This document shows, one piece after another, positions 1 to 64,000 of a stretch of 64,000 nucleotides of DNA. The translations under genes and the position numbers were made by a program. The stretch is taken from the NCBI GenBank assembly GCA_040954595.2, contig CM082589.2:2483175-2547174 (forward strand). Reading direction: 5' to 3'. The notes beneath the pieces were generated by a model, which had not been told where the DNA came from, searched no databases, and worked only from the letters and a program-made list of their open reading frames with translations. How positions within the stretch are numbered: position 1 is the first letter of the stretch; each line of letters starts with the position of its first letter. Source of the DNA: Balanoglossus misakiensis (lineage: Eukaryota; Animalia; Hemichordata).

Positions 1-810
1 TACAAAATCTTGGAACGCTAAAAATTACATTTGCATATACTGCATGTAATGGGCGAGGTCAACTTTTCACCAGGAAGTCGACTTGCTTGAGAATTTGACA
101 TTGGACAATATGGATCATGGAATGCTTTTGAATATATACATCTTTGTTACAGCTGATTGTAAAATATTTGCTTTTTCTGCGAAGATCCAAGTATTTGCGT
201 CAGTGTGTGTAAAAAGCATAAAAAGGGGTCATTTCTCATTTATTTGCATCATGTTAAGGGCACAGGGCAGATGAGAATTTTAAGGATGAAACTTGAATTT
301 GCCTTGAAAAGTACTGAAGTGATTCAAAATGACTGGAGCAATAATTCTATAGAGAGATAATTTCATCTTTACTCAGAAAAATCAAAGACAGGCTCATTTC
401 AAAATGGAGGGAAATGAAGTTTGTAATTTAGATCAGAAAATTCAGATATGACAATACTGTCTAATTTATTTAAATACTTGTTAAATTTCCATAAGTTATG
501 CATATATTGGACTTTTCCAAAAGGGGTTAAAAGTTCCTTTTGTCCGAACAATATCACACACACACAAAATAAATATATATTATTTTTAAATTCAAAGTCT
601 GTCCTGACTGTTTCCCTGAAAATGAGTTAGCATTGGCTTTTAACTACTGCCACAGGGTGTTCGGAAGAGGTAACTATTACCTGTACAGTTTGGTACATTA
701 TATACTAAATAATATGTGTATTGTCAGGGCCTGTTATCTTACTGTTGGGGTGTGACAAAAAATGTTCTTTCTTGGCATTGAAGTTTTTTTTCCACTGCAC
801 GGTTCCACTT

Positions 811-3800
811 TCAAAGCATGCTGAATGCCCGAACTTTGGCAAACATTTCCTGCAATATAAGTGGAACGGAGACGAAAATCAGGAAAACTTTGGTGTTAGA
901 GTTTTGGAGACACTCTCTCCCACCAGACATGTAGAACGACTTACCATGTAAATTCCACACTAGCACTCTGCTTGATTATAAGAACACCATGGACTATTGG
1001 ATCAATACACATTAATACACTTGAGTATAAGACAAGTGGACGGGCTACAGATACAAAACCATGTGGATAGAATTTTTTTTTACTGATGTAGAGGTGCGAA
1101 AGTCGAAGTGAATACTAACCTCTGTTAGTTGTGTCTTATCATAGTCCCTCCGATGTCTGTAGACGCACTGGCTCAACACTGAATGCAATCTTTCCAGGTT
1201 CTCAATATTGAAAGTCTTGGTGACCTCCACAGTGAAGTCCAGCAGGCTCTGCAAGAGAAAGACATACATCAGACAAAGTTCTTGCAAAAGGGAGAACAAA
1301 TATCTTATTTCATGAAGGAACAATATTACAAGAAATGTTTTAGTCAGATAAAGCACACCAATTGCGTCATACATGCTGGCGTAAACAACATGCATTTTAG
1401 ATTTTGGCTTCTGGTACTTGGGTTTTGTATACACATATGATGATAGCAACAATGAAATTCAATACAACAATTTACCTTCAGTTTTTCATGATCTACTGTA
1501 AGTGGTTGCACAGGTTCTTGCAGTATCTCAAAGGCTAGCTGAGCCTGAGCGTTGGCCGACCGTGACCTTGTCATTCGTATTGCTGGCACTTCCTCTGTAC
1601 AGACAGACAAAATATTTGTTAATTCACAATCTGGCCAGAGATGGAGTTGAAAAACAACAGTGGCTAGCATGGACAATGAGTGGACACCATTGTCGTCTGT
1701 TAATCCCTGACAATCGCACATTCTAGCAATAATTGAACCAACACAATAACATCACATTCAACAAGTACATTTAACCAACCTTCATCGTCTTTTTCCGCAT
1801 CTTGTCCATCACTTTTCTCCTTGTCTCTGGTGCTTTCAGCTGCCTCGGTCGCTTTGGTCAAATCCACTGTGTCGTTTGAAGCCTATGATCAACAGCAAAT
1901 CAAAATCAACATCGACACCAGGTGCATTCCTTCACCAAATGCAGATCAAGCCAACATTCAAAGTTATTCACTAAAATGCACAGTTCTACATCAAAAAATG
2001 ACACAAAACTCTTTTGAGCTTACCTCCCCTTGTTGACATTCTTCAACTCTTTCTAACTGATCAGCCTTTGAAGCTGCAATCTCTTTTACAGGTTTGTCCT
2101 TAGAAGTGGCCTCCTCATCCTTACTGTCCTCTTTGCAATTACTCTGTCCGTTTGACCTCTGACCTTTAGACGCCTGACCGGTCAGCAGCAACACTTCACT
2201 GTTATTATCAGAGTCTATTTCCTCTCTTTTCTCGCTCTCCGCAGACGGTGGTGGGCGCCGCGGAAGTCGGGCCACCCGGCCACTTTTCACACTTTCGTTA
2301 TCGCTGAACTTTTCATCAATCTCTGTGTTCTCATCGTCCCCGCCTTCCTCAAAGCTCTCTTTCACCTTTTCCACCGATACATCCATGGCTTCATTTTCGC
2401 CTGCACTGTCCATGTCCTCCTCTGTCTCCCGACTCTGTTTGGCCTCGGTCCTTTGAACTTTGACCTTCGATTTACTCCTTCTCCTCGAAAAGAACCCCCG
2501 CCTCCGGCGTTTCTTCACCCTCTTCACGATAACTTCTTCCGGATCTCCTTCCTGTTCGTTGGCCGTTTCCTGTTCATTATCGCCGTCCCTCTCAGCATCC
2601 TCATTCGGCTCGTCTGCCGTGGCCTCCGTCGGCTCGCACGTTTCATTTTCCGTTCCCTCGTCGCACTTCGGCGCAACTTTCCGCTTCTTCAGCGTTGGGA
2701 TCTGCCCCCGCGACCAACTGGACACCCTCCGCTTGGGTCGCCTGGGCTTCTGCACCGGGCCGTAGTAGATGTAGTCGGTGCTGTCGTTCAGCATTCCCTC
2801 TGCGGTCGACTGGGACTCTGTTCCCTGTGCTTTCTTGTTAAGTCTTGACGAATAGTACGACGTGAGGGCACCTGCTGAAGACTGGGACTGCCGTGCCTGC
2901 CTTTCAACGGGCTTGACATGGTAGTAAGCCGGAGCAGTCTTGGATGGTTCATCCCCTGTGAAATCAGACCCACACAACATCAGAAATTGTGGTTGCAACC
3001 AATTTATTATTCTTGAAATATCTCCTCGCACGTTTCAGCCAAAAGACAAATTCTTCTAAGATCTCACCTCGTCTCTTCTTCGACTCCACGATATCTTCAC
3101 ACATCTTTTCAAACTCTGGGTCGAGTTCACTGTCCACTATTGCATGCGCCACATCACGAAGTTCACAGGCACGGTGACGAATAATCTTATCTGTAAGTAA
3201 GTGGAGAAATATGTCAAGGAGAGCATTGGCTCGGCTCTGAAGCCTGTAAGTTAAATTTGTGTGCCAATTCACATTTTAAAAAAATCTCCTGCAAGACATA
3301 CCTGATGGGTCTCTGTCTGGATTATACTCCAGTGCATTCGTGCAGATCAGGTCAATGTCTCCAAGAAACTCCTTCACATTCCTGTAGACATGGGTATCAA
3401 TCTTCCCCATCATTGTTGACATGTCCATGGGGGTCTTGATCACTTCCAGGTAATCTTGTACCTAAATATGAAGCAGACATTGTATGAAGTTATACACTTA
3501 CTTATAAAAATTCAAAAAGTCCAGTGTCTTTTGTTCCACGCTCATCGTTTAGAATCTCTTACCTCCTCTAAGTCCACTGGCCTGGTGAAAATCTTGAACT
3601 TCTTATCAGAGGCCAGTCTTGTCAGTATACTCCTCAAGAACAGTCTCAGCTCTCTTATGGTCACTTCCTCCTGTTGTTCCAACTTCTGCAACTCTGCATT
3701 GTTTAGTTTTCTCGGCTCGGGCGGTGGGGCAACCGGAATTTCCTCCAGAAGTCTGGCAGCTGTGAATTGAATAAGGAAATTGTCATTGTGATCCATGACG

Positions 3801-6800
3801 ACTGCTTCAAGTGCAGGGACAAATTTTCAGAAGTCAACTTTGTGGGGAGTCAGCTTGCAAATGATCTTCTGACTTAGTTCATACCTGCTTTCTTTCTCTT
3901 GGCAGGGGCTTTGGCAGCCTGGTTCAAAATCAAGTCTTCAAAGAAGGCTCTTCTCTCCTGGTCAGTTGGTGGCTCTAAGTGCACGACTTCTCCTCCGATA
4001 GGATTAAATAAATATTGTACCTGTCATAACAAAAATAGTCAATCATGCATGACCAAACTGCCCCTTTTGTAGCAATCAAGACTATTGAAAATTGAAGTCA
4101 AACCTGGACCTGGATTCATGTGTTGACTAAAAATGCCGATCAGAGGGGAAAAAAGTATTGGGAGAAATTACCTGAGAATCTAATTGTGAGACATGTGTTT
4201 CACTTGTTGCAAGTAGAAGTACTGGAGAAGACGGAGGTAGATCTTGGAGAAGCGTTAAGAAAGTTGCCCTGAGTGTCTCGTTCACAGCGCTCCACCACTG
4301 TCCAATGTGAGGCATGTAAATAATGGACGGTGCAGTCCGTCTGGCTTCACGGAACACCTGCAATGGACATGTGGATGGTATAACCCTACTGATGTCAGCG
4401 GTGAGGTAGGACTTTTGCATTGGATAGCAGGGGTGAAAGGTGTTCACCTGTTGTTTTCATAGCATTGATTTCCCTTGTGTTATACAGTCAACCAAACTTT
4501 CAAGGGATATGTTCTTGTATGTTCACTACATTCACAAAAGATGCTTATGTGACGTAAAAAATCCCAGTCACTCACCTGAGCACAAGATTCTTCCGGCGTT
4601 CGAACACTGACTGCATACAACGCTGGCAGGTCTAAACAATGTACTGGCAGCCTCTCTAAACCGTGCAGTATTGCTGGAGCCACGTGTGAACTCTGACCTA
4701 GCCCTGCCTCTCCAGCGATCAACAAGCGAGGGCGGTGTGTTGTTGGCGACTGGAAAGCGGTGCTGTTGAAATGGAAGAGAGGAGTCAGACAAAGTCTCTC
4801 AAGAAATAACCATATATTATCTTAGAAGGTTAACATCCATCCATCAGTTTTTCCCCTCTCTCCCTCCCTCCGTCTGTCCCCCCCCCCCCCCCCCCCCCCT
4901 TCTCTTACTCACCTAGCAAAGCTGAGGAATGTTTGTGAATCTTCATCAGAGTTTAACTGAGGTAACAGACTTCTCCTTCTCGTTCGGCCTCGGCCGGTTG
5001 GATTTTCAAAAATGCAAAGTCCATCGTCTTCTTCACTGATATCTTCGTTCAAAACATCAAGAATCATATCAGAGGAATCTACAATAAAGACACGAGTATC
5101 TCAGATTATATTAACTCTGGTAAATAATGAAAATTATCATCTTTGATATAATACAAGCAATACAGGATATTGTACAAAATGATGGTTGCTGGTTTTGATA
5201 TTTAAACCTTTCACCCCATTTCACTCTACTGAGGTCCAACATTACAATAGAAAACAGTGGATTTGGAACAAACCACATTGATGAAAGGGTTAAATGTGTA
5301 TATTCGGAACTGTAATGAAAGGACAACAAAAGTTGCTCTACTCCAAAAGTAAATAGAAATGAAGGACATTTCAGATAGGTGAAAACAAACTTTTTAACTA
5401 ATAATTTTTAGATTAGTTGAAATTGAATTATCAAGAATTAGAGAAAAGATCATGGCTCAACATGTGGTAAAATTAACACAATGACAATACATAACAGTGT
5501 CATATTTTTTAAAATGACATGAATAGTTGATTATTAGAGGGGTTAGATTAACACAACTTGACAAACATCAGAAGTAGACCAAATGAAAAACTGTTGAAAC
5601 AGATCACAAAACTCACTTTCTGAAATACTTACATAAATTTGTAAGGAATAGGTCATAAATTGAAAAAAAATAGGGGCAAAAATAAACAAGATGAGTAATC
5701 AGTGTGGTTGGTTGCAGTGTGTGGTAATTTTTTCTTGAAGGTACTCAGAATTTCCGCAAATCAGAAATATTTTTGTAGAGTATGGATGAAAACTTTATAA
5801 ACAACGATAACAGGGCTCAAAGCAGGAAGACACAACCAAGCAAAGCAATGCAAAACAAAATTGCCAAAAACAGGGCAGTACACCCAGCACAGCATTCAGG
5901 AATTCAAGCAAGCACACTGAACGTACCTTGCACATCATTTGAAGTGTCTTGGACCACAGCGGGAGGGAACACCTTCCGAAGCGACTCCGTGACCACGTTG
6001 AGCATATTCTGAAGGAGGGGTCGGATCACTGGAGTCAACGACCGACCAGGACAGGATGCTGACCGCTGCGAAGTTGGCACGAGGTTTTGTATGGCCTGGA
6101 AGAAATCTCTGGCGGACAGCTGAATGGAACTGATGTCTAGTTGCAGTTTCTCCTTCGTTGTATAGATTTGTGGGTAGCGCCTTCTGAGGGCATGCAAGGC
6201 AGTTTCTGTACACAAAGCTTTGATGTCAGCACCAACATATCCTGGAAAGGAAAACAATAAATATACACCATTTTTATTCACGGGTGATGGGTACACTGAT
6301 ACAAAGACAATCCTTCATAAGAACGAGCTTGCCTGTTATACTCTGAAAATGCTCTGAGAGTTCAACTTACCCACACACTTTTCACTGACTTCTTTCAGGA
6401 AGTGATCGGATAGTTTAGGATTCCATTCTTTGGTGTGTATCTTGAGAATACTGAATCTGGCCTGTGTAAACAAACAACAATGGACAAGATTTACCATAAC
6501 GAGTCTTTACCAAGGAAACGAAATTCAGTTGGCGTTACAAGTATCCAAACTTTCTCACCTCTGCAGAGGGTAACGGAAATAAGAACTCTCTGTCAAATCT
6601 TCCTGGCCTCCTCAGTGCAGGATCTATGGAGTCTATTCTATTCGTGGCACCAATAACAATGATTTCGCCTCGGTTGTCCAAACCATCCATCAGAGCAAGG
6701 AGCGTAGATACAATGGAACTGTGGATCTGATCCTGTCGACTGGACCTCACAGGTGCAAGGCCGTCAATCTCGTCAAAGAAGATGATGGATGGTCGCATTG

Positions 6801-9800
6801 TGTATGCCTGAAAATGAATTTAAAAAAAAAAAAAATCTCTTGCTCACACTTTGCAATATCACCATAAATCATCAAAGATTGACACTACGAAATAAAAAGT
6901 AAAAGCATTTGACCAATACATACCTGATCAAACAGTAACCTCAGCTGTCTCTCTGACTCGCCCACCCATTTGCTGAGACAATCAGCACCCTTCCTCATGA
7001 AGAACGACACCCTACGATCCTCGTGGCTGCACTCATTGGCCAGAGCTCTCGCAACCAGGGTCTTCCCAGTTCCTGGCGGGCCGTGGAACAGGACACCTCG
7101 CGGAGGGGTGATCTTGAAGCGCTCGAAGACCTCCGGGTATAGCAAAGGGAACACCACCATCTCTTTCAGCGCCTGGATGTGTCGGCCAAGTCCACCAACA
7201 CTCTCAAATGTCACCTGGTAAACACAAAACATTACATTAATTCACCAACATGGTTCAGTCCAAACCCATTGTTTTCTATATTTTAACAATGTATGATGCA
7301 GTGAAAATGTACTAACCGATCTATCGATGACCATAGGGTCAACATCAGCTAGACTTGTACCGATCTTCGCACGGTCTTTCATAATTCCGGACTGTGCAAG
7401 GTCTTCTGGTAGCAGATTCATTGGAAGACATCTGTTTGAGTTGCAAAAGGGGTAAGAAAACACACAGAAAGTTAGTGGCAAGGGAGGTACAATCATGACT
7501 GAAACTCCGCCACAACACACAATGAATGAAATGACAAGGATATAACACATACCTTAACCTTGCTCTTGCCATGCTTTTTGATTTTCTGCGTTCAAACCTT
7601 CTTTCATCATCGGAGTCGGAAGAACTTGTCGAGGAACTGTTGTGCGTGGCGTGGCGCCGCCTAGTGTAAAATCCAAACAAAGTAATCGATCAAACTTTGG
7701 CACATTTTGATTGATCTGTGTATTTGTAAAATAAAAGTTTTTTCCTGTTTTCCAATAGTGTTGAAACCAGCAGAAATCGGTCTACTGTGCTTGTGGTACT
7801 TCAGGGCTAATGGGTACATGCCTTTTTAATCCCGGACTTCGCAGTGGTGTCACTGGACCTGTGTAATGCTTCCGGAGTTTTCTTGAAGGAGAGTCGAACA
7901 AACCATGGTTTTTCTTTGGTCTTCGCCGAACTGGAAAACATAATTGTAAGATTAATTTTAGTGTTAGGATGATGTAATATGATAGAAAAAAAATTGCATT
8001 GATAACACACAAATGCATTAAAAAGTTAACTGAGTAATGGAGGCGTTTTTGATCACCTTCTTGTTGAATAGCAAATCTTTGTGGAGCCCTTTTCTTCTCA
8101 CGAAGGAAGTATTTCTGCCTCGGTCTGGATTCTTCTTCTTCATCTTCATCTGAACTGCTCTCTGGATGGGAAACATAGACAGTGGTGATTTCTGTATCAG
8201 GCCTGGTTTTCATTGAACTCTGGGTTGGGTATCTTATACTGTTAGTGGTTATACATTCTTACATAGAGTGTCTGACAGACAATGTAGGGAAATTAACGAT
8301 TAAAAATTTATGAAACAAGGTAAGTATGCATACCTTCACTGTCATCGTCTGAATCGTCTGAATCATCAGAGTCCTCTTCCGATGATCCATCTTGTTGTTT
8401 TGAAGAGTTTTCTGAGACAGGTACGCCATACACGTTGCGTTTCTTTGGGGGCGGTCTGGGACGTTTCACCCTTGTGTACATGTCCAGTGCTTTGAACTCC
8501 TGAAATAGAGGGGGAAAGGGTCAATGTCTTCAATTTGTCTTGGCAGACAGTCAAAAATTCACTCAATAGTTTAATGCTAAGATTTTCAAGCAGTATACTG
8601 AGGTCAACATGCACTCGGTATGAATCTGAATCTGACCTCTTCCTCCTGTTGTCTCCTCACCCTTTCTTCTTCATCTGTTTCAGATTCAGCATCAGAGCCG
8701 GATTCCTTATCCTCACTTTCATCTTTTACAGGCTTTCTGTTACTGGATGTTCTGTCAGGAGCTAATATGTGTACGTCCACTGCCCTTGACAATGACATCT
8801 CCCCTGTGATGAAAAAAATATATTGAAAAGGAAATCAGACAAACAATTTTGTTAGCTTTATCACTGAACCTCAGGCTGGGCTTGTAATCTTTTATTGCTG
8901 GCCTGGAGTTAATGGATCTGAGAAGGATTCAGGGTTCTCCACGGGGGGTTTTTGAGGGGCGGCCCGCCCCTCTGTTTTTTGCGGCCGCCCCTCTGTCGTA
9001 TGTGCCGCCCCTGCTTTTGACAACACCGCCCCTTTGTTTTACCCGGTAGAAAACAAAGCTCGCGCGTTGTGGTTTATAGTGTTACTAGTGTCTTTTGGGG
9101 GTGGACGTGAACAAAATGGTCATTCACACTTTGTCATGCACCATAGTGACACTTAGCATGGCAAATGGAAACCGTTTCACACATTCGGATCAATTTCAAA
9201 GTACCGGCCCAGAGAAAAACGATGGTGTTATCGACATGACCTAATTACGTGACCTTTGACAGTATGCGTCCTTCCTTCACTTTGTAACCCGGAAGACAGC
9301 AAATTTTTCACTGGACATTTTCATGACAGCGACTTCAACAATGATTACGATTTTTGGGGGTTTCATTGACTACAATTTTATACCGATCAAGGCCATTAGT
9401 AATCCCGACCGTGACAACGACTTTGGAGCCGATGTCGAGAGCGGGTGGTCGCGCGCGCGATCGGGGACCCAGCCAACTGCATTGAGCTGTGGACGCGATG
9501 TACGCACACGGTCGCGGTCAGTCGAACGCGCGCGACCGTGTTTTCGACAGTGTGTCTACATACTTATATTTATACCTTTGTATCTTAAAATGTCACTCCT
9601 TTGACTTTTGTTTGAAATTCTGTGAAGTTAGAGCAAAATATTTTGGGACATCGAGATTTCGTTGTTACTTGCAAAAAGTCCTGGGCTGGGGGGTCGTGTA
9701 CCTTAGAATTTTAAAGCACTGGCGTATGGTCACTCTGGTGCATTCCACAAATACAAAGAAACATTATGTTAATTTTATGCAAATGATATGCTAATATTAT

Positions 9801-10923
9801 GTAAATTATCCGCCCCTCTTAATTTTCAAAGCGTGGAGAACCCTGGGATTTGTTCACCCCTCAGCAAGTAAGATGACAAGATGAATAAAATATGTTGGCT
9901 GTGAAATACTTACCAAGCAGGCTGGCATTGTAAGTGCCATAGATCATTTTCCTGTTCCGCCTGCTACTCCGTCTGGGTTCAACATCGCCATTCATTAAAG
10001 AATGACTAGGCTCTGCTTTATTTCGTGATCTGGAACTACTCTCTTCTAACTCCTGCAAGACCAAACAATGATAAGCTTTGTATTCCCCCAAGAACACGAT
10101 GGCTACTGAGACACTAAAAAACTTTCATTTATGTATTCATGTGTGACTGCATGACATTAAACTTAACAAATTGTGGGGTTCTGTAATAAATAAAATGCCA
10201 CTATTTCATGGGTTTTTAAAACAATATCACCTCAAATTAATATTTACATAAAAACTGAGAATATAACAGAACAGACAGGAAGCACTGTCAGCTGTCTTGT
10301 TTCAAGGTCACCTCAGAAAAAAATTCTGAAGGTCGCTTTGTTGACACTCGAGATGTCATGTTACGACGCACACTACAAGTAATGAATTGCAGCATTTTTC
10401 TTGTTGCTAAATAAGGTTCTTTTTGCATTTCTGTTGGAGAAATCAGAGCAAAGCACATATTTCCTATAGTTCTTCTGCTACCCGGGGAGTCTGCATATTT
10501 CTCCTTGTCTATAAAATGGCGCCCTCTCTCCGTCTGTCATCATGCAAATCATGTTTAGCTATCATCAGCATCTCATCCCCGTTTAGTTCCGTACAATTCA
10601 GAACAACACTTTGAGTGGTTTCTGTTTTTGCATTTCACAAACGAAATGAAGCCGGTTACGCTTAGCAGCTCCGGTGAAACCAGCTTGATCGAAAAATTCT
10701 CTTGCGGGACGGTAAACTTCGGGGATCCACTTCCGCAAACATTGGGCACTCGGCACCGCGCGATCAAAGAACAATAACACAGACGGGTTTGTTGCAATGG
10801 AAGTTTACTTACCCGAATATCATCCTTAAAATCGTCACTTCTACGGGTCCGCCGTGGCCTGAGTGAAAGGAACTCCGGAGAGTCTGCCGGGTCGGCACCT
10901 CCGCTGTGTCGCGTTTTCACCAT
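811..10923 (-). CDS. ATAD2: ATPase family AAA domain-containing protein 2 (AAA+ ATPase with bromodomain), multi-exon
   Basis: Exon 1 is 10813-10923 (MVKTRH..., followed by a gtaagt donor). AAA1 has Walker A GPPGTGKT, the segment FFMRKGADCLSKWVGESERQLRLLFDQ, Walker B IIFFDEIDG and ALRRPGRFDREF. AAA2 is degenerate (GEAGLGQSSH). Bromodomain exons read LRLFLRSILTRLASDKKFKIFTRPVD...DKIIRHRACELRD. The C-terminal LERLHSVLSQCVYRHRRDYDKTQLTE splices to a last exon at 811-849 (EMFAKVRAFSML*). Confidence 0.96.
4878..4898. repeat. poly-C homopolymer in an ATAD2 intron
   Basis: Run of about 21 C preceded by CCCT repeats. Confidence 0.85.
8930..9845. mobile_element. Non-autonomous DNA transposon (MITE), hAT-like, with 5-bp TSD
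   Basis: Perfect 14-bp TIRs CAGGGTTCTCCACG / CGTGGAGAACCCTG, flanked by the direct repeat GGATT (8925-8929 and 9846-9850). CCGCCCCT motifs repeat subterminally. No transposase ORF. Lies within an ATAD2 intron. Confidence 0.85.
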
Positions 10924-11719
10924 TTTCAGTTCACCAACTTAGAATACCTACATATGCCACCATATTGGATGGTGAACATACCAATGGTTCTGGGCATAGT
11001 ATCAGTTCGCGGAAAAGTAGTTCATTATACATCATGATATTGTCGCTTGAAGTAAGCATATCAAGATAAAATATGTATTTTCAAATATAGCGAGCATATC
11101 TGACCATTGGTATGCATTAGAAAGGACAACTGTGCCATGAAATATACATATAATTTTGTGATAGCGGATGAATAAACATTAATGTGTTGTCACACGGTTC
11201 AAACTTAGTTGGCGCGAAATATGCACTGAAATGTACATAATTCCTTCAAAAAGATGTGGAAATGTAATTCAGAAAAGAAGTAAAGTAATACAGTGCGGTA
11301 TATTTAAAAGCATGTTTTGTGTTGTCGGTTTATTTTCCATTTAGAAGATGTGAATCTGTTTGTTTCCACAAATACCGGTGTTGAAATGAACAATGCATGA
11401 GTGTATATTTCGAAAACCTTCAGTGAACTTTGACCCCCAGCCTCGTGCTAAGTGAAACATGCGTAAACTAATTTCGGGCGAGGTAAAGAATATCTGGACC
11501 TTCAGGCGTAACTTTGGTTATTCTTACTATGATATACAGTAATGCAATAAAAAATGAGATCCATGTCTTATTCATATTTAGAACATTTTCCACACGAAAA
11601 TTGTCCACAGTTTTCATCCTTGGACGCGGTGCCATGCCATAAGTCAGCTCGTAAGTCTACGAACAGGCGGTTGTCACTGTCTTTGTTGCCGAGAGGTACG
11701 ATCAACATGCTGGCCGAAA
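10924..11719. promoter_or_regulatory. Divergent (probably bidirectional) promoter/5'UTR region between ATAD2 and TMEM244
   Basis: Start codons are head-to-head ~800 bp apart. An E2F-like TTGGCGCGAAA lies near 11209-11219. The call rests on position only. Confidence 0.45.
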
Positions 11720-12815
11720 ATGACAATCTCCACCGGTGTAAGTATAATTCAAGGGTACATATGTGATTTATTATGATGTCAGAATCGAAAATTTTAAAAT
11801 CGCCCTTACGTTTGTTTGTATTTCAGAAAATTTTTCTCAATATCCTGGTGTGTTTATTTGCGTTCTATGCTGTGTTCTACATCTGTGCGACCGTTGTGTT
11901 TGGTGCGTTCAAGTAAGTACTGTGTTTACCTTGGTTTTTAGATTATTTGAGTGGAATGACAAGAATCAACATGATTGAAATCCAATGTTGAGATCTGATG
12001 GGGTGAATCTTTTCACGTGAATGATCAATCGTACTGTGGTCTGTGTACTTCCGCAGTCCTAATGAAATCTACATTTATACACATGTATCTTTCATTTTCC
12101 CCAGATTAAAATCATTTGACGGTACTATTCCGTTCCACTATAAAAGTTTCGATGAAAAATTTTACCAGCTTGTACCGTTTAATCAGGCAGTGTGGACAAG
12201 TCAGCCTTTCTTGAGTAAGTACATGTACATTGTAAACAAATCAGTGTCTGTCATTGCTCTTTGGTCGTATAGTCCCATATCGTATAGCCTGGTGAAAACT
12301 TCCTAGGAGAAGAGTTATGTCTTTGATCATCACTTTATCCACAAGAGACAGGCATTGTTGACATATTGACTGAAATATACTTGTATGTATGTTTCTTCTT
12401 CTTGTAGGTGACTTTGTAGCACTCGAGGCCACATACATCTTCACAACATGGATTTATTTGATATACCTAGATAGTTGGTTATGGGACTATGCTGTTACTG
12501 TGACAGTTATACATTGTGCAATAGTGTGTGCAGGTAGGTTTCTCACAAAATACAGTGTCTTGGAATTTCCTATGGAAAGTGCAGGTTATTCTTTTTCGGT
12601 GACAAATGTAATGTGCCTTACTTAAGTATGCTAATTTCTGTCTTTCAGTGAACTTGACTTTCCCTTTGGTGTGGGAATGGTGGGTTTGTGTCCTGATCGG
12701 ACTGACCATCATGATTGTCCTGGGAGAGTCCATTAACGCCTGCTGTAGATGCAGAAAGAATAGAAAAACAGGAGAATTCTCACCCAATAAAGACGCCAAG
12801 TCAAAGCCAACATGA
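11720..12815 (+). CDS. TMEM244: Transmembrane protein 244 homolog; exons 11720-11737, 11827-11912, 12105-12214, 12408-12533, 12649-12815
   Basis: All introns are GT-AG with consistent phases. The spliced product MTISTGKIFLNILVCLFAFYAVFYICATVVFGAFK...PFHYK...LEATY...WLWDYAVTVTVIHCAIVCAVNLTFPLVWEWW matches the TMEM244 motifs as I recall them (PFDFK, TEVTY, WVWDYAISVTILH, FPLTSHWW). Confidence 0.85.
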
Positions 12816-15003
12816 TGGCAGACCAAATCCTACGAGACAACTGTCAGATTTAGAGAGTCTGCAAATCAATCAGCACCATCTTTGCATTCACTCTTTACAG
12901 AAATTTTATTTTTTTAATGAAAAAAATATAATAATATATGGCAGTATGCTGATGATTTGTGGAATCAAAGTGTAATCAGATTTGAGCGCATTGGGAAGCA
13001 ATTTTAATACTAGATTTTTGTACTGTCATTTGTCTATAATTACGTAGTCTACTTCCATATTTGTTACACGTGCATCACTTTTAGACCACATTAAATGAAT
13101 TTCGATTAGCTGAGAAAAATAGCTTTCATATTATTCTCCATATATGTAACTCAATATAATTGAAAATGAAGGTATAAATATTATTGAGTACATCAAATCC
13201 TATAGTGGTATTATTAGTGAACACATTGCTATTTTAAGTATAAATTTTACAACTTCTGTATCATATTGTATAGTAATTGTATTCCTTTGTAATTTAGTAT
13301 TTTTATTCGCAAACTTTTAACTTATTTATATATCTTTTTCATCTTGGGGCTGCATATGTAAAGTGCCATAACAGGGTTGTAAGTACATGAATCAGTACAA
13401 ATATCTGCTGTAATTCTGGACTTCATAATTAATTATGATCTCTTGTCAGAATAAAAAATAATAGAACATTTCTATTTTGGCATCATTTTAAATATTTGTC
13501 AGAGAATAATTTGACCCCTCAGTTCGTGTGATATTTCCGTGTCCGTCGAGAGAGGGCGCACTCACGCATGCAGTTGTGTGACCTTGTCCATGACATTACA
13601 GACAATGTTTGGGAGGGAGGGGGGTGTAGTCTCTTTACACGTGTTCCTCTGTAATCGACTTGCACTTTTATGGTAGACTCAAGTCCACAGTGCAGTCGTT
13701 TTAAATTTAGTGCATCCTAAAGTCACTAAACGAGGTATATTCAAAGTATCAATGATGAAACTGAAATAAACCAGCTGTACTTGTAGTAGTGCCACGCTTG
13801 CACAGCTGCTGTGGGATGAAAACGTTTACATATTTCGCTTATCGGGACATTTCCTATTTTAGCAGTTAATAAATAACCGACTTATACTGTGTTTATTTCA
13901 AAGCGTCACCTTTGATTTGAGCTGAGCATATAATTTAAACTTACACCAGGTCTTGGTGACTGTAAAGACTCAAAGGCCAAAAGGGTGGGCAGTTTCATAC
14001 TTCAGAACAAAATCCAACTTTCTACAAAGAAGGAACTTCTTTCAGACTTCGCTATGATAATCTGCCACGACCAACAACAAAGCCGTCATCTTAATAAACA
14101 AACAATGAAGATGACGACGACGACAAAATTAACACGAACAAAAAATCAATAAAGTTGTAAAAAACCAAACCTGATTTACATATATCATTTGCATATACAC
14201 GTGCCAGCAATGATACCAATTTATGCTCCGATAATTATGACATGGCCTAGCTGCACAACATTAAAATGCATATTTTTGATCTGTTGTCTGCTTTAGTCAA
14301 TAATATGTGTGTGAATGGGTCTGACGCGCATACTAGTCTATAATATGGACGCAAATGTTCTCGCCAGCTGTGGCGCATGGATTATGACGCTCAGGCCGCA
14401 TCCATTATTTTCCGTTGATCGATGCAAAAAAAAAAACGAGAGGTCGTTTCTCTGCATTATGACATGGTTCTCTGGACTCAAGTCTAAGTGTCTTGTTCTC
14501 AGTATATCCTAACCAGCCGACGAAAGACAATTTTGGATGAACGGGGTGACGTCTGACACGTTCAAGCAGACTGATTCGCGTCGTGATATTCCCCGACATT
14601 CGACTGTTTCCGATATTGCTTTAGCCGGCTGCAGGGAACGGTCAGGTGAGGTCGGGTATTTAATTTTCTTGTCAGCAGACGCCAGCTAAGACAGGCACAG
14701 ACATCAATGGACTCGTCTTGGCCACATTCAGGTTGACTAACTACTTCTGTTGGCTTATTCGACGATGTCATTCTGTGCAAAACGACTGCCGAGAACGCCG
14801 TGTTGGATATGACCGTAGCCACGTCAAATCTGACAGCTGCCGTGTCATTCAGTTAAGTAATGGTGGTCGCTCACAAACAAACCTGTGTATATTGATGATA
14901 TGCTACAGCCAAACTTAGTCGAGATACCAAACGAGCAACAGAATCATTAGGTTGAGAAGTTTCATTTTTTGCTTAAAGTCTGTCCTTTCCATTGGATACC
15001 ACG

Positions 15004-16844
15004 ATGAGGTCAACTCGAAGGCCGAACTGGATGTCAAGGAGAATGGTGCTGCGCGCACCAATAGTTGTTCAGCTTCCAAGAATAAGAAAGAGTTCGTTTT
15101 GTTTCCTTTTTGGTGGACTTATCACGTGGACTGCTCTGACATACTTGTGCCTTTCCAAAATTTTGCCATCCGTGCCAACGATGTTTTCGGACGAAAAGGG
15201 GACTCATTTGCATGGACGATCAGCTGGGATTTCATCCAATCCATCAAACGACATTCCAATCGACATGTTCGCTCCTCTCAACATGGTGAACAATGAACCA
15301 CCAAAAGAGATGAAAGCGAGCAATAAATATCTCTTTCCCATTCTCCTTGGAAACCAAGGTCTGAACAACCAACTTATCGGATTCAAGATGTCAGTCGTTG
15401 TCGCCATGTACACCAACAGGACTTTGGTTTTAGCACCCTTTTTCGACAAGCAGAGACAGGCACTGCGCGTGCGTGACATCAGTGAAGTCATGGACCTTGA
15501 ACATTTGAAGGAACTCCTACCGACAATTTCGATGACGGAGTTCAAGAAACAGTGCGAGGGGAAAATTGAAACCCTCTTCAGCGGAATAAACATGTCAAAT
15601 GCATTGAAGACAGAACAGTACAACGAATATCTGAGATCCGTGAACGCCAAAGTTAGACTCAGCAAAAACTTGACTGGCATCGAAGTTCGGGACTTTGAGA
15701 AGGAGCCCGGAATCCTGGTGGAATTGCCTGGCAATCTACCGGACGGGCAGCATTCGTTGAAGACATTCCGTGCGAAGGGATTGTTCGAGTCCGAGTCCAA
15801 GTGCGCGGGAGTCGTCTACCCCTACGGGTTAATGGTACGGTTCTACTACTACGACTATGTGCCTGTATTTGCGCAGTATCTGAGACGTCCCCCAGAAATC
15901 AGACAGATGGCCGACTCCTTCATATGGGAGGTTATCAATTCCAGGAATTTTCTAGGAATCCACTGGCGTTTCGATGACGCCTGGAAACTTACATGGTAAG
16001 AATTCAGCAAAAAATCGTGAGCTCCACATCAACAGATAACCATAAATCAATATCAAGAATCTATACACACTACGGTTTTCACTTATGATCTCTTTCTTTA
16101 AACTGCAGGTGTAAAAACGGCGTTCTTGACCAAAAGGTCCAACAGAATTGTAATATACTATTGACGTCCGACGAGAAGTCAATGGTTGCTCGCATTGTAG
16201 ATATCATGAAAGAACACTCTATATCGTCAGCTTATCTGTCCAGCCCACCAACCTCACAGGTAAATCAGTTCCCGGATGTTTTACTGGTTCTGAGTAACAC
16301 GAGTTGAACTCCTGGTGTGCACATGTACTTGGCAGCACTCAGAAGATGATTATGAAATGAATCATTGAAAATGATAATAAATCGCATTTGTAAGATCAAA
16401 AGGAGCACGTTTTTGACCTTGATAGCATTTTCTTTTTCTACAGGACAAATTTATAATCGAGCTAAAGAAAGAAGTTCCCAACGTATACAATCGCTATGAC
16501 CTGTTAGGCATATCTATATTGGGCCTTGATTTCGACCTGGATGATAATTTCCGTCTGTCCCTCCTAGAACAGGAGATTTGCTCAAGTAAGCGTGGCATTT
16601 GGTGGTTTTTGCATTTTTGGGGACCAGTTGACTATTTTGATTGGTGAATTTTATAAATGAGGAACAACAAGGGTTAAGAGTATAGATGGGGCTTTGACAA
16701 TTAACTTGCTCGCCTCTTTATTTTGCAGAATCGGCGCTCTTCATTGGAAGCAGGATGTCTGCATGGACGGACATAGTCGCGGAGGACAGAAACTACAAAA
16801 ACAGACTATACATGCCAGATATCTTTAAAGCCAGCAGCAGATAA
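15004..16844 (+). CDS. O-fucosyltransferase-family (GT-B, PF10250-like) type II membrane glycosyltransferase, paralog 1; exons 15004-15995, 16109-16259, 16444-16585, 16729-16844
   Basis: N-terminal basic tail plus TM segment. Motifs GNQGLNNQ, RTLVLAP, GIHWR and LLEQEICS...FIGSRMSAW. GT-AG introns keep the frame open. Confidence 0.8.
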
Positions 16845-17757
16845 ATATTTTCCTCGATCCCCGTGCACATTGTACAGTTGCCGTCCCTTGACCCAAAAGT
16901 TGCTGAAGCTTTAAAATCATGCTAAGGAACAGAAAATAAAACATTTCTGCCATATATACTTCTACTGATTGGCTGTCTTTCACATTGCTGTTTATTCACT
17001 CGTCCACTGGGAGATCTTGTAAGTGAGGGCGTCCATCGTATTTTTTTGCAAGTTATATTCCAGACATCATAAATGCACCGAGGAAATAGTGTCATTTCCC
17101 TGGATTTTGGTCTATTTATACCTCATGGTCCCATCACTGCTGATAAATGTATTTTATGAGATACGGTCATTAAATACATCTGCTTGTGCTATTTACACAC
17201 AACACTATTCTCAAAGCCCCTCCCCGAACAAAATTACCACACGGGTATACCTCGAATGCCTTGCCTTCACGTAAGCCAAGGGAAGCCTTCACTTAGCGAT
17301 ATCTATATGTCAGTCCTTTTCAGTCTTTGGAATTTAATTCTGACGCAAGTGTCAAGCCGACAATGAAATGCGAACGTCAGAGCGACCGCACGCAGACATA
17401 TGAACTCACTTTTCTGTTTACGAAATTTTCGACTTGCTGTAATACTTTGGCGACCCAGAGTTCGCCTTACATGTTGGCCATCCTTATTTTCAGTGAATAA
17501 ATACAAATGCCTAATTGTGAGACACTGGGTCGTTGGTTTCCTCACATTTTGTCAATATACAAAAATCTATTTCAACCATGCATGGCAAACATATAAAAAT
17601 TATCGTGTATCCACGTTTCCGTGTGCGCTCTCGTCAATAGCAGCTGGCGATAAGCCGGGATTAAAACTGCTTGTCTAATGGCAATATTTCCTGTGGCTGG
17701 TGTACACTGCACCATATTGCGCTTTTCCTCTGTCCGCGCTATCGCTACGACTGGAGC

Positions 17758-19754
17758 ATGTCTGTCTACGCGATCTTCCACAGAAAGAGGAAAGTTTATC
17801 TGAGCGCTTGCTGCCTTCTGCTAGTCTATACACTACTGTGCAACGTTGCCTGGTACTACGCTATGTCCGGCGTGTGGAACAGCGAGGAGATGAAAAGACT
17901 TGTACTGCGGGAGTTTCGACGTACCAGGGGAGTGTTGTACACCTCGTCTATAGAGGAAAACCCACCGGAATATTTCTTGCAGCAAGGGGTTTCGGGGACT
18001 GCTAGTATGACAGTTCAAGAACCGGCGGACGGTAAAAAGACCAGGTATCTTGTGCCGATCTTGTTAGGAAATCAGGGACCAAATAATCAGCTCCAAAGTC
18101 TGAAATTTACAGCAGTCATTGCTTCGTACAGAGACAGGACGCTTGTTCGGAGCCCATTTTTCGACCACTTCACGAACGATTTCTACAACAGCAGAAATTT
18201 CAATGAAACGCTGGATGTGAGGTTATTCAACAAGCTTCTGCCTTCTGCCAGCATGGAAGACTTTTGGAGAGAGTGTGGAGGGAGGATCGATGCAGTTTTC
18301 AACGGCGCAAATTGGAGTAATGGTGTGTCGGAAAGGGAGTACCAACATACGGTAAAATACGCAAATGATAAAATGAAAGACTGGTCGCGTCTGACCGGAA
18401 TAGAGGTTCCTGATATGATCAGGGAACCCGAAAGGATAATCAATTTGCCCGACGACATCCCAGACGGTTACAATCCTCTGAGAAAAGTGATAGACTCCAC
18501 CGAAGTTTTTACCTCAGACCTCCATTGCGTCGGGTTTGTCTACCCCTACGGGATGCTGGGAAGGTTTTATTACCATGACTACGTGCCGGTGTTGTCGGGC
18601 TACGTCACCCGCCCGCCGGAAATTAGACGAATGGCCGGTCGGGTGATACGAAATCTGCTCGATAGAAGGAGATATTTAGGTTTCCACTGGCGGTACAATG
18701 ATGAGTGGAAAAAGCAATGGTGAGTTCAGGGGTCACTGATTAAAAGGTGACATTGCCATATTAAGTTATTCTAATACCGGAAGGCATGTTTTGACGTCAT
18801 AGCTTCGATAACACTGCAACCACCTGTTGCATTGCAAGCCCTAATATTCCAATAGCATTATTGAAAGTATTGAAATACGATTTTTTTCACCTGACGTTTC
18901 CAATCACGACAAAAGCCTGAAATGCTTCTGTTATCTGGGCCCTCACTTTATCTTACAGAAACACAATTATCTCTTTTCGTGTGGTATTTTAAATCGATTG
19001 AACCCTTGTTTATTTTAGGTGTTTTCGGAACAGGCCGAGTGAGATCAAGAAATGTCGGCTGCTGAACGCCACGCAGGCAGATGTTATCGTGGATGCCATT
19101 CAAAACATAATGGACGAGGGTGAACTTGAAGTTGTCTATCTCGCGACACCATTGGATGCAAATGTAAGTGATCATGAAAAGACGAGTTTGTATCATAAAC
19201 ATTTCTGTTTCACTAGACTTCATTTAATTAACCCCATAATTAGTTAAACCTCCTAGGAATATACAAACATGGCCGCCATTATTGTGTCACCAACACCATC
19301 AATTTTACTATTGTTTAAACGCGTTTTGCCTTTTTTTCTCGTTCCAGGACAAACTACTGATAGACATCATGAAAAAACTACCAAACGTGTACACACGGGA
19401 AGATATTTTCGATATGCCCGTGTCAGATATCAGAGCACTGGAACACGACAACTACAAACTATCCCTACTCGAGCAGGAGTTATGCGCAAGTAAGCAACTT
19501 TTGGGATTTATAGCTACAATTCTGGGAACAATTACACGCCCTCCGTGTTAATTTGTCTGTCTGGTCAGTTTTCGTTGAGAGGATTATTACATGTCACCTA
19601 TCAAATGATTATTTCGCTTTCTTTCTTTTTAAAATCAATTTTAGGATCTACAGTCTTTCTGGGAAGCAAAATGTCATCGTGGTCGACAATCGTAGACGAA
19701 GATAGAAATCACCGCGAAGTTATGTACGTTCCAGATGTTCTTCTACGGAAGTAA
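17758..19754 (+). CDS. O-fucosyltransferase-family type II membrane glycosyltransferase, paralog 2; exons 17758-18719, 19019-19163, 19348-19489, 19645-19754
   Basis: RKRK plus TM segment. Motifs GNQGPNNQ, GFHWR, VYLAT, LLEQELCA and FLGSKMSSWS. Intron positions match paralog 1. Confidence 0.82.
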
Positions 19755-20154
19755 CCGCCAGAGGGCGGTATGAAACACACCCAAGCCGAGCCAGCCATCC
19801 ACCCATGATCAATCTATCAATCAATCAACCAATCGATTGATTAATCAAGATGACCATTATTTACAGTAGCACATTCAACGGGTCTCACAAATACTTGGCG
19901 AGGCTCAACCTTAATCTGGAATATCCACCATCAGTCAATGAGCCACTGCTTGCCACTTCTTGTATTCGCTACAGTTACAGTACTCTTTGTCATAATACTG
20001 TACTAAATCGAGAATTTCAAGATTACATAATATTTCGCAGCTGCAGCGAGGACGCCTCTATGACAAATGCGCCAACAGTTAACCTCGCACACCCAATGTA
20101 CATAGTTCAAATACAAGAGCAATAAAGTTTACAATATTTTTGTAAAAAATATGG

Positions 20155-22118
20155 TCAGTATTTTACTTTCTTATTACTTTCACCCTTGAAAATGTCAGGA
20201 ATCATTGCACTGCGTTTGAGTTCTCTGTCCTCCAACACGATGTCCGTCCACGAAGACAGGGAACTGCCGAGGAAAACAGTCGATCCTGAAATGCATCCAA
20301 TGAAAATATTGCTTGTGGTCACGTGCTACTTGTGGAGATGATGATAGCAATGAAGAAGACCACAGGCATGCGCAGTCGGATCAAAGGGGATGACAGATGA
20401 AAGCCTGAACAAACAAGCTAACAAAAACAAAAATGTACGTCTGGATAAGAAAAATAATAACGTGGCTTACTTTTGCACAATTCTTGTTCCAGCATTGATA
20501 TTCTGTAATTATCGTTCTTGAAGTCTTCTATCCCGTGAAGATTACTGCGAAGTATGTCTGCGGATGTGTAGACATTTGGAAGTTCTCTGCGAAGGTCAAG
20601 TACAAGATTGTCCTGTAAAATAAGAAGATGCAAACTGTTATGTCGCAATCTTTCTTAAAGGGGGAACGTGCAGTGGCCAGGGTATTTATATAAGGGCAAA
20701 CAATATACCCTTTAAGGAACCGATGAACTCTACGCCCCTTTGCTAATTTGTTACTTACCCCAGGGGGTAGGGGAGTGGCAAGATACACGCCCGTCAGTGC
20801 GTTCATCGTCATGAGGTTTTGCACAGCACTGATGACGATGTCACTTCCTGTTGAGTTGAGGCCACGGCAGGATTTCCGGTAGTGTTCAGATTCCATGAAA
20901 CACCTGCACGGAAATGAAAGAGAGGCACGCATATTTTATGGTAAATTTGCATGTTAGAAGATTATTAAGTGTATAGAAGCTCATCATTTGACCATGGCAA
21001 AGTGTAGACACTGGTCTTACAGCTATAGCTGAGCTTATGAACACTAAGGGTACACATGTAGCTTACCATTGAGTTTTCCATTCATTGTTATATCTCCAGT
21101 GAAATCCAAGGAAACGGTCTTTCCGGAAGGTCTTTTGAATGAATCGTTCAGCAAAGTCCCGTATGTACCGAGGCCTCAGCACCGATTTTGCAAGGACGGG
21201 TACATAGTCGTAATAATAAAATCTGCCAAGCAATCCGTATGGGTATGCCAGGCCCACACACTTCAGGCTGGATTGGAAGAGACCCGTCATGTTGGTGACT
21301 TTTCTGAACGCGTTGTAACCGTTAGGGATGTTATCTGGAAGGTGAACGATCTTTTCTGGCTCCTCCGTCATGTCTGGAACGAGGATGCCGGTGGCGCTGG
21401 CGAAGCCTTTCAGCATGCTGTTCACGTAGGCCAGGGTGTCGTCGTAGTACCTTCTGCCGATGTTGTTCGTCATGTTCACGCCGTGGAACAGGACGTCCAC
21501 CCGGCCGTTGCACTCTCGCGAGAATTCCTCCATCGTTGCAACCGGCAAGAGTTTCTCGAAGACGTCGACGTCAATCGTCTCGTTGCAGGGGCGGAGGTCG
21601 CGAACATCGACAGTGAAGTGGTTGAAAAACGGAGTGAGCACCAGCGAGCGGCTGCGATGCGCAGATATGACCGCGGTCATTTTGAAACTTTGCAGTTGGT
21701 TATTAGGTCCCTGGTTGCCGAGCAGAATCGGAAGGAGATACGTTTTCTCTTGTCGTTGATGTAGCTTCGACAATCGCAGTTTTCTCTCTCGATCTATATC
21801 TGGTTTCTTCTCTGCGGCAAAATTAACATCTGGAGAACGGCGGTTCATTACCTTTTGTCTTTCCTTCGACGCTCCGAATTTCTTCCGATTTCTTGCATCA
21901 CCAATGTCCGGTCCAGACAACTTTAGTCTCTCAGCCCTGCGGTTACTCACTCTACCAATAACATTTGTCCCATACACTAATTCGTCCGACGGTGCGGGTC
22001 TCTCGGAAACACCAAGGATATTCCATAATAAAATGATTGTTAAAATGAGAAATGTTGTGTGAACGTACAATCTACGAATTCTTGGCGGAAATTCAACAAC
22101 TCCACCAGCGGAGAGCAT
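20155..22118 (-). CDS. O-fucosyltransferase-family type II membrane glycosyltransferase, paralog 3 (4 exons, inverted orientation)
   Basis: TM segment LYVHTTFLILTIILLWNILGV. Motifs GNQGPNNQ, GFHWR, VYLATP, MLEQELC and FLGSSLSSWT. Stop TGA at 20155-20157. Same exon layout as paralogs 1 and 2. Confidence 0.82.
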
Positions 22119-22668
22119 GGTTTCAGCATTCTAAAAGATGGCCGATTCTTTTTTTTGAAATGGTCCGGTTTTTCACACCCTTATCAACACCTGTGTGTAA
22201 TTATCCTTTATTCGTGTAAGAACGGTAATTGGACAAATCATGCATGAAAGCGTGACCATTGACACCGATAATGACAATGCCGTATTGGCCAAAATTATTG
22301 CCGTGTTGTTCACCACGTGCACGATGATGTAATCCCACGTAACTGCATGCACGACTGACGAATCACTCTCAACACAGCTTTAGGCGATAATTGATATTCT
22401 TCGAATATTTTTAGACAAACACACACACGCGTACACAATAGATGTTCATTACAAACGTTAATTTTATTAACAGCTGCCCGTGGACAATAGTGATACAGCT
22501 GGTGTCACTGGTGACCATCATACACAGGCTTGCTCGACTTCACGCCATGAAGTCAACCTGAGCAATGGGAGGCGACATTATGAAAAGTGTCTCTCACCAG
22601 AAAACGGTCAGGCAGATAAATATTATTGTCTAAATCTATGGTCCGTCTTAGGTCTAACTTAGGTTACG

Positions 22669-23808
22669 TCATAAAGCATCATTATCTCGTTTCGGAAAAG
22701 GAACCACAAAACTTTTACTTGTGTTTCGTAACTGATTCTCATCTTCTACCACAGTGTAACCAAATCTTTCTAGGAGACTCTCGGAACAAATCTCCTGTAC
22801 CTCGCGGATTTGGTCAAAAGTTAATTTTGTCCTCCACGCCTGACCGTTTCCTCGCTTTTTACCCGGCGATAGCATGTTCTCTCGGATGACCGGGTGGAGT
22901 GGCAGACCTACGAACTCGTACAGTTTGGGAACTGTTTCTGTCGGATTGTCGGCGATGTCCTCGTACCGCACGAGAAAGTAGTTCTCTCTGAACCACCTGT
23001 CAGAGTTCATGGCGCTTAAATAGTTAGTGTCCAGCCAAATGCAGTAATCTTTCACTATGTCTCTCAAAACGTTATTAAGTTGTCGATATTGTCCATTCCC
23101 ACCATCTTTTCTCGTCTTTTGAAAATAAGATCTTGACGAGATCATGCCCCGAGGGTCTCGAACGAGGTGCACGATTTTAACATTGTCGGCTCTCAGGACT
23201 GGTGACCCTAAAATCACATTATTCAGACGAATGATCTTGGTCACTACGTGACGTTTAGAGCGGCAGATCGACGTCACTTCCGCTTCTCCGATGGGCTGCT
23301 CCAAGTGAGTAAGATTTGCGAAGCCGCGCATGAATTTGTGGCGGTTCAAGCTCTGAAAGTAGTACGGCCGGGCGGTGAAGTTGCAATGAAAGAACGCGTG
23401 CATGAAATCAATGAGTTCGGGCCGAATGCCTTCCAGGTAATCGAAGTTGTCCTTGTACAGGTTTCCGCCCTCGTAGTCCACCAGCGCGTGGCCTGGCTCG
23501 TACACGTAGAAAAAGTCCGGATGACGGGCGAAGTAGCTGGCGGTCAAAGTGGAACCCGTCCGCATCCGGGCATGCACTAGCACATGAACGTTCGACGGTG
23601 TTTCTTCAAGTTCACTCTGCACCCGTCGCCTACCAGCGTCCAATGTCGGACTGACAGTCGACGGAAAAAACCTGGACGAACCAGTTCTCCTGTCGAAATC
23701 TCTAGCCGAGTTATCACGCCAACTTTTCATCAGAAATGAATGGATAATAACCGTGGCAGCGCAAACTGAGACGTAGAGTATCACTGTAGCTTGTCTTGGC
23801 TTCCCCAT
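22669..23808 (-). CDS. Golgi carbohydrate sulfotransferase (CHST1/3/4/5-like Gal/GlcNAc 6-O-sulfotransferase family), paralog 1, single coding exon
   Basis: ATG at 23808 (MGKPRQ) followed by a TM segment. 5'-PSB loop HARMRTGS, FFYVYEP, 3'-PB IVHLVRDPRG, VRYED and NGQAWR. Confidence 0.88.
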   Translation of the reverse strand: MGKPRQATVILYVSVCAATVIIHSFLMKSWRDNSARDFDRRTGSSRFFPSTVSPTLDAGRRRVQSELEETPSNVHVLVHARMRTGSTLTASYFARHPDFFYVYEPGHALVDYEGGNLYKDNFDYLEGIRPELIDFMHAFFHCNFTARPYYFQSLNRHKFMRGFANLTHLEQPIGEAEVTSICRSKRHVVTKIIRLNNVILGSPVLRADNVKIVHLVRDPRGMISSRSYFQKTRKDGGNGQYRQLNNVLRDIVKDYCIWLDTNYLSAMNSDRWFRENYFLVRYEDIADNPTETVPKLYEFVGLPLHPVIRENMLSPGKKRGNGQAWRTKLTFDQIREVQEICSESLLERFGYTVVEDENQLRNTSKSFVVPFPKRDNDAL

Positions 23809-25206
23809 TTTCAAGGATGAACTTAACCATTCCAGAGCATCACATATTAACGACGCCGAGGAGATAAAATCGAATTCTTTATGAGAGTCAAATGAACCCT
23901 TAACTACGTAAAAAATCGCTCTACGTAAAACTAACCACAAACATAAGGAGTTCGGTATTTTTTATTCTCTTAATTTAGCTCATTAGAATACACACCTCTT
24001 CCATGTTATTGTGACATCATTAAAAACTTTTAAATATCTTATTTTTTATTACCACGATACACGATATAAATCTTACACGGCAACGGCATCGCATCACCCA
24101 ACATGAAAATATCACCGTCTACTTTGATAATTATAATAGTCATTCATAACATATTTATTTACAGGAGGTTTGTAACGTTTGCAAGCGGACCAAATGTACA
24201 TTTTGTAGCTTTGTGAATAAGTCCACAAACAATACCAGTACCTAAACCAATATTTCAACCAAATACTCTGTTCATTTTACCGTTGAATACAACGACAGCA
24301 GCTGTGCAAAGTTTCGATTGTTGAAGCAGATGAAATATTCGAGTTCTTCTGGAATGTAATTTGTCTCCTGCACACTTTTATTACATGTCGATTGTTACAT
24401 TAATGCCACATACGAGAAAAAACTACACAACTGAAATGCCATCAACAAATGTTACCGAGTTGAATATAAAAAGCTCCACTGACACACCAGCTTTGAATTT
24501 CTATTTCGCCTGTCAGATTTGTTATGATCACAGTAATATCAGTCACATGAGTTGTTCGGTGGAAGAATCCGGACCAAAGAAAAGAAATACTCTATGTAAA
24601 TCATTTGGTCTACAGCTGGTCCTAGCATAAATGAACTGCGTGAAAATCAATACACATTGAATAAATACAAAACAATTACCAAAAACGTGTGACCGTGTGT
24701 CGTTATAATTATGCCCTTTGCTTCCCATTGCAAATAGAGACAGACAGACAGAGATAGACACTGAGAGGTGTATCCAGTCCAGCGCCACCCCCTCTAGTGA
24801 TAAATGAACGATTGACAACGCCCCAAACTGCCACACCCAAGTGACCACCGTCATTTTAATGCAGTGTCCACTTAAATTGGCGATTTTTGCTGAAATTCAC
24901 GCCACACATGCACATATTTGAATAGGTATGACCCACACGGACATCCATTATGGTAATACGCCTATGTGAAAAACGTGACTGACCATACCATGAAAAATAT
25001 CTAGCCAGTGTTCTTGGCACGTTTATAAGACAGTACATGTTTCGAGTAGAGAGCTCAATAGCACAGCTGATGTGTTAAAATTTACATCGCAGACTACGCC
25101 ATTCGTTTGACAGGGTTTGATTCTTTGACTGACCTGCACCCTTTGCAATTTGTGTGTCCTGAACGCAACGTCGGCACTCACTGAGTAACAACCTTTGACC
25201 CCTAGA

Positions 25207-26301
25207 CTACGTGGCAGGGGCGTCCGGCTGTGGCAGAACAAGACTCAGAGAATCGTTCCGCAGCTGCTCTTCATTCCGTACCATGACGTAACCAAACATT
25301 TTGAAAACTCGTTCAGGGCAAATTTCTTGGATTCGGTTGACTTCTTTAAAACTCAGCTTGCTTCTCCAGGCCTGTCCGTTCCCAAGTTTCCCCGGTGACC
25401 GAATCATCTTCTCAATTTTGGGATGAAGGGGGAGCCGAAGAAATCTGTACATTTGGGGGACGATTTCGCCTGGCCTGTCGGACAGATCCTCGTACCTGAC
25501 TAGCATATAGTTTCTCTTGAACCAGTTTTCCACGTTCTGTGCGGCTAAATAGTTTGTGTCCATCCACGTGCAGTCATCTCTGATCACCTCTTCGAGTTTG
25601 TCGGGCAATCGGAAATTTCCGTTCCCCGTCGAGTCTTTCGGCATCGCTTCAAACGCACGCCTTGAGTTGGCCATGCCACGTGGATCTCGGACAAGGTGTA
25701 TCACCTTCACGTTGTCCCTTCGGAGAACAGGCGAAGCAAATATTATATTGTTGAGTCGAATTATCTTGGTAACGACGTGTCGTTTCGACCTACAGATCGA
25801 AGTGACGTCAGCTTCGCGGATCGGGAGACTCAAGTGCGTGATATTCGAAAAATACCTCTGGAAAAAGTTTTTGTTGATACTTTTGAAGAAGTAGTCACGG
25901 GCTGTGAAGTTACAGTGCAAGAACGAGTGCATAAAATCGACAAGTTCGCCCCGTATGGGTTCCAGGTAGTCGAAGCTGTCCCGGTATAAGTTCATGCCAT
26001 TGTACTCGACGATCATGTGACCTGGCTCGTAGACGTAGAAGAAGTCTGGGTGGTTGGCGAAGTAGCTGCCGGTTAGGGTTGAACCGGTGCGCATCCTGGC
26101 GTGCACAAGCACGTGCAGTCGACCGTCAGCGCTTTCCTTCAATTTTCCCACGCTGTCTTCATCCTCGAATAATCTCGCGCCGTGATGCTTCATCCTTGAG
26201 ATTCTCTCACCGTCATCCAAGTCGATCCAGCGAAGGAAGCCCAGCAGCGCCACGACCAGGACAACCACCCCTTTCCATCGTCGACGTAACCAAGGCAACA
26301 T
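25207..26301 (-). CDS. Carbohydrate sulfotransferase, paralog 2, single coding exon
   Basis: ATG at 26301 (MLPWLRRRWK) followed by a TM segment. Motifs HARMRTGS, YVYEP, IHLVRDPRG and VRYED. Confidence 0.88.
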   Translation of the reverse strand: MLPWLRRRWKGVVVLVVALLGFLRWIDLDDGERISRMKHHGARLFEDEDSVGKLKESADGRLHVLVHARMRTGSTLTGSYFANHPDFFYVYEPGHMIVEYNGMNLYRDSFDYLEPIRGELVDFMHSFLHCNFTARDYFFKSINKNFFQRYFSNITHLSLPIREADVTSICRSKRHVVTKIIRLNNIIFASPVLRRDNVKVIHLVRDPRGMANSRRAFEAMPKDSTGNGNFRLPDKLEEVIRDDCTWMDTNYLAAQNVENWFKRNYMLVRYEDLSDRPGEIVPQMYRFLRLPLHPKIEKMIRSPGKLGNGQAWRSKLSFKEVNRIQEICPERVFKMFGYVMVRNEEQLRNDSLSLVLPQPDAPAT

Positions 26302-26638
26302 TTTATCGCTCAGACACAAAAAGTTCAGCAAATGCAAAAAGTTTCCAGCGAGTTTAATATCCGTTGTCAACTGCAAAGCTCGGTAACTACTAGTAACAGG
26401 CTACACGTGCTTACGTGTCACATTCTCTGAAGTGTCAGTGTGTACGTAACGCACGTTTTACTCCCCAGGCAAGTGTAAACAAACATGCAAGATTAAAACA
26501 CGGTTCGGCTAAGGCGTCGATTATAATTTACTCATCATAGGATACCTGTCACATAAGCACAGCTGTGTACCTATTAATAGTTGTGTCCACTCATATATCA
26601 TCTCTAAAATTTAATTTGCATTTGTATGAAATTCGTCA

Positions 26639-27805
26639 TTACCATGATGTCGTGTCAAATGTAATTTTGCTGCTCTCCGGAAAGTTAGTGAAGGTGCTGA
26701 AATCTTTGTCGGTCAACTGTGATCCTTTGGTGATCAAACGATACCCAAACATCCGATACACCCTCTCCGGACACACATCTTGTGCCCTCTTCGCGATTTC
26801 CGCTCCTGTTTTGTACCGCCACGACTCTGGGCCGTCGTTTTTCTTCTTGGTCATCTCTCGGATTTTCTGCTTCACAATATCCTGCATGGGCAACCCCGCG
26901 AATTCGTAGAGCTCTTCCACAACTCTGTTGGGATTCGCCACCAGATCCTCGAAGCGCACGAGGCGGTAGTTTCTTTTCAGCCACTCCGGTCCGTGCTTCA
27001 CCGTGAGGTAGTTCGTCTCCAGCCAGATGCAGTAGTTCCTCACGATTTCGTCGATCTTTGCCAGAACTGTCTCCCGATCGTCGTTCTTCTTGCGCTTCCC
27101 GTAGATCTGGAGGCGCGTGCGTGACGACGCCATCCCGCGGGGATCTCGGACCATCTGAATGATTTTGACGTTGTGCTCTTTCAAAACCGGCGCCGCCATT
27201 ATTAAGTTATTAAGCCTTACGCTCTTGATCAGCTTGTGTTTGCGATACTTGCACACGTTTGTAATTCCACGGTCGTTGACTGTCGTCAAAAACTCAGTTC
27301 GAGTGAGTTGGCGCATCCATGATACCTCGTTCATGCTCTTGATGAAATAATCTCTTCCGGTGAAATTACACGAGTATATACCATCAATGAATTCCGTCAG
27401 TTCCTCCCTCATGTCTTCCAGAAACATCCAAGAATCGTCCCAAATGTCCCGCCGGAATCTGTTCAGAATGAACCCTGGCTCGTAAACGTAGAACACATCG
27501 GGATTTACATTGAAAGTGTCGGCCATCAAACTCGAGCCAGTACGCATGCGTGCGAAAACCATAATATTCACGTTTCTCGACGTACTATCATTGCCTTCAC
27601 TTTGATATTCGAAGTCGTTTAGACCATCCTTGATTCTGATGACGTCACTAAAGACTGAGTCTTCGTCCACGCACAACTCGCCCGTGTTTCGAGTAATCCA
27701 CTTCAGAAAACCAATATTTAAGACGAACACGATGGCCACCAATGAGAAAGTCGTCAGTAAGGAAGACATCCTTCGTGTCGGCCAAATCTCGCTGATGCGC
27801 CGCAT
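26639..27805 (-). CDS. Carbohydrate sulfotransferase, paralog 3, single coding exon (start could instead be 27829)
   Basis: TM segment, then FARMRTGSS, FYVYEP, IQMVRDPRG and VRFED. Confidence 0.86.
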   Translation of the reverse strand: MRRISEIWPTRRMSSLLTTFSLVAIVFVLNIGFLKWITRNTGELCVDEDSVFSDVIRIKDGLNDFEYQSEGNDSTSRNVNIMVFARMRTGSSLMADTFNVNPDVFYVYEPGFILNRFRRDIWDDSWMFLEDMREELTEFIDGIYSCNFTGRDYFIKSMNEVSWMRQLTRTEFLTTVNDRGITNVCKYRKHKLIKSVRLNNLIMAAPVLKEHNVKIIQMVRDPRGMASSRTRLQIYGKRKKNDDRETVLAKIDEIVRNYCIWLETNYLTVKHGPEWLKRNYRLVRFEDLVANPNRVVEELYEFAGLPMQDIVKQKIREMTKKKNDGPESWRYKTGAEIAKRAQDVCPERVYRMFGYRLITKGSQLTDKDFSTFTNFPESSKITFDTTSW

Positions 27806-28571
27806 CACCGCTGATTTTTGACTGAGCATAAAGAAAAGAGAGAAGGATGCTGCCACGATATTTTAAATACATGAAAAAAGGAAATTTTTAGACCTTAGAC
27901 CAAAATCAAAACGATGCCATAAACTACATAAGGGTTAGTGTCTTACCTTGTAATCCCTGGAAATAGCAAATGAGGGTCTAAGTTCAAATCAATGTGATTT
28001 GTTTTTCAAATAGTGAGCGCCATGAATGGCTGCAAACCTCCACGAATTCTGGCTCAGGGTATCAATAATTGTCGTCTATACATAGAGGGCGTGATGCAAA
28101 CAGGTTTCCAGCAAAACCATTGCACATGACCTCTTTCTAGATAGTTAAACTGCCATATTTCTTTGTTGCAAAGACCTGATAAAACACTGTCAAAGTACAG
28201 ACCGGTATTCACGTCCCAAAAATTAACAGCGGGTTAAAAACATTAACAGTTTAGATTTTCAGGGACGTTACTGGATCGCCCAATCAGACGTGCCGTCACT
28301 TGGGGGCAGAGGGCGCTTGCCACGTCATGTCAGCAATTGTGTGCTGCGCAACAGTTGGTAGGGATTAAAGGATAAAGGTACAGATTTTTCGCAAAAACGC
28401 ATGTCAGATTGTTTGATTATGTCGTTGGTAATACACTTCTGGTCAATAAGTACATGTATATTTTACTTGAGTACCAATCAAGCAGTCAGATTTGCACAGA
28501 AAAAAAGAAAAACATTTATTTCTACATTTTCTGTCTCGTTCTGTATCTCTTTCTGTTGCCATTTCACTGTC

Positions 28572-28600
28572 GGTCTGTCTGTCTGTCTGTCTGTCTGTCA
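28572..28600. repeat. (CTGT)n microsatellite
   Basis: gtctgtctgtctgtctgtctgtctgtc. Confidence 0.8.
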
Positions 28601-28911
28601 CTCTGCTTCTGTTTCTCACACATTTCCTCTGTCTGTCTCTTTCATATTTTAACCGACCGAAATAGCAGACGACAAAGCCCACACATTTGAAATGACCCTT
28701 CAGAACAAGCTGATACCAGCTTAATGACCATGCGTAAGGCATACAATATAGCATGATATTTAAACAAATAGATTTGCACGTTACTGTATTGTTTGCGGGT
28801 AAATCTACATTTTCAGACTTCTAGATTTATAGATTGTTTAGCCTATCTAAAACGTGTTTCGATGTTTTTGTGTAAATCGCTGAGATATTTTGTGGCGGCG
28901 TCGACGAAGGC

Positions 28912-30033
28912 ATGAAGTTCTTCAAAAGAGTCATTGTGTTTGCCATCGTGGTGTCGACTGTGCTTGCTCTGATTTATGTCAACTCGGATTGGAACGGGCG
29001 CAACGACAGCGGCGAGAGATTCATTCAAAGGGCAGGAGGTGTCACAGAGGCATGGACGAGTTCTGTCACTATTCGTTCGCCAGAGAACAAATCGTCTTCT
29101 GCTGACGCCATTCCGGATGACGCAGGACGGAAGATAAAAGTGCTCATCCACGCACGGATGAGGACAGGGTCCAGTGTGACGGCACGCTACCTCGCTAAGC
29201 ACCCGGATTTTTTCTACGCTTATGAGCCCGGCTGGATGCTGTCTCACAGGTTGCCAGGACTACGACCCGTCGACGATAGTTACACTTCTCTTGAGTATCT
29301 GAGACCGTATCTCATCTCACTGCTCCAGGGGATTTTTCGGTGCAATTTCGACAACCACGCGTATTTCGTCCAATATTTGAACACAATATCGTTCTTCCGG
29401 TCTTATACAGGGCTTCCACTCAGACTGCCTATCAGCAAAGACAACATTACAGATTTCTGTCAATCAAAACCACACGTCCTGGTGAAGACAATTCGCCTGA
29501 ACAACATTTTCTCTTTAGCGCGCACGTTGCTAAGGGATGACGTCAAAGTAATCCATCTCGTTCGCGACCCCAGGGGAATGGCTCAATCGAGGGAACAGTT
29601 TCAGCGTCTTGATAAAGCCAAGTCGCTCACCGAAGACGCTGTGTTTCACCCCATTCTGGAGAACAACATTAAGGAAACGTGCATGTGGATGGAGATGAAT
29701 CTCAATGTGGTGAAAAACGGTCCGGATTGGCTGAAGAAGAACTACTTTTTACTCCGCTACGAGGACATTGCAGACTACCCGTGGCGCTTTGTCCCAAAAA
29801 TGTACGAATTTGTCGAGTTAAACATGCCTGACATTGTCAGCCAATCTATAGAAAAGGAAATACTTAAAAGACCAAACAATGGACAATCTTGGAGAAGGAA
29901 AATGACGTTTGACCAAGTGAAAAAAGTTCAGGAACTCTGTTCAGAACGCGTTTTCCAATTGTTTGGTTATCGACTGGTGACAAGTGAGGACCAGTTGCTT
30001 GGCAACGGGAGTTTGGTAATTGACATGACATGA
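28912..30033 (+). CDS. Carbohydrate sulfotransferase, paralog 4, single coding exon
   Basis: MKFFKR plus TM segment. Motifs HARMRTGSS, FFYAYEP, IHLVRDPRG and LRYED. Confidence 0.9.
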   Translation: MKFFKRVIVFAIVVSTVLALIYVNSDWNGRNDSGERFIQRAGGVTEAWTSSVTIRSPENKSSSADAIPDDAGRKIKVLIHARMRTGSSVTARYLAKHPDFFYAYEPGWMLSHRLPGLRPVDDSYTSLEYLRPYLISLLQGIFRCNFDNHAYFVQYLNTISFFRSYTGLPLRLPISKDNITDFCQSKPHVLVKTIRLNNIFSLARTLLRDDVKVIHLVRDPRGMAQSREQFQRLDKAKSLTEDAVFHPILENNIKETCMWMEMNLNVVKNGPDWLKKNYFLLRYEDIADYPWRFVPKMYEFVELNMPDIVSQSIEKEILKRPNNGQSWRRKMTFDQVKKVQELCSERVFQLFGYRLVTSEDQLLGNGSLVIDMT

Positions 30034-30800
30034 CATGGTAACTGTGTGGATTTACGTGTACTGGGCATTGATCGATGGATCAGGGTGAAGGTGAAAATAT
30101 TTATGTTTTATGGAAAGTGTCATTGTATATATGTTGATAAAAAAATGAATAAAACTTATTGGTACGCTTTCCACCATTAAAACTAAATTTCATTAAAATA
30201 CAACAGTAGCTCCGTGGAGCGAGACTATTATGTTCCATGTTTTTCTATGGTAACCCAGCCATTAATCTTTCTGGCGTCAGATGGATTGGATATGATAATC
30301 GTTTTATATGTACATACATGTGTCATGTGGTCATATCAAACTCTTTGTAAAGGAACGGGTTGCATATCACTATAAATCTGCCATTGTGGTTTGGTGAACA
30401 GACAGACACAAATTAATGCAACTGACCGTTAAGTAGGTCTCTCCGCCATTTCATATTTGTCTTCAGAAACAATTTCTGAATACAGTGCTGCCACGTAAGT
30501 ATTATTTACATTCAATTTTTATTGAAATTTCTTTTTCGTAGAATAATTTTGATAAATTCATTCAACTATTGGCCCCATTTGCCTAGCCATTAACAGTCAA
30601 TAAAAAACTAATGCAAACATTAAATATTGATATTTATATGATTTATATACAATCGCTAGGCTTCAACGTGAACACATATTATACAAGTGTGTAGGCTATC
30701 GTCTGAAAAAATGTACAGGCTCAACTTCTCCCATCTTGTTCAAACTCGCAGCTATAGCCACCACATGTAGCCTGACTGTGATTCATCCAAGCCGTCACAT

Positions 30801-31922
30801 ATGAACATGATGGTGAGAAGAAGACTCTGCAGGTTCGCCATAATTCTGCTGGCATCTGTGACCTGTTTCAGCGCGTACCAAAATCTCTACCCAGGCAGAG
30901 AAGACCTGCCTCAGACGAGAGACACAAGCGCCGATCGGGACAACACGGAATGCTGTCAAAATTCAACTTCCCGACCGGGGTCCGAGGTTGCAAGCGACCA
31001 AGGAGTGAAGGTGCTTGTGTTCGCCAGGAAACGCACCGGTTCCAAGCTGACGGCCAGATACGTAGCAAGCCACCCTGATTTCTTCTACGTTTATGAACCG
31101 GGCCTGATGGTTTCGGATTATTTTGACGGCATGAAGGGACGGGACTCCAAAGACTATCTCATGGAAATAGAACCCAGAATTATCGCCTTTTTAGACGCCA
31201 TATTTAAATGTGATTTTACCGGACACGAGTACTTTGTAACTTATTTGAACGATATGAGCATGTTCCGGAAAAGGGGACTTTACGATCTACCACTGCCCAT
31301 AACTATGGGAAGTATCACCCAATTTTGTAGATCTAAAAAACATATAGTGGTTAAAATTGTTCGGCTTTACAGTTTGGAAATGGCGTTGCCGGTTCTCAAA
31401 AGTCATGACGTCAAAGTTATCCACCTCGTTCGCGACCCTAGGGGCACGGCTACATCCAGAGGGAATTTCCGAGGGGCGGGTAACGACGAAGGTGATACCG
31501 CCATCCTCAATGCATACCCAGCGATTGAAGAAGAGGTGACGGATGTCTGCGAGTGGATGACAGATAATTTCGAATTTGCAAATCAAGCGCCAACATGGTT
31601 AAAACAAAATTACTACCTGCTCCGGTACGAGGACATCGCGGACAACCCTTTGCACGAAGTTCCTGAGCTTTATAAGTTTATTGGCCTCACTATGCCCGAC
31701 AGCATCGATGATGTCATCATCGGCAAAACAGGAGAGCTCCCTAGAAACGGCCAGGTCTGGAGAGAGCATGTGCCGTACCAGGAGGTCACTAGGATACAGA
31801 ACCTTTGTTCCGCCAGAACGATGGCAATGTTTGGCTATCGTCAGATTAACAGTAGGAAGGAATTAAAAATGCAAGACAGTTTAGTTGAAGTTATGGATAA
31901 TTATCACTATATAATCAGATAA
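30801..31922 (+). CDS. Carbohydrate sulfotransferase, paralog 5, single coding exon
   Basis: RRR plus TM segment. Motifs FARKRTGS, FFYVYEP, IHLVRDPRG and LRYED. AATAAA at ~32047. Confidence 0.9.
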   Translation: MNMMVRRRLCRFAIILLASVTCFSAYQNLYPGREDLPQTRDTSADRDNTECCQNSTSRPGSEVASDQGVKVLVFARKRTGSKLTARYVASHPDFFYVYEPGLMVSDYFDGMKGRDSKDYLMEIEPRIIAFLDAIFKCDFTGHEYFVTYLNDMSMFRKRGLYDLPLPITMGSITQFCRSKKHIVVKIVRLYSLEMALPVLKSHDVKVIHLVRDPRGTATSRGNFRGAGNDEGDTAILNAYPAIEEEVTDVCEWMTDNFEFANQAPTWLKQNYYLLRYEDIADNPLHEVPELYKFIGLTMPDSIDDVIIGKTGELPRNGQVWREHVPYQEVTRIQNLCSARTMAMFGYRQINSRKELKMQDSLVEVMDNYHYIIR

Positions 31923-32495
31923 CTACATGTATTAGTATATAAGACTCCATAAACAACTTCTCTTAGACGGAAAACTGCGCCCTCAACACAAAAGTACACC
32001 ACTCTTTCGTTTAGTATGTTTCGGGTCACATTTCTTCAGGTCAGTCAATAAAAGTGAACAAAACATCACTAATAATACTGATTCATGCAGACGTCACTTT
32101 TTATTAGAGACTTTATTGAAAATATACAACATAGTATGACAGATAAGTCATTCAAGAAAGCTACTTTCCCTTAAAAATGCATTGATTGTAAATTAGACAA
32201 AAAGTTTTCTACTTCAAGCCATGGTGTCTACTAGGAATTTGATGGTACATGTAAAGGTAAAAACAAAACTCATAAATAATACTGACAGCCACTTGATATG
32301 CTGATTGTGTCTGACCACTGAGCTGAGTCACTCAAACCTCTCACCCCTCACCATACCTAGAAGTTGTCCTTGGTATAATCAAACTGTATTTCATTGCTGT
32401 GGATCAATCCACATGCTTGGAAACGAGGGGTGAAAGGGTCAGATCCTGTGTAAATATTCAGTGGTAACATGATCTCTCAGATACCATGGAGAGCT

Positions 32496-34469
32496 TTACA
32501 GTCGGAACCTGAAAGAACTGAAATAAACAGAGTATTGTCAATGATATGGACTAGTTGGACCTATAGATTAAGACCATGTGAGACTTGGCAAAATACGTTA
32601 TTAAAACTAGTCATAGTTATATATACTTTGCAGGAGTTTGAGTGAAATCTAACTATCTTATCTCTGTGCTTAAATTTTACACTCTCTGTAAAAGACCGAG
32701 AACTTACTTGATGAAGTCTGGGGCTTTGGAGATAACATGTTCAAATTCAGCAAAGGACAGAGAGTCGTCGTCATCCAGATCAGCTTCTTCAAAGATCTGT
32801 CAGGAAGATATTGATATGTTATATATTATATAGTATGAAATTGGTGGAAATTAGTGTAAGTAATCTATGGGACTATGCAGCAGGAATCCAACATGCATAT
32901 TAAGTAAAAAGGACTGTGTGAATTTTCCACTTACATTATCTATCAGCTGTTGCATGTCTTCATCAGATAACTGTTGATCTCCGGTCAGTCTATTGACGAC
33001 TTCCCTGAGATCAGCACTGTCAATGAAATCATCCTCATTGAAGTCTGTGAATTAAAAAATAAATATATACATTCGTACATGTAAGGACACACATGCAAAC
33101 ACAAAAAATCATGCACCGCTGAAAGAGTCATTAAAAAACTTAGCCCTGATCGTGTGTATGTAGATGTACTTACCATAGATTCTGAAGGCATATTCTGATT
33201 TGACTGCCTTGGGTGCATTGTCACTGAAGACAGACATCATGTCCAGGAAATCTTCAAAGGTAAGATCTCCATCACCGGATGTTGAAAACACCTTACAGAT
33301 TCTGTCCTTGAAGGGATTGACCTAGAAAGTAGAAGTAGATCAAATATTGTGTAACTAATTCATGGCTTTTACACGTCTGTGTCAAGCAGAGACATTTACC
33401 AGTGACAAAGTATACTACACATGTTGACTAATATAGACAGTACCTTCAATTCTTGAAGTTCCATTATTTTATCCATAGGCAACCTGACATTCCTGTCTTG
33501 TCTCACCGCATCAGGATCCAGTAAATGAAAGCGTTTGAATACACTGCAAGAAGAATGTACAAATTGTTAAAGATTCCATACAAAGTTTCACAAAATAAGT
33601 GGAAAGAAACACACAAATAAATTAAATCAATCATGACTTATGGCATTTTATTCCCAACAAGAATCAAAGTCTGGCAGTGACAAAAACAGTATTTACTTTT
33701 GAACTTTGACCTCACCAACAATAAATATCTATATCGAAATGTGTGATAAAATATAGATATACTCACTGAAGAATTTCTTTCTTTGTGAAATACGTCAACT
33801 CCTGCGAAAAGAGCAAAGCATCGGCTTGTATCATAACTGTGACTGGTTGTGATCAGGTTACCTAGCTAAACGTGCGACTGTGACGTCATCGGTCGACGGT
33901 CTTGACTACGGCTCGACTGGGGGCACACGGTATCGCCGAATATGTCGTATTTCACAAATCTATCTCCTCGACTTGTTGAGAAATGTTGACAGGACACGAA
34001 ACTCGCCCGAGTCGCGATCGTCGACGCGCAACGAATGATCTGACGTAGTTGATTACGAGCGAATCCGGCTCACATACATACTGGGAAACACTTCCGTGTT
34101 TACGTTGTCCGCCATGTTGATCTCGATATTGTGTGAACGCATTTCGTTCGGTACCTAACCGCGGTTGTGGATATCGTTATGAAGTAGGATATCCTATGTC
34201 ATAGAATTTTATCAGTGACTTAATTAGGTTTAAAACAACGCTAGAACAAACAGTTTATACAACCCAGGACTGCTCGAGTGTTTGATACAACACTGCAGCA
34301 ATGGCGACAGGTGTGTGTACAGTGCACAGTACAGGACCTTCTGTCGAAAAAGTGCAATTTATCTGCACTCTGTTACTTCACACCTTTTTACTTTGAAGGA
34401 ATATAGATCGATCCTTACCTGGTAATCTTCAAGTTCGGCCTCTGTAAACTGAGTATTCGTATTTCCCAT
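32496..34469 (-). CDS. CIB1: Calcium and integrin-binding protein (EF-hand, N-myristoylation motif), 7 exons
   Basis: Spliced product: [17 protein letters not shown]|[12 protein letters not shown]|VFKRF...ELK|[33 protein letters not shown]...YAFRIY|DFNEDDFID...|[28 protein letters not shown]|NSFRFRL*. The CIB family is certain; CIB1 versus CIB2/3 orthology is less so. Confidence 0.88.
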
Positions 34470-35154
34470 CTTTACCGACCGGAATATTCTCCCCTCGATC
34501 GCGTTCGCAGTTAAAGTTATATGCCAAATCGAGGCTGACTGGTAAATTTCGTAATTTGCATATCAAAGAGTTTCCTCGACACGAGTGACGTCATGCAGTA
34601 AACAAAAGTAAATAAATCCGTACTTGCTATTTCGAATCGTTTTAAACAGCCGTTCGTTATCTCGGATACGTTATAGTCATTTTACAATACTTTGGGGGTA
34701 AACTTGAACGTATCCCATAACTGGACAAACGAATTTCTACAACAATTTCCTTATATAGATTTTATAGAGGTATAAAAATGCAATGTCATAATTCATTAAA
34801 TCTGGCAAATTCATGGCAATTCTTCTAGAACTGTCTCAGTGTGTGATATTGTTCTGTTATTATTGATATTTGCGCATCAGGGGAACAATGATCCACAGAT
34901 ACACTCGTATGATTTATTAAGTCTGTTTATTGCCAAGAATTAACTATAATTCATCAGGTGGCATGTGCCAAGTCAGTATGTCACGTGATGATAGCTATAC
35001 TCAAACGAAGAATGTCATACAATCGTTATAATCGCAGTAGAAAAAGTGAAAATCTTCAGAAGCCATTCACGATCAGCAATAAATCTCAACTGACGGATTC
35101 GCTCTCAAAAATCACAAGCGCAATGCAATTCACTAACTAGGGTCGACCAAATTG

Positions 35155-35566
35155 TAGCCCGGAGACACAGGCGTAGTAGTAGGGGAAAAGGAACGCCCGG
35201 GGACAGTCTCTATTTACGCCCCGAATTCTGTGCGCAGAACGACACGGGTGGTAAATCTTGTGTGTAAGCTAATTGGTCACTCAATGTAAACCAAATGACA
35301 TCATCGCATTCTAAATAAGGAAATAGAGGTAGAGTCATGTGTGAAATTCCCGCGACGGGATGTGGGAGTGGTTTACCAAGCTTTGTTAATTATATCATCC
35401 AACCACTGGCGCCCGTCAACATTTGATAGATCACTCGTTAGCCATTCGTTACTAAGCGACCCTGATCGTTGCCAGGGCTACTATCTTTCAGCTCAGCAGG
35501 AAGTTACTTCACTGTCCCCGGGCGTTGTATTCTAGATTCTAGATCAACGCCTGTGTCTCCGGGCTA
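35155..35566. mobile_element. MITE with 20-bp TIRs, a second internal 16-bp inverted repeat and a 9-bp TSD
   Basis: TIRs TAGCCCGGAGACACAGGCGT / ACGCCTGTGTCTCCGGGCTA. TSD ACCAAATTG at 35146-35154 and 35567-35575. Inner IR AACGCCCGGGGACAGT (35192-35207) / ACTGTCCCCGGGCGTT (35511-35526). Confidence 0.9.
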
Positions 35567-36118
35567 ACCAAATTGCTCCATTAAGTAACTATAACATTAC
35601 TCACACCAATAAAAAAACATGTTTTCGGAGCACAGTCATGCACTAAGCAGAAAAATCTTTCCAAGGATACACAAGGACAAAGTAGTCTTTTTCTCTCAAA
35701 GTTGACTTTCTGATAAAATATTCAATATACACTCTATCTCATTTTCTGAATCAAAGTTTTGATATCTGATTTGTTTTCTTTCCTGGTATCACAACTTGCG
35801 TTATACTTCTGTGGGATTCAGACACTGTCACTAATTTTAATTTTTTCACGTCGATTATTACCATTTTATTTTTATCGCCAGAATAGGGGCTAGTGCGATT
35901 TTATAAATTGGCAGCATAGTCTGACTTACCAATCTCTAAAATATGAGATGTGTTTGTTGTAAGTTATTGTGGAACATATTCACAATTCTACACCAGTTTC
36001 TATTCATATTGTCCTTCATATTCAGTGACCCACTATAAGTGTGCAAGTATAGGTGAAACTCTCACCATTTCTTTGTTGTCTTTGTCATTGTCGTGATGCA
36101 CAACGATTACTGCTGTGT

Positions 36119-39100
36119 TTATTGGGCAAACACTTTAATGCAGTGATTGGTTTGGTCAACTACAGCCACTCTGCATGGGACATCATTGGTCAGTGTGATA
36201 CCATGTGGCCACCCAAGTCCATCCTCATCACTGTCAATGCGAGATATGAATCTGCCTTTGCTGTCGAACTTCACCACGCGTTTGTTTCCTTTGTCACAGA
36301 CATACACATTTCCGTCTTTATCTGTCACTATTCCCGATGGCCAATTCAGGCTGACATCTGCGCTGATGTTGCGAAATGAGTATAAAAACTCACAGTCTGC
36401 ATTGAACACCTGAACTCGGTAATTGTTCATATCTGATACAAATGCTTCTCCTCGACTGTTGATATCCACATATGAAGGTCCGAAGAATTCTCCCTCTTTA
36501 GTGCCATACTTTCCAAAGGATTTGATGTGCTGACCTTGCTGTGTGTATTTCCTGATACAGTGACTACCTTCCTTGTCTGTGGCATCACCCTTTCCATCCC
36601 AGTCTGTGACATACACACTGCCATCTAGAGGACTGATACCAATTCCATCGGCATGTTTCAGTTCAGGTTGTCCAAAGTGCCTGAGTACATGTCCATCCTC
36701 ATCGCTTACAACTACTTGATTGTTGCCCTTATCTGTCATGAAGTATTCGTCATCAGCTGATACTGACACATCGTTTGGTTGAAATGGTTTCTCAAACTGT
36801 GTGAACGTTAAACTTGATTTGTAATTTCCATCTCTGTCGGCTATGTGTACCCTGTTGTTACCTTTATCAGCTGTAACAAAGTCGCCGCGTTTATTAGTAG
36901 TTATCCCTAATGGCCTTCTAAGCTGACCTTTGCCTATTATCTTCACCAAACCCTTGACAGAAATTACAAATGGTGATCCTGGTATCGGCTGATCACCAAG
37001 GGTTATGGTGACTTCATGTCTACCACCAACATCTGCATGAATTCTCAGACTGTGTGTACCATCTCTGTTGTCAACCACTCCAACGTTTTCTTGTGACCCA
37101 TCTTCTTTGCAGATCTTTGCTGTGATTGCTTTGTGTGGTATGACTGGTTTCCCTCTTCTGTATTCAATTCTGACAATGACGTCAGCAGACTCACCCCTGA
37201 CGAGTCTTTTGGGAATATCCTCTACTCTACACTGTGATGCACTGATATCGAGTTCCAGGAATCCCAACAGTCCATGCTGCAGAGGGTCTTCAGAAGGGTT
37301 GAATCTAACTATTTCCGTTTTTATGAATTGATTCATTTGATGAACAAATTCATGAATGTGAAGCAGAGTTTGTTTCTTTGATGACATTAGGTGAGCAGAA
37401 CTCCCATCATTCACCAGTGCTTCCATGTAATCGCATGCCTTGGAAATACTTCCATGTTTTTCTTCCCAATCATCCACTTCAGTTTCGATGGTGTGTCTGA
37501 TCATCTTGTATTCATCTTTCATCTCTTCAACCAGTCTGAACTCTTCCCTCTTCACCATTTTTATTATCTTCTTTGCTTTATTTCTCACTTTCTCCTCTTC
37601 CTCTTGACGATGTACTTCTAGGTCATCTTTGATACCCTCACCTCCAGTGTCACGTGACTTGACGGCCTGTTCATTTCTTCTCAACTTCGTCACCATCTCT
37701 CTCAGTTGTTTTCTGTAATCATCAGCGGCAACTTGTATCTGTCTGTGGACATGGTCAGGAATAGGATGTGCAGTGATACATTCAGGACAGATGCATACTT
37801 GACAACTATCACAAAACAGATGTACTTCATTCTGTGTGTGAAAGCTGCAGTACACTTGACCTTGTTGTGATTGCTGACTTGATACTTCTTTCAAGTATTT
37901 GTCAAGTTTGACGTCACTCTGACCTTTGACAGCTTTTGTGTCTTCATGGACAGTTATACAGGAAGAACAAAACTTGGCACTGCACTCTCTGCATCTATGT
38001 AGCGATTCAGTTTCTTTGCAACCTTCACATTGACCTATTTCTAAATCTTCGGTTTTCTCTGTTTCTTTTGCAAAACTCGCCTTCAAAGAATAAGTTGTGA
38101 AAAATATATATTATTAAACAATTTAAGTGAGTGGTATTCCTGATTAAAAATATTCATGACACTTTTTGGTATCATTGTCGAAGGCTTATACTTATGAAAA
38201 ATGATCTCGAGAATCAAAGTATAATAAACACGTGACAAAGCAGTATATTATATGATGTACGTTGTTAAAACAGTTTACTTGAACATACATGTATAGTGAT
38301 TTCAACCCGATGATGTTCACGTAATGTACACCAAACTTTATATTCCACTGGAAATGATTACCTGGGTATTAAATGTTTACTTACTGTTGAGAGCGCACCT
38401 CGTTTTGTTCTCTCACGAACTGCAATTTTTTCAGCTAGATCTTTTTCAACCTGCAGTCGTTTGATTTCGGCTTGCTGAATTGATTCTGTCTGCTTCAGTT
38501 CAGCAATCTGTGCAGCGTTAAAGTTAGCTTGCTTCTTGAGTTTTTCTAGCTGATCTTTGACTTCGTCTGTGTCTATTTCTAAGTCCTCAGTTTTGTGTGC
38601 TTCCTTTGCAATACTTGCCTATAAAGAAAAGATTGTGATATTTGTATTATTAAACAATTTAAAAGTACTGATGCCAATAAAATGTCTCTCTTTTGTGGCA
38701 ACACGCTTGAAGATAATTAGTCAAGTAAAAAAACACGACAAATAGTTGTATTTGATAGTAAAATTTGCAATGCATAAATGACAAAATACGGTTAGTGTCA
38801 TTTCAGTAGTTTTTGTTTTGTGTATGAACTAAAATACACAATGAAAAAGGGGCCACATGGCTTAAATTTAGTCAGTAAAGAAATTAATTTTTTGCCAATG
38901 GTTTTTCTATTGGCGAACACATTCAACAAAACACATTCAAGAAAGTTTATCTCCTAATTGAGCACGGTGACTATATTATTTTTTTGACCAGTGAATTTAA
39001 TTTCATTTGGAAGAACTATGAGTAAAACTTCATGAAAATGACAAAATCAGAAGCAATCAGACGATAAATATGTCTTAAAAAGCTTAAAAAGTGTGTACCT

Positions 39101-41732
39101 ATATCTTAGCTTGGCGCCAAGTTTTACTTTTAAATCCATTACTAGTTTACATACCGTCAGTCGATTGATTTCTTCTTCACATTCTGCCTTTGTAATTTGA
39201 AGATTCTTAATCACATTTTGGTCTGCAGCATGCTTCAATGCCACGAGCTTCACTACAGCTTTACTGTAATTTAGGGCCACCTACAAAATATACATAATAC
39301 ATGCATCCTTTTATCAGACTTTGCTCATGTCAAGAATATAAGACTTGCAACATGTTCGGATATAAATCGCTTGATTCTGTTGAGCGATAAATTTCTTCCA
39401 CTCCATGGCGACACATCAGAGTCGAAATCGGTTGAACGGATGTAGGATGTAGGTCTACATTAAGAATGTCATTGTATGTATCGGTAAACTAAATTTTGGT
39501 AAGTTGAGCATCAAAGTCTAATTGATAAGTCTTTATAGACAGCTACATTACTACGGTTGCATTCGGACTGGAGTCCATATTATCATTAGTAAATAGTACT
39601 AGTCACAACCTAGGCGACTAAGGTCAACCTTATGACCCTGACAACCCATGAATGTTGATAACATATCGTTTGGTCAAAGGTGATTATTGATATTCTGAAA
39701 CTGACCCCACCTGAGTGATATGGGTCATGGATTCCCGAGTGGCCGAAAATATACTTTATAGAATAAACTTATAAGGGCATGGGAATCGCGTCAGTTGACT
39801 ACGTGCACTTACCAAAGACGTCGACACAAGTTTCATTTTCATATTTGCTGCATATTTCTGGTGCTCTGTCTTGAGTTCTGCTGCATATTTGGAAGCTGTC
39901 TCCTTCTCTGCTTTGAGTTCTTTGATTCTGTGCTGTGATGCCTGGAGAAGAGACCTTCTGCCGAATTCTGATATTTCATTTAAAGTCGGCCAGACTGTTG
40001 ACATCAAGTTCAGTACATCGATACAAGGAAATCTCAGTGTGATGGACTGCAATCTTCTGTTTCTTGCGTTCTCTGTGTGTAAACAAAATATTTAAATATC
40101 GGGATGCACATATACCACAGCTACTATCACATTATACTCAGGGTACAGCAACAAGAAAATATAGCAAAATTAAATGGTGATATGGGAAATTATAAGCTAT
40201 ATTCGGGCAAAATTATTACTCGAATACGTGTGATGCCGCCAACTGCATAAAGGTATACATTTCGTGATAAGCTGTTTTGATTACAGGCATACAACATCTC
40301 ATTTTATGTAACGTCGATAAAATGCGTTTTAATTGATTACCTTTGAAATATTGTATTCCTATGTCCAACTGTAACTGGTCAACTTGAACAGCTATGTAGA
40401 ATTCAACATTGGATGCTTTGTCTGCAATTAGTGCTTTGATTCTCGGTGATATCAGGATGTCACTCAATTCTTGCTCAACATCGCCATTTCTAAGTCCTTT
40501 TCTGAAGCACTGGATACCATATATCTCAAAAGCTCGAAGTGCTAGGATAACAGATGATATCTTTATCCCCATCAGCTCTATGCGATACTGTTTAAGGGCT
40601 TTATACATCGCCTTGGACTTGTCAGGACATTCTCCTTTCTTGATTTCAGCGATTTCGTATTTGTATATCTCCTTTGCACTCTGGAATAATTCTAATTGTA
40701 TCCATTGCTCTAATTGATCGCCGCGTTTTGCCAGATCTATGCTGACATCAAAATCTGAAATTGTAATGTTTTTGATGAGTTTCAATATACATGTATACAG
40801 AGTGAACTTTTAAAGTATGGACTAAAATCTAATTAATTATCTATCAAAAGTCTCATGTTACTCAGTCTGGCTGTAAAATTCAATGACGCATTACTGATCA
40901 AATACCGACTGATTGCTAGATAAAAACACACAGAGAATAAGGATGCGTTTACTGCTATTCGGGGATGAAGGAATGTCAATTACATTGTAACGGCTTACTA
41001 ATTTTTGACCTCTCAATGCCCCAAATAATACAGAAGGTACTCACCAACGTAGGGCTGCATTTCTGATCCTGGCAGGTCAGTGACACTTGATCGCCTTCTT
41101 CTTTGCCCTTAAGTAAAATAAAATGTAAAAATGCATTGATAAAACTTACAAAGTATCGAAAACAGAGTTACTTGCCAATTTCTCCCGCTGATTTTCAAAA
41201 CCGTTCCCCAAGTTTAAGTACAAGTACCTGACCAGTCCATAAATAAATGCATCACCAAATACCCCACAGGCAGAGTAGAGGACAAGGTGTTATCCTTCTG
41301 TAGTAAAATCATTATTTTTTTAAACGGTAATAAAAGGGAAAGTTATTCACTTTTAAAATAGCTTGTATCTGTCCGTTTGAAGGAATCTGTAGCTGACGCC
41401 ATAATGTGATTGTTATAATGAGGTTCAGTATCCGTAAAAGACTCACCTAATGCGTTCGATTGAAAAGTTTCCACTTTCTTCTTTAGCTCTGGGAGTTTTA
41501 AAAGTCCCATCAGTTCAACCAATACCTCCACGTTCTCTTCGGACACATGACCACTTTCTTCCAATTTCTCAAAAACGTCCATAGCAGTTTCGGTTTTCTC
41601 AACTTCGGTTTTGGTCAGTTGGTTCCCTCTGATTAGCGACTTCATCAGCTTTACATTTTCCTTGCTTAGTTCTTGGTGTAAAGTTAGTAAGAGAATCCTG
41701 AGCGGCGGTATTTTGGTTGACCTAGTCTCCAT
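36119..41732 (-). CDS. DED - TRADD-N-like - coiled coil - B-box x2 - coiled coil - filamin/Ig - NHL repeat protein (RING-less TRIM2/3-like chimera), copy 1, ~1114 aa
   Basis: Exons 41447-41732, 41045-41107, 40341-40754, 39813-40072, 39155-39280, 38385-38618 and 36119-38080. All GT-AG with compatible phases; total 3345 nt. Exon 1 has a DED-type pattern (LRILLLTLHQELSKENVKLMKSLI...AMDVFEKLEESGHVSEENVEVLVELM). B-box2 is CSFH...LFCDSCQVCICPECITAHPIPDHVH. Filamin motif DNRDGTH...GDQPIPGSPF. Six NHL blades. Confidence 0.85.
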
Positions 41733-43888
41733 GCTTATAAAATGGCGTCAACCAACCATAACCATACTCATCTAATCACAATTTTTGTGCATTTTTGCTG
41801 CACCTGAAATAAAATTATACGCCATTTTGGTCAATAAGGACTGTTGAACTTTACAACAGAACAGGGCGGAGCATTAACACGTAAACATAGTCAATGATTT
41901 ATTGCATAGGTCTGGGACTAATTGGAGAAATGAAATAACAACATGTTCTTGTAAATATATAACGATGCAGATGGGGGGGGGGGGGGGGTGATGTTAGTCT
42001 AATGTAACTTCGTCGCCGCGAATGTGAAGATAGAAGGCCCGCAACATTACAAACTACAGTGTTCCGTATCAACCATAAAAATTTGATTGGTATCAAAATC
42101 ACTTATGTCCTGAACCCACAATATGAATGTTCAGAAAAATCTGTCTATAAATCATTGCTAACTGCCAATATTTTAAAGTCATATATCCAAACTTATATTG
42201 AAATCTATGTATCAGGCGGCTAGTATAGTCCTTGTCAACATGACAAAGACTATACTGTACAGCCATAGGCATGAGATACAAAACCAATTAAATCAACATC
42301 CACGATCTACATTACTTGTTTGTCTGATTCTAAATATACACCAGGTCGAAGTGTAGATTTAGCTTATATCCGCCGACAAACGTTTCTGTACGTTTATCAA
42401 CTTGTGGCGTACTGGGCAGGTCGCCAGCTTTGGCTCCAGAAGTCGATCGATTGGTGGGTCTCTCCTTATGTCTAAGGTAAAGTCAATAAATGTTAGCAGA
42501 CACTAGTACGCGTTGTTTTAGAACTTTATCAGTGAGACATGTCCTGACACAACAATGCATAGCTGAACTGCCAGTCTGCTGTTTGGCAACAGTGGAACTT
42601 GTATTAGACTAGCGGAGTAGGTTAAAATGGGCCACAATTTGAAACGGGGAGAGGTGTGGCGCAGAATTGTCTGTGTTCACACACACCTGTACGCAGAGCT
42701 ATAAGTAATGTGGTAGTAGCTTTGGCTTGTAAGTAGATGAGGAGTGTTTATTTTGTTTGGCAAATGAACTCAACTTCGAGGTTGGCGCCATTTTTAACGT
42801 TGGAAATAACTTTCGTCTATTCGTCTAATTACTGGCACAGGTCGCAGCACCCGAGCCTGCGCAGATTTACGGCACGCCGAAGCCTTGACACTCGGGAAAG
42901 ATTTTCTACCTTTGCTCTAATATCTGGGGTAGTTCGTCCTGTCATTGTTGTGTAGATTAGGTAAAGGTAACTATATTAAAATGTTGTGTGTTTAGATAAA
43001 AAGTGAAAACAAATAAACTTCTCCAAGTTAAAAGGGCGCGTTTACATCTTCGAAGTTTGTTGGCACATTTCTTCATAGTGTAAACATAGTGAATTATCAT
43101 GAATATGGGGACTGGGCAGTGGTCGGGGAGTCGATGCGTTCTCAAAGCGCCACCAATATAATGTCTATTCGAAAGTATGCGGTATGCAGTAGAGTATACG
43201 GTGAAAATCTAATAATGTGGTCAGAAACCGCACGACACTTTATCAGTGAGACATGTCCTGACACAAAAATGCATAGCTGAACTGCCAGTCCGCCGTTTGG
43301 CAACAGTGTAGAAAATAGTTAGAAAAATCTATCGGTGAGCATATCAAACAGTCGATATTACAAGATCATCTTGTCCTCGAACTTGAAAAGTCTCCAAGCA
43401 TGAATCTGTATGCAAATTTAACAAACTCCCGAAAAGATTATCATTCTTTCGCACAAACAGGAATTTTGTGTAACACGGTCAGCATCAGTACAGTACCACG
43501 TTACTCGAATTAGGGTCACAACATCCACAGGGGATGGGCGTTTTATGTGAACTATAAACTTGATTGAAATAGCTGACTAGCTGACACGAAAGTAACATAA
43601 ATGCCACCATATTATAAAAACACAGGAATTATAATCTATCAAGTTCAAATCTCTGTCAGGCATGAGACGTTTCCCAGTTTGTGATTTACAGGAAGTGAAT
43701 AACTCAGTCTTCAGTTTGATTGTTCACTCATGAGTTATTGTGGAACATTTGCACAATTTGACTCCAGTTTTTATGCCTATTGTCCTTCATATTCAGTGAC
43801 CACTATTTGTGTGCAAGTATAGGTGAAACCCTCACCATTTCTTTTTTGTCTTTGTCATTTTCGTGATGCACAACGTTTACAGAAGTGT

Positions 43889-46800
43889 TTATTGGGCAAA
43901 CACTTTAATGCAGTCATTGATGCAGTCAACTACAGCCACTCTGCATGGGACATCATTGGTCAGTGTGATACCATGTGGCCACTCAAGTCCATCCTCATCA
44001 CTGTCAATGCGAGATATGAATCTGCCTCTGCTGTCGAACTTCACCACGCGTTTGTTTCCTCTGTCACAGACATACACATATCCGTCTTCATCTGTCACCA
44101 CTCCCCTAGGGAATTTCAGGCTGACATCTGCGCTGATGTTGCGTAATGAGTACAAAAACTCACAATCTGCATTGAACACCTGAACACGGTTATTGTTTAT
44201 ATCTGATACAAATGCTTCTCCTCGACTGTTGATATCCACATATACAGGTCCGAAGAATTCTCCCTCTTCAGTGCCATGTTTTCCAAAGGATTTGATGTGC
44301 TGACCTTGCTGTGTGTATTTCCTGACACAGTAACTACCTTCCTTGTCTGTGTCATCACCCTTTCCATCATAGTCTGTGACATACACACTGCCATCTAGAG
44401 GACTGATACCAATTCCTTGGGCATATTTCAGTTCAGGTTTTCCGAAGTGTCTGAGTACTTGTCCATCCTCATCGCTTACAACTACTTGACTGTTGCCCCG
44501 ATCAGTCATGAAGTATTCATCATCAGCTGATACTGACACATCCTTTGGTTGAAAGGGCTTCTCAAACTGTGTGAATGTTAAACTTGATTTGTAATTTCCA
44601 TCTCTGTCGGCTATGTGTAGCCTATTGTTATCTCTATCAGCTGTAACAAAGTCGCCGTGTTTATTAGTAGTTATCCCTAATGGTCTGTCAAGCTGACCTT
44701 TGCCTATTATCTTCACCAAGCCCTTGACAGAAATTACAAATGGTGATCCTGGTATCGGCTGATCACCAAGGGTTATGGCGACTTCATGTCTACCACCGAC
44801 ATCTGCGTGAATTCTCACACTGTGTGTACCATCTCTGTTGTCAACCACTCCAACGTCTACTTGTGACCCATCTTCTTTACAGAACTTTGCTGTGATTGCT
44901 TTGTATGGAATGACTGGTTTTCCTCTTCTGTCTTCGATTCTGACAATGACGTCAGCAGACTCACCCCGGACGAGTCTTTTGGGAATATCCTCTACTCTAC
45001 ACTGGGATGCACTGATATCGAGTGTCAGAAATCCCAGCATTCCATGCTGCAGAGGGTCAGCAGAAGGATGGAATTTGATTAACTCGGATTTTATGAACTG
45101 ATTCACTTTATGAACAAATTCTTGAATGTGAAGCAGAGTTTGTTTCTTTGACGACATTAGGTGAGCAGAACTCCCATCATTCACCAGTGCGTCAATATAA
45201 TCGCATGCCTTGGAAATATTTCCATGTTTTTCTTCCCAATCATCTACTTCAGTTTCGATGGTGTGTCTGATCATCTTGTATCCAAGTTTCATCTCTTCAA
45301 CCAGTCTGAACTCTTCCCTCTTCACCATTTTTAGTATCTTCTTTGCTTTATTTCTCACTTTCTCCTCTTCCTCTTGACGATGTACTTCCAGGTCATCTTT
45401 GATACCCTCACCTCCAGTGTCACGTGACATGACGGCCTGTTCAGTTCCTCTCAACTTCACCACCATCTCTCTCAGTTGTTTTCTGTAATCATCAGCGGCA
45501 ACTTGTATCTGTCTGTGGACATGGTCAGGAATAGGATGTGCAGTGATACACTCAGGACAGATGCATACTTGACAGCTATCACAAAACAGATGTACTTCAT
45601 TCTGTGTGTGAAAGCTGCAGTACACTTGACTTTGTTGTGATTTCTGACTTGATATTTCTTTCAAGTATTTGTCAAGTGTGACGTCACTCTGACCTTTGAC
45701 TGCTTCTGTGTCCTCATGGACAGTTATACAGGAAGAACAAAACTTGGCACTGCACTCTCTGCATCTATGTAGCGATTCAGTTTCTTTGCAACCTTCACAT
45801 TGACCTATTTCTAAATCTTCGGTTTTCTCTGTTTCTTTTGCAAAACTCGCCTTTAAAGAAAAAGTTGTGAAAAATATATATTATTAAACAATTTAAGGGA
45901 CTGGTTTTCCTGATTAAAAATATTCTGACACTTTTTGGTATCATTGTCGAAGGCTTAAATTTATGAAAAAACGATCTCGAGAATCAAAGTATAATAAACA
46001 CGTGACAAAAGCAGTATATTATATGCTGTACGTTATTAAAACAGTTTACTTGAACATACATGTATAGTGATTTCAACCCGATGATGTTCACGTAATGTAC
46101 ACCAAACTTTATATTCCATTGGAAATGATTATCTGGGTATTAAATGTTTACTTACTGTTGAGGGCGCACCTCGTTTTGTTCTCTCACGAACTGCAATTTT
46201 TTCAGCTAGCTCTTTTTCAATCTGCAGTCGTTTGATTTCGGCTTGCTGAATTGATTCTGTCTGCTTCAGTTCAGCAATCTGTGCAGTGTTAATGTTGGCT
46301 TGCTTCTTGAGTTTTTCTAGCTGATCTTTGATTTCGTCTGTGTCTATTTCTAAGTCCTCAGTTTTGTGTGCTTCCTTTGCAATACTTGCCTATAAAGAAA
46401 ATATTGTGATATTTGTATTATTAAACAATTTAAAAGTATTGATGCCAATAAAATGTCTCTCTTTTGTGGCAACACGCTTGAAGATAATTAGTCAAGTAAA
46501 AAAAACACGACAAATAGTTGCATTTGATAGTAAAATTTGCAATGCATAAATGACAAAATACGGTTAGTGTCATTTCAGTAGTTTTTGTTTTGTGTATGAA
46601 CTAAAATACGCAATGAAACAGGGGTCACATAGCTTAAATTTAGTCAGTAAAGAAATGAAGTTTTCACCAATGGTTTTTCTATTGGCGAACACATTCAACA
46701 AAGTTTATCTCCTAATTGAGCACGGTGACTATATTATTTTTTTGACCAGTGAATTTAATTTCATTTGGAAGAACTATGACTAAAACTTCATGAAAATGAC

Positions 46801-49489
46801 AAAATCAGAAGCAATCAGACGATAAATATGTCTTAAAAAGCTTAAAAAGTGTGCACCTATACCTTAGCTTGGCGCCATGTTTTACTTTTAAATCCGTTAC
46901 TATTTTACATACCGTCAGTCGATTGATTTCTTCTTCACATTCTGCCTTTGTGATTCGAAGATCCTTAATCACATTTTGGTCTGCAGCATGCTTCAATGCC
47001 ACGAGTTTCACCACAGCTTTACTGTAATTTAGGGCCACCTACAAAATATACATAATACATGCACCCTTTTATCAGACTTTGCTCATGTCAAGAATATAAG
47101 ACTTGCAACAGGTTCGGATATAAATCGCTTGATTCTGTTGAGCGATAAATTTCTTCCACTCCATGGCGACACATCAGAGTCGAAATCGGTTGAACGGATG
47201 TAGGCCTTGGTCTACATTAAGAATGTCATTGTATGTATCGGTAAACTACATTTTTGTAAGTTGAGCGTCAACGTCTAATTCTTAAGTCTTTATAGACAGG
47301 TACATTACTACGATTGCATTCGGACTGGAATCCATATTATCATTAGTAAATAGTACTAGTCACAACCTAGGCGACTAAGGTCAACCTTATGACCCTGACA
47401 ACCCATGAATGTTGATAACATATCGTTGGGTCAAAGGTGATTATTGATATTCTGAAACTGACCCCACTTGAGTGATATGGGTCATGGATTCCCGAGTGGC
47501 CGAAAATATACTTTATAGAATAAACTTATAAAGGCATGGGAATCGCGTCAGTTGACTACGTGCACTTACCAAAGACGTCGACACAAGTTTCATTTTCATA
47601 TTTGCTGCATATTTCTGGTGCTCTGTCTTGAGTTCTGCTGCATATTTGGAAGATGTCTCCTTCTCTGTTTTGAGTTCCTTGATTCTGTGTTGTGATGCCT
47701 GGAGAAGAGACCTTCTGCCGAATTCTGATATTTCATTTAAAGTCGGCCAGACTGTTGACATCAAGTTCAGTACATCGATACAAGGAAATCTCAGTGTGAT
47801 GGACTGCAATCTTCTGTTTCTTGCGTTCTCTGTGTGTAAACAAAATATTTAAATATCGGGATGCACATATACCACAGCTACTATCACATTATACTCAGGG
47901 TACAGCAACAAGAAAATATAGCAAAATTAAATGGTGATATGGGAAATTATAAGCTATATTCGGGCAAAATTATTACTCGAATACGTGTGATGCCGCCAAC
48001 TGCATAAAGGTATACATTTCGTGATAAGCTGTTTTGATTACAGGCATACAACATCTCATTTTATGTAACGTCGATAAAATGCGTTTTAATTGATTACCTT
48101 TGAAATATTGTATTCCTATGTCCAACTGTAACTGGTCAACTTGAACAGCTATGTAGAATTCAACATTGGATGCTTTGTCTGCAATTAGTGCTTTGATTCT
48201 CGGTGATATCAGGATGTCACTCAATTCTTGCTCAACATCGCCATTTCTAAGTCCTTTTCTGAAGCACTGGATACCATATATCTCAAAAGCTCGAAGTGCT
48301 AGGATAACAGATGATATCTTTATCCCCATCAGCTCTATGCGATACTGTTTAAGGGCTTTATACATCGCCTTGGACTTGTCAGGACATTCTCCTTTCTTGA
48401 TTTCAGCGATTTCGTATTTGTATATCTCCTTTGCACTCTGGAATAATTCTAATTGTATCCATTGCTCTAATTGATCGCCGCGTTTTGCCAGATCTATGCT
48501 GACATCAAAATCTGAAATTGTAATGTTTTTGATGAGTTTCAATATACATGTATACAGAGTGAACTTTTAAAGTATGGACTAAAATCTAATTAATTATCTA
48601 TCAAAAGTCTCATGTTACTCAGTCTGGCTGTAAAATTCAATGACGCATTACTGATCAAATACCGACTGATTGCTAGATAAAAACACACAGAGAATAAGGA
48701 TGCGTTTACTGCTATTCGGGGATGAAGGAATGTCAATTACATTGTAACGGCTTACTAATTTTTGACCTCTCAATGCCCCAAATAATACAGAAGGTACTCA
48801 CCAACGTAGGGCTGCATTTCTGATCCTGGCAGGTCAGTGACACTTGATCGCCTTCTTCTTTGCCCTTAAGTAAAATAAAATGTAAAAATGCATTGATAAA
48901 ACTTACAAAGTATCGAAAACAGAGTTACTTGCCAATTTCTCCCGCTGATTTTCAAAACCGTTCCCCAAGTTTAAGTACAAGTACCTGACCAGTCCATAAA
49001 TAAATGCATCACCAAATACCCCACAGGCAGAGTAGAGGACAAGGTGTTATCCTTCTGTAGTAAAATCATTATTTTTTTAAACGGTAATAAAAGGGAAAGT
49101 TATTCACTTTTAAAATAGCTTGTATCTGTCCGTTTGAAGGAATCTGTAGCTGACGCCATAATGTGATTGTTATAATGAGGTTCAGTATCCGTAAAAGACT
49201 CACCTAATGCGTTCGATTGAAAAGTTTCCACTTTCTTCTTTAGCTCTGGGAGTTTTAAAAGTCCCATAAGATCAACCAATACCTCCACGTTCTCTTCGGA
49301 CACATGACCACTTTCTTCCAATTTCTCAAAAACGTCCATAGCAGTTTCGGTTTTCTCAACTTCGGTTTTGGTCAGTTGGTTCCCTCTGATTAGCGACTTC
49401 ATCAGCTTTACATTTTCCTTGCTTAGTTCTTGGTGTAAAGTTAGTAAGAGAATCCTGAGCGGCGGTATTTTGGTTGACCTAGTCTCCAT
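43889..49489 (-). CDS. DED - TRADD-N-like - TRIM-NHL chimera, copy 2
   Basis: Exons 49204-49489, 48802-48864, 48098-48511, 47570-47829, 46913-47038, 46156-46389 and 43889-45850. Exon sizes are identical to copy 1 and the frame is open upstream of the ORF-track start. Confidence 0.85.
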
Positions 49490-52339
49490 GCTTATAAAAT
49501 GGCGTCAACCAACCATAACCATACTCATCTAATCACAATTTTTGTGCATTTTTGCTGCACCTGAAATAAAATTATACGCCATTTTGGTCGATAAGGACTG
49601 TTGAACTTTACAACAGAACAGGGCGGGAGCATTAACACGTAAACATAGTCAATGATTTATCGCAAAGGTCTGGGACTAATTGGAGAAATGAAATAACAAC
49701 ACGTTCTTGTAAATATATAACGATGCAGATGGGGGTGGGGGGGTGATGTTAGTCTAATGTAACTTCGTCGCCGCGAATTTGAAGATAGAAGGCCCGCAAC
49801 ATTACAAACTAGTGTTCCGAATAAACCATTAAATTTTGATTGGTATCAAAATCACTTAAGTCCCGAATCCAGAATACATGAATGCTTCAGAAAAATCTGT
49901 CTATAAATCATTGCTAACTGCCAATATTTTAAAGTCATATATCCAAACTTATATTGGAATCTATGTATCAGACGGCTAGTATAGTCCTTGTCAACATGAC
50001 AAAGACTATACTGTACAGCCATAGGCATATCTACATTACTTGTTTGTCTGATTCTAAATGTACACCAGGTCGAAGTGTAGATTTAGTAACGAGCTTATTC
50101 GCCGACAAAGTTTATCAACTTGTGGCGTACTGGGCAGGTCGCCAGCTTTGGCTCCAGAAGTCGATAAATTGGTGGGTCTCTCCTTATGTCTAAGGTATTA
50201 TCAATAAATGTTAGCAGACACTAGTACGCGTTGCTTTATAACTTTATCAGTGAGACATGTCCTGACACAAAAATGCATAGCTGAACTGCCAGTCTGCCGG
50301 TTGGCAACAGTGGAACTTGTATTAGACTAGGGGAGTAGGTTAAAATGGGCCACAATTTGAAACGGGGAGAGGTGTGGCGCAGAATTGTCTGTGTTCACAC
50401 AGACCTGTACGCAGAGCTATAAGCAATGTAATAGTTGCTTTGGCTTGTAAGTAGATGAGGAGTGTTCATTTTGTTTGGCAAATGAACTCCAACTTCGAGG
50501 TTGGCGCCATTTTTAACGTTGGAAATAACTTTCGTCTATTCATCTAATTACTGGCACAGGTCGCAGCGCCCGAGCCTGCAGTATGCGCAGATTTACGGCA
50601 CGCCGAAGCCTTGACACTCGGGAAAGATTTTCTACCTTTGCTCTAATATCTGGGGTAGTTCGTCCTGTCATTGTTGTGTAGATTAGGTAAAGGTAACTAT
50701 ATTAAAATGTTGTGTGTTTAGATAAAAAGTGAAAATAAATAAACTCAGAATCTCCAAGTTAAAGGGGCGCGTGTAAGTCTTCGAAGTTTGTTGGAACACT
50801 TCTTCATAGTAACAGAGTGAATATGGGGACCGGACCGGGCAGTGGTCGGGGAGTCGATGCGTTCTCAAAGCGCCACCAATGTCTATTCCAAAGTATGCGG
50901 TATGCAGTAGAGTATGCGTTGAAAATCTAATAATGTGGTCAGAAACCGCACGACACTGAAATGTCCAATTACTCCACGGGAAGTCACTCTTGACCCAGTA
51001 GTGGAAAAACCGACCGTGTGTGCAACTTAAGAATTTCACAGCTGAAATCAAGTTCACCAACGTCGAGTCATTCATAGAAGGATACGAGAGAGATGAGACT
51101 GGAATTTCACTTCGCTTTTGTCACCGTTATTCTGTTGTTTCTCGTCCTTTTAGGTGAGTACAATAGAATTTCGTTGGGTATATTAGGAGAGTAAAATATT
51201 TGGCAAGAAGCATAAATTTCAAGCAATATTTCATAACTTTTTCCGCGCACATTTACAGGGTGGGTGTAGTCCCGTCTGCGGATATGCGTCCCCATACCAC
51301 ACAGTCGAGTGTCAAGTCAAACTATACAATGCGTTATTACTATTTATCACATTTCCAATTTACTTTGAAATGACATTTACATGTACGTTGACAGGGTCTC
51401 TCAATGCTGATGATGTGTTTATAAATGGAAAAGTCGCCCATGTGAAGTTCAGGCGACCATCTCCCTTTAAAGCGACCAGTCTGTCGTATCAGATCAAAAG
51501 TCACCAAGACTGCGCGTTTATTCCTTAGTAAACGCTCTGAGAAGTTACTCTTTTGATACATTCTGTTTTTTTGCGTTTGGTACATCAATCGGCACCAGTG
51601 CTAAAGAAAAACTGCATTAACACAAGCAAGCTTCTGAGTCATAACCTTCACACTGACTTCAATTAACTCACAAGTCAACATATGTTTTTGATGTCCTTAC
51701 ACTTCAGAAAGCACTGCCTTGGCCATTTGACTAAAAACAAAGTACTTAGAAAAATCTATCGGTGAGCATATCAAACAGTGATTACAAAATCATCTTGTCC
51801 TCGAACTTGAAAAGTCTCCAAGCATGAATTTAAATAAAACAAGAATATGTATGCAAATTTAACAAACTCCCGAAAAGATAATCATTCTTTCGCACAAACA
51901 GGAATTTTGTGTAACGCGGTCAGCATCAGTACAGTACCACGTTACTCAAATTAGGGTCACCACATCCACGGGAGATGGGCGTTTTATGTGAACTATAAAC
52001 TTGATTGAAATAGCTGACGACGGAGTAATTTCTGTCATGCAAGACGCACGAAAGTAACATAAATGCAACCACATTATAAAAAACAAAGGAATTATAATCT
52101 ATACCCCAAGTTCAAATCGCTGTCAGGCATGAAACGTTTCCCAGTTTGTGATTTATAGGAAGTGAATAACTCAGTCTTCAGTTTCATTGTTCCCTCGTGA
52201 GTTATTGTGGAACATTTTCACAATTTGACACCAGTTTCTATGCCTATTGTCCTTCATATTCATGACCCACTATTTGTGAAACTCTCACAATGTCTTTGAT
52301 TTTTGTCACTTTCAGGATACACAACTTTTGCTGCTGTGT

Positions 52340-55300
52340 TTATTGGGCAAACACTTTAATGCAGTCATTTTCATGGTCAACTACAGCCACTCTGCATGCC
52401 ACATCATTGGTCAGTGTGATACCAGCTGGCCACTCAAGTCCATCCTCATCACTGTCAATGCGAGATATGAATCTGCCTCTGCTGTCTAACTTCACCACGC
52501 GTTTGTTTCCTTTGTCACAGACATACACATATCCGTCTTTATCTGCCACTATTCCCCTTGGCCATTTCAGGCTGTCATCTGCGCTGATGTTTCCAAATGA
52601 GTATAAAAACTCACAGTCTGCACTGTAAACCTGAACACGGTAATTGTTCATATCTGATACAAATGCTTCTCCTCGACTGTTGATATCCACATATCCAGGT
52701 CCTTTGAATTCTCCCTCTTCAGTGCCATGCTTTCCAAAGGATTTGATGTGCTGACCTTGCTGTGTGTATTTCCTGACACAGTGACTACCTTCCTTGTCTG
52801 TGTCACCAGCCTTTCCATCCCAGTCTGTGACATACACACTGCCATCTAGAGGACTGATAGCAATTCCTTGGGCATATTTCAGTTCAGGTTTTCCGAAGTG
52901 CCTGAGTACTTGTCCATCCTCATCGCTTACAACTACTTGATTGTTGCCGTCATCTGTCATGAAGTATTCGTCATCAGCTGATACTGCCACTTTGTTTGGT
53001 AGAAAGGGCTTCTCAAACTGTGTGAACGTTAAACTTGATTTGTCATTTCCATCTCTGTCGGCTATGTATACCCTATTGTTACCCCAGTCAGCTGTAACAA
53101 AGTCGCCGTGTTTATTAGTAGTTATCCCTACTGGCCTTCTAAGCTGACCTTTGCCTATTACCTTCACCAAACCCTTGACAGAAATTACAAATGGTGATCC
53201 TGGTATCGGCTGATCACCAAGTGTTATGTTGACTTCATGTCTACCACCGACATCTGCGTGAATTCTCAGACTGTGTGTACCATCTCTGTTGTCAATAACT
53301 CCAATGTCTTTTTGTGACCCATCTTCTTTGCAGATCTTTGCTGTGATTGCTTTGTGTGGTGTGACTGGTTTCCCTCTTCTATCTTCGACTCTGACAATGA
53401 CGTCAGCAGACTCACCCCTGACGAGTCTTGTGGGAATATCCTCTACTCTACACTGGGATGCACTGATATCTAATGTCAGTAATCCCAGCATTCCATGCTG
53501 CAGAGGGTCAGCAGAAGGATGGAATTTGATTAACTCGGATTTTATGAACTGATTCACTTTATGAACAAATTCATGAATGTGAAGCAGAGTTTGTTTCTTT
53601 GATGACATTAGGTGAGCAGAACTCCCATCAATCACCAGTGCTTCCATGTAATCGCATGCCTTGGAAATATTTCCATGTTTTTCTTCCCAATCATCCACTT
53701 CAGTTTCGATGGTGTGTCTGATCATCTTGTATTCATCTTTCATCTCTTCAACCAGTCTGAACTCTTCCCTCTTCACCATTTTTATTATCTTCTTTGCTTT
53801 ATTTCTCACTTTCTCCTCTTCCTCTCGATGATGTACTTCCAGGTCATCTTTGATATCCTCACCTCCAGTGTCACGTGACATGACGGCCTTTTCAGTTCCT
53901 CTCAACTTCGCCACCATCTCTCTCAGTTGTTTTCTGTAATCATCAGCGACATCGTGTATCTGTCTGTGGACATGGTCAGGAATAGGATGTGCAGTGATAC
54001 ACTCAGGACAGATGCATAGTTGACAGCTATCACAAAACAGATTTACTTCATTCTGTGTGTGAACGCTGCAGTATGCTTGACTTTGTTGTGATTGCTGACT
54101 TGATATTTCTTTCAAATATTTGTCGAGTGTGACGTCACTCTGACCTTTGACTGCTTCAGTGTCCTCGTGGACAGTTATACAGGAAGAACAAAACTTGGCA
54201 TTGCACTCTCTGCATCCATGTAGCGATTCAGTTTCTTTGCAACCTTCACATTGACCTATTTCTAAATCTTCGGTTTTCTCTGTTTCTTTTGCAAAACTCG
54301 CCTTTAAAGAAAAAGTTGTGAAAAATATATATTATTAAACAATTTAAGGGAGTGGTATTCCTGATTAAAAATATTCATGACACTTTTTGGTATCATTGTC
54401 GAAGGATTAAACTTATGAAAAACGATCTCGAGAATCAAAGTATAATAAACACGTGACAAAAGCAGTATATTATATGCTGTATGTTATTAAAACAGTTTAC
54501 TTGAACATACATGTATAGTGATTTCAACCCGATGATGTTCACGTAATGTACACCAAACTTTATATTCCACTGGAAATGGTTATCTGGGTATTAAATGTTT
54601 ACTTACTGTTGAGGGCGCACCTTGTTTTGTTCTCTCACGAACTGCAATTTTTTCAGCTAGCTCTTTTTCAACCTGCAGTCGTTTGATCTCGGCTTGCTGC
54701 ATTGATTCTGTCAGCTTCAGATCAGCAATCTCTGCAGTGTAAATGTTGGCTTGCTTCTTGAGTTTCTCTAGCTGATCTTTGACTTCGTCTGTGTCTATGT
54801 CTAAGTCCTCAGTTTTGTGTGCTTCCTGTGCAATAATTGCCTATAAAGAAAAGATTGTGATATTTGTATTATTAAACAATTTAAAAGTATTCATGCCAAT
54901 AAAATGTTTCTCTTTTGTGGCAACACGCTTGAAAATTATTAAAGTAAATAATGTTTTTTCTATCGGTGAACACATTCACCAAAGTTTATCTCCTAATTGA
55001 GCACGGTGACCATATGATTTTTTGGACCAGTGAATTTAATTTCATGGGAAGAACTATGAGTATAACTTCATAAAAAGACAAAATAAGAAGCTTTCTGGCA
55101 TTTCTCAATTTAATCCCATTGGCTTACATATGACCGTCCCGTGTTTCGATTTTTCAATCAGACGATAAATATGTCTTTAAAAGCTTAAAAGTGTGCACCT
55201 ATACCTTAGCTTGGTGCCAAGTTTTACTTTTAAATCCGTGGCTATTTTACATACCGTCAGTCGATTGATTTCTTCTTCACATTCTGCCTTTGTGATTCGA

Positions 55301-58054
55301 AGATCCTTAATCACATTTTGGTCTGCAGCATGCTTCAATGCCACGAGTTTCACTACAGCTTTACTGTAATTTAGAGCCACCTACAAAATATACATAATAC
55401 ATGCACCCTTTTATCAGACATTGCTCATGTCAAGAATCAAGACTTGCAACAGGTTCGGATATTAATCGCTTGATTCTGTTGAGCGAAAAATTTCTTCCAC
55501 TCCATGGCGACACATCAGAGTCGAAATCGGTTGAACGGATGTAGGCCATGGTCTACATTAAGAATATGTCATTGTATGTATCGGTAAACTACATTTTGGT
55601 AAGTTGAGCGTCAAAGTGTAATTGATAAGTCTTTATAGACAGGTACATTACTACGATGGCATTCGGACTGGAGTCCATATTGTCATTAGTGAATAGTACT
55701 AGTCACAACCTAGGCGACTAAGGTCAACCTTATGACCCTGACAACCCATGAATGTTGATAACATATCGTTGGGTCAAAGGTGACTGTTGATATTCTGAAA
55801 CTGACTCACCTGCGTGTAGGGATCGTGGAATACCGAGTGGTCGAAAATATGCATTATAGAATTAAACATTGGTGAGGGGGGGGGGGGGGGGGGGGTCGTG
55901 AATCGTGTCAATTTACTTCGTGCACTTACCAGAGACATCGACACAAGTTTCATTTTCATATTTGCTGCATATTTGGAAGATGTCTCGTTGTCTGTTTTGA
56001 GTTCTTTGATTCTGTTCTGGTGCTCTGCTTTGAGTTCTTTGATTCTGTGTTGTGATGCCTGGAGAAGAGACCTTCTGCCGAATTCTGATATTTCATTTAT
56101 AGTCGGCCAGATTGTTGACATCAAGTTCAGTACATCGATACAAGGAAATCTCAGTGTGATGGACTGCAATCTTCTGTTTCTTGCGTTCTCTGTGTACACA
56201 CATAGCGATGTATTAGTCATAATAATGTTAAGCAACACGTTTGGCTCACGTGAAGTTTGGGCCTCTGTGGTTATATTTAATTCATTACAAGGCTGTCATC
56301 TTTAACGAGGCATATCTTACCATTTCTGTCAAGCATACATGAATAATATTGCTAGATGAGTTATGTATTAAACAGAACAGTGTCACTGACATGTTTGAAT
56401 GTTACAATAGTATTCAGCACTTCAGGAAAACACACCTTGCACGATCTTGGACAAACTCGCTATAATTTACAAGTCGATTCACTTGACGCTTAGTTTTGTC
56501 TGTTTGCGCTATATATATGTTTGACTCTAAGGAAAATAATGCAAAAGACGAATATCCTATTTTCAATTGCCCTTTACGACGGTTTAAGGCATCAAAAATA
56601 TCAGCAGAAAAGTTTAGGTCTATGGTATTTGTTTCCATGCACTTACCTTCAAAGTATTCCATGCCCCTTTCTAATTCAGCGTGGTCAACCAGTGCAGCTA
56701 TTTCTAACAGCCCCTCTCTTTTCACAAGCATCTTCATACTATTGGAAATAAGTATGTCGGAAAGCAGGCGCTCCAGATCACCACAGTCCAGCCCTTTTTT
56801 GAAACACTGTATGTTACTCCGACTGAAGGTTCGCAAAATCAGAATAACGGACGACATCTGGATACGTATTAACTTGGCTTGGTAACGGTCAAAGGCCTTG
56901 TCGAGTAATTTCGATTTGTCTGGATTATTGCCATTCTTAATTTCTTCCACCTCAACTTCAAATATCTTCTTCGCGGCTTCATATAAATGGGCTTCTATCT
57001 GTTGTTTTTGTTGGATTTGAAGTTCTAGCCGGAAATCTGTAAAAAAATACACAAAGGCGATTAAATTGTATAATCTGTTACTGGTATCACACTTCAAAAT
57101 ATTTGTTGAAAAAGTCTACTTTCTTCAACCAATAAGCAATCGGTATAAATAATGATACGTTCTAAAATATCGGATCCGGTCACGCTATCTCGGCTATTAA
57201 AGTTGATTTTCTAATGACTCAGCAAAAGTATACCATTGCCAGTGATGGAGGAAATGAATAGCATTCGTTTCGCACTGGCGGAAGCTGACAATGCATGGGG
57301 TCGTAAAGGGTTCAGGCAGTCAAATAGTGAAGTACGCTTTTCACTTTAATGGAACTGTCTGGGCTTCGCGAACCGGGCCAGCACACACAACAACATCGTC
57401 TATATGCACTCAGAACCACTTGATCATTAAAGGCGTTGGTCGTACGTGAATTAACGCCACCAAATGCACTTGCAAATTTAACCACAGTTACCTTGGAACT
57501 TACCCCAATAGGGACTAGCCTTGTCCATTTCTTGTCCAGGACGATCAGCATCACTGTAACGCCGTCGTTTCTCTACTAAAGAAAACAGAACATGCATTGT
57601 GATTAATTAAACATGTATTGAAAATGCATGAAAATATCCGTTTTCATTTTAAAAATAACGGCTGGAATTGTTCTTAAAAACGGAAAAAAAATATTCAGGA
57701 CAAACAACATGTACCCTGTGCTGGCCTCCAGTCAAAGGGTTATAAATAGAACTGTCACTCACCTACAGCTACCGCACCAGATTGAAAATTTTCAACTTTT
57801 TCCTTTAGCCGTGGACGCTTCAAATGATCCATTAATTCGATGACTAGTCCAAGATTAGTTGCAGATATATATCCACGTGTTTCCAAATGTACGAATAGGC
57901 TCATTGCAGTTTTCGTCTTCTCTGCGTCTTCTTCGCTTAACTGGCGACCGTAAAGTAGGAGTTTCATCGTAGATACTTCTTCGCCGCTAAGTTCGCTCTG
58001 TAATGCTAGAAAAAGTGACCTCAATGGGCAAACGTTGGTCACACTCACTTCCAT
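52340..58054 (-). CDS. DED - TRADD-N-like - TRIM-NHL chimera, copy 3, with divergent N-terminal exons
   Basis: Exons 57763-58054, 57504-57575, 56647-57036, 55930-56189, 55255-55380, 54607-54840 and 52340-54301. The DED exon reads MEVSVTNVCPLRSLFLALQSELSGEEVSTMKLLL...AMSLFVHLETRGYISATNLGLVIELMDHLKRPRLKEKV. Intron phases match copies 1 and 2. Confidence 0.83.
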
Positions 58055-60860
58055 GGTTAAATCGCTGTCTTCCAATCTTTAACTACACTATGGGAAAGCG
58101 ACAATTTCTATTTTTAGAGGGAATACGTTAAACATGCCCCGACACAAACGGCCGCCATTTTGTTTTCTGGTCTCTTTTACAGTTCAAAATAGTAGGACAA
58201 CAGCCCTGCGTGATTTATGGAACATGGTACATGCCTGGGGCCGGGGTAAACAGAAACATGGCGGCCATTCGTATCCTGCCAAATCGCGTTATAAAACTGG
58301 TTTGCTGTTTACACGTGTATACAGGGTGCCCAAACTCAAGTCCGTTAATCAGTCAAGTGCGTGTAACGCTGAAGGGCCTACATATAATGCGGCCCTGGAC
58401 CCGTTTTTACTATGACATCCATTTCACGGGTGTCATAATGCAAACCGAGTAAACATGAAGTCCAGCAGGGCGGTACAATAGTCGGGAGGAGTCGATGCGT
58501 TCTCAAAGCGCCACCAATGTCTATTCCAAAGTATGCGGTATGCAGTAGAGTATGCGTTGAAAATCTAATAATGTGGTCAGAAACCGCACGACACTGAAAT
58601 GTCCAATTACTCCACGGGAAGTCACTCTTGACCCAGTAGTGGAAAAAACAGACCGTGTGTGCAACTTGAGAATTTCACAGCTGAAATCAAGTTCACCAAC
58701 GTCATTCATAGAGGGATACAAAAGAGATGAGATTGGAATTTCACTTCGCTTTTGTCACCGTTATTCTGCTGTTTTCGATTCTTTTAGGTGAGTACATTAG
58801 GGTTTCGTTGGGCATATTAGGAGAGTAAAATATTTGGCGAAAAGCATAAATTTCAAAGAATATTTCATAACTTTTTCCGTGCACATTTACAGCCTGAGGG
58901 TGGGTGTGTTCCCGTCTGCGGGTATGCGTCCCATAAACACACAGTCGAGTGTCAAGTCAAACTATACAATGCGTTATTACTATTTATCACATTTCCAATT
59001 TACTTTGAAATAACATTTACATGAACGTTGACAGGGTCTCTCAATGCTGATGGTATGTTTAATGGAAAAGTCGCCCATTTGCAGTTCTGGCGACCATCTC
59101 CCTTTAAAGCGACCGGTCTGTCGTATCAGATCAAAAGTCACCAAGACTACGCGTTTACTCCTCAGTAAACGCTCTGAGAAGTTACTCTTTCGATACATTC
59201 TGTTTTTGCGTTTGGTACATCAATCGGCACAAGTGCTGAAGAAAAACTGCACAACACAAGCAAACTTCTGAGTCATGACCTTCACAACTTCAATTAAACA
59301 ACAGGTCAACATATGTTTTTGATGTCCTCACACTTCAGAAAGCACTGCCTTGGCCATTTGACTAAAAACAAAGTACTTAGAAAAATCTATCGGTGAGCAT
59401 ATCAAACAGTGATTACAAGATCATCTTGTCCTCGAACTTGAAAAGTCTTCAAGCATGAATTTAAATAAAACAAGAATCTGTATGCAAATTTAACAAACTC
59501 CCGAAAAGATTATCATTCTTTCGCACAAACAGGAATTTTGTGTAACACGGTCAGCATCAGTACAGTACCACGCTACTCGAATTAGGGTCACCACATCCAC
59601 GGGAGATGGGCCTTTTATGTGAACTATAAACTTGATTGAAATAGCTGACGAGGGAGCAATATATTTCTGTCATGCAAGACGCACGAAAGTAACATAAATG
59701 CAACCATCTTATAAAAACGAAGGAATTATAATCTATACCCCAAGTTCAAATCGCTGTCAGGAATGAGACGTTTCCCAGTTTGTGATTTATAGGAAGTTAA
59801 TAACTCAGTCTTCAGTTTCATTGTTCCCTTATCTCTAATTGGTATGAGTTCGGCGCCGCCTTTCACACGTTAGTCTAACGCATTCCAAGTTGTTCGCATA
59901 CCTCGAGAAATAAGTTTTAACGAGTACTCGCAAATGTAAGGCACGACGTTCAGCCACAGGAAAACGTGTGTAAGCTCACGAATTCCTGACGATCGCTTAA
60001 AGTTCAAGAATACTGGGATCCATGCCTTCGACCATTGACAATGATCATAACACCAAGTCCCTCCAAAACAGACCTACTAATTTGCTTGACAGAAGTTACC
60101 AGTCCATAACATTATCCACATACAAGTTCACTCGAAGTTGAAAAGCAAAAACACAGTGAAACACGATCGCATTCTGGTATTCGCAATTTCCCTCCAGATA
60201 TAGACGTAGTCATGCTTTCCGACATACCAGGTTCTCATTGCTACATACATACGTGTAGCCGTAATTTCACAGAATGTCCTCACGTTTACGACCGACAGCT
60301 GAAAGTCTTCCCCTAATTCTTTGCTATGTCACCCATTTGACAATTTGTTACGTACATGACTGTTACTCAAGTTGGTCTATACTAAGATATAATCAATATT
60401 CAAATGAAATACGTTAGTTCATGTGCTTCGAAAAATGGAGAGGTTTGTCGCGATTATTTTACTCCGGCAATATGTGACGTGAATGAACGTACAGAATCGT
60501 AACTTTATGTCTTTGCGACAGATGGTTTTGTATGACGCAGAAACCTGACCTCGAATCGACAGCGAGACATGTTTATTGGGAACTTCATAAATTTGTAGAC
60601 AAATGGCAAGGCCTTAGAAATGCTTATGTTGACTTTCTTCACACGAGATATCCCGCAGGGAGAAGCAATCTTGAACCGACTCCCTGAACTGAATGGTGAC
60701 CATGAACTTAAATTCTAGGTCATGTTTTCACAGTCTCAATATCAAGGTTGTTATTTTCATGAGGTCAGGTGGAATGTTGTGGTGGTGACGACGGCGATGA
60801 TGATGATTTGAACATATGCATGGTATGTGAATGAAAATCAACTTGCATTGTCTGGCAGCC

Positions 60861-62356
60861 ATGCTCATTACTAAGATCAAAGCACATCAGTACGGGAATA
60901 CATCTCACGTCAACGTGTTTAGGAATGAGAGTATCTTAACATCTATTTTGTGTTTTTCTGCTTTGTCTGCTTTCACAGGCGTCGCCGAAGGAAGCAATGG
61001 CGGTCTCTCAAATGATAACGGCAATGATCAATTAAGGCGTAAATTATTACAATACTACGATCGCAGAAAGTTACCTCATAAGCCACAGGTGGATATCACG
61101 GTGTCTATCCAGTTGGTCACAGCGGAAGTTGTAAGTGTTGTTTGTTTGATAATTTTTGTCGTTTGGGGGGGACACTAAAATATCACGTATTATACGAAAG
61201 GGAAGCGTTGGACCATTCACAATACAGCATCAACGTCGATGCATTTTGCTTCATTAAGACTTTTCAATTTCTTGTGAACATATTAACGTGTTCTATTTAA
61301 TTATCCATAAAAGTCATAATTATCATTATAATTTTGTTTGATTTCAGAACACGGAGACGAACATTCTGATTGCGGAGCATCGAAGGCTATACGTAAGTGT
61401 TGCTATTAAACCATCCACATCCCGTCCATCATCAATCGATTCATTTTCCGTCAACCAACCCACTGAGTCACTCACATATTCACTCACTCACTTGGTCGAT
61501 CGATCGATCGATCAGTCAGTCAAACTACAACCCGGGACGTTTTCTGACATTGTTACACTGACTCTTCTTATGGAATCGCATCATTCCAGCTAGCAAATGT
61601 TATTTTTTAACACAACAGAAATGGTATGACAACAGACTCGTCTGGGATACACCAAACAAGCGATCGAGTCAAGTGTCAATCTTGGCTGTCTCGCCGGAGT
61701 CTATCTGGAGTTTCCTGCGCTACGAACAACTTGTAAATGGGTTAGTTCATTTCTCATTACTCATCTGCTGAACATGGCGACGAAAAGAATTTCGCCTCAG
61801 CCATGTGAACGACCAAATTTCTTAATGCTATGAACCAATATCTGAATGAACGACTTCATAACAACTCATGCAGATATGTCTTTTACTCGACAGTACTTTA
61901 CGGAAACCAGTGAACGCAACACGTCACGAGGAATCACCCACAGCATTGGTGACGTCAGAGGGTCTGGTCGAGCTCGTGACACCTCGGGTCGTCACGGAGA
62001 CGCCCTGTTTGCAGCACGCCCTCTCAAACGACACTTACACATGCGAGATAACGCTCTCCAATTGGCGATACCCGTCAACCAAGCTGAGGCTACAGTTTCC
62101 CCCAAACAGGGTGCCCGTGGATTTGCACTCTTTCATGACGGAAGAGTGGGAAGTTGCGGAAGCCACGGGCAAGATCTTCGACAGAAAGAGCGACAGCAAG
62201 TTAACCGACACGGTGTCGTCGGTCACATTTGAAATCGTTCTCCAAGAAGCAGACGTGTCCCTGTCTCATCTTAAGAACACTGCGACCAACCTTTTGCCAA
62301 CGACTTACATGTTCATGCTGTGTGCAGGACATATTTTTCTTCTTACTACTATGTAG
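60861..62356 (+). CDS. Cys-loop (nicotinic-type) ligand-binding-domain-only protein, AChBP-like, with a single hydrophobic C-terminal tail; exons ?-61130, 61348-61392, 61619-61740, 61894-62356 (5' start uncertain)
   Basis: Signal-like SILTSILCFSALSAFTGVAEG, then helix DQLRRKLLQYYDRRKLP. A 45-nt exon typical of nAChR genes follows, then KWYDNRLVWD...PESIW, ALVTSEGLV, the Cys loop C-LQHALSNDTYT-C, loop B SNWRY, EEWEV and VTFEIVL. The stop comes after one hydrophobic segment. Confidence 0.72.
61497..61513. repeat. (GATC)n short palindromic microsatellite in an intron
   Basis: cgatcgatcgatcgatc. Confidence 0.6.
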
Positions 62357-62932
62357 ATTGTTTCTGAGCTGAGCTCTTCCTTGCCAAACCTAAGATATTA
62401 TGATTAAGACATATATTTAAAGTTTACTATATTATCCGGGTAATCGTTCAGACATAAAATCTTAGGCTTAGAAAATTAGTTCGAGTTAGGACTTAGGCAG
62501 TATATATACTTTCCGATTGATTGACAAGCGAATGAACAGTACTGTTTCCGATTAAGTTACATTTCTAGATTTAAAAAAAAATCTTATATGGCGCTGCATT
62601 CTTTGATGACCAAAAGTTCACACTAGACATGCGCAGAACCCGATTCAGAATACCTGTATCAGTTTAACTGTCTGACGCAAGCCAAAATACTGGCGTACGG
62701 TCATCGTGTGTGGTGACGTGTATTTCTTCAGTTCAGAATTAATCGAGAGATCAGTTTGAAATTATTCTCCAGTGAGGATTAGTTATGTACACTTGGTTAT
62801 CTGAGGAAGAGGCAACGCAGTGCATGGGCGTGGCCATTGATGTGAAGTGTGAATGCTATCATCGTTGCAGTGACAGCCCTCAAGAGGGCGTAAATCCCAT
62901 CCCGTCTGCTAGTCACATGGTATGACACAGCG

Positions 62933-64000
62933 CTATAGTTTGATTCGAAACGACCTAGAAAGACACGAGAAAAATTTCAATTTAAAAATTAAAAAAAATT
63001 ATTTTTCATATTTCATGTTTTAGCATTTTCTATGTCATGTAAAGAAAGGACAATACACTATTATCTTCCACGAAAGTCTCCTTTTTTTATTTTAATCCTT
63101 GGAGAGGTTGAGAGCTATTTCTCCACGCCATCTTACCTCATGAATTCCGGTGACTTGGAAACCACATGTGAAAACTCGGCAAATGTCAATTGTCGATCAT
63201 CATCCAAATCTGTTTCTTCGAATATCTGAAGAGAGAAGTGTGGGGTGGTGGGTTAGCAGCCTGCCATATTTGCTTTAGTGTGTGTGTTTGCATGAGAAAG
63301 AATCGATGATGTGTTCTATTGTGATATCTTGGTTTCACTGAATAAATACTGTTCTGTCATGTAATATTATGCGCAATACACTTGTTTTCATATTGATAAA
63401 CACTTGAACATCATCATCGTAAGCATCACAGCCTTGGTAATGTTGTCTATATCTAAATAAGTTTGGCAACCAAAAAATATGACCGTCCTAAACACAACAT
63501 GACATATATGATCCCAAAATTCTTACATTGTTGACGAGTAACTTCACTTCATTCTCACTGAGTCGCTGATCGCTTTCGTCACTCGACGCCGTGATCCTTT
63601 TGACCATCTCTCTGATGTCAGACTCGTCGATAAGGTCATCTTCGTTAAAATCTGTCATGGAATCGAATTTTTTATGGTTAGTTTCTCTATTTGCCTCTGT
63701 TTGTGGGATTCCCAATAGGTTTTAGGTCACACTTCCTTCCCCAATCCAGCTGACATAAACGAACGTAGTATTTTTCAGATTTCTAGTGCATTGATGGCGT
63801 CCTTGTTACTCATGATGCAGTATGCAAAGAGTATCGAACTATCATGTATCGTATTTTATAGCCACCAAGTTTCAACAGCGCCGTTATTGTGATTTGTCAA
63901 TTTGGGAGTTTGGGCTTGATAAATTTCCCTTCAAATGATGCAAAATTGACAACAAGGCAATATTCCTAGTGGAAACTCACCGTAAATTCGGAATGCATAC
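62933..64000 (-). CDS. Second CIB-family EF-hand protein, 3' exons only (5' part lies beyond the window)
   Basis: Spliced YAFRIY|DFNEDDLIDESDIREMVKRIT...LLVNN|IFEETDLDDDRQLTFAEFSHVVSKSPEFM|SFRIKL*, with the same exon boundaries as the CIB gene at 32496-34469. Confidence 0.85.

Follow-up and report, generated by a model that had tools for sequence, protein, structure and literature searches.

The closest systems described to date are the proteins that Kaur et al. (2021; PMC8195603) catalogued in corals, oysters, and amphioxus, in which a death-fold domain and a TRADD-N domain are combined with a propeller. The parts of that paper used here list a coral protein with the architecture DED+DED+TRADDN-DEDD2+CC+Filamin+propeller (XP_022798487.1), an oyster protein with Ig+DED+TRADDN-NCOA6+BBOX+propeller (XP_011421835.1), and an amphioxus Death+TRADDN-DEDD2+CC+propeller type, and put forward a sensor-switch model in which propellers recognize invaders and trip the TRADD-N switch. 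The three predicted genes studied here, g1 to g3, lie in a 64,000-nt stretch of acorn worm DNA (the window) and resemble the catalogued entries in two respects: a constant death-fold plus TRADD-N unit sits on a variable C-terminal propeller—sometimes TRIM-derived—and the set is a lineage-specific expansion in a marine invertebrate. Although the initial annotation of this DNA knew of no characterization of such an architecture, these parts of Kaur et al. already describe the class. What is new here is the independent fusion, the diversification of the ligand face, and the different DED/TRADD-N cassette of g3. The full string DED/TRADD-N/CC/B-box/B-box/CC/filamin/NHL occurs at none of the 8/8 Filamin and 30/30 BBOX places listed from the table of PMC8195603, and a hemichordate entry of this type at none of 24 of its 35 hemichordata places. 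Our search of the nonsubscription literature on DED or TRADD-N joined to NHL/TRIM in invertebrates and amphioxus returned no paper on this family, and term look-up found no NHL/TRIM passages in PMC10210618 (main text and one supplement) or PMC2575513.

The gene structures (Table 1) uphold the annotated set of three intact seven-exon genes splicing in frame: all 18 introns of these minus-strand genes are GT-AG, the phases run 1,1,1,0,0,0 in each gene, and the spliced open reading frames contain no internal stop. The predicted layout is DED, TRADD-N, coiled coil, B-boxes, coiled coil, filamin domain, and six-blade NHL propeller, without a RING. Intron positions and phases are preserved even in exons 1 to 3 of g3, despite DNA too diverged to align. 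Blastn and tblastn delimited three tandem units and detected no fourth gene copy inside the window; an extra copy upstream was dropped as a candidate after these searches. We hold it very probable that g1 to g3 are real paralogous genes, each a single gene with the full DED-to-NHL architecture.

Table 1. Coordinates of the predicted genes, their domains, and the tracts compared (positions in the window)
Feature	Position	Strand	Details or evidence
Tandem units, three	about 35959-43731, 43733-52195, 52197-59832 (whole array 35959..59832)	.	blastn + tblastn
g1	36119..41732	-	exons 41732-41447, 41107-41045, 40754-40341, 40072-39813, 39280-39155, 38618-38385, 38080-36119; 1114 aa; GT-AG, open frame
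g2	43889..49489	-	exons 49489-49204, 48864-48802, 48511-48098, 47829-47570, 47038-46913, 46389-46156, 45850-43889; 1114 aa; GT-AG, open frame
g3	52340..58054	-	exons 58054-57763, 57572-57504, 57036-56647, 56189-55930, 55380-55255, 54840-54607, 54301-52340; 1110 aa; GT-AG, open frame
DED	g1 exon 1 41447..41732 (g2 49204-49489; g3 57763-58054)	-	Pfam PF01335 above cut-off; closest solved chains FADD and caspase-8 DEDs
Short basic linker	g1 exon 2 41045..41107	-	sequence; comparable basic stretch in Ptychodera flava P0003
TRADD-N domain, DEDD2 clade by homology	g1 exon 3 40341..40754 (g2 48098-48511; g3 56647-57036)	-	phmmer, atlas clusters, Ser-Ser pair
Conserved post-TRADD-N segment, then probable coiled coil	g1 exons 4-6, 38385..40072	-	alignment with P. 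flava and Saccoglossus proteins
B-box1 (last His replaced) and B-box2	g1 37730..38029	-	Pfam zf-B_box on B-box2; B-box1 by Cys pattern and alignment
Filamin domain	g1 36953..37249	-	Pfam PF00630; TRIM coiled coil ahead, about 37250-37729
Six-blade NHL propeller with diversifying ligand face	g1 36122..36955 (g2 43892-44725; g3 52343-53176)	-	AlphaFold, Foldseek, codon tests
Divergent 5' cassette of g3 (upstream DNA and exons 1-3)	56196..58480	-	flanks 89-93% identical to g1/g2
g1/g2 identical tract, 1577 nt	39934..41510	.	end of exon 1 to exon 4, three introns within
Exon 6 acceptor and first codons	38573..38662	-	about 80% like exon 7 acceptor region 38035-38126

With the TRIM-NHL proteins (TRIM2/3, TRIM71/LIN41, and Brat) g1 to g3 have in common the B-box, coiled coil, filamin, and six-blade NHL parts, and B-box, filamin, and NHL matches exceed the Pfam cut-off on exon 7 of all three genes. 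They differ in having no RING, in the DED and TRADD-N placed in front, in a B-box1 without its last His (a Q stands at the position of this His in a RING-bearing relative), and in a ligand face that diversifies rather than being conserved. The coiled coil of g1 exons 4 to 6 is a probable one, read from composition and subthreshold Pfam matches. Consistent with the annotated loss of the RING, this domain was absent from the Pfam results on g1 exons 1 and 3 to 7, g3 exons 1, 3, 4, and 7, and g2 exon 7, and a RING pattern scan of the sequence preceding exon 7 was negative in all three genes. Pfam scans of the gene pieces found neither a NACHT/STAND NTPase nor an LRR; the likeness to NLRs in effector, oligomerizer, and sensor logic is an analogy only, and g1 to g3 are not members of that class. 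Nor did these scans find the C-terminal death domain that sets apart classical TRADD, whose clade is confined to vertebrates in the parts of Kaur et al. used here (PMC8195603).

In the NHL tree, g1 to g3 group with five P. flava proteins that lack a RING, in a clade (SH-aLRT 98) that lies among enteropneust TRIM-NHLs with a RING, and a joint clade with the amphioxus DED-NHLs is rejected (p-AU 3e-79). The RefSeq model XP_070539273 from P. flava is collinear with g1 to g3 across the DED, TRADD-N, and TRIM-NHL parts; the P. flava relatives are 58 to 68% identical in the exon-7 part, bear only automatic names, and in some models lack TRADD-N or the 5' end. In the atlas, P. flava P0003 fell in generic TRIM-NHL clusters only, under 0.9. 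Five amphioxus proteins (P0074, P0077, P0071, P0076, and P0069) likewise join a DED, CARD, or RHIM unit to a filamin-like/NHL body, with a weak TRADD-like_N match in P0076, but their NHLs group with amphioxus RING TRIMs, marking an independent fusion. These comparisons of sequences strongly support an enteropneust TRIM-NHL origin of the g1 to g3 propeller and a fusion separate from that of the amphioxus look-alikes. The likely donor of exons 1 to 4 is the Saccoglossus family of LOC102805649 (DED+TRADD-N+CC) and LOC102809883 (TRADD-N+CC), which shares the TRADD-N subfamily and the post-TRADD-N segment with g1 to g3 and differs in having no B-box, filamin, or NHL. The N-terminal part of g1 aligns with Saccoglossus P0088 over both DED and TRADD-N (E 2e-19); since g3 exon 1 gave no DED alignment with P0088 in pairwise BLASTP, descent from a Saccoglossus-type gene is less secure for the DED than for TRADD-N.

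The annotated TRADD-N-like domain is upheld on homology, and exon 3 is strongly supported at that level as a member of the DEDD2-clade TRADD-N family. Among 1.84 billion proteins, phmmer found three relatives of exon 3, one in P. flava and two in Saccoglossus; the Saccoglossus loci (LOC102805649 and XP_006811155.1; E 1.4e-8 and 7.8e-7) are entered as DED+TRADDN-DEDD2+CC and TRADDN-DEDD2+CC in the table of Kaur et al., in the part used here (PMC8195603). The nearest atlas clusters by exon 3 features are TRADD-like_N at 0.93 (share, 14 to 46%). Exon 3 had no Pfam match at E<=1 and no PDB sequence match, a word-indexed search found no relatives among longer proteins (0 in 371 candidates), and P0003 residues 160 to 325 retrieved only themselves among 592 candidates; the AlphaFold model (pLDDT 51, built from 5 sequences) is uninformative for an RRM-like alpha/beta fold. 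A Ser-Ser pair is constant in 5/5 aligned rows and pairs with Gly-Cys of amphioxus P0076: on this alignment it is the tiny residue plus Ser motif that precedes the hydrophobic strand of DEDD2-clade TRADD-N, and it would sit in the beta2-beta3 turn. As in DEDD2-clade proteins, the domain is a single copy between the death-fold domain and the variable part. TRAF2 binding, which the initial annotation attached to TRADD-N, is not to be presumed here, and we dropped it as the default output, since MATH/TRAF does not partner TRADD-N in every case according to the same parts of PMC8195603.

The assignment of exon 1 as a death effector domain also stands. Pfam DED scores are 51.7 bits in g1 and 55.8 bits in g3 (gathering cut-off, 35.9), and g2 exon 1 is assigned through its one-residue difference from g1, the scan having covered g1 and g3. 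The Phe25 hydrophobic patch of FADD and the RxDL motif are important surface features of DEDs. At the Phe25 position g1 and g2 have Ser and g3 has Leu; both Arg and Asp of RxDL are missing in g1 and g2, while g3 retains Arg only. P. flava P0003 and P0021 have a hydrophobic residue at the former position and keep the Arg.

Compared with g1/g2, the g3 cassette gives as its sole blastn match a patch of 53 to 59 nt at 75%; its protein is 45 to 52% identical, and synonymous sites are near saturation. It is strongly supported that two very different DED/TRADD-N cassettes sit on near-identical sensor bodies, and the death-fold outputs of paralogous sensors are likely interchangeable. The identical tract of g1 and g2 reflects either recent gene conversion or assembly collapse.

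The NHL model (24 strands in six blades, pLDDT 96.7) matches TRIM2/3 in Foldseek (TM 0.89). Among g1 to g3, 21/30 LIN41-type contact positions vary compared to 32/247 other positions, and leaving multi-hit rates free gives an omega of 4.55 (LRT 19.65) at these 30, for a position set that maps to LIN41 contact residues and was drawn up after the variable sites were known. M2a against M1a gave an LRT of 32.6 in the NHL and 0.02 in the remaining exon 7; the NHL value drops to 3.35 (p=0.19) with double and triple substitutions free and is 14.0 with their rates fixed from the remaining exon 7, these codon tests using three sequences and custom codon-model code and being open to distortion by gene conversion between paralogues. 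By DSSP, variable sites occupy 27/91 top-loop positions versus 7/57 bottom-loop positions (p=0.016). Top loops alone have pN of 0.10 to 0.13, not above the local pS of 0.11 to 0.15, and dN/dS above 1 across whole top loops was dropped on these values. Taken at the sequence level, a concentration of amino acid change on the propeller face equivalent to the LIN41 ligand face is strongly supported. High top-face variability is not peculiar to the DED fusion, as it is also seen among paralogues of Glandiceps that bear a RING and of Saccoglossus that mostly do. The annotated sensor function of the NHL gains from this diversification and is still graded as likely, and an immune recognition role for g1 to g3 is probable.

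The DED, TRADD-N, and coiled-coil module occupies the usual place of the RING in a TRIM-NHL protein, and we propose that g1 to g3 likely act as cytosolic invader sensors whose NHL face would bind a changing ligand. Contact positions differ between paralogues, which favors a pathogen protein or glycan over a fixed RNA structure as this ligand. The B-box/coiled coil would dimerize the protein and gather it into clusters on multivalent ligands; TRADD-N may keep it inactive until then, following the switch model as given in these parts of Kaur et al. (PMC8195603); and clustered DEDs would recruit a FADD-like adaptor or DED-caspase, leading to cell death or inflammatory signaling. For these putative sensors, we lean slightly toward the whole chain, from ligand sensing through an activating DED output.

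It is very unlikely that we are dealing with a gene-model or assembly artifact, in which a DED/TRADD-N/coiled-coil gene lies beside an independent TRIM-NHL exon lacking a RING, or g1 and g2 are alleles that were misassembled. Stand-alone DED+TRADD-N+CC genes do occur in Saccoglossus, the 1577-nt identity would fit misassembly, and the P. flava models are as much predictions as the g1 to g3 exon joins; however, exon 6 has no terminal stop, the exon 6-7 phases agree, g1 exon 7 has its first Met downstream of both B-boxes, two further P. flava models besides XP_070539273 span this junction, and about 10% of synonymous sites in exon 7 distinguish g1 from g2. AATAAA is present in 0/18 introns. Granting single genes, the sign of the output might be reversed: the NHL would recognize an invader ligand and a single, motif-degenerate DED would cap or sequester DED filaments in the manner of cFLIP, PEA-15, or DEDD. 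The lone DED with its Ser and degenerate RxDL in g1/g2 fits such a decoy, as does the description of DEDD2, namesake of the TRADD-N clade, as a negative regulator with cFLIP in the parts of PMC8195603 used; yet the residues kept in g3 and the P. flava proteins speak against it, and invertebrate DED interfaces need not follow human motifs, leaving it improbable, albeit the strongest of these competitors.

Two other readings are each rather unlikely, the second marginally less so. The proteins might act through B-box/coiled coil as partners of RING-bearing TRIM-NHL paralogues, adding a death output or blocking the ligase, with their own NHL secondary. Dozens of RING-bearing enteropneust relatives, an intact B-box2 and coiled coil, and the presence of RING-less and RING-bearing P. 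flava members on one 48-Mb contig are compatible with this, but the excess of amino acid change lies on the NHL ligand face, with none in the B-box/coiled coil/filamin part. Alternatively, they might be LIN41/Brat-type RNA-binding regulators, or viral-RNA sensors, with an accessory death module: positions of the kinds that diversify here are RNA contacts in LIN41, the face holds 6 to 8 Lys/Arg among its 30 contact positions, and RNA-binding domains occur in other TRADD-N proteins in the covered parts of PMC8195603. Against this, the conserved basic RNA-contact residues of LIN41/TRIM71 binders were not found (although the propeller may bind RNA in some other way), the face differs between paralogues, an Arg precedes the blade Pro in 1/6 blades of g1 compared to 4/6 in the TRIM71 stretches compared, and the best structural matches, TRIM2/3, have surfaces without LIN41/Brat RNA-binding conservation.

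The locus is a compact test case for the prediction that Kaur et al. made from domain lists, as presented in the parts used here (PMC8195603): about 20 named residues on the binding face of the propeller concentrate the differences among three recent paralogues, and nearly the same body comes with two natural output cassettes, so that ligand hunting, NHL swaps, and a TRADD-N switch test are straightforward. It also suggests that marine invertebrate TRIM-NHL expansions are immune receptors, not developmental RNA regulators. More tentatively, and rather doubtful at present, acorn worm TRIM-NHL propellers may form a diversifying, LRR-free cytosolic receptor repertoire whose outputs, a RING ligase or alternative DED/TRADD-N modules, are exchanged as whole cassettes on one and the same sensor body by recombination. 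On that reading, an NTPase-free class of sensor-to-caspase receptors, parallel to NLRs, would have arisen convergently in acorn worms, amphioxus, oysters, and corals. The likeness of the exon 6 and exon 7 acceptors was dropped as a fusion scar; the residues concerned are missing from the P. flava relatives, so that a lineage-specific internal duplication is likely.

Three tandem units, each with one gene (g1, g2, and g3), make up the array, and these are real and intact genes, predicted from sequence, whose architecture is an independently derived, new form within the death-fold plus TRADD-N plus propeller class. The initial annotation had described three in-frame, seven-exon genes, and this description stands: joining the exons by coordinates gives GT-AG borders for each of the 18 introns, intron phases of 1,1,1,0,0,0, and frames that are open throughout, and no fourth gene copy is found in the window. 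Exon 1 passes the Pfam cutoff for a death effector domain (DED) in g1 and g3, the two genes scanned, in line with its earlier assignment, and exon 7 matches Pfam B-box, filamin, and NHL in all three genes. The reported absence of a RING is likewise borne out by the Pfam scan of the exons covered and by a RING pattern scan upstream of exon 7, negative in all three genes. The AlphaFold model of the NHL domain (pLDDT 96.7) has 24 strands, that is, six blades, and its closest structural neighbor is TRIM2/3 (TM 0.89).

Several indirect observations bear on whether exons 1 to 6 and exon 7 form a single gene. Exon 6 ends without a stop codon and in phase with exon 7, AATAAA is absent from all 18 introns, and the first methionine of g1 exon 7 is residue 129, downstream of both B-boxes. 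Across exons 1 to 3, g3 matches g1 and g2 in where and in which phase its introns fall, and retains 45 to 52% amino acid identity to them despite synonymous sites near saturation, as expected under purifying selection on coding exons. The Ptychodera flava protein XP_070539273 (rank 3 in the exon-7 search) carries DED, B-box, filamin, and NHL and aligns to the N-terminal region of the array proteins, starting at the DED and covering exon 4 (E values of 2e-49 and 3e-58), and on into exon 6; two further P. flava models also cross the exon 6-7 junction. These models are predictions as well, yet independent ones, from another genome.

Features of the window
Feature	Position	Strand	Remarks
Multi-exon gene, presumably ATAD2-like (named from sequence)	1994-10938	minus	Pfam AAA domains on two exons
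Bromodomain-like exon of the ATAD2-like gene	3545-3826		No Pfam match at E≤0.001
Three related glycosyltransferase-like genes	14977-22130		First matches Pfam O-FucT; second and third share its motifs, no match at E≤0.001
Cluster of five carbohydrate-sulfotransferase-like ORFs	22672-31919	both	Sulfotransfer_1 in 5/5
Three tandem units	35959-59832		~7.6-8.5 kb each
g1	41732-36119	minus	7 exons, 1114 aa
g2	49489-43889	minus	7 exons, 1114 aa
g3	58054-52340	minus	7 exons, 1110 aa
Divergent cassette of g3	56196-58480		Contains exactly exons 1-3 of g3
72-nt element, three copies	43237-43308, 42523-42594, 50241-50312		Intergenic spacers of array; 96-97% identical
Neurotransmitter-gated ion channel subunit exons	60831-62353	plus	Neur_chan_LBD at 61862-62353

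Exon 3, previously called TRADD-N-like, is by homology a predicted DEDD2-clade TRADD-N. Pfam gives no match, and the assignment holds through relatives listed by Kaur et al. (2021; PMC8195603), the AlphaFold model reaching only pLDDT 51 from five sequences. A search of 1.84 billion representatives returned three proteins, one from P. flava and two from Saccoglossus; the Saccoglossus loci, LOC102805649 and LOC102809883 (XP_006811155.1), are classed in that survey as DED+TRADDN-DEDD2+coiled-coil and TRADDN-DEDD2+coiled-coil, respectively. The assignment also draws on a Ser-Ser pair, invariant in all five aligned rows, that agrees with the survey's tiny+Ser motif, on an atlas in which the domain adjoins TRADD-like_N clusters (0.93; family share 14 to 46%), and on a profile comparison with the amphioxus protein P0076 that falls on a weak TRADD-like_N region (probability 31%).

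The initial annotation knew of no characterization of this architecture; its sensor-to-caspase idea is, as a class prediction, already largely published. PMC8195603 lists DED+DED+TRADDN-DEDD2+CC+Filamin+propeller in a coral, Ig+DED+TRADDN-NCOA6+BBOX+propeller in an oyster, and Death+TRADDN-DEDD2+CC+propeller in amphioxus, mentions TRIM fusions in the text, proposes that propellers recognize invader molecules, tripping a TRADD-N switch, and notes that MATH/TRAF does not partner TRADD-N universally. The exact eight-part string is absent from all 8 Filamin and all 30 BBOX places in the covered part of the source table of that survey's Figure 4, of whose 35 hemichordate places 24 were covered. In literature outside subscription journals we found no paper on the DED/TRADD-N/TRIM-NHL family itself.

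The NHL domains of g1 to g3 share 86 to 88% identity, and their variable sites are concentrated in the top loops (27/91 versus 7/57 in bottom loops; p=0.016), where pN is level with local pS. In site models run with our own code, the M2a-versus-M1a likelihood ratio (LRT) was 32.6 in the NHL, compared with 0.02 in the remainder of exon 7 and a maximum of 6.8 in 26 null simulations; the NHL value drops to 3.35 (p=0.19) with double and triple substitutions free and is 14.0 with multi-hit rates fixed from the remainder of exon 7. Transferring the LIN41 RNA contacts, as named in PMC5908797, via TRIM71 stretches gave five position classes per blade, or 30 positions. Of these, 21 are variable (32/247 elsewhere) and 12 have codons with at least two base differences (3/247 elsewhere), and they include all ten top-ranked sites. 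Their pN of 0.31 to 0.36, against an exon-7 pS of 0.075 to 0.097, remains in excess when each codon is counted once (p≤0.0023). Omega is 4.55 (LRT 19.65) in a partition model that leaves multi-hit rates free. The p-values for this set are optimistic because the classes were picked after the variable sites were known. Clustered mutation by itself would not be expected to prefer one propeller face. The top-face bias in amino acid differences recurs among RING-bearing Glandiceps paralogues (P0008, P0011, P0015, and P0018-20) and mostly RING-bearing Saccoglossus paralogues (P0025, P0028, P0033, P0034, P0049, and P0054), whose top-loop differences are 0.29 to 0.40 versus 0.09 in bottom loops; a four-member P. 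flava RING group is without it. The Glandiceps and Saccoglossus values suggest ligand-face diversification across the enteropneust TRIM-NHL expansion at large.

The N-terminal module follows another pattern. The g3 cassette has near-zero DNA similarity to g1 and g2, save one 53- to 59-nt patch at 75%, between flanks that are 89 to 93% identical to theirs, and g1 equals g2 across 1577 nt of the same module, though not in the NHL. This is the behavior of an output module that is homogenized or exchanged as a unit and of a propeller face that diversifies. We infer that the g3 cassette was exchanged in from a distant paralogue; possible alternatives are an old divergence whose flanks were converted, and an assembly error. 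Ligand-face diversification and an alternative cassette together raise the interest of the locus.

The most likely mechanism, a putative one, runs from sensing to recruitment: the NHL face would bind an invader-derived ligand, the B-box/coiled coil would cluster the protein, TRADD-N would then release, and the DEDs would recruit a FADD-like adaptor or DED-caspase. Its main rival is an inhibitory DED output. The solved structures nearest to the DEDs are those of FADD; g1 and g2 have serine at the FADD Phe25 position and are without the Arg and Asp of RxDL, and g3 has leucine there and the RxDL Arg. Both motifs we take to have functional roles in DEDs. For g1 to g3 themselves, demonstration extends to the parts list, ancestry, and pattern of change only.

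The exon-7 search retrieved 84 proteins (359 to 1143 aa). Enteropneusts account for every one of the best 62 (32 P. flava, 11 Glandiceps, and 19 Saccoglossus), which makes an acorn worm close to Ptychodera the likely source of the window. None of these Glandiceps or Saccoglossus matches, within that length range, has a DED; DED, CARD, or RHIM occurs in 7 of the 84, five from amphioxus. A 72-row tree was built from the NHL domains (17 partial or off-target matches excluded; quick search, SH-aLRT only). There, g1 to g3 group with five RING-less P. flava proteins in a single clade (SH-aLRT 98) neighboring RING-bearing P. flava TRIM-NHLs (91); RING labels come from precomputed Pfam entries, so some of the other RING-less rows may be truncated models. 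The five amphioxus proteins cluster with amphioxus RING TRIMs, and a 23-row tree forcing three amphioxus DED-NHLs together with the enteropneust ones was rejected (p-AU 3e-79). Probably, then, a DED+TRADD-N+CC gene like Saccoglossus LOC102805649 fused ahead of B-box1 of a TRIM-NHL, before the window's species split from P. flava and independently of amphioxus.

Among the retrieved proteins, amphioxus P0069, P0071, P0074, P0076, and P0077 are independent TRIM-NHL derivatives bearing RHIM, CARD, or DED, P0069 having two RHIM matches ahead of a complete RING TRIM-NHL. The P. flava model P0021 places a DED directly on filamin-NHL, without TRADD-N, B-boxes, or coiled coil, and is either a true deletion variant or a gene-model shortcut. 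Among P0039, P0001, P0002, and P0087, from a 48.2-Mb P. flava contig holding three RING-less relatives, is a TRIM-NHL model with an O-FucT match, a weak hint of a glycosyltransferase/TRIM-NHL neighborhood common to P. flava and the window.

What the first reader, a model, noticed from the sequence alone, without database searches (positions are those of the whole stretch)
36119..53170. NHL substitutions among the three copies concentrate on the predicted ligand-binding top face
Seen (copy 1/2/3): RRPLG/DRPLG/RRPVG; ADKGNNRVH/ADRDNNRLH/ADWGNNRVY; QPNDV/QPKDV/LPNKV; TDKGN/TDRGN/TDDGN; KHADG/KYAQG/KYAQG; TDWDG/TDYDG/TDWDG; FGPSY/FGPVY/KGPGY; SDMNNY/SDINNN/SDMNNY; NWPSG/KFPRG/KWPRG; GWPHG/EWPHG/EWPAG; VDQTNH/VDCIND/VDHEND. 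Beta-strand cores are nearly invariant, while copies 1 and 2 have an identical TRADD-like exon and a DED with one difference. Established: residues around the 'P.G' and 'D..N' loops form the top surface that Brat and LIN-41 NHL domains use to bind RNA. Inference: radical charge and aromatic changes at exactly these sites in almost every blade suggest diversifying selection on ligand specificity, as in immune receptors.
Basis: partly seen in the sequence, partly recalled or inferred. Interest (0 to 1): 0.82.

Follow-up and report, generated by a model that had tools for sequence, protein, structure and literature searches.

The report
Acorn-worm TRIM-NHL sensors with hypervariable face
Three tandem genes, most likely from an acorn worm, join a cell-death signalling module to a six-bladed propeller whose predicted binding face has changed its amino acids about six times faster than neutral, as expected of a family of likely immune sensors tracking changing targets.

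Summary
The window has three intact six-exon genes (DED, TRADD-N, coiled coils, B-boxes, filamin, NHL; no RING). Their closest relatives are all from acorn worms. I fixed 30 top-face codons from the five blade positions that hold all 14 LIN41-RNA contacts. Of these, 21 of 30 differ among the copies, against 32 of 247 other NHL codons and 7 of 57 bottom-loop codons. dN/dS is 6.2 there and about 0.5 elsewhere (p 1e-13), and 4.6 when multi-base mutations are allowed. Weaker results: p 0.03 with a free local synonymous rate; blind site tests fall to p about 0.1 with multi-base mutations. The same positions are enriched in 18 of 21 close paralog pairs from three other acorn-worm species. Two corrections. 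The identity of copies 1 and 2 at DED/TRADD-N extends through two introns, so it reflects gene conversion or assembly, not constraint. Copy 3 carries a different, anciently diverged DED-TRADD-N cassette. The LIN41 RNA-binding residues are mostly absent, so the ligand is open. Immune sensing is inferred (0.65). It resembles TRIM5/finTRIM diversification, but on an NHL propeller, which my searches did not find described.

The parts
36119..41732 (-). Copy 1 gene, six exons (41732-41447, 40754-40341, 40072-39813, 39280-39155, 38618-38385, 38080-36119), 1093 aa
   Evidence: GT/AG introns and no internal stop; exon order guided by tblastn with P0003; not confirmed by RNA
43889..49489 (-). Copy 2 gene, six exons (49489-49204, 48511-48098, 47829-47570, 47038-46913, 46389-46156, 45850-43889), 1093 aa
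52340..58054 (-). Copy 3 gene, six exons (58054-57763, 57036-56647, 56189-55930, 55380-55255, 54840-54607, 54301-52340), 1087 aa
36122..36952 (-). Copy 1 six-bladed NHL propeller, with the 30 top-face codons (codon j starts at 38110-3(j-1))
   Evidence: AlphaFold2 pLDDT 96.4, pTM 0.93; best structural match TRIM3 NHL, Z 40.7, rmsd 1.9, 266 aligned; Pfam NHL hit obtained for copies 2 and 3
43892..44722 (-). Copy 2 NHL propeller
   Evidence: Pfam PF01436 E 7.8e-19; coordinates
52343..53173 (-). Copy 3 NHL propeller
   Evidence: Pfam PF01436 E 2.5e-19; coordinates
36953..38080 (-). Copy 1 B-boxes, coiled coil and filamin domain (same exon as the NHL; equivalent stretches in copies 2 and 3)
   Evidence: Pfam zf-B_box and Filamin above cut-off in copies 2 and 3; first B-box and coiled coil read from the sequence
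41447..41732 (-). Exon 1, death effector domain (copy 2: 49204-49489; copy 3: 57763-58054)
   Evidence: Pfam PF01335 E 1.1e-13 (copy 1) and 5.5e-15 (copy 3)
40341..40754 (-). Exon 2, DEDD2-clade TRADD-N domain (copy 2: 48098-48511; copy 3: 56647-57036)
   Evidence: ESM Atlas 0.94 to clusters with PF20694 on 54-62% of members; profile hits P0071 (E 7.5e-15) and P0082 (E 1e-4) are Saccoglossus loci listed as DED+TRADDN-DEDD2 in PMC8195603 supplement 4; no direct Pfam hit
39934..41510 (-). 1577-base tract without a difference between copies 1 and 2, two whole introns included (conversion tract or assembly collapse)
   Evidence: chance of 0 differences in 962 intron bases at the 3.4% of introns 3-5 is 4e-15
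56196..58480 (-). Divergent DED-TRADD-N cassette of copy 3 (2285 bases), in place of the 3009-base block 47836-50844 of copy 2
   Evidence: no blastn alignment apart from a 53-59 base patch in the DED, flanks 90% and 93% identical, fourfold sites 11 of 18 and 14 of 19 different; proteins 47-49% identical

Best explanation
[quoted passage not shown] Shown: the architecture, the fold, the excess of amino-acid change at five positions per blade, the same pattern in three other acorn-worm species, and exchange of DNA between copies. Inferred: the B-box/coiled-coil part would dimerise and present two propellers; binding of a repetitive foreign ligand would cluster the dimers; the clustered DEDs would then recruit FADD/caspase-8-like DED proteins, with TRADD-N as switch or adaptor, giving cell death or inflammatory signalling. 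The RING-bearing relatives would use the same variable sensor with ubiquitin as output. The ligand is most likely a pathogen protein or nucleoprotein surface, not a LIN41-type RNA hairpin; nucleic acid or glycan is not excluded.
For: 21 of 30 vs 32 of 247 and 7 of 57. Fixed-site dN/dS 6.2 vs 0.47 (other NHL) and 0.55 (non-NHL), LRT 55.5, p 1e-13; 4.6 with multi-base changes, p 1e-7. It survives NHL-only analysis (6.9), the 14 direct LIN41 equivalents alone (6.8, p 1e-7), removal of any one blade (5.2-6.9) and removal of the six strongest sites (3.5, p 3e-5). Blind M1a-M2a and M7-M8 give p 6e-7; 6 of 6 sites with posterior above 0.95 and 11 of 15 above 0.5 lie in the 30-codon set. Nucleotide divergence is 28-34% at these codons vs 5.7-6.0% at fourfold sites. 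18 of 21 disjoint paralog pairs from P. flava, G. talaboti and S. kowalevskii show the enrichment, 17 at p<0.01; pooled 301 of 607 vs 158 of 1172 bottom-loop comparisons. 61 of the 68 homologs aligned are acorn-worm paralogs. The DED-bearing genes form one clade (support 0.984) among RING-bearing TRIM-NHLs. DED-TRADD-N dyads joined to propellers are proposed invader sensors in marine invertebrates (PMC8195603, sections 11 and 13).
Against: Only three coding sequences, fitted with my own GY94 code and naive empirical Bayes, not PAML. With multi-base changes allowed, the blind tests fall to p 0.096 and 0.095 (M8a-M8 p 0.016). With a free synonymous rate at the 30 codons, p is 0.03 (0.02 with multi-base changes). 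The 30-codon set comes from the LIN41 structure but was written down after I had seen the alignment. The copies recombine (19 differences private to copy 1 in codons 251-310), which can inflate site tests. Three of 21 pairs show no enrichment and one is not significant; the pair test is on proteins and gives no dS. Top-face divergence between old NHL paralogs is also seen in non-immune TRIM-NHLs (PMC5908797, PMC9634614). Positive selection does not name the selective agent. No ligand, expression or signalling evidence.
Confidence: 0.65

Rival explanations
1. Selection is real, but the target is endogenous: transposon or retroelement RNA or particles, or host RNAs, proteins or self-markers to which young duplicates are being retuned.
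For: NHL domains of LIN41, Brat and Mei-P26 bind RNA and change specificity quickly (PMC5908797). The 30 positions hold 6-8 basic, 2-4 acidic and 7 aromatic residues per copy, compatible with nucleic-acid binding. PMC8195603 names retroelements among possible triggers. Fungal HNWD propellers with four selected top-face positions per repeat act in allorecognition (PMC2873952).
Against: The same positions diversify repeatedly in four species, which fits a continuing arms race better than one-off retuning. A DED output is unexpected for an mRNA regulator (own knowledge). LIN41's basic contacts are mostly lost.
Confidence: 0.18
2. The top face is the target, not the sensor: pathogen inhibitors bind it, and selection favours escape while a conserved host partner is still bound (or the proteins serve as decoys).
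For: PMC8195603 names escape from invader inhibitors as one driver of variability. dN/dS cannot tell pursuit from escape.
Against: Changes hit the pocket positions of all six blades with charge reversals (codons 398, 447, 461), which is hard to square with keeping one host partner; other top loops and bottom loops are not above neutral (0.60 and 0.39).
Confidence: 0.09
3. No positive selection: relaxed constraint in young duplicates, plus multi-base mutations and short conversion tracts from distant paralogs, mimic it.
For: Background dN/dS is high, about 0.5. Multi-base models fit much better and blunt the blind tests. Conversion is evident. Other variants of the gene exist in read-derived contigs.
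Against: Codons with two or more base differences: 12 of 30 at the top face, 3 of 247 elsewhere in the NHL, 14 of 376 outside it; mutation and conversion cannot see protein faces. No significant excess of synonymous changes beside the top codons (7 of 69 vs 10 of 146, p 0.42). The fixed-site test stays at p 1e-7 with multi-base changes. The pattern recurs in three other species.
Confidence: 0.06
4. The three-copy array or its differences are assembly artefacts (haplotypes placed in tandem, collapsed or chimeric repeats).
For: The 1577-base identity of copies 1 and 2 could be a collapse. No listed contig spans the stretch, and at many listed sites no contig showed copy 1's own letter (the tool warns that contigs drop variants).
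Against: 27 of the 31 listed coding variants in read-derived contigs equal the letter of copy 2 or 3, including top-face codons 416, 486, 589 and 633 (40 of 259 variant places were listed, 31 of them coding). All three frames are intact. Errors would not follow the blade register. Even as alleles the sequences would show the same excess.
Confidence: 0.02

Closest known systems
DEDD2-clade DED-TRADD-N proteins of marine invertebrates (Kaur et al. 2021, PMC8195603)
   Same: DED-TRADD-N dyad, lineage-specific expansion, hemichordates included; the supplement lists coral DED+DED+TRADDN+coiled-coil+Filamin+propeller and oyster Ig+DED+TRADDN-NCOA6+BBOX+propeller proteins
   Different: The hemichordate rows I saw (30 of 60 name matches; file cut when stored) held no B-box-filamin-propeller form. 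In the passages read, no selection test or face mapping. The paper treats the dyad as the constant part; here the dyad itself is swapped in copy 3.
TRIM5alpha and fish ftr/btr/trim35 multigene families (PMC3137616)
   Same: Tandemly expanded TRIM scaffold, C-terminal ligand surface under positive selection, recombination among copies
   Different: Their sensor is a B30.2/PRYSPRY sandwich with variable loops and they keep a RING; here it is an NHL propeller with five positions per blade and a DED-TRADD-N output.
TRIM2/TRIM3, LIN41/TRIM71 and Brat NHL domains (PMC5908797, PMC9634614)
   Same: B-box, coiled coil, filamin and six-bladed NHL; same top pocket; best structural matches TRIM3/TRIM2 (Z 40-41) then LIN41/TRIM71 (Z 37)
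   Different: Few-copy regulators whose contact residues are mostly identical among LIN41 orthologs. Database names such as 'TRIM71-like' for the acorn-worm proteins are automatic; the LIN41 basic pocket is not kept.
Podospora HNWD (HET-D/E/R) WD40 propellers (PMC2873952)
   Same: Two pairs of positions per blade on the top of a propeller under diversifying selection, with concerted evolution, coupled to cell death
   Different: Fungal STAND NTPases with near-identical WD40 repeats shuffled within a gene; here the blades are distinct and exchange is between gene copies.

Membership tests
TRIM-NHL (class VII / subfamily C) | N-terminal RING finger | tested here: not met
   No RING family among Pfam hits for the exon frames scanned (exons 1-5 of copy 1, exons 1-2 of copy 3, last exons of copies 2 and 3); none in P0003. 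So TRIM-like, not a canonical TRIM.
TRIM-NHL (class VII / subfamily C) | B-box | tested here: met
   PF00643 25.6 and 27.6 bits, cut-off 24.1
TRIM-NHL (class VII / subfamily C) | Coiled coil that dimerises | not tested
   Inferred from sequence and position between B-box and filamin
TRIM-NHL (class VII / subfamily C) | Filamin domain and six-bladed NHL propeller | tested here: met
   PF00630 and PF01436; model pLDDT 96.4; Z 40.7, rmsd 1.9, 266 aligned to TRIM3 NHL
LIN41/TRIM71 stem-loop RNA binders | Eight Arg/Lys contacts lining the central pocket | tested here: not met
   Basic at 3, 3 and 1 of 8 equivalent positions in copies 1-3 (contacts, mapped by hand through the TRIM71 alignment)
LIN41/TRIM71 stem-loop RNA binders | Binds tri-loop RNA hairpins | not testable with these tools
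   Needs RNAcompete or gel shift
DEDD2-clade DED-TRADD-N immune expansions | Death-fold domain directly followed by a DEDD2-clade TRADD-N domain | tested here: met
   DED; exon 2 profile finds two Saccoglossus proteins classed so in PMC8195603 and four GT4-/LRR-linked proteins of the type described there; Atlas 0.94
DEDD2-clade DED-TRADD-N immune expansions | RRM-like TRADD-N fold | tested here: inconclusive
   Single-sequence model pLDDT 60.6, all helical, not trusted and not searched; no direct PF20694 hit
DEDD2-clade DED-TRADD-N immune expansions | Lineage-specific expansion with varied architectures | tested here: met
   Three tandem copies, four P. flava clade members, two with an annotated DED
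TRIM5alpha/finTRIM-type restriction factors | B30.2/PRYSPRY domain | tested here: not met
   C-terminal domain is NHL; works like them, is not a member
TRIM5alpha/finTRIM-type restriction factors | Positive selection on the C-terminal ligand surface | tested here: met
TRIM5alpha/finTRIM-type restriction factors | Induced by infection and restricts a pathogen | not testable with these tools
   Needs expression and infection assays

The most novel reading that the evidence does not exclude
Acorn worms have built a large germline repertoire of intracellular pattern receptors on the NHL propeller, the counterpart of the vertebrate PRYSPRY TRIM repertoire. Five positions on each of six blades are the specificity code, and whole output cassettes (RING, or alternative ancient DED-TRADD-N pairs) are swapped onto the sensors by recombination, so that specificity and response evolve independently.
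Probability: 0.4. Interest if true: 0.82.

Novelty: new variant of a known kind. Interest (0 to 1): 0.62.

Why it matters
NHL domains are known as RNA- or protein-binding modules of few-copy developmental regulators. A codon-level arms-race signature on their pocket, repeated across acorn-worm species, points to a second route by which TRIM scaffolds became variable sensors, in an invertebrate deuterostome. It gives site-level support to the untested proposal that DED-TRADD-N-propeller proteins recognise invaders. It also supplies a ready experiment: three proteins 87-90% identical in the last exon that differ mostly at 21 defined pocket residues. The many automatically named 'TRIM2/3/71-like' genes of these animals may be such a repertoire.

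Tried and rejected
No whole genome is held for this window, so other paralogs and alleles could not be collected. No RNA holder was listed; this says nothing about expression. A closer view of read variants over blades 1-2 was not obtained. The word-index search with exon 2 found nothing; the profile search did. The single-sequence fold of exon 2 was poor and was not searched. Model coordinates were not returned, so solvent accessibility could not be computed; top and bottom were assigned from DSSP topology and blade register. Depth was not used as copy number. One search chose a wrong acceptor for exon 3 of copies 1 and 2, giving false stops; corrected. Earlier findings: three look-ups returned nothing. 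Literature searches for prior description: hemichordate+TRIM+NHL+expanded 0 papers; NHL+propeller+diversifying selection+paralogs+pathogen recognition 2 papers, on fungal WD40 and fish B30.2; searches listed nothing by title or abstract start on selection in expanded NHL families. PMC4759782 and PMC13554239 have no NHL mention in the main text; PMC3503706 has no Saccoglossus mention. The library lacks most subscription papers. Rejected: purifying selection as the cause of the copy 1/2 N-terminal identity; filing the genes as TRIM71 orthologs; pseudogenes. No complex prediction was run, as no partner is known.
Full report
WHAT IS THERE. The window holds three tandem units of 7.6-8.5 kb. Each carries a minus-strand gene of six exons with GT/AG introns and no internal stop: 1093, 1093 and 1087 aa. 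The gene models come from sequence and homology, not RNA. Pfam gives a DED in exon 1 and B-box, filamin and NHL in the last exon, and no RING in the frames scanned. The 62 best of 70 homologs are from Ptychodera flava, Glandiceps talaboti and Saccoglossus kowalevskii, best 68% identical; the other 8 are amphioxus. The host is therefore inferred to be an acorn worm. P0003 of P. flava has the same architecture.

EXON 2. Pfam misses it. The ESM Atlas ranks TRADD-like_N clusters at 0.94 (a lead only, recognition score below its threshold). A two-sequence profile found 14 proteins. Two are Saccoglossus LOC102805649 and LOC102805146, which supplement 4 of PMC8195603 lists as DED+TRADDN-DEDD2 proteins. 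Others carry DED, GT4 or LRR domains, as that paper describes.

THE OBSERVATION. All 11 motif triplets are in the gap-free alignment. The copy 1 NHL models as a six-bladed propeller (pLDDT 96.4), closest to TRIM3/TRIM2 (Z 40.7, rmsd 1.9, 266 aligned), then LIN41/TRIM71 (Z 37). To define the top face without using the variation, I took the 14 zebrafish LIN41 residues that contact RNA (PMC5908797) and placed them by hand on the TRIM71 alignment. All fall on five blade positions: two before and one after the blade's Pro, and two after its Asp. Across six blades that is 30 codons. I had seen the alignment before writing the set down. Of these 30, 21 differ among the copies, against 32 of 247 other NHL codons, 7 of 57 bottom-loop codons, 12 of 67 other top-loop codons and 13 of 121 strand codons. 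None of 200,000 random draws reached 21, and slid registers gave 2-7.

IS IT SELECTION? I fitted GY94 codon models (own code, three-taxon star tree, 653 codons). With fixed site classes, dN/dS is 6.2 at the 30 codons, 0.47 in the rest of the NHL and 0.55 outside it; against 1, LRT 55.5, p 1e-13, profile interval about 4-10. With double and triple base changes allowed it is 4.6, p 1e-7. With a free synonymous rate at those codons p is only 0.03, as they have few synonymous sites. The result survives NHL-only fitting, the 14 direct equivalents alone, dropping any blade and dropping the six strongest sites; bottom loops give 0.39. Blind models give M1a-M2a and M7-M8 p 6e-7, about 3% of sites at dN/dS 17, with all 6 sites above posterior 0.95 (398, 461, 543, 546, 653, 654) in the set. 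With multi-base changes these blind tests drop to p about 0.1, M8a-M8 0.016. Multi-base codon differences are themselves concentrated on the face (12 of 30 vs 3 of 247 and 14 of 376), and synonymous changes are not significantly raised beside it (7 of 69 vs 10 of 146). A face-blind mutational cause is therefore unlikely.

REPLICATION. I aligned 68 of the 70 homologs (P0062 and P0069 left out). Among the 61 acorn-worm proteins I formed 21 disjoint same-species pairs under 30% divergent outside the 30 positions. In 18 of 21 the 30 positions differ more than the rest, 17 at p<0.01; P0051/P0052, P0031/P0037 and P0010/P0014 do not. Mean entropy is 2.9 bits at the 30 positions and 1.5 in bottom loops. 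This is protein-level only, and some pairs may be alleles or two annotations of one gene. In read-derived contigs of one sample, 27 of 31 listed coding variants equal copy 2 or 3, including four top-face codons, and 4 are in none of the copies, so further alleles or paralogs exist (40 of 259 variant places were listed).

Copies 1 and 2 have no difference from 39934 to 41510, including 962 intron bases, while introns 3-5 differ by 3.4%. This is recent conversion or an assembly collapse, not evidence that the signalling module is constrained. In copy 3, 56196-58480 does not align as DNA with the other copies apart from a short DED patch, although its flanks are 90-93% identical. Its DED and TRADD-N are 47-49% identical to those of copy 1, about as far as from P. 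flava proteins (45-53%), while the last exon is 87% identical to copy 1 and 57% to P0003. An old alternative output cassette thus sits on a young sensor. An NHL tree without the 30 positions (P0056 dropped for gaps) groups the three copies with P0001, P0002, P0021 and P0003 (support 0.984) among RING-bearing TRIM-NHLs, which suggests that DED-TRADD-N replaced a RING; deeper nodes are weak.

LIGAND. Only 3, 3 and 1 of LIN41's 8 basic contacts are basic here, so these are not LIN41-type hairpin binders. The face is mixed, with 6-8 basic, 2-4 acidic and 7 aromatic residues, somewhat like the mixed TRIM2/3 surface (PMC9634614). Protein, nucleoprotein, nucleic acid and glycan all remain possible.

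MECHANISM (inferred). From my own knowledge of TRIM and DED proteins: the coiled coil dimerises, multivalent binding clusters the dimers, and clustered DEDs nucleate assembly with FADD/caspase-8-like proteins. PMC8195603 proposes that propellers in such proteins recognise invaders and trip a TRADD-N switch. None of these steps was tested. I put immune sensing at 0.65, endogenous targets at 0.18, escape from inhibitors at 0.09, no selection at 0.06 and artefact at 0.02.

KNOWN AND NEW. It works like TRIM5alpha/finTRIM families and fungal HNWD propellers but belongs to neither. It belongs with the DED-TRADD-N expansions, where similar coral and oyster architectures are already listed. Divergence of the NHL top face between old paralogs is known. 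I found no report of positive selection on NHL pockets, or of this acorn-worm expansion; the library is incomplete.

PAPERS SEEN. PMC5908797: abstract, parts 2-3 of 10 of the body, and passages. PMC8195603: sections 11 and 13, passages, and searches of its supplements (file 4 cut when stored, file 13 not searched; either could hold a matching architecture). PMC9634614, PMC3137616, PMC2873952, PMC3503706, PMC4759782, PMC13554239: passages only. Others: search listings only. Brat's contact residues were not mapped.

VERDICT. Real feature; interpretation supported with two corrections; new variant of a known kind; interest 0.62.

Noticed in passing
window 56196-58480 vs 47836-50844: Copy 3's DED and TRADD-N exons and introns form a sharply bounded cassette almost unrelated at DNA level to those of copies 1 and 2, inside 90-93% identical flanks. 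The donor was not found.
   Followed up: partly
window about 37180-37360 (codons 251-310 of copy 1): 19 differences private to copy 1 at the coil-filamin linker, likely a conversion tract from a paralog outside the window.
   Followed up: partly
window 38035-38126 and 38573-38662 (and equivalents in copies 2 and 3): The starts of exons 5 and 6, with their acceptor sites, are about 80% identical 92-base duplicates, a possible trace of how the N-terminal module was joined to the TRIM exon.
   Followed up: no
copies 1 and 2, last exon vs introns 3-5: Fourfold sites of the last exon differ by 5.8% (13 of 225), introns 3-5 by 3.4% (46 of 1356); would fit introns being homogenised more than the sensor exon, but the difference was not tested.
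   Followed up: partly
P0051/P0052, P0031/P0037, P0010/P0014: Paralog pairs whose top face is conserved (1 of 30, 0 of 25, 2 of 30 differences): candidate subfamilies with a fixed ligand, or alleles.
   Followed up: no
P0078 (1600 aa): DED, exon-2-like domain, GT4-conflict glycosyltransferase and NHL in one protein; P0021 has DED joined almost directly to filamin-NHL.
   Followed up: no
window 14977-22130: Three related frames; two scanned hit O-fucosyltransferase PF10250, the third (21066-22130, minus) was not scanned.
   Followed up: partly
window 22672-31919: Five related long single-exon frames on both strands that look like carbohydrate sulfotransferases (name recalled, not scanned).
   Followed up: no
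window about 1994-10938, minus: Multi-exon AAA ATPase gene (PF00004), ATAD2-like by recall.
   Followed up: no
window 60831-62353, plus: Exons of a ligand-gated ion channel subunit (PF02931 E 4.5e-6) next to the array.
   Followed up: no

What the first reader, a model, noticed from the sequence alone, without database searches (positions are those of the whole stretch)
56195..58481. Effector-cassette swap: copy 3 has a different DED + linker + TRADD-N-like module inside an otherwise near-identical unit
Seen: copy 3 aligns closely with copy 2 up to the exon 4 acceptor (~56195) and again from ~58481 (gtcgg...gagtcgatgcgttctcaaagcg). The ~2.3 kb in between has unalignable introns and only moderately similar proteins, yet keeps the same three exons and phases. 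It corresponds to ~3.0 kb in copy 2 (~47835-50844). Inference: a gene-conversion or double-crossover event exchanged the whole signalling module plus its proximal upstream region with an older paralog. Sensor and effector halves would then be shuffled combinatorially.
Basis: partly seen in the sequence, partly recalled or inferred. Interest (0 to 1): 0.72.

Follow-up and report, generated by a model that had tools for sequence, protein, structure and literature searches.

The report
Swapped signalling cassette in tandem immune-type genes
Three neighbouring acorn-worm genes for a likely immune sensor are near-copies of each other, except that the third carries a very old, different version of its signalling front end between two razor-sharp borders. 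This was most likely put there by recombination with another family member, which makes it a clean but ordinary example of how such gene families mix their parts.

Summary
The window holds three tandem, intact, 7-exon genes on the minus strand (DED, linker, TRADD-N-like module, coiled coil, B-box, filamin, NHL). The closest database relatives are hemichordate proteins (Ptychodera flava, 68-69% identity).

Copy 3 is 92-93% identical to copy 2 on both sides of 56190-58480. Inside that segment the introns and upstream DNA cannot be aligned. Ungapped identity there is 46/150 and 35/150, against 148/150 and 150/150 just outside. The three exons keep the same phases but are only 47% identical in protein, and dS is saturated (dS is 0.09-0.10 in the NHL exon). 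Short-read contigs bridge both borders.

Exon 3 has a TRADD-N fold (Z 8.6 to 1f3v). It is homologous to Saccoglossus proteins that Kaur et al. 2021 list as DEDD2-clade TRADD-N.

A recombination mosaic is the best reading (0.6). No donor could be found because no genome is held. The direction of the exchange is open. The tree-incongruence test was inconclusive (AU p = 0.22). Homogenisation of everything except the cassette between old paralogs remains a rival (0.25).

A new point: copies 1 and 2 share a separate near-identical tract (2 differences in 1,899 bp) over the same cassette.

This is a known kind of process acting on a known architecture. Interest is moderate.

The parts
56190..58480 (-). 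Divergent cassette segment of copy 3 (K3). It holds 426 bp of upstream DNA, exons 1-3 and introns 1-3.
   Evidence: It does not align to copies 1 or 2. The borders were measured.
57763..58054 (-). Copy 3 exon 1, encoding a death effector domain. It starts at the ATG and ends in phase 1.
   Evidence: Pfam DED: E 4.2e-15, 56.2 bits against a cut-off of 35.9. Gene model.
57504..57575 (-). Copy 3 exon 2, a basic linker of 72 nt (phase 1 to 1).
   Evidence: Splice sites. The copy 2 counterpart is 63 nt at 48802-48864.
56647..57036 (-). Copy 3 exon 3, a TRADD-N-like domain (DEDD2 clade in the sense of Kaur et al. 2021).
   Evidence: AF2 model with pLDDT 91. VIA-align Z 8.6 to TRADD-N chain 1f3v_A. 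HMMER hits to P0121 and P0123, which are XP_006811155.1 and LOC102805649. Both are listed as TRADDN-DEDD2 in the paper's supplement.
55930..56189 (-). Copy 3 exon 4. Its first 150 bp (56040-56189) are nearly identical in all three copies and form the lower border of the cassette.
   Evidence: 148/150 bases match copy 2 and 147/150 match copy 1. The 3' half contains a repeat-length variant.
52340..55380 (-). Copy 3 exons 5-7 (55380-55255, 54840-54607, 54301-52340): coiled coil, B-box, filamin and NHL propeller.
   Evidence: Pfam NHL 2.2e-19, Filamin 1.1e-13, zf-B_box 1.3e-5. 93-94% nucleotide identity to copies 1 and 2.
58489..58647 (.). Upper flank: 159 bp perfectly identical between copy 3 and copy 2 immediately outside the cassette.
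   Evidence: The repeat unit as a whole is only 93% identical here.
47830..50844 (-). Cassette segment of copy 2 (K2). Exons at 49489-49204, 48864-48802 and 48511-48098, plus 1355 bp of upstream DNA.
   Evidence: DED E 7.3e-14.
40073..43120 (-). Cassette segment of copy 1 (K1), of the same type as K2.
47691..49589 (.). Near-identity tract between copy 2 and copy 1 (39934-41832). It runs from mid exon 4 to about 100 bp upstream of the ATG.
   Evidence: There are 2 substitutions in 1,899 bp, against roughly 1 per 35 bp in the flanks. The 100-bp windows read 1.00.
35959..59829 (-). The whole array of three tandem units. Gene 1 spans 36119-41732, gene 2 spans 43889-49489 and gene 3 spans 52340-58054.

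Best explanation
The third of three tandem DED / TRADD-N-like / B-box / filamin / NHL genes carries, between two sharp borders, a front-end cassette whose DNA does not align with that of its two neighbours. This mosaic was most likely made by non-allelic homologous recombination (gene conversion or a double crossover) with a diverged family member after the tandem duplication.

Shown directly:
- the three intact genes;
- the two borders;
- the conserved exon number and phases;
- saturated divergence inside the cassette against about 7% outside it;
- a second, independent near-identity tract between copies 1 and 2 over the same cassette.

Inferred:
- The exchange was anchored in the conserved first 150 bp of exon 4 and in a conserved stretch about 430 bp upstream of the ATG.
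- Homology-dependent conversion among the copies continues up to these anchors and stops where homology ends. This would keep the borders sharp.
- Which copy received the foreign cassette is not known.

Predicted function, untested:
- The NHL/filamin part would bind a ligand.
- The B-box and coiled coil would oligomerise the protein.
- The DED plus TRADD-N dyad would recruit DED-bearing caspases or adaptors and TRAF-type partners.
- Swapping the cassette would therefore re-wire the output of the same sensor.
For: - Borders: 148/150 against 46/150 matches at the lower border and 150/150 against 35/150 at the upper border (alignments).
- Non-coding DNA inside the segment does not align, while other introns and spacers of the unit are about 90-98% identical in 100-bp windows. 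In-situ fast evolution therefore cannot explain it.
- Cassette exons have dN 0.47 and saturated dS. Exon 7 has dS 0.086-0.105.
- Protein path lengths: copy 3 to copy 2 is 1.66 in the cassette but 0.13 in exon 7. Copy 3 to P. flava P0003 is 1.81 and about 0.82. The two cassettes are thus as far apart as those of paralogs from another species, about 5-6 times more than co-divergence predicts.
- Exon 3 of copy 3 is closer to P0003 (53-54%) than to copy 2 (46%).
- Intron positions and phases are the same. This is homologous DNA with its introns, not a cDNA insertion.
- The repeat unit includes spacer DNA with a copy of a neighbouring gene's putative first exon. This points to a true segmental duplication that would at first have copied the cassette too.
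- Copies 1 and 2 show a second exchange over the same interval: 2 differences in 1,899 bp.
- Both borders are bridged by contigs built from reads.
Against: - No donor was found, and none could be sought, because no genome is held.
- Protein searches gave no closer relative of the copy 3 cassette than P0003 at 54%.
- A single clade of the three window cassettes is not rejected (AU p = 0.223), and the exon-3 tree is unresolved.
- The 1528-bp contig over the copy 3 cassette sits at the same depth as other unique stretches (29.2 in X1). No near-identical donor is evident in that sample.
- The flanks next to both borders are more alike between copies 2 and 3 (100% and 98.7%) than the unit average of 92-93%. 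A simple import into copy 3 does not predict this. It needs later local conversion, or it fits the rival reading.
- No RNA data were found, so expression and splicing of copy 3 are untested.
Confidence: 0.6

Rival explanations
1. The genes are old tandem paralogs that always had different cassettes. Concerted evolution (repeated gene conversion or unequal crossover) has homogenised everything else: exons 4-7, their introns and the spacers. The cassette of copy 3 escaped because it is too diverged to pair. In this reading the remainder was overwritten, not the cassette.
For: - Site patterns in the shared part are a patchwork with no clear tree. Copy 1, 2 or 3 is the odd one out in similar numbers, and there is a run of 18 sites where copy 1 is odd. 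This shows ongoing conversion.
- The flanks abutting both borders are 98.7-100% identical between copies 2 and 3, above the unit average. This is expected if conversion tracts run up to the limit of homology.
- The cassette tree does not reject any arrangement.
Against: - It needs homogenisation on both sides of the cassette, about 4.0 kb and 1.35 kb, including spacer DNA. Between paralogs with saturated dS that spacer DNA would have had no homology left to start conversion.
- The spacer carries a duplicated copy of a neighbouring gene's putative first exon. This is better explained by a segmental duplication of the whole unit.
- Upstream of the near-identity tract, copies 1 and 2 share the same cassette type at ordinary divergence of about 4%. 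Cassettes therefore are copied along with the unit.
Confidence: 0.25
2. Assembly artefact: copy 3 is a chimera in which the cassette of another family member or haplotype was joined into a collapsed repeat.
For: - The flanks are multi-copy repeats, where assemblers err.
- Contigs built from reads break at 58472 and 58488, next to the border.
- A variant cassette like copy 3's exists in the same sample. One contig covers 56051-56403 with 9 differences and 7 gaps and then continues unlike the window.
Against: - Contigs bridge both borders with 31 or more letters on each side: 56051-56403 in X2 and 58443-58515 in X1 and X2.
- A 1528-bp contig matches the cassette with 0 differences.
- The gene reads through both junctions with intact splice sites and frame.
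- These runs may come from the sample that was assembled, so they check the assembler, not the biology.
Confidence: 0.05
3. Rapid divergence in place: the cassette of copy 3 evolved very fast under positive selection after duplication.
For: Immune-type adaptor domains can evolve fast. dN/dS in the NHL exon is already high at 0.51-0.70.
Against: - Introns 1-3 and 426 bp of upstream DNA do not align either and differ in length (187/467/457 nt against 339/290/268 nt).
- Introns 4-6 are about 90-98% identical.
- The change occurs within a few bases at both borders.
- Synonymous sites are saturated.
Confidence: 0.02
4. Insertion mediated by a transposon or by reverse transcription, the route Kaur et al. 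2021 proposed for new TRADD-N fusions, brought in the cassette.
For: The paper reports associations of DEDD2-clade TRADD-N genes with retrotransposons. The stretch just outside the upper border has high summed depth in read contigs, as a dispersed repeat would.
Against: - The cassette keeps three introns at the same positions and phases as its neighbours, so it is not a cDNA copy.
- No direct or inverted terminal repeats flank it. Only short, weak repeats were found.
- It replaces a homologous segment rather than adding one.
Confidence: 0.03

Closest known systems
DEDD2-clade TRADD-N lineage-specific expansions with a 'constant' DED plus TRADD-N dyad and variable C-terminal regions (Kaur, Iyer, Burroughs, Aravind 2021, eLife, PMC8195603)
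   Same: An N-terminal DED is followed by a TRADD-N-like domain and then a variable sensor-like region. [quoted passage not shown] Two of the ten HMMER hits of exon 3 belong to Saccoglossus genes listed there as TRADDN-DEDD2. Three other hits have the GT4 / TRADD-N / LRR architecture that the paper describes for hemichordates.
   Different: Among the 24 of 35 hemichordate places I saw in the supplement, no filamin/propeller architecture is listed for Saccoglossus. The paper proposes retrotransposition as the source of new combinations. Here the exchange is of genomic DNA with its introns between paralogs. Pfam's TRADD_N and TRADD-like_N models do not hit these sequences.
TRIM-NHL proteins (TRIM2, TRIM3, TRIM71 type)
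   Same: B-box, coiled coil, filamin repeat and NHL propeller appear in the same order. The nearest database proteins are named TRIM2-, TRIM3- or TRIM71-like.
   Different: No RING finger was found in the six exons scanned (1, 3-7; the 24-codon exon 2 was not scanned). The RING position is taken by DED plus TRADD-N, so E3 ligase activity is not expected from this protein itself. The RING-bearing hemichordate relatives form a separate clade (100* support).
Exon-level gene conversion and domain exchange in clustered innate-immune gene families (for example zebrafish NLR genes, bioRxiv 10.1101/027151; mammalian PYHIN cluster, PMC3458909)
   Same: Tandem or clustered paralogs have effector and sensor parts with different histories. 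The mosaics have sharp borders, and homogenisation is ongoing.
   Different: This case involves a different protein family and phylum. I saw only the search listing and the start of the abstracts of these two papers, so the comparison rests on that and on general knowledge.

Membership tests
Death effector domain (Pfam PF01335) | Profile match above the curated cut-off | tested here: met
   Copy 3 exon 1 scores 56.2 bits (E 4.2e-15). Copy 2 exon 1 scores 52.2 bits (E 7.3e-14). The cut-off is 35.9.
TRADD-N domain (Pfam PF09034 / PF20694; DEDD2 clade of Kaur et al. 2021) | Match to the Pfam TRADD_N or TRADD-like_N profile | tested here: not met
   No hit at E up to 1 for exon 3 of copies 3 and 2. 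No hit at E up to 10 for any of the 12 members of alignment A1.
TRADD-N domain (Pfam PF09034 / PF20694; DEDD2 clade of Kaur et al. 2021) | RRM-like alpha+beta sandwich fold of TRADD-N | tested here: met
   The copy 3 exon 3 model has pLDDT 91.1 and pTM 0.83. VIA-align puts 1f3v_A first (Z 8.6, rmsd 3.1, 106 residues aligned) and 1f2h second (Z 7.0); the next family scores 6.2. Foldseek ranks 1f3v_A first but weakly (E 0.028). For the copy 2 model (pLDDT 84.1), 1f3v_A is only rank 31 (E 0.47), behind other RRM-like folds. Both models have the same order of strands and helices.
TRADD-N domain (Pfam PF09034 / PF20694; DEDD2 clade of Kaur et al. 2021) | Sequence homology to proteins that the defining paper lists in the clade | tested here: met
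   HMMER hits are P0121 (E 9.2e-10) and P0123 (E 2.1e-7). P0121 is XP_006811155.1. P0123 belongs to LOC102805649. Both genes are listed as TRADDN-DEDD2 in Figure 4-source data 1. Atlas feature search: 15 of 30 nearest clusters belong to a set carrying PF20694 on 14-23% of members (a lead only).
TRADD-N domain (Pfam PF09034 / PF20694; DEDD2 clade of Kaur et al. 2021) | Binding of a TRAF MATH domain or another partner | not testable with these tools
   No binding test was run.
TRIM (tripartite motif) family | N-terminal RING finger | tested here: not met
   No RING family appears among the Pfam hits of exons 1, 3, 4 and 7 or exons 5 and 6. Exon 2 (24 codons) was not scanned.
TRIM (tripartite motif) family | B-box followed by coiled coil and a C-terminal filamin-NHL module | tested here: met
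   zf-B_box 1.3e-5, Filamin 1.1e-13, NHL 2.2e-19. The coiled coil was not tested by a program.
Non-allelic gene-conversion or double-crossover mosaic | Two sharp breakpoints with highly similar flanks | tested here: met
Non-allelic gene-conversion or double-crossover mosaic | Phylogenetic incongruence between the segment and its flanks | tested here: inconclusive
   Exon 7: the three copies form one clade (100*) with path lengths of 0.12-0.14. Cassette: the best tree puts copy 3 with P. flava sequences at support of only 62/48. A single clade of the three copies is not rejected (AU p = 0.223). Branch lengths are strongly discordant.
Non-allelic gene-conversion or double-crossover mosaic | An identified donor sequence | not testable with these tools
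   No genome is held. The window has no fourth copy. Read contigs hint at a further cassette like copy 3's in the sample.

The most novel reading that the evidence does not exclude
The cassette is a dedicated exchange unit. The nearly invariant first 150 bp of exon 4 and the perfectly conserved 159 bp upstream act as fixed recombination anchors shared by many family members across the genome. Whole DED / TRADD-N output modules, each with its own promoter-proximal DNA, would then be repeatedly moved between NHL sensors. This would be a germline mix-and-match system for immune wiring in an invertebrate deuterostome. It works on intron-bearing DNA rather than through the retrotransposition proposed so far.
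Probability: 0.15. Interest if true: 0.7.

Novelty: new member of a known kind. Interest (0 to 1): 0.4.

Why it matters
Large invertebrate families of death-fold / TRADD-N proteins are thought to pair a constant signalling dyad with variable sensors. How new pairings arise is largely inferred from catalogues of domain architecture.

This locus gives a dated, base-pair-resolved example. The signalling dyad was exchanged as a block of genomic DNA between paralogs, and the sensor half stayed in place. A second exchange over the same block lies next door. If the pattern is general in the family, homologous recombination anchored in conserved exons would be a main source of architectural diversity, alongside retrotransposition.

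As a single case without a donor or expression data, it is a tidy illustration and not a surprise.

Tried and rejected
- **Own-genome search for the donor:** not possible, because no genome is held.
- **Word-index protein searches:** exon 3 of copy 3 against longer proteins gave 630 candidates and none significant. The N-terminal 290 residues of P0003 returned only P0003 itself. Neither search gave a closer relative of the cassette.
- **Full HMMER search of 1.84 billion representatives with exon 3 of copy 3:** only 10 hits at E up to 0.001. The best was P0003 at 54%. The protein library therefore holds no near-identical donor, and the window's species seems absent from it (best NHL hit 69%).
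- **Profile search of solved structures with alignment A1:** only LRR proteins matched, through the long rows of the alignment. This is uninformative for exon 3.
- **Rfam over 35-64 kb:** no family found.
- **Repeat scan of 56100-58700:** only short, weak repeats, and none flanking the cassette.
- **RNA evidence:** no RNA holder was listed among the sequencing runs, so expression and splicing are untested.
- **Read contigs:** X3 laid nothing. Parts of 56488-56709 had no cover in X1 or X2.
- **Earlier findings of this scan:** none by place, sequence or words.
- **Depth as copy number:** summed contig depths near the borders are several times the single-copy level. The tool warns that these are not copy numbers, so I use them only as a hint that further family members exist.
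- **Rejected readings:** fast evolution in place and a cDNA or transposon insertion (see the rival explanations).


Full report
**What is there**

The window is eukaryotic, and no genome is held for it. Self-BLAST shows three tandem units between 35959 and 59829.

Each unit carries one gene on the minus strand. I built the three models from open frames and splice sites. Each has 7 exons, 18 of 18 introns are GT-AG, and all three frames are intact (1114, 1114 and 1111 aa).

| Exon | Content | Evidence |
|---|---|---|
| 1 | Death effector domain | Pfam E 4.2e-15 (copy 3) and 7.3e-14 (copy 2), |
| 2 | Short basic linker | |
| 3 | Module of about 130-137 aa with no Pfam hit | |
| 4-6 | No Pfam hit; helical or coiled-coil by eye | |
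| 7 | B-box, filamin repeat and NHL repeats | |

No RING finger was found in the six exons scanned (1 and 3-7); the 24-codon exon 2 was not scanned. The nearest database proteins to exon 7 are hemichordate proteins. Ptychodera flava is at 68-69%, with Glandiceps and Saccoglossus lower. In all, 120 proteins had E up to 0.001. The organism is therefore an acorn worm related to Ptychodera but not in the protein library. P. flava protein P0003 (1046 aa) has the same full architecture, including the DED.

**The observation**

Copy 3 aligns with copy 2 at 90-93% up to 56195 and again from 58481. Nothing aligns between those points, and the counterpart in copy 2 is 47835-50845.

In 100-bp windows, identity falls from 0.98 to 0.33 at the lower border and rises from 0.26 to 0.96 at the upper border. 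Base-level counts are:

| Border | Side | Matches |
|---|---|---|
| Lower | Exon-4 side (56040-56189) | 148 of 150 |
| Lower | Intron-3 side, ungapped | 46 of 150 |
| Upper | Right of 58489 (perfect run of 159 bp) | 150 of 150 |
| Upper | Left of 58489 | 35 of 150 |

Homology begins 6 bases before the exon-4 acceptor.

Inside the segment, the three exons have the same order and all end in phase 1. Their sizes differ (292/72/390 nt against 286/63/414 nt), and so do the introns (187/467/457 nt against 339/290/268 nt, from the coordinates). The upstream DNA within the segment is 426 bp against 1355 bp.

The cassette proteins are 47% identical and the nucleotides 55.5%. dN is 0.47 and dS is saturated. 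Exon 7 has dS 0.086-0.105 and dN 0.053-0.064.

**Is it an assembly error?**

One search found three runs of one sample and one study, kept as contigs.
- A 1528-bp contig is identical to 56945-58472.
- A 378-bp contig spans the lower border (56051-56403, with 9 other letters and 7 gaps).
- 73-bp contigs in two runs span the upper border (58443-58515, 1 other letter).

The runs may come from the sample that was assembled, so this checks the assembler only. An artefact is unlikely but is not excluded without long reads.

**What exon 3 is**

Pfam's TRADD_N and TRADD-like_N models do not hit it, nor any of the 12 sequences of alignment A1.

A full HMMER search of 1.84 billion representatives gave 10 hits. 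These were P0003 (E 2.9e-24), two Saccoglossus proteins, and P. flava proteins. Three of the hits have a GT4 'conflict' glycosyltransferase before the module and LRRs after it, and two have a DED.

P0121 is XP_006811155.1, and P0123 belongs to LOC102805649. Both genes are listed as 'TRADDN-DEDD2' in Figure 4-source data 1 of Kaur et al. 2021 (PMC8195603; supplement searched). The GT4 / TRADD-N / LRR pattern is described there for hemichordates (section 11 read in full).

An AlphaFold2 model of the copy 3 module (pLDDT 91.1) has TRADD-N as its best structural match. VIA-align gives Z 8.6 with rmsd 3.1 over 106 residues for 1f3v_A, 7.0 for 1f2h, and 6.2 for the next family. The Foldseek match is first-ranked but weak (E 0.028).

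The copy 2 model (pLDDT 84.1) has the same order of strands and helices. It ranks TRADD-N only 31st, behind other RRM-like folds. An Atlas feature search points the same way (a lead only).

I accept 'TRADD-N-like, DEDD2 clade', with the caveat that the Pfam profiles fail.

**How old the two cassettes are relative to each other**

In exon 7, the three copies form one clade (100*) with path lengths of 0.12-0.14. They are 0.46-0.53 from P. flava P0001 and P0002 and about 0.82 from P0003. This tree has 13 rows: the 3 window copies, 4 P. flava proteins of the RING-less clade, and 6 RING-bearing outgroups picked from the 120 hits.

In the cassette, copy 3 is 1.66 from copies 1 and 2, 1.81 from P0003 and 1.83 from the DED of P0021. 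This tree has 8 rows. The six rows of the GT4/LRR-type clade (P0122, P0124, P0125, P0127, P0128, P0129) were left out as too distant.

The two cassette types in the window are therefore as far apart as paralogs from another species. This is some 5-6 times more than their sensor halves predict.

The topology is not resolved. The exon-3 tree is a polytomy of copy 3, P0003 and copies 1/2 (all 10 hits plus 3 copies). The best cassette tree puts copy 3 with the P. flava sequences at only 62/48 support. A single clade of the three window cassettes is not rejected (AU p = 0.223).

**A second exchange**

Copies 1 and 2 differ at about 1 site in 35 along most of the unit. They show only 2 substitutions in 1,899 bp between 39934 and 41832 (47691-49589 in copy 2). 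This stretch runs from the middle of exon 4 to about 100 bp upstream of the ATG. It is a recent conversion tract over nearly the same interval as the divergent segment of copy 3.

Further upstream, still within the cassette segment, copies 1 and 2 are again about 4% apart. Both therefore had this cassette type since they split.

In the shared part, the site patterns of the three copies are a patchwork, which indicates ongoing short conversions.

The first 150 bp of exon 4 are nearly identical in all three copies. The DNA just 3' of it varies in repeat length and is only about 71-77% identical between copy 3 and the others.

**Mechanism**

The best reading (0.6) has two steps. First, a segmental duplication made the three units. 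Second, a non-reciprocal exchange with a diverged family member replaced the cassette in one lineage. That lineage is either copy 3 or the ancestor of copies 1 and 2.

The duplication step is supported by the spacer between copies 2 and 3. It carries a copy of what looks like a first, signal-peptide exon of the plus-strand ligand-gated channel gene that lies after copy 3.

The exchange would have been anchored in exon 4 and in the conserved stretch starting at 58481-58489. Later local conversions run up to the anchors and stop. This would explain why the flanks next to the borders are more alike than the unit average.

The main rival (0.25) is the reverse history: old paralogs whose remainder was homogenised. 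It fits the very similar flanks and the patchwork. However, it needs conversion of long spacer DNA that old paralogs would no longer share.

In-place fast evolution and a cDNA or transposon insertion are contradicted by the non-coding DNA and by the retained introns.

**Hints of further copies**

One contig of 3856 bp shares 58429-58472 with copy 3 and then continues with sequence that is not in the window. The contig spanning the lower border is a variant of copy 3's intron 3. After 56403 it continues with sequence not in the window at up to 3 mismatches.

These may be the other haplotype or further family members, and they are the first place to look for a donor.

**Function (inferred, untested)**

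By analogy with TRIM-NHL proteins and with the model of Kaur et al. 2021:
- the filamin/NHL part would be the ligand-binding end;
- the B-box and coiled coil would be the oligomerising part;
- the DED plus TRADD-N dyad would be the output that recruits death-fold and TRAF-type partners.

A cassette swap would then change the output and the promoter-proximal control of an otherwise unchanged sensor. dN/dS of 0.51-0.70 in exon 7 fits a sensor under relaxed or diversifying selection.

**Novelty**

The architecture is catalogued. [quoted passage not shown] It was not among the 24 of 35 hemichordate places I saw. Supplementary file 13 was not searched.

Mosaic immune genes made by conversion are well known in other families. 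For those I saw only a search listing and the start of the abstracts. Two literature searches found no report of such an exchange in TRADD-N or TRIM-NHL arrays of hemichordates, but this is a narrow search.

I rate it a new member of a known kind, with moderate interest.

Noticed in passing
window 39934-41832 and 47691-49589: Copies 1 and 2 are almost identical here (2 substitutions in 1,899 bp), but 3-6% apart elsewhere. This is a recent conversion tract covering exons 1-3 and half of exon 4.
   Followed up: yes
window 58727-58787 (+), with a copy near 51090 (+): A short open frame starts with ATG, reads like a signal peptide (MRLEFHFAFVTVILLFSILL) and ends at a GTGAGT donor. It may be exon 1 of the plus-strand gene downstream. 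It is duplicated with the repeat unit and is missing between copies 1 and 2, where about 780 bp are absent.
   Followed up: partly
window 60831-62356 (+): Open frames of a Cys-loop ligand-gated ion channel (Neur_chan_LBD, E 4.5e-6) lie just beyond the array.
   Followed up: partly
window 55990-56050 and 47620-47700: The 3' half of exon 4 holds a short repeated coding motif (RIKELK... / ...SSKYAA...). Its arrangement differs between copy 3 and copies 1/2, although exon length stays at 260 nt.
   Followed up: no
window 55875-55895: A run of about 20 C (minus strand) lies in intron 4 of copy 3 only. This is a likely spot for sequencing or assembly slips.
   Followed up: no
window 52340-54301, 43889-45850, 36119-38080: The NHL-bearing last exons have dN/dS of 0.51-0.70 between copies. 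This is high for a folded propeller and hints at diversifying or relaxed selection.
   Followed up: partly
window 54790-54840 and 54250-54301: Exon 6 and exon 7 begin with similar peptides (AIIAQEAHKTEDLDID and ASFAKETEKTEDLEIG), as if from an old internal duplication.
   Followed up: no
window 58141-58161 and 58255-58275; also about 49505-49515: An inverted pair of GCGGCCGCCATTTT-like motifs lies upstream of copy 3's ATG. A GACGCCATTTT motif lies just before copy 2's ATG. From memory, these resemble YY1-type core promoter motifs. This was not tested.
   Followed up: no
window 22669-31922 and 14977-22130: A cluster of five sulfotransferase-like open frames (Sulfotransfer_1, E 2.2e-16 for one of them) sits next to three related O-fucosyltransferase-like frames. 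These are further tandem families in the same window.
   Followed up: partly
window 56051-56403 and 58429-58472 (contigs of runs X1 and X2): Read contigs show a variant of copy 3's intron 3 / exon 4 junction. A second contig shares 44 bp of copy 3's upstream DNA and then differs. Neither continuation is in the window. They could be the other haplotype or extra family members.
   Followed up: partly
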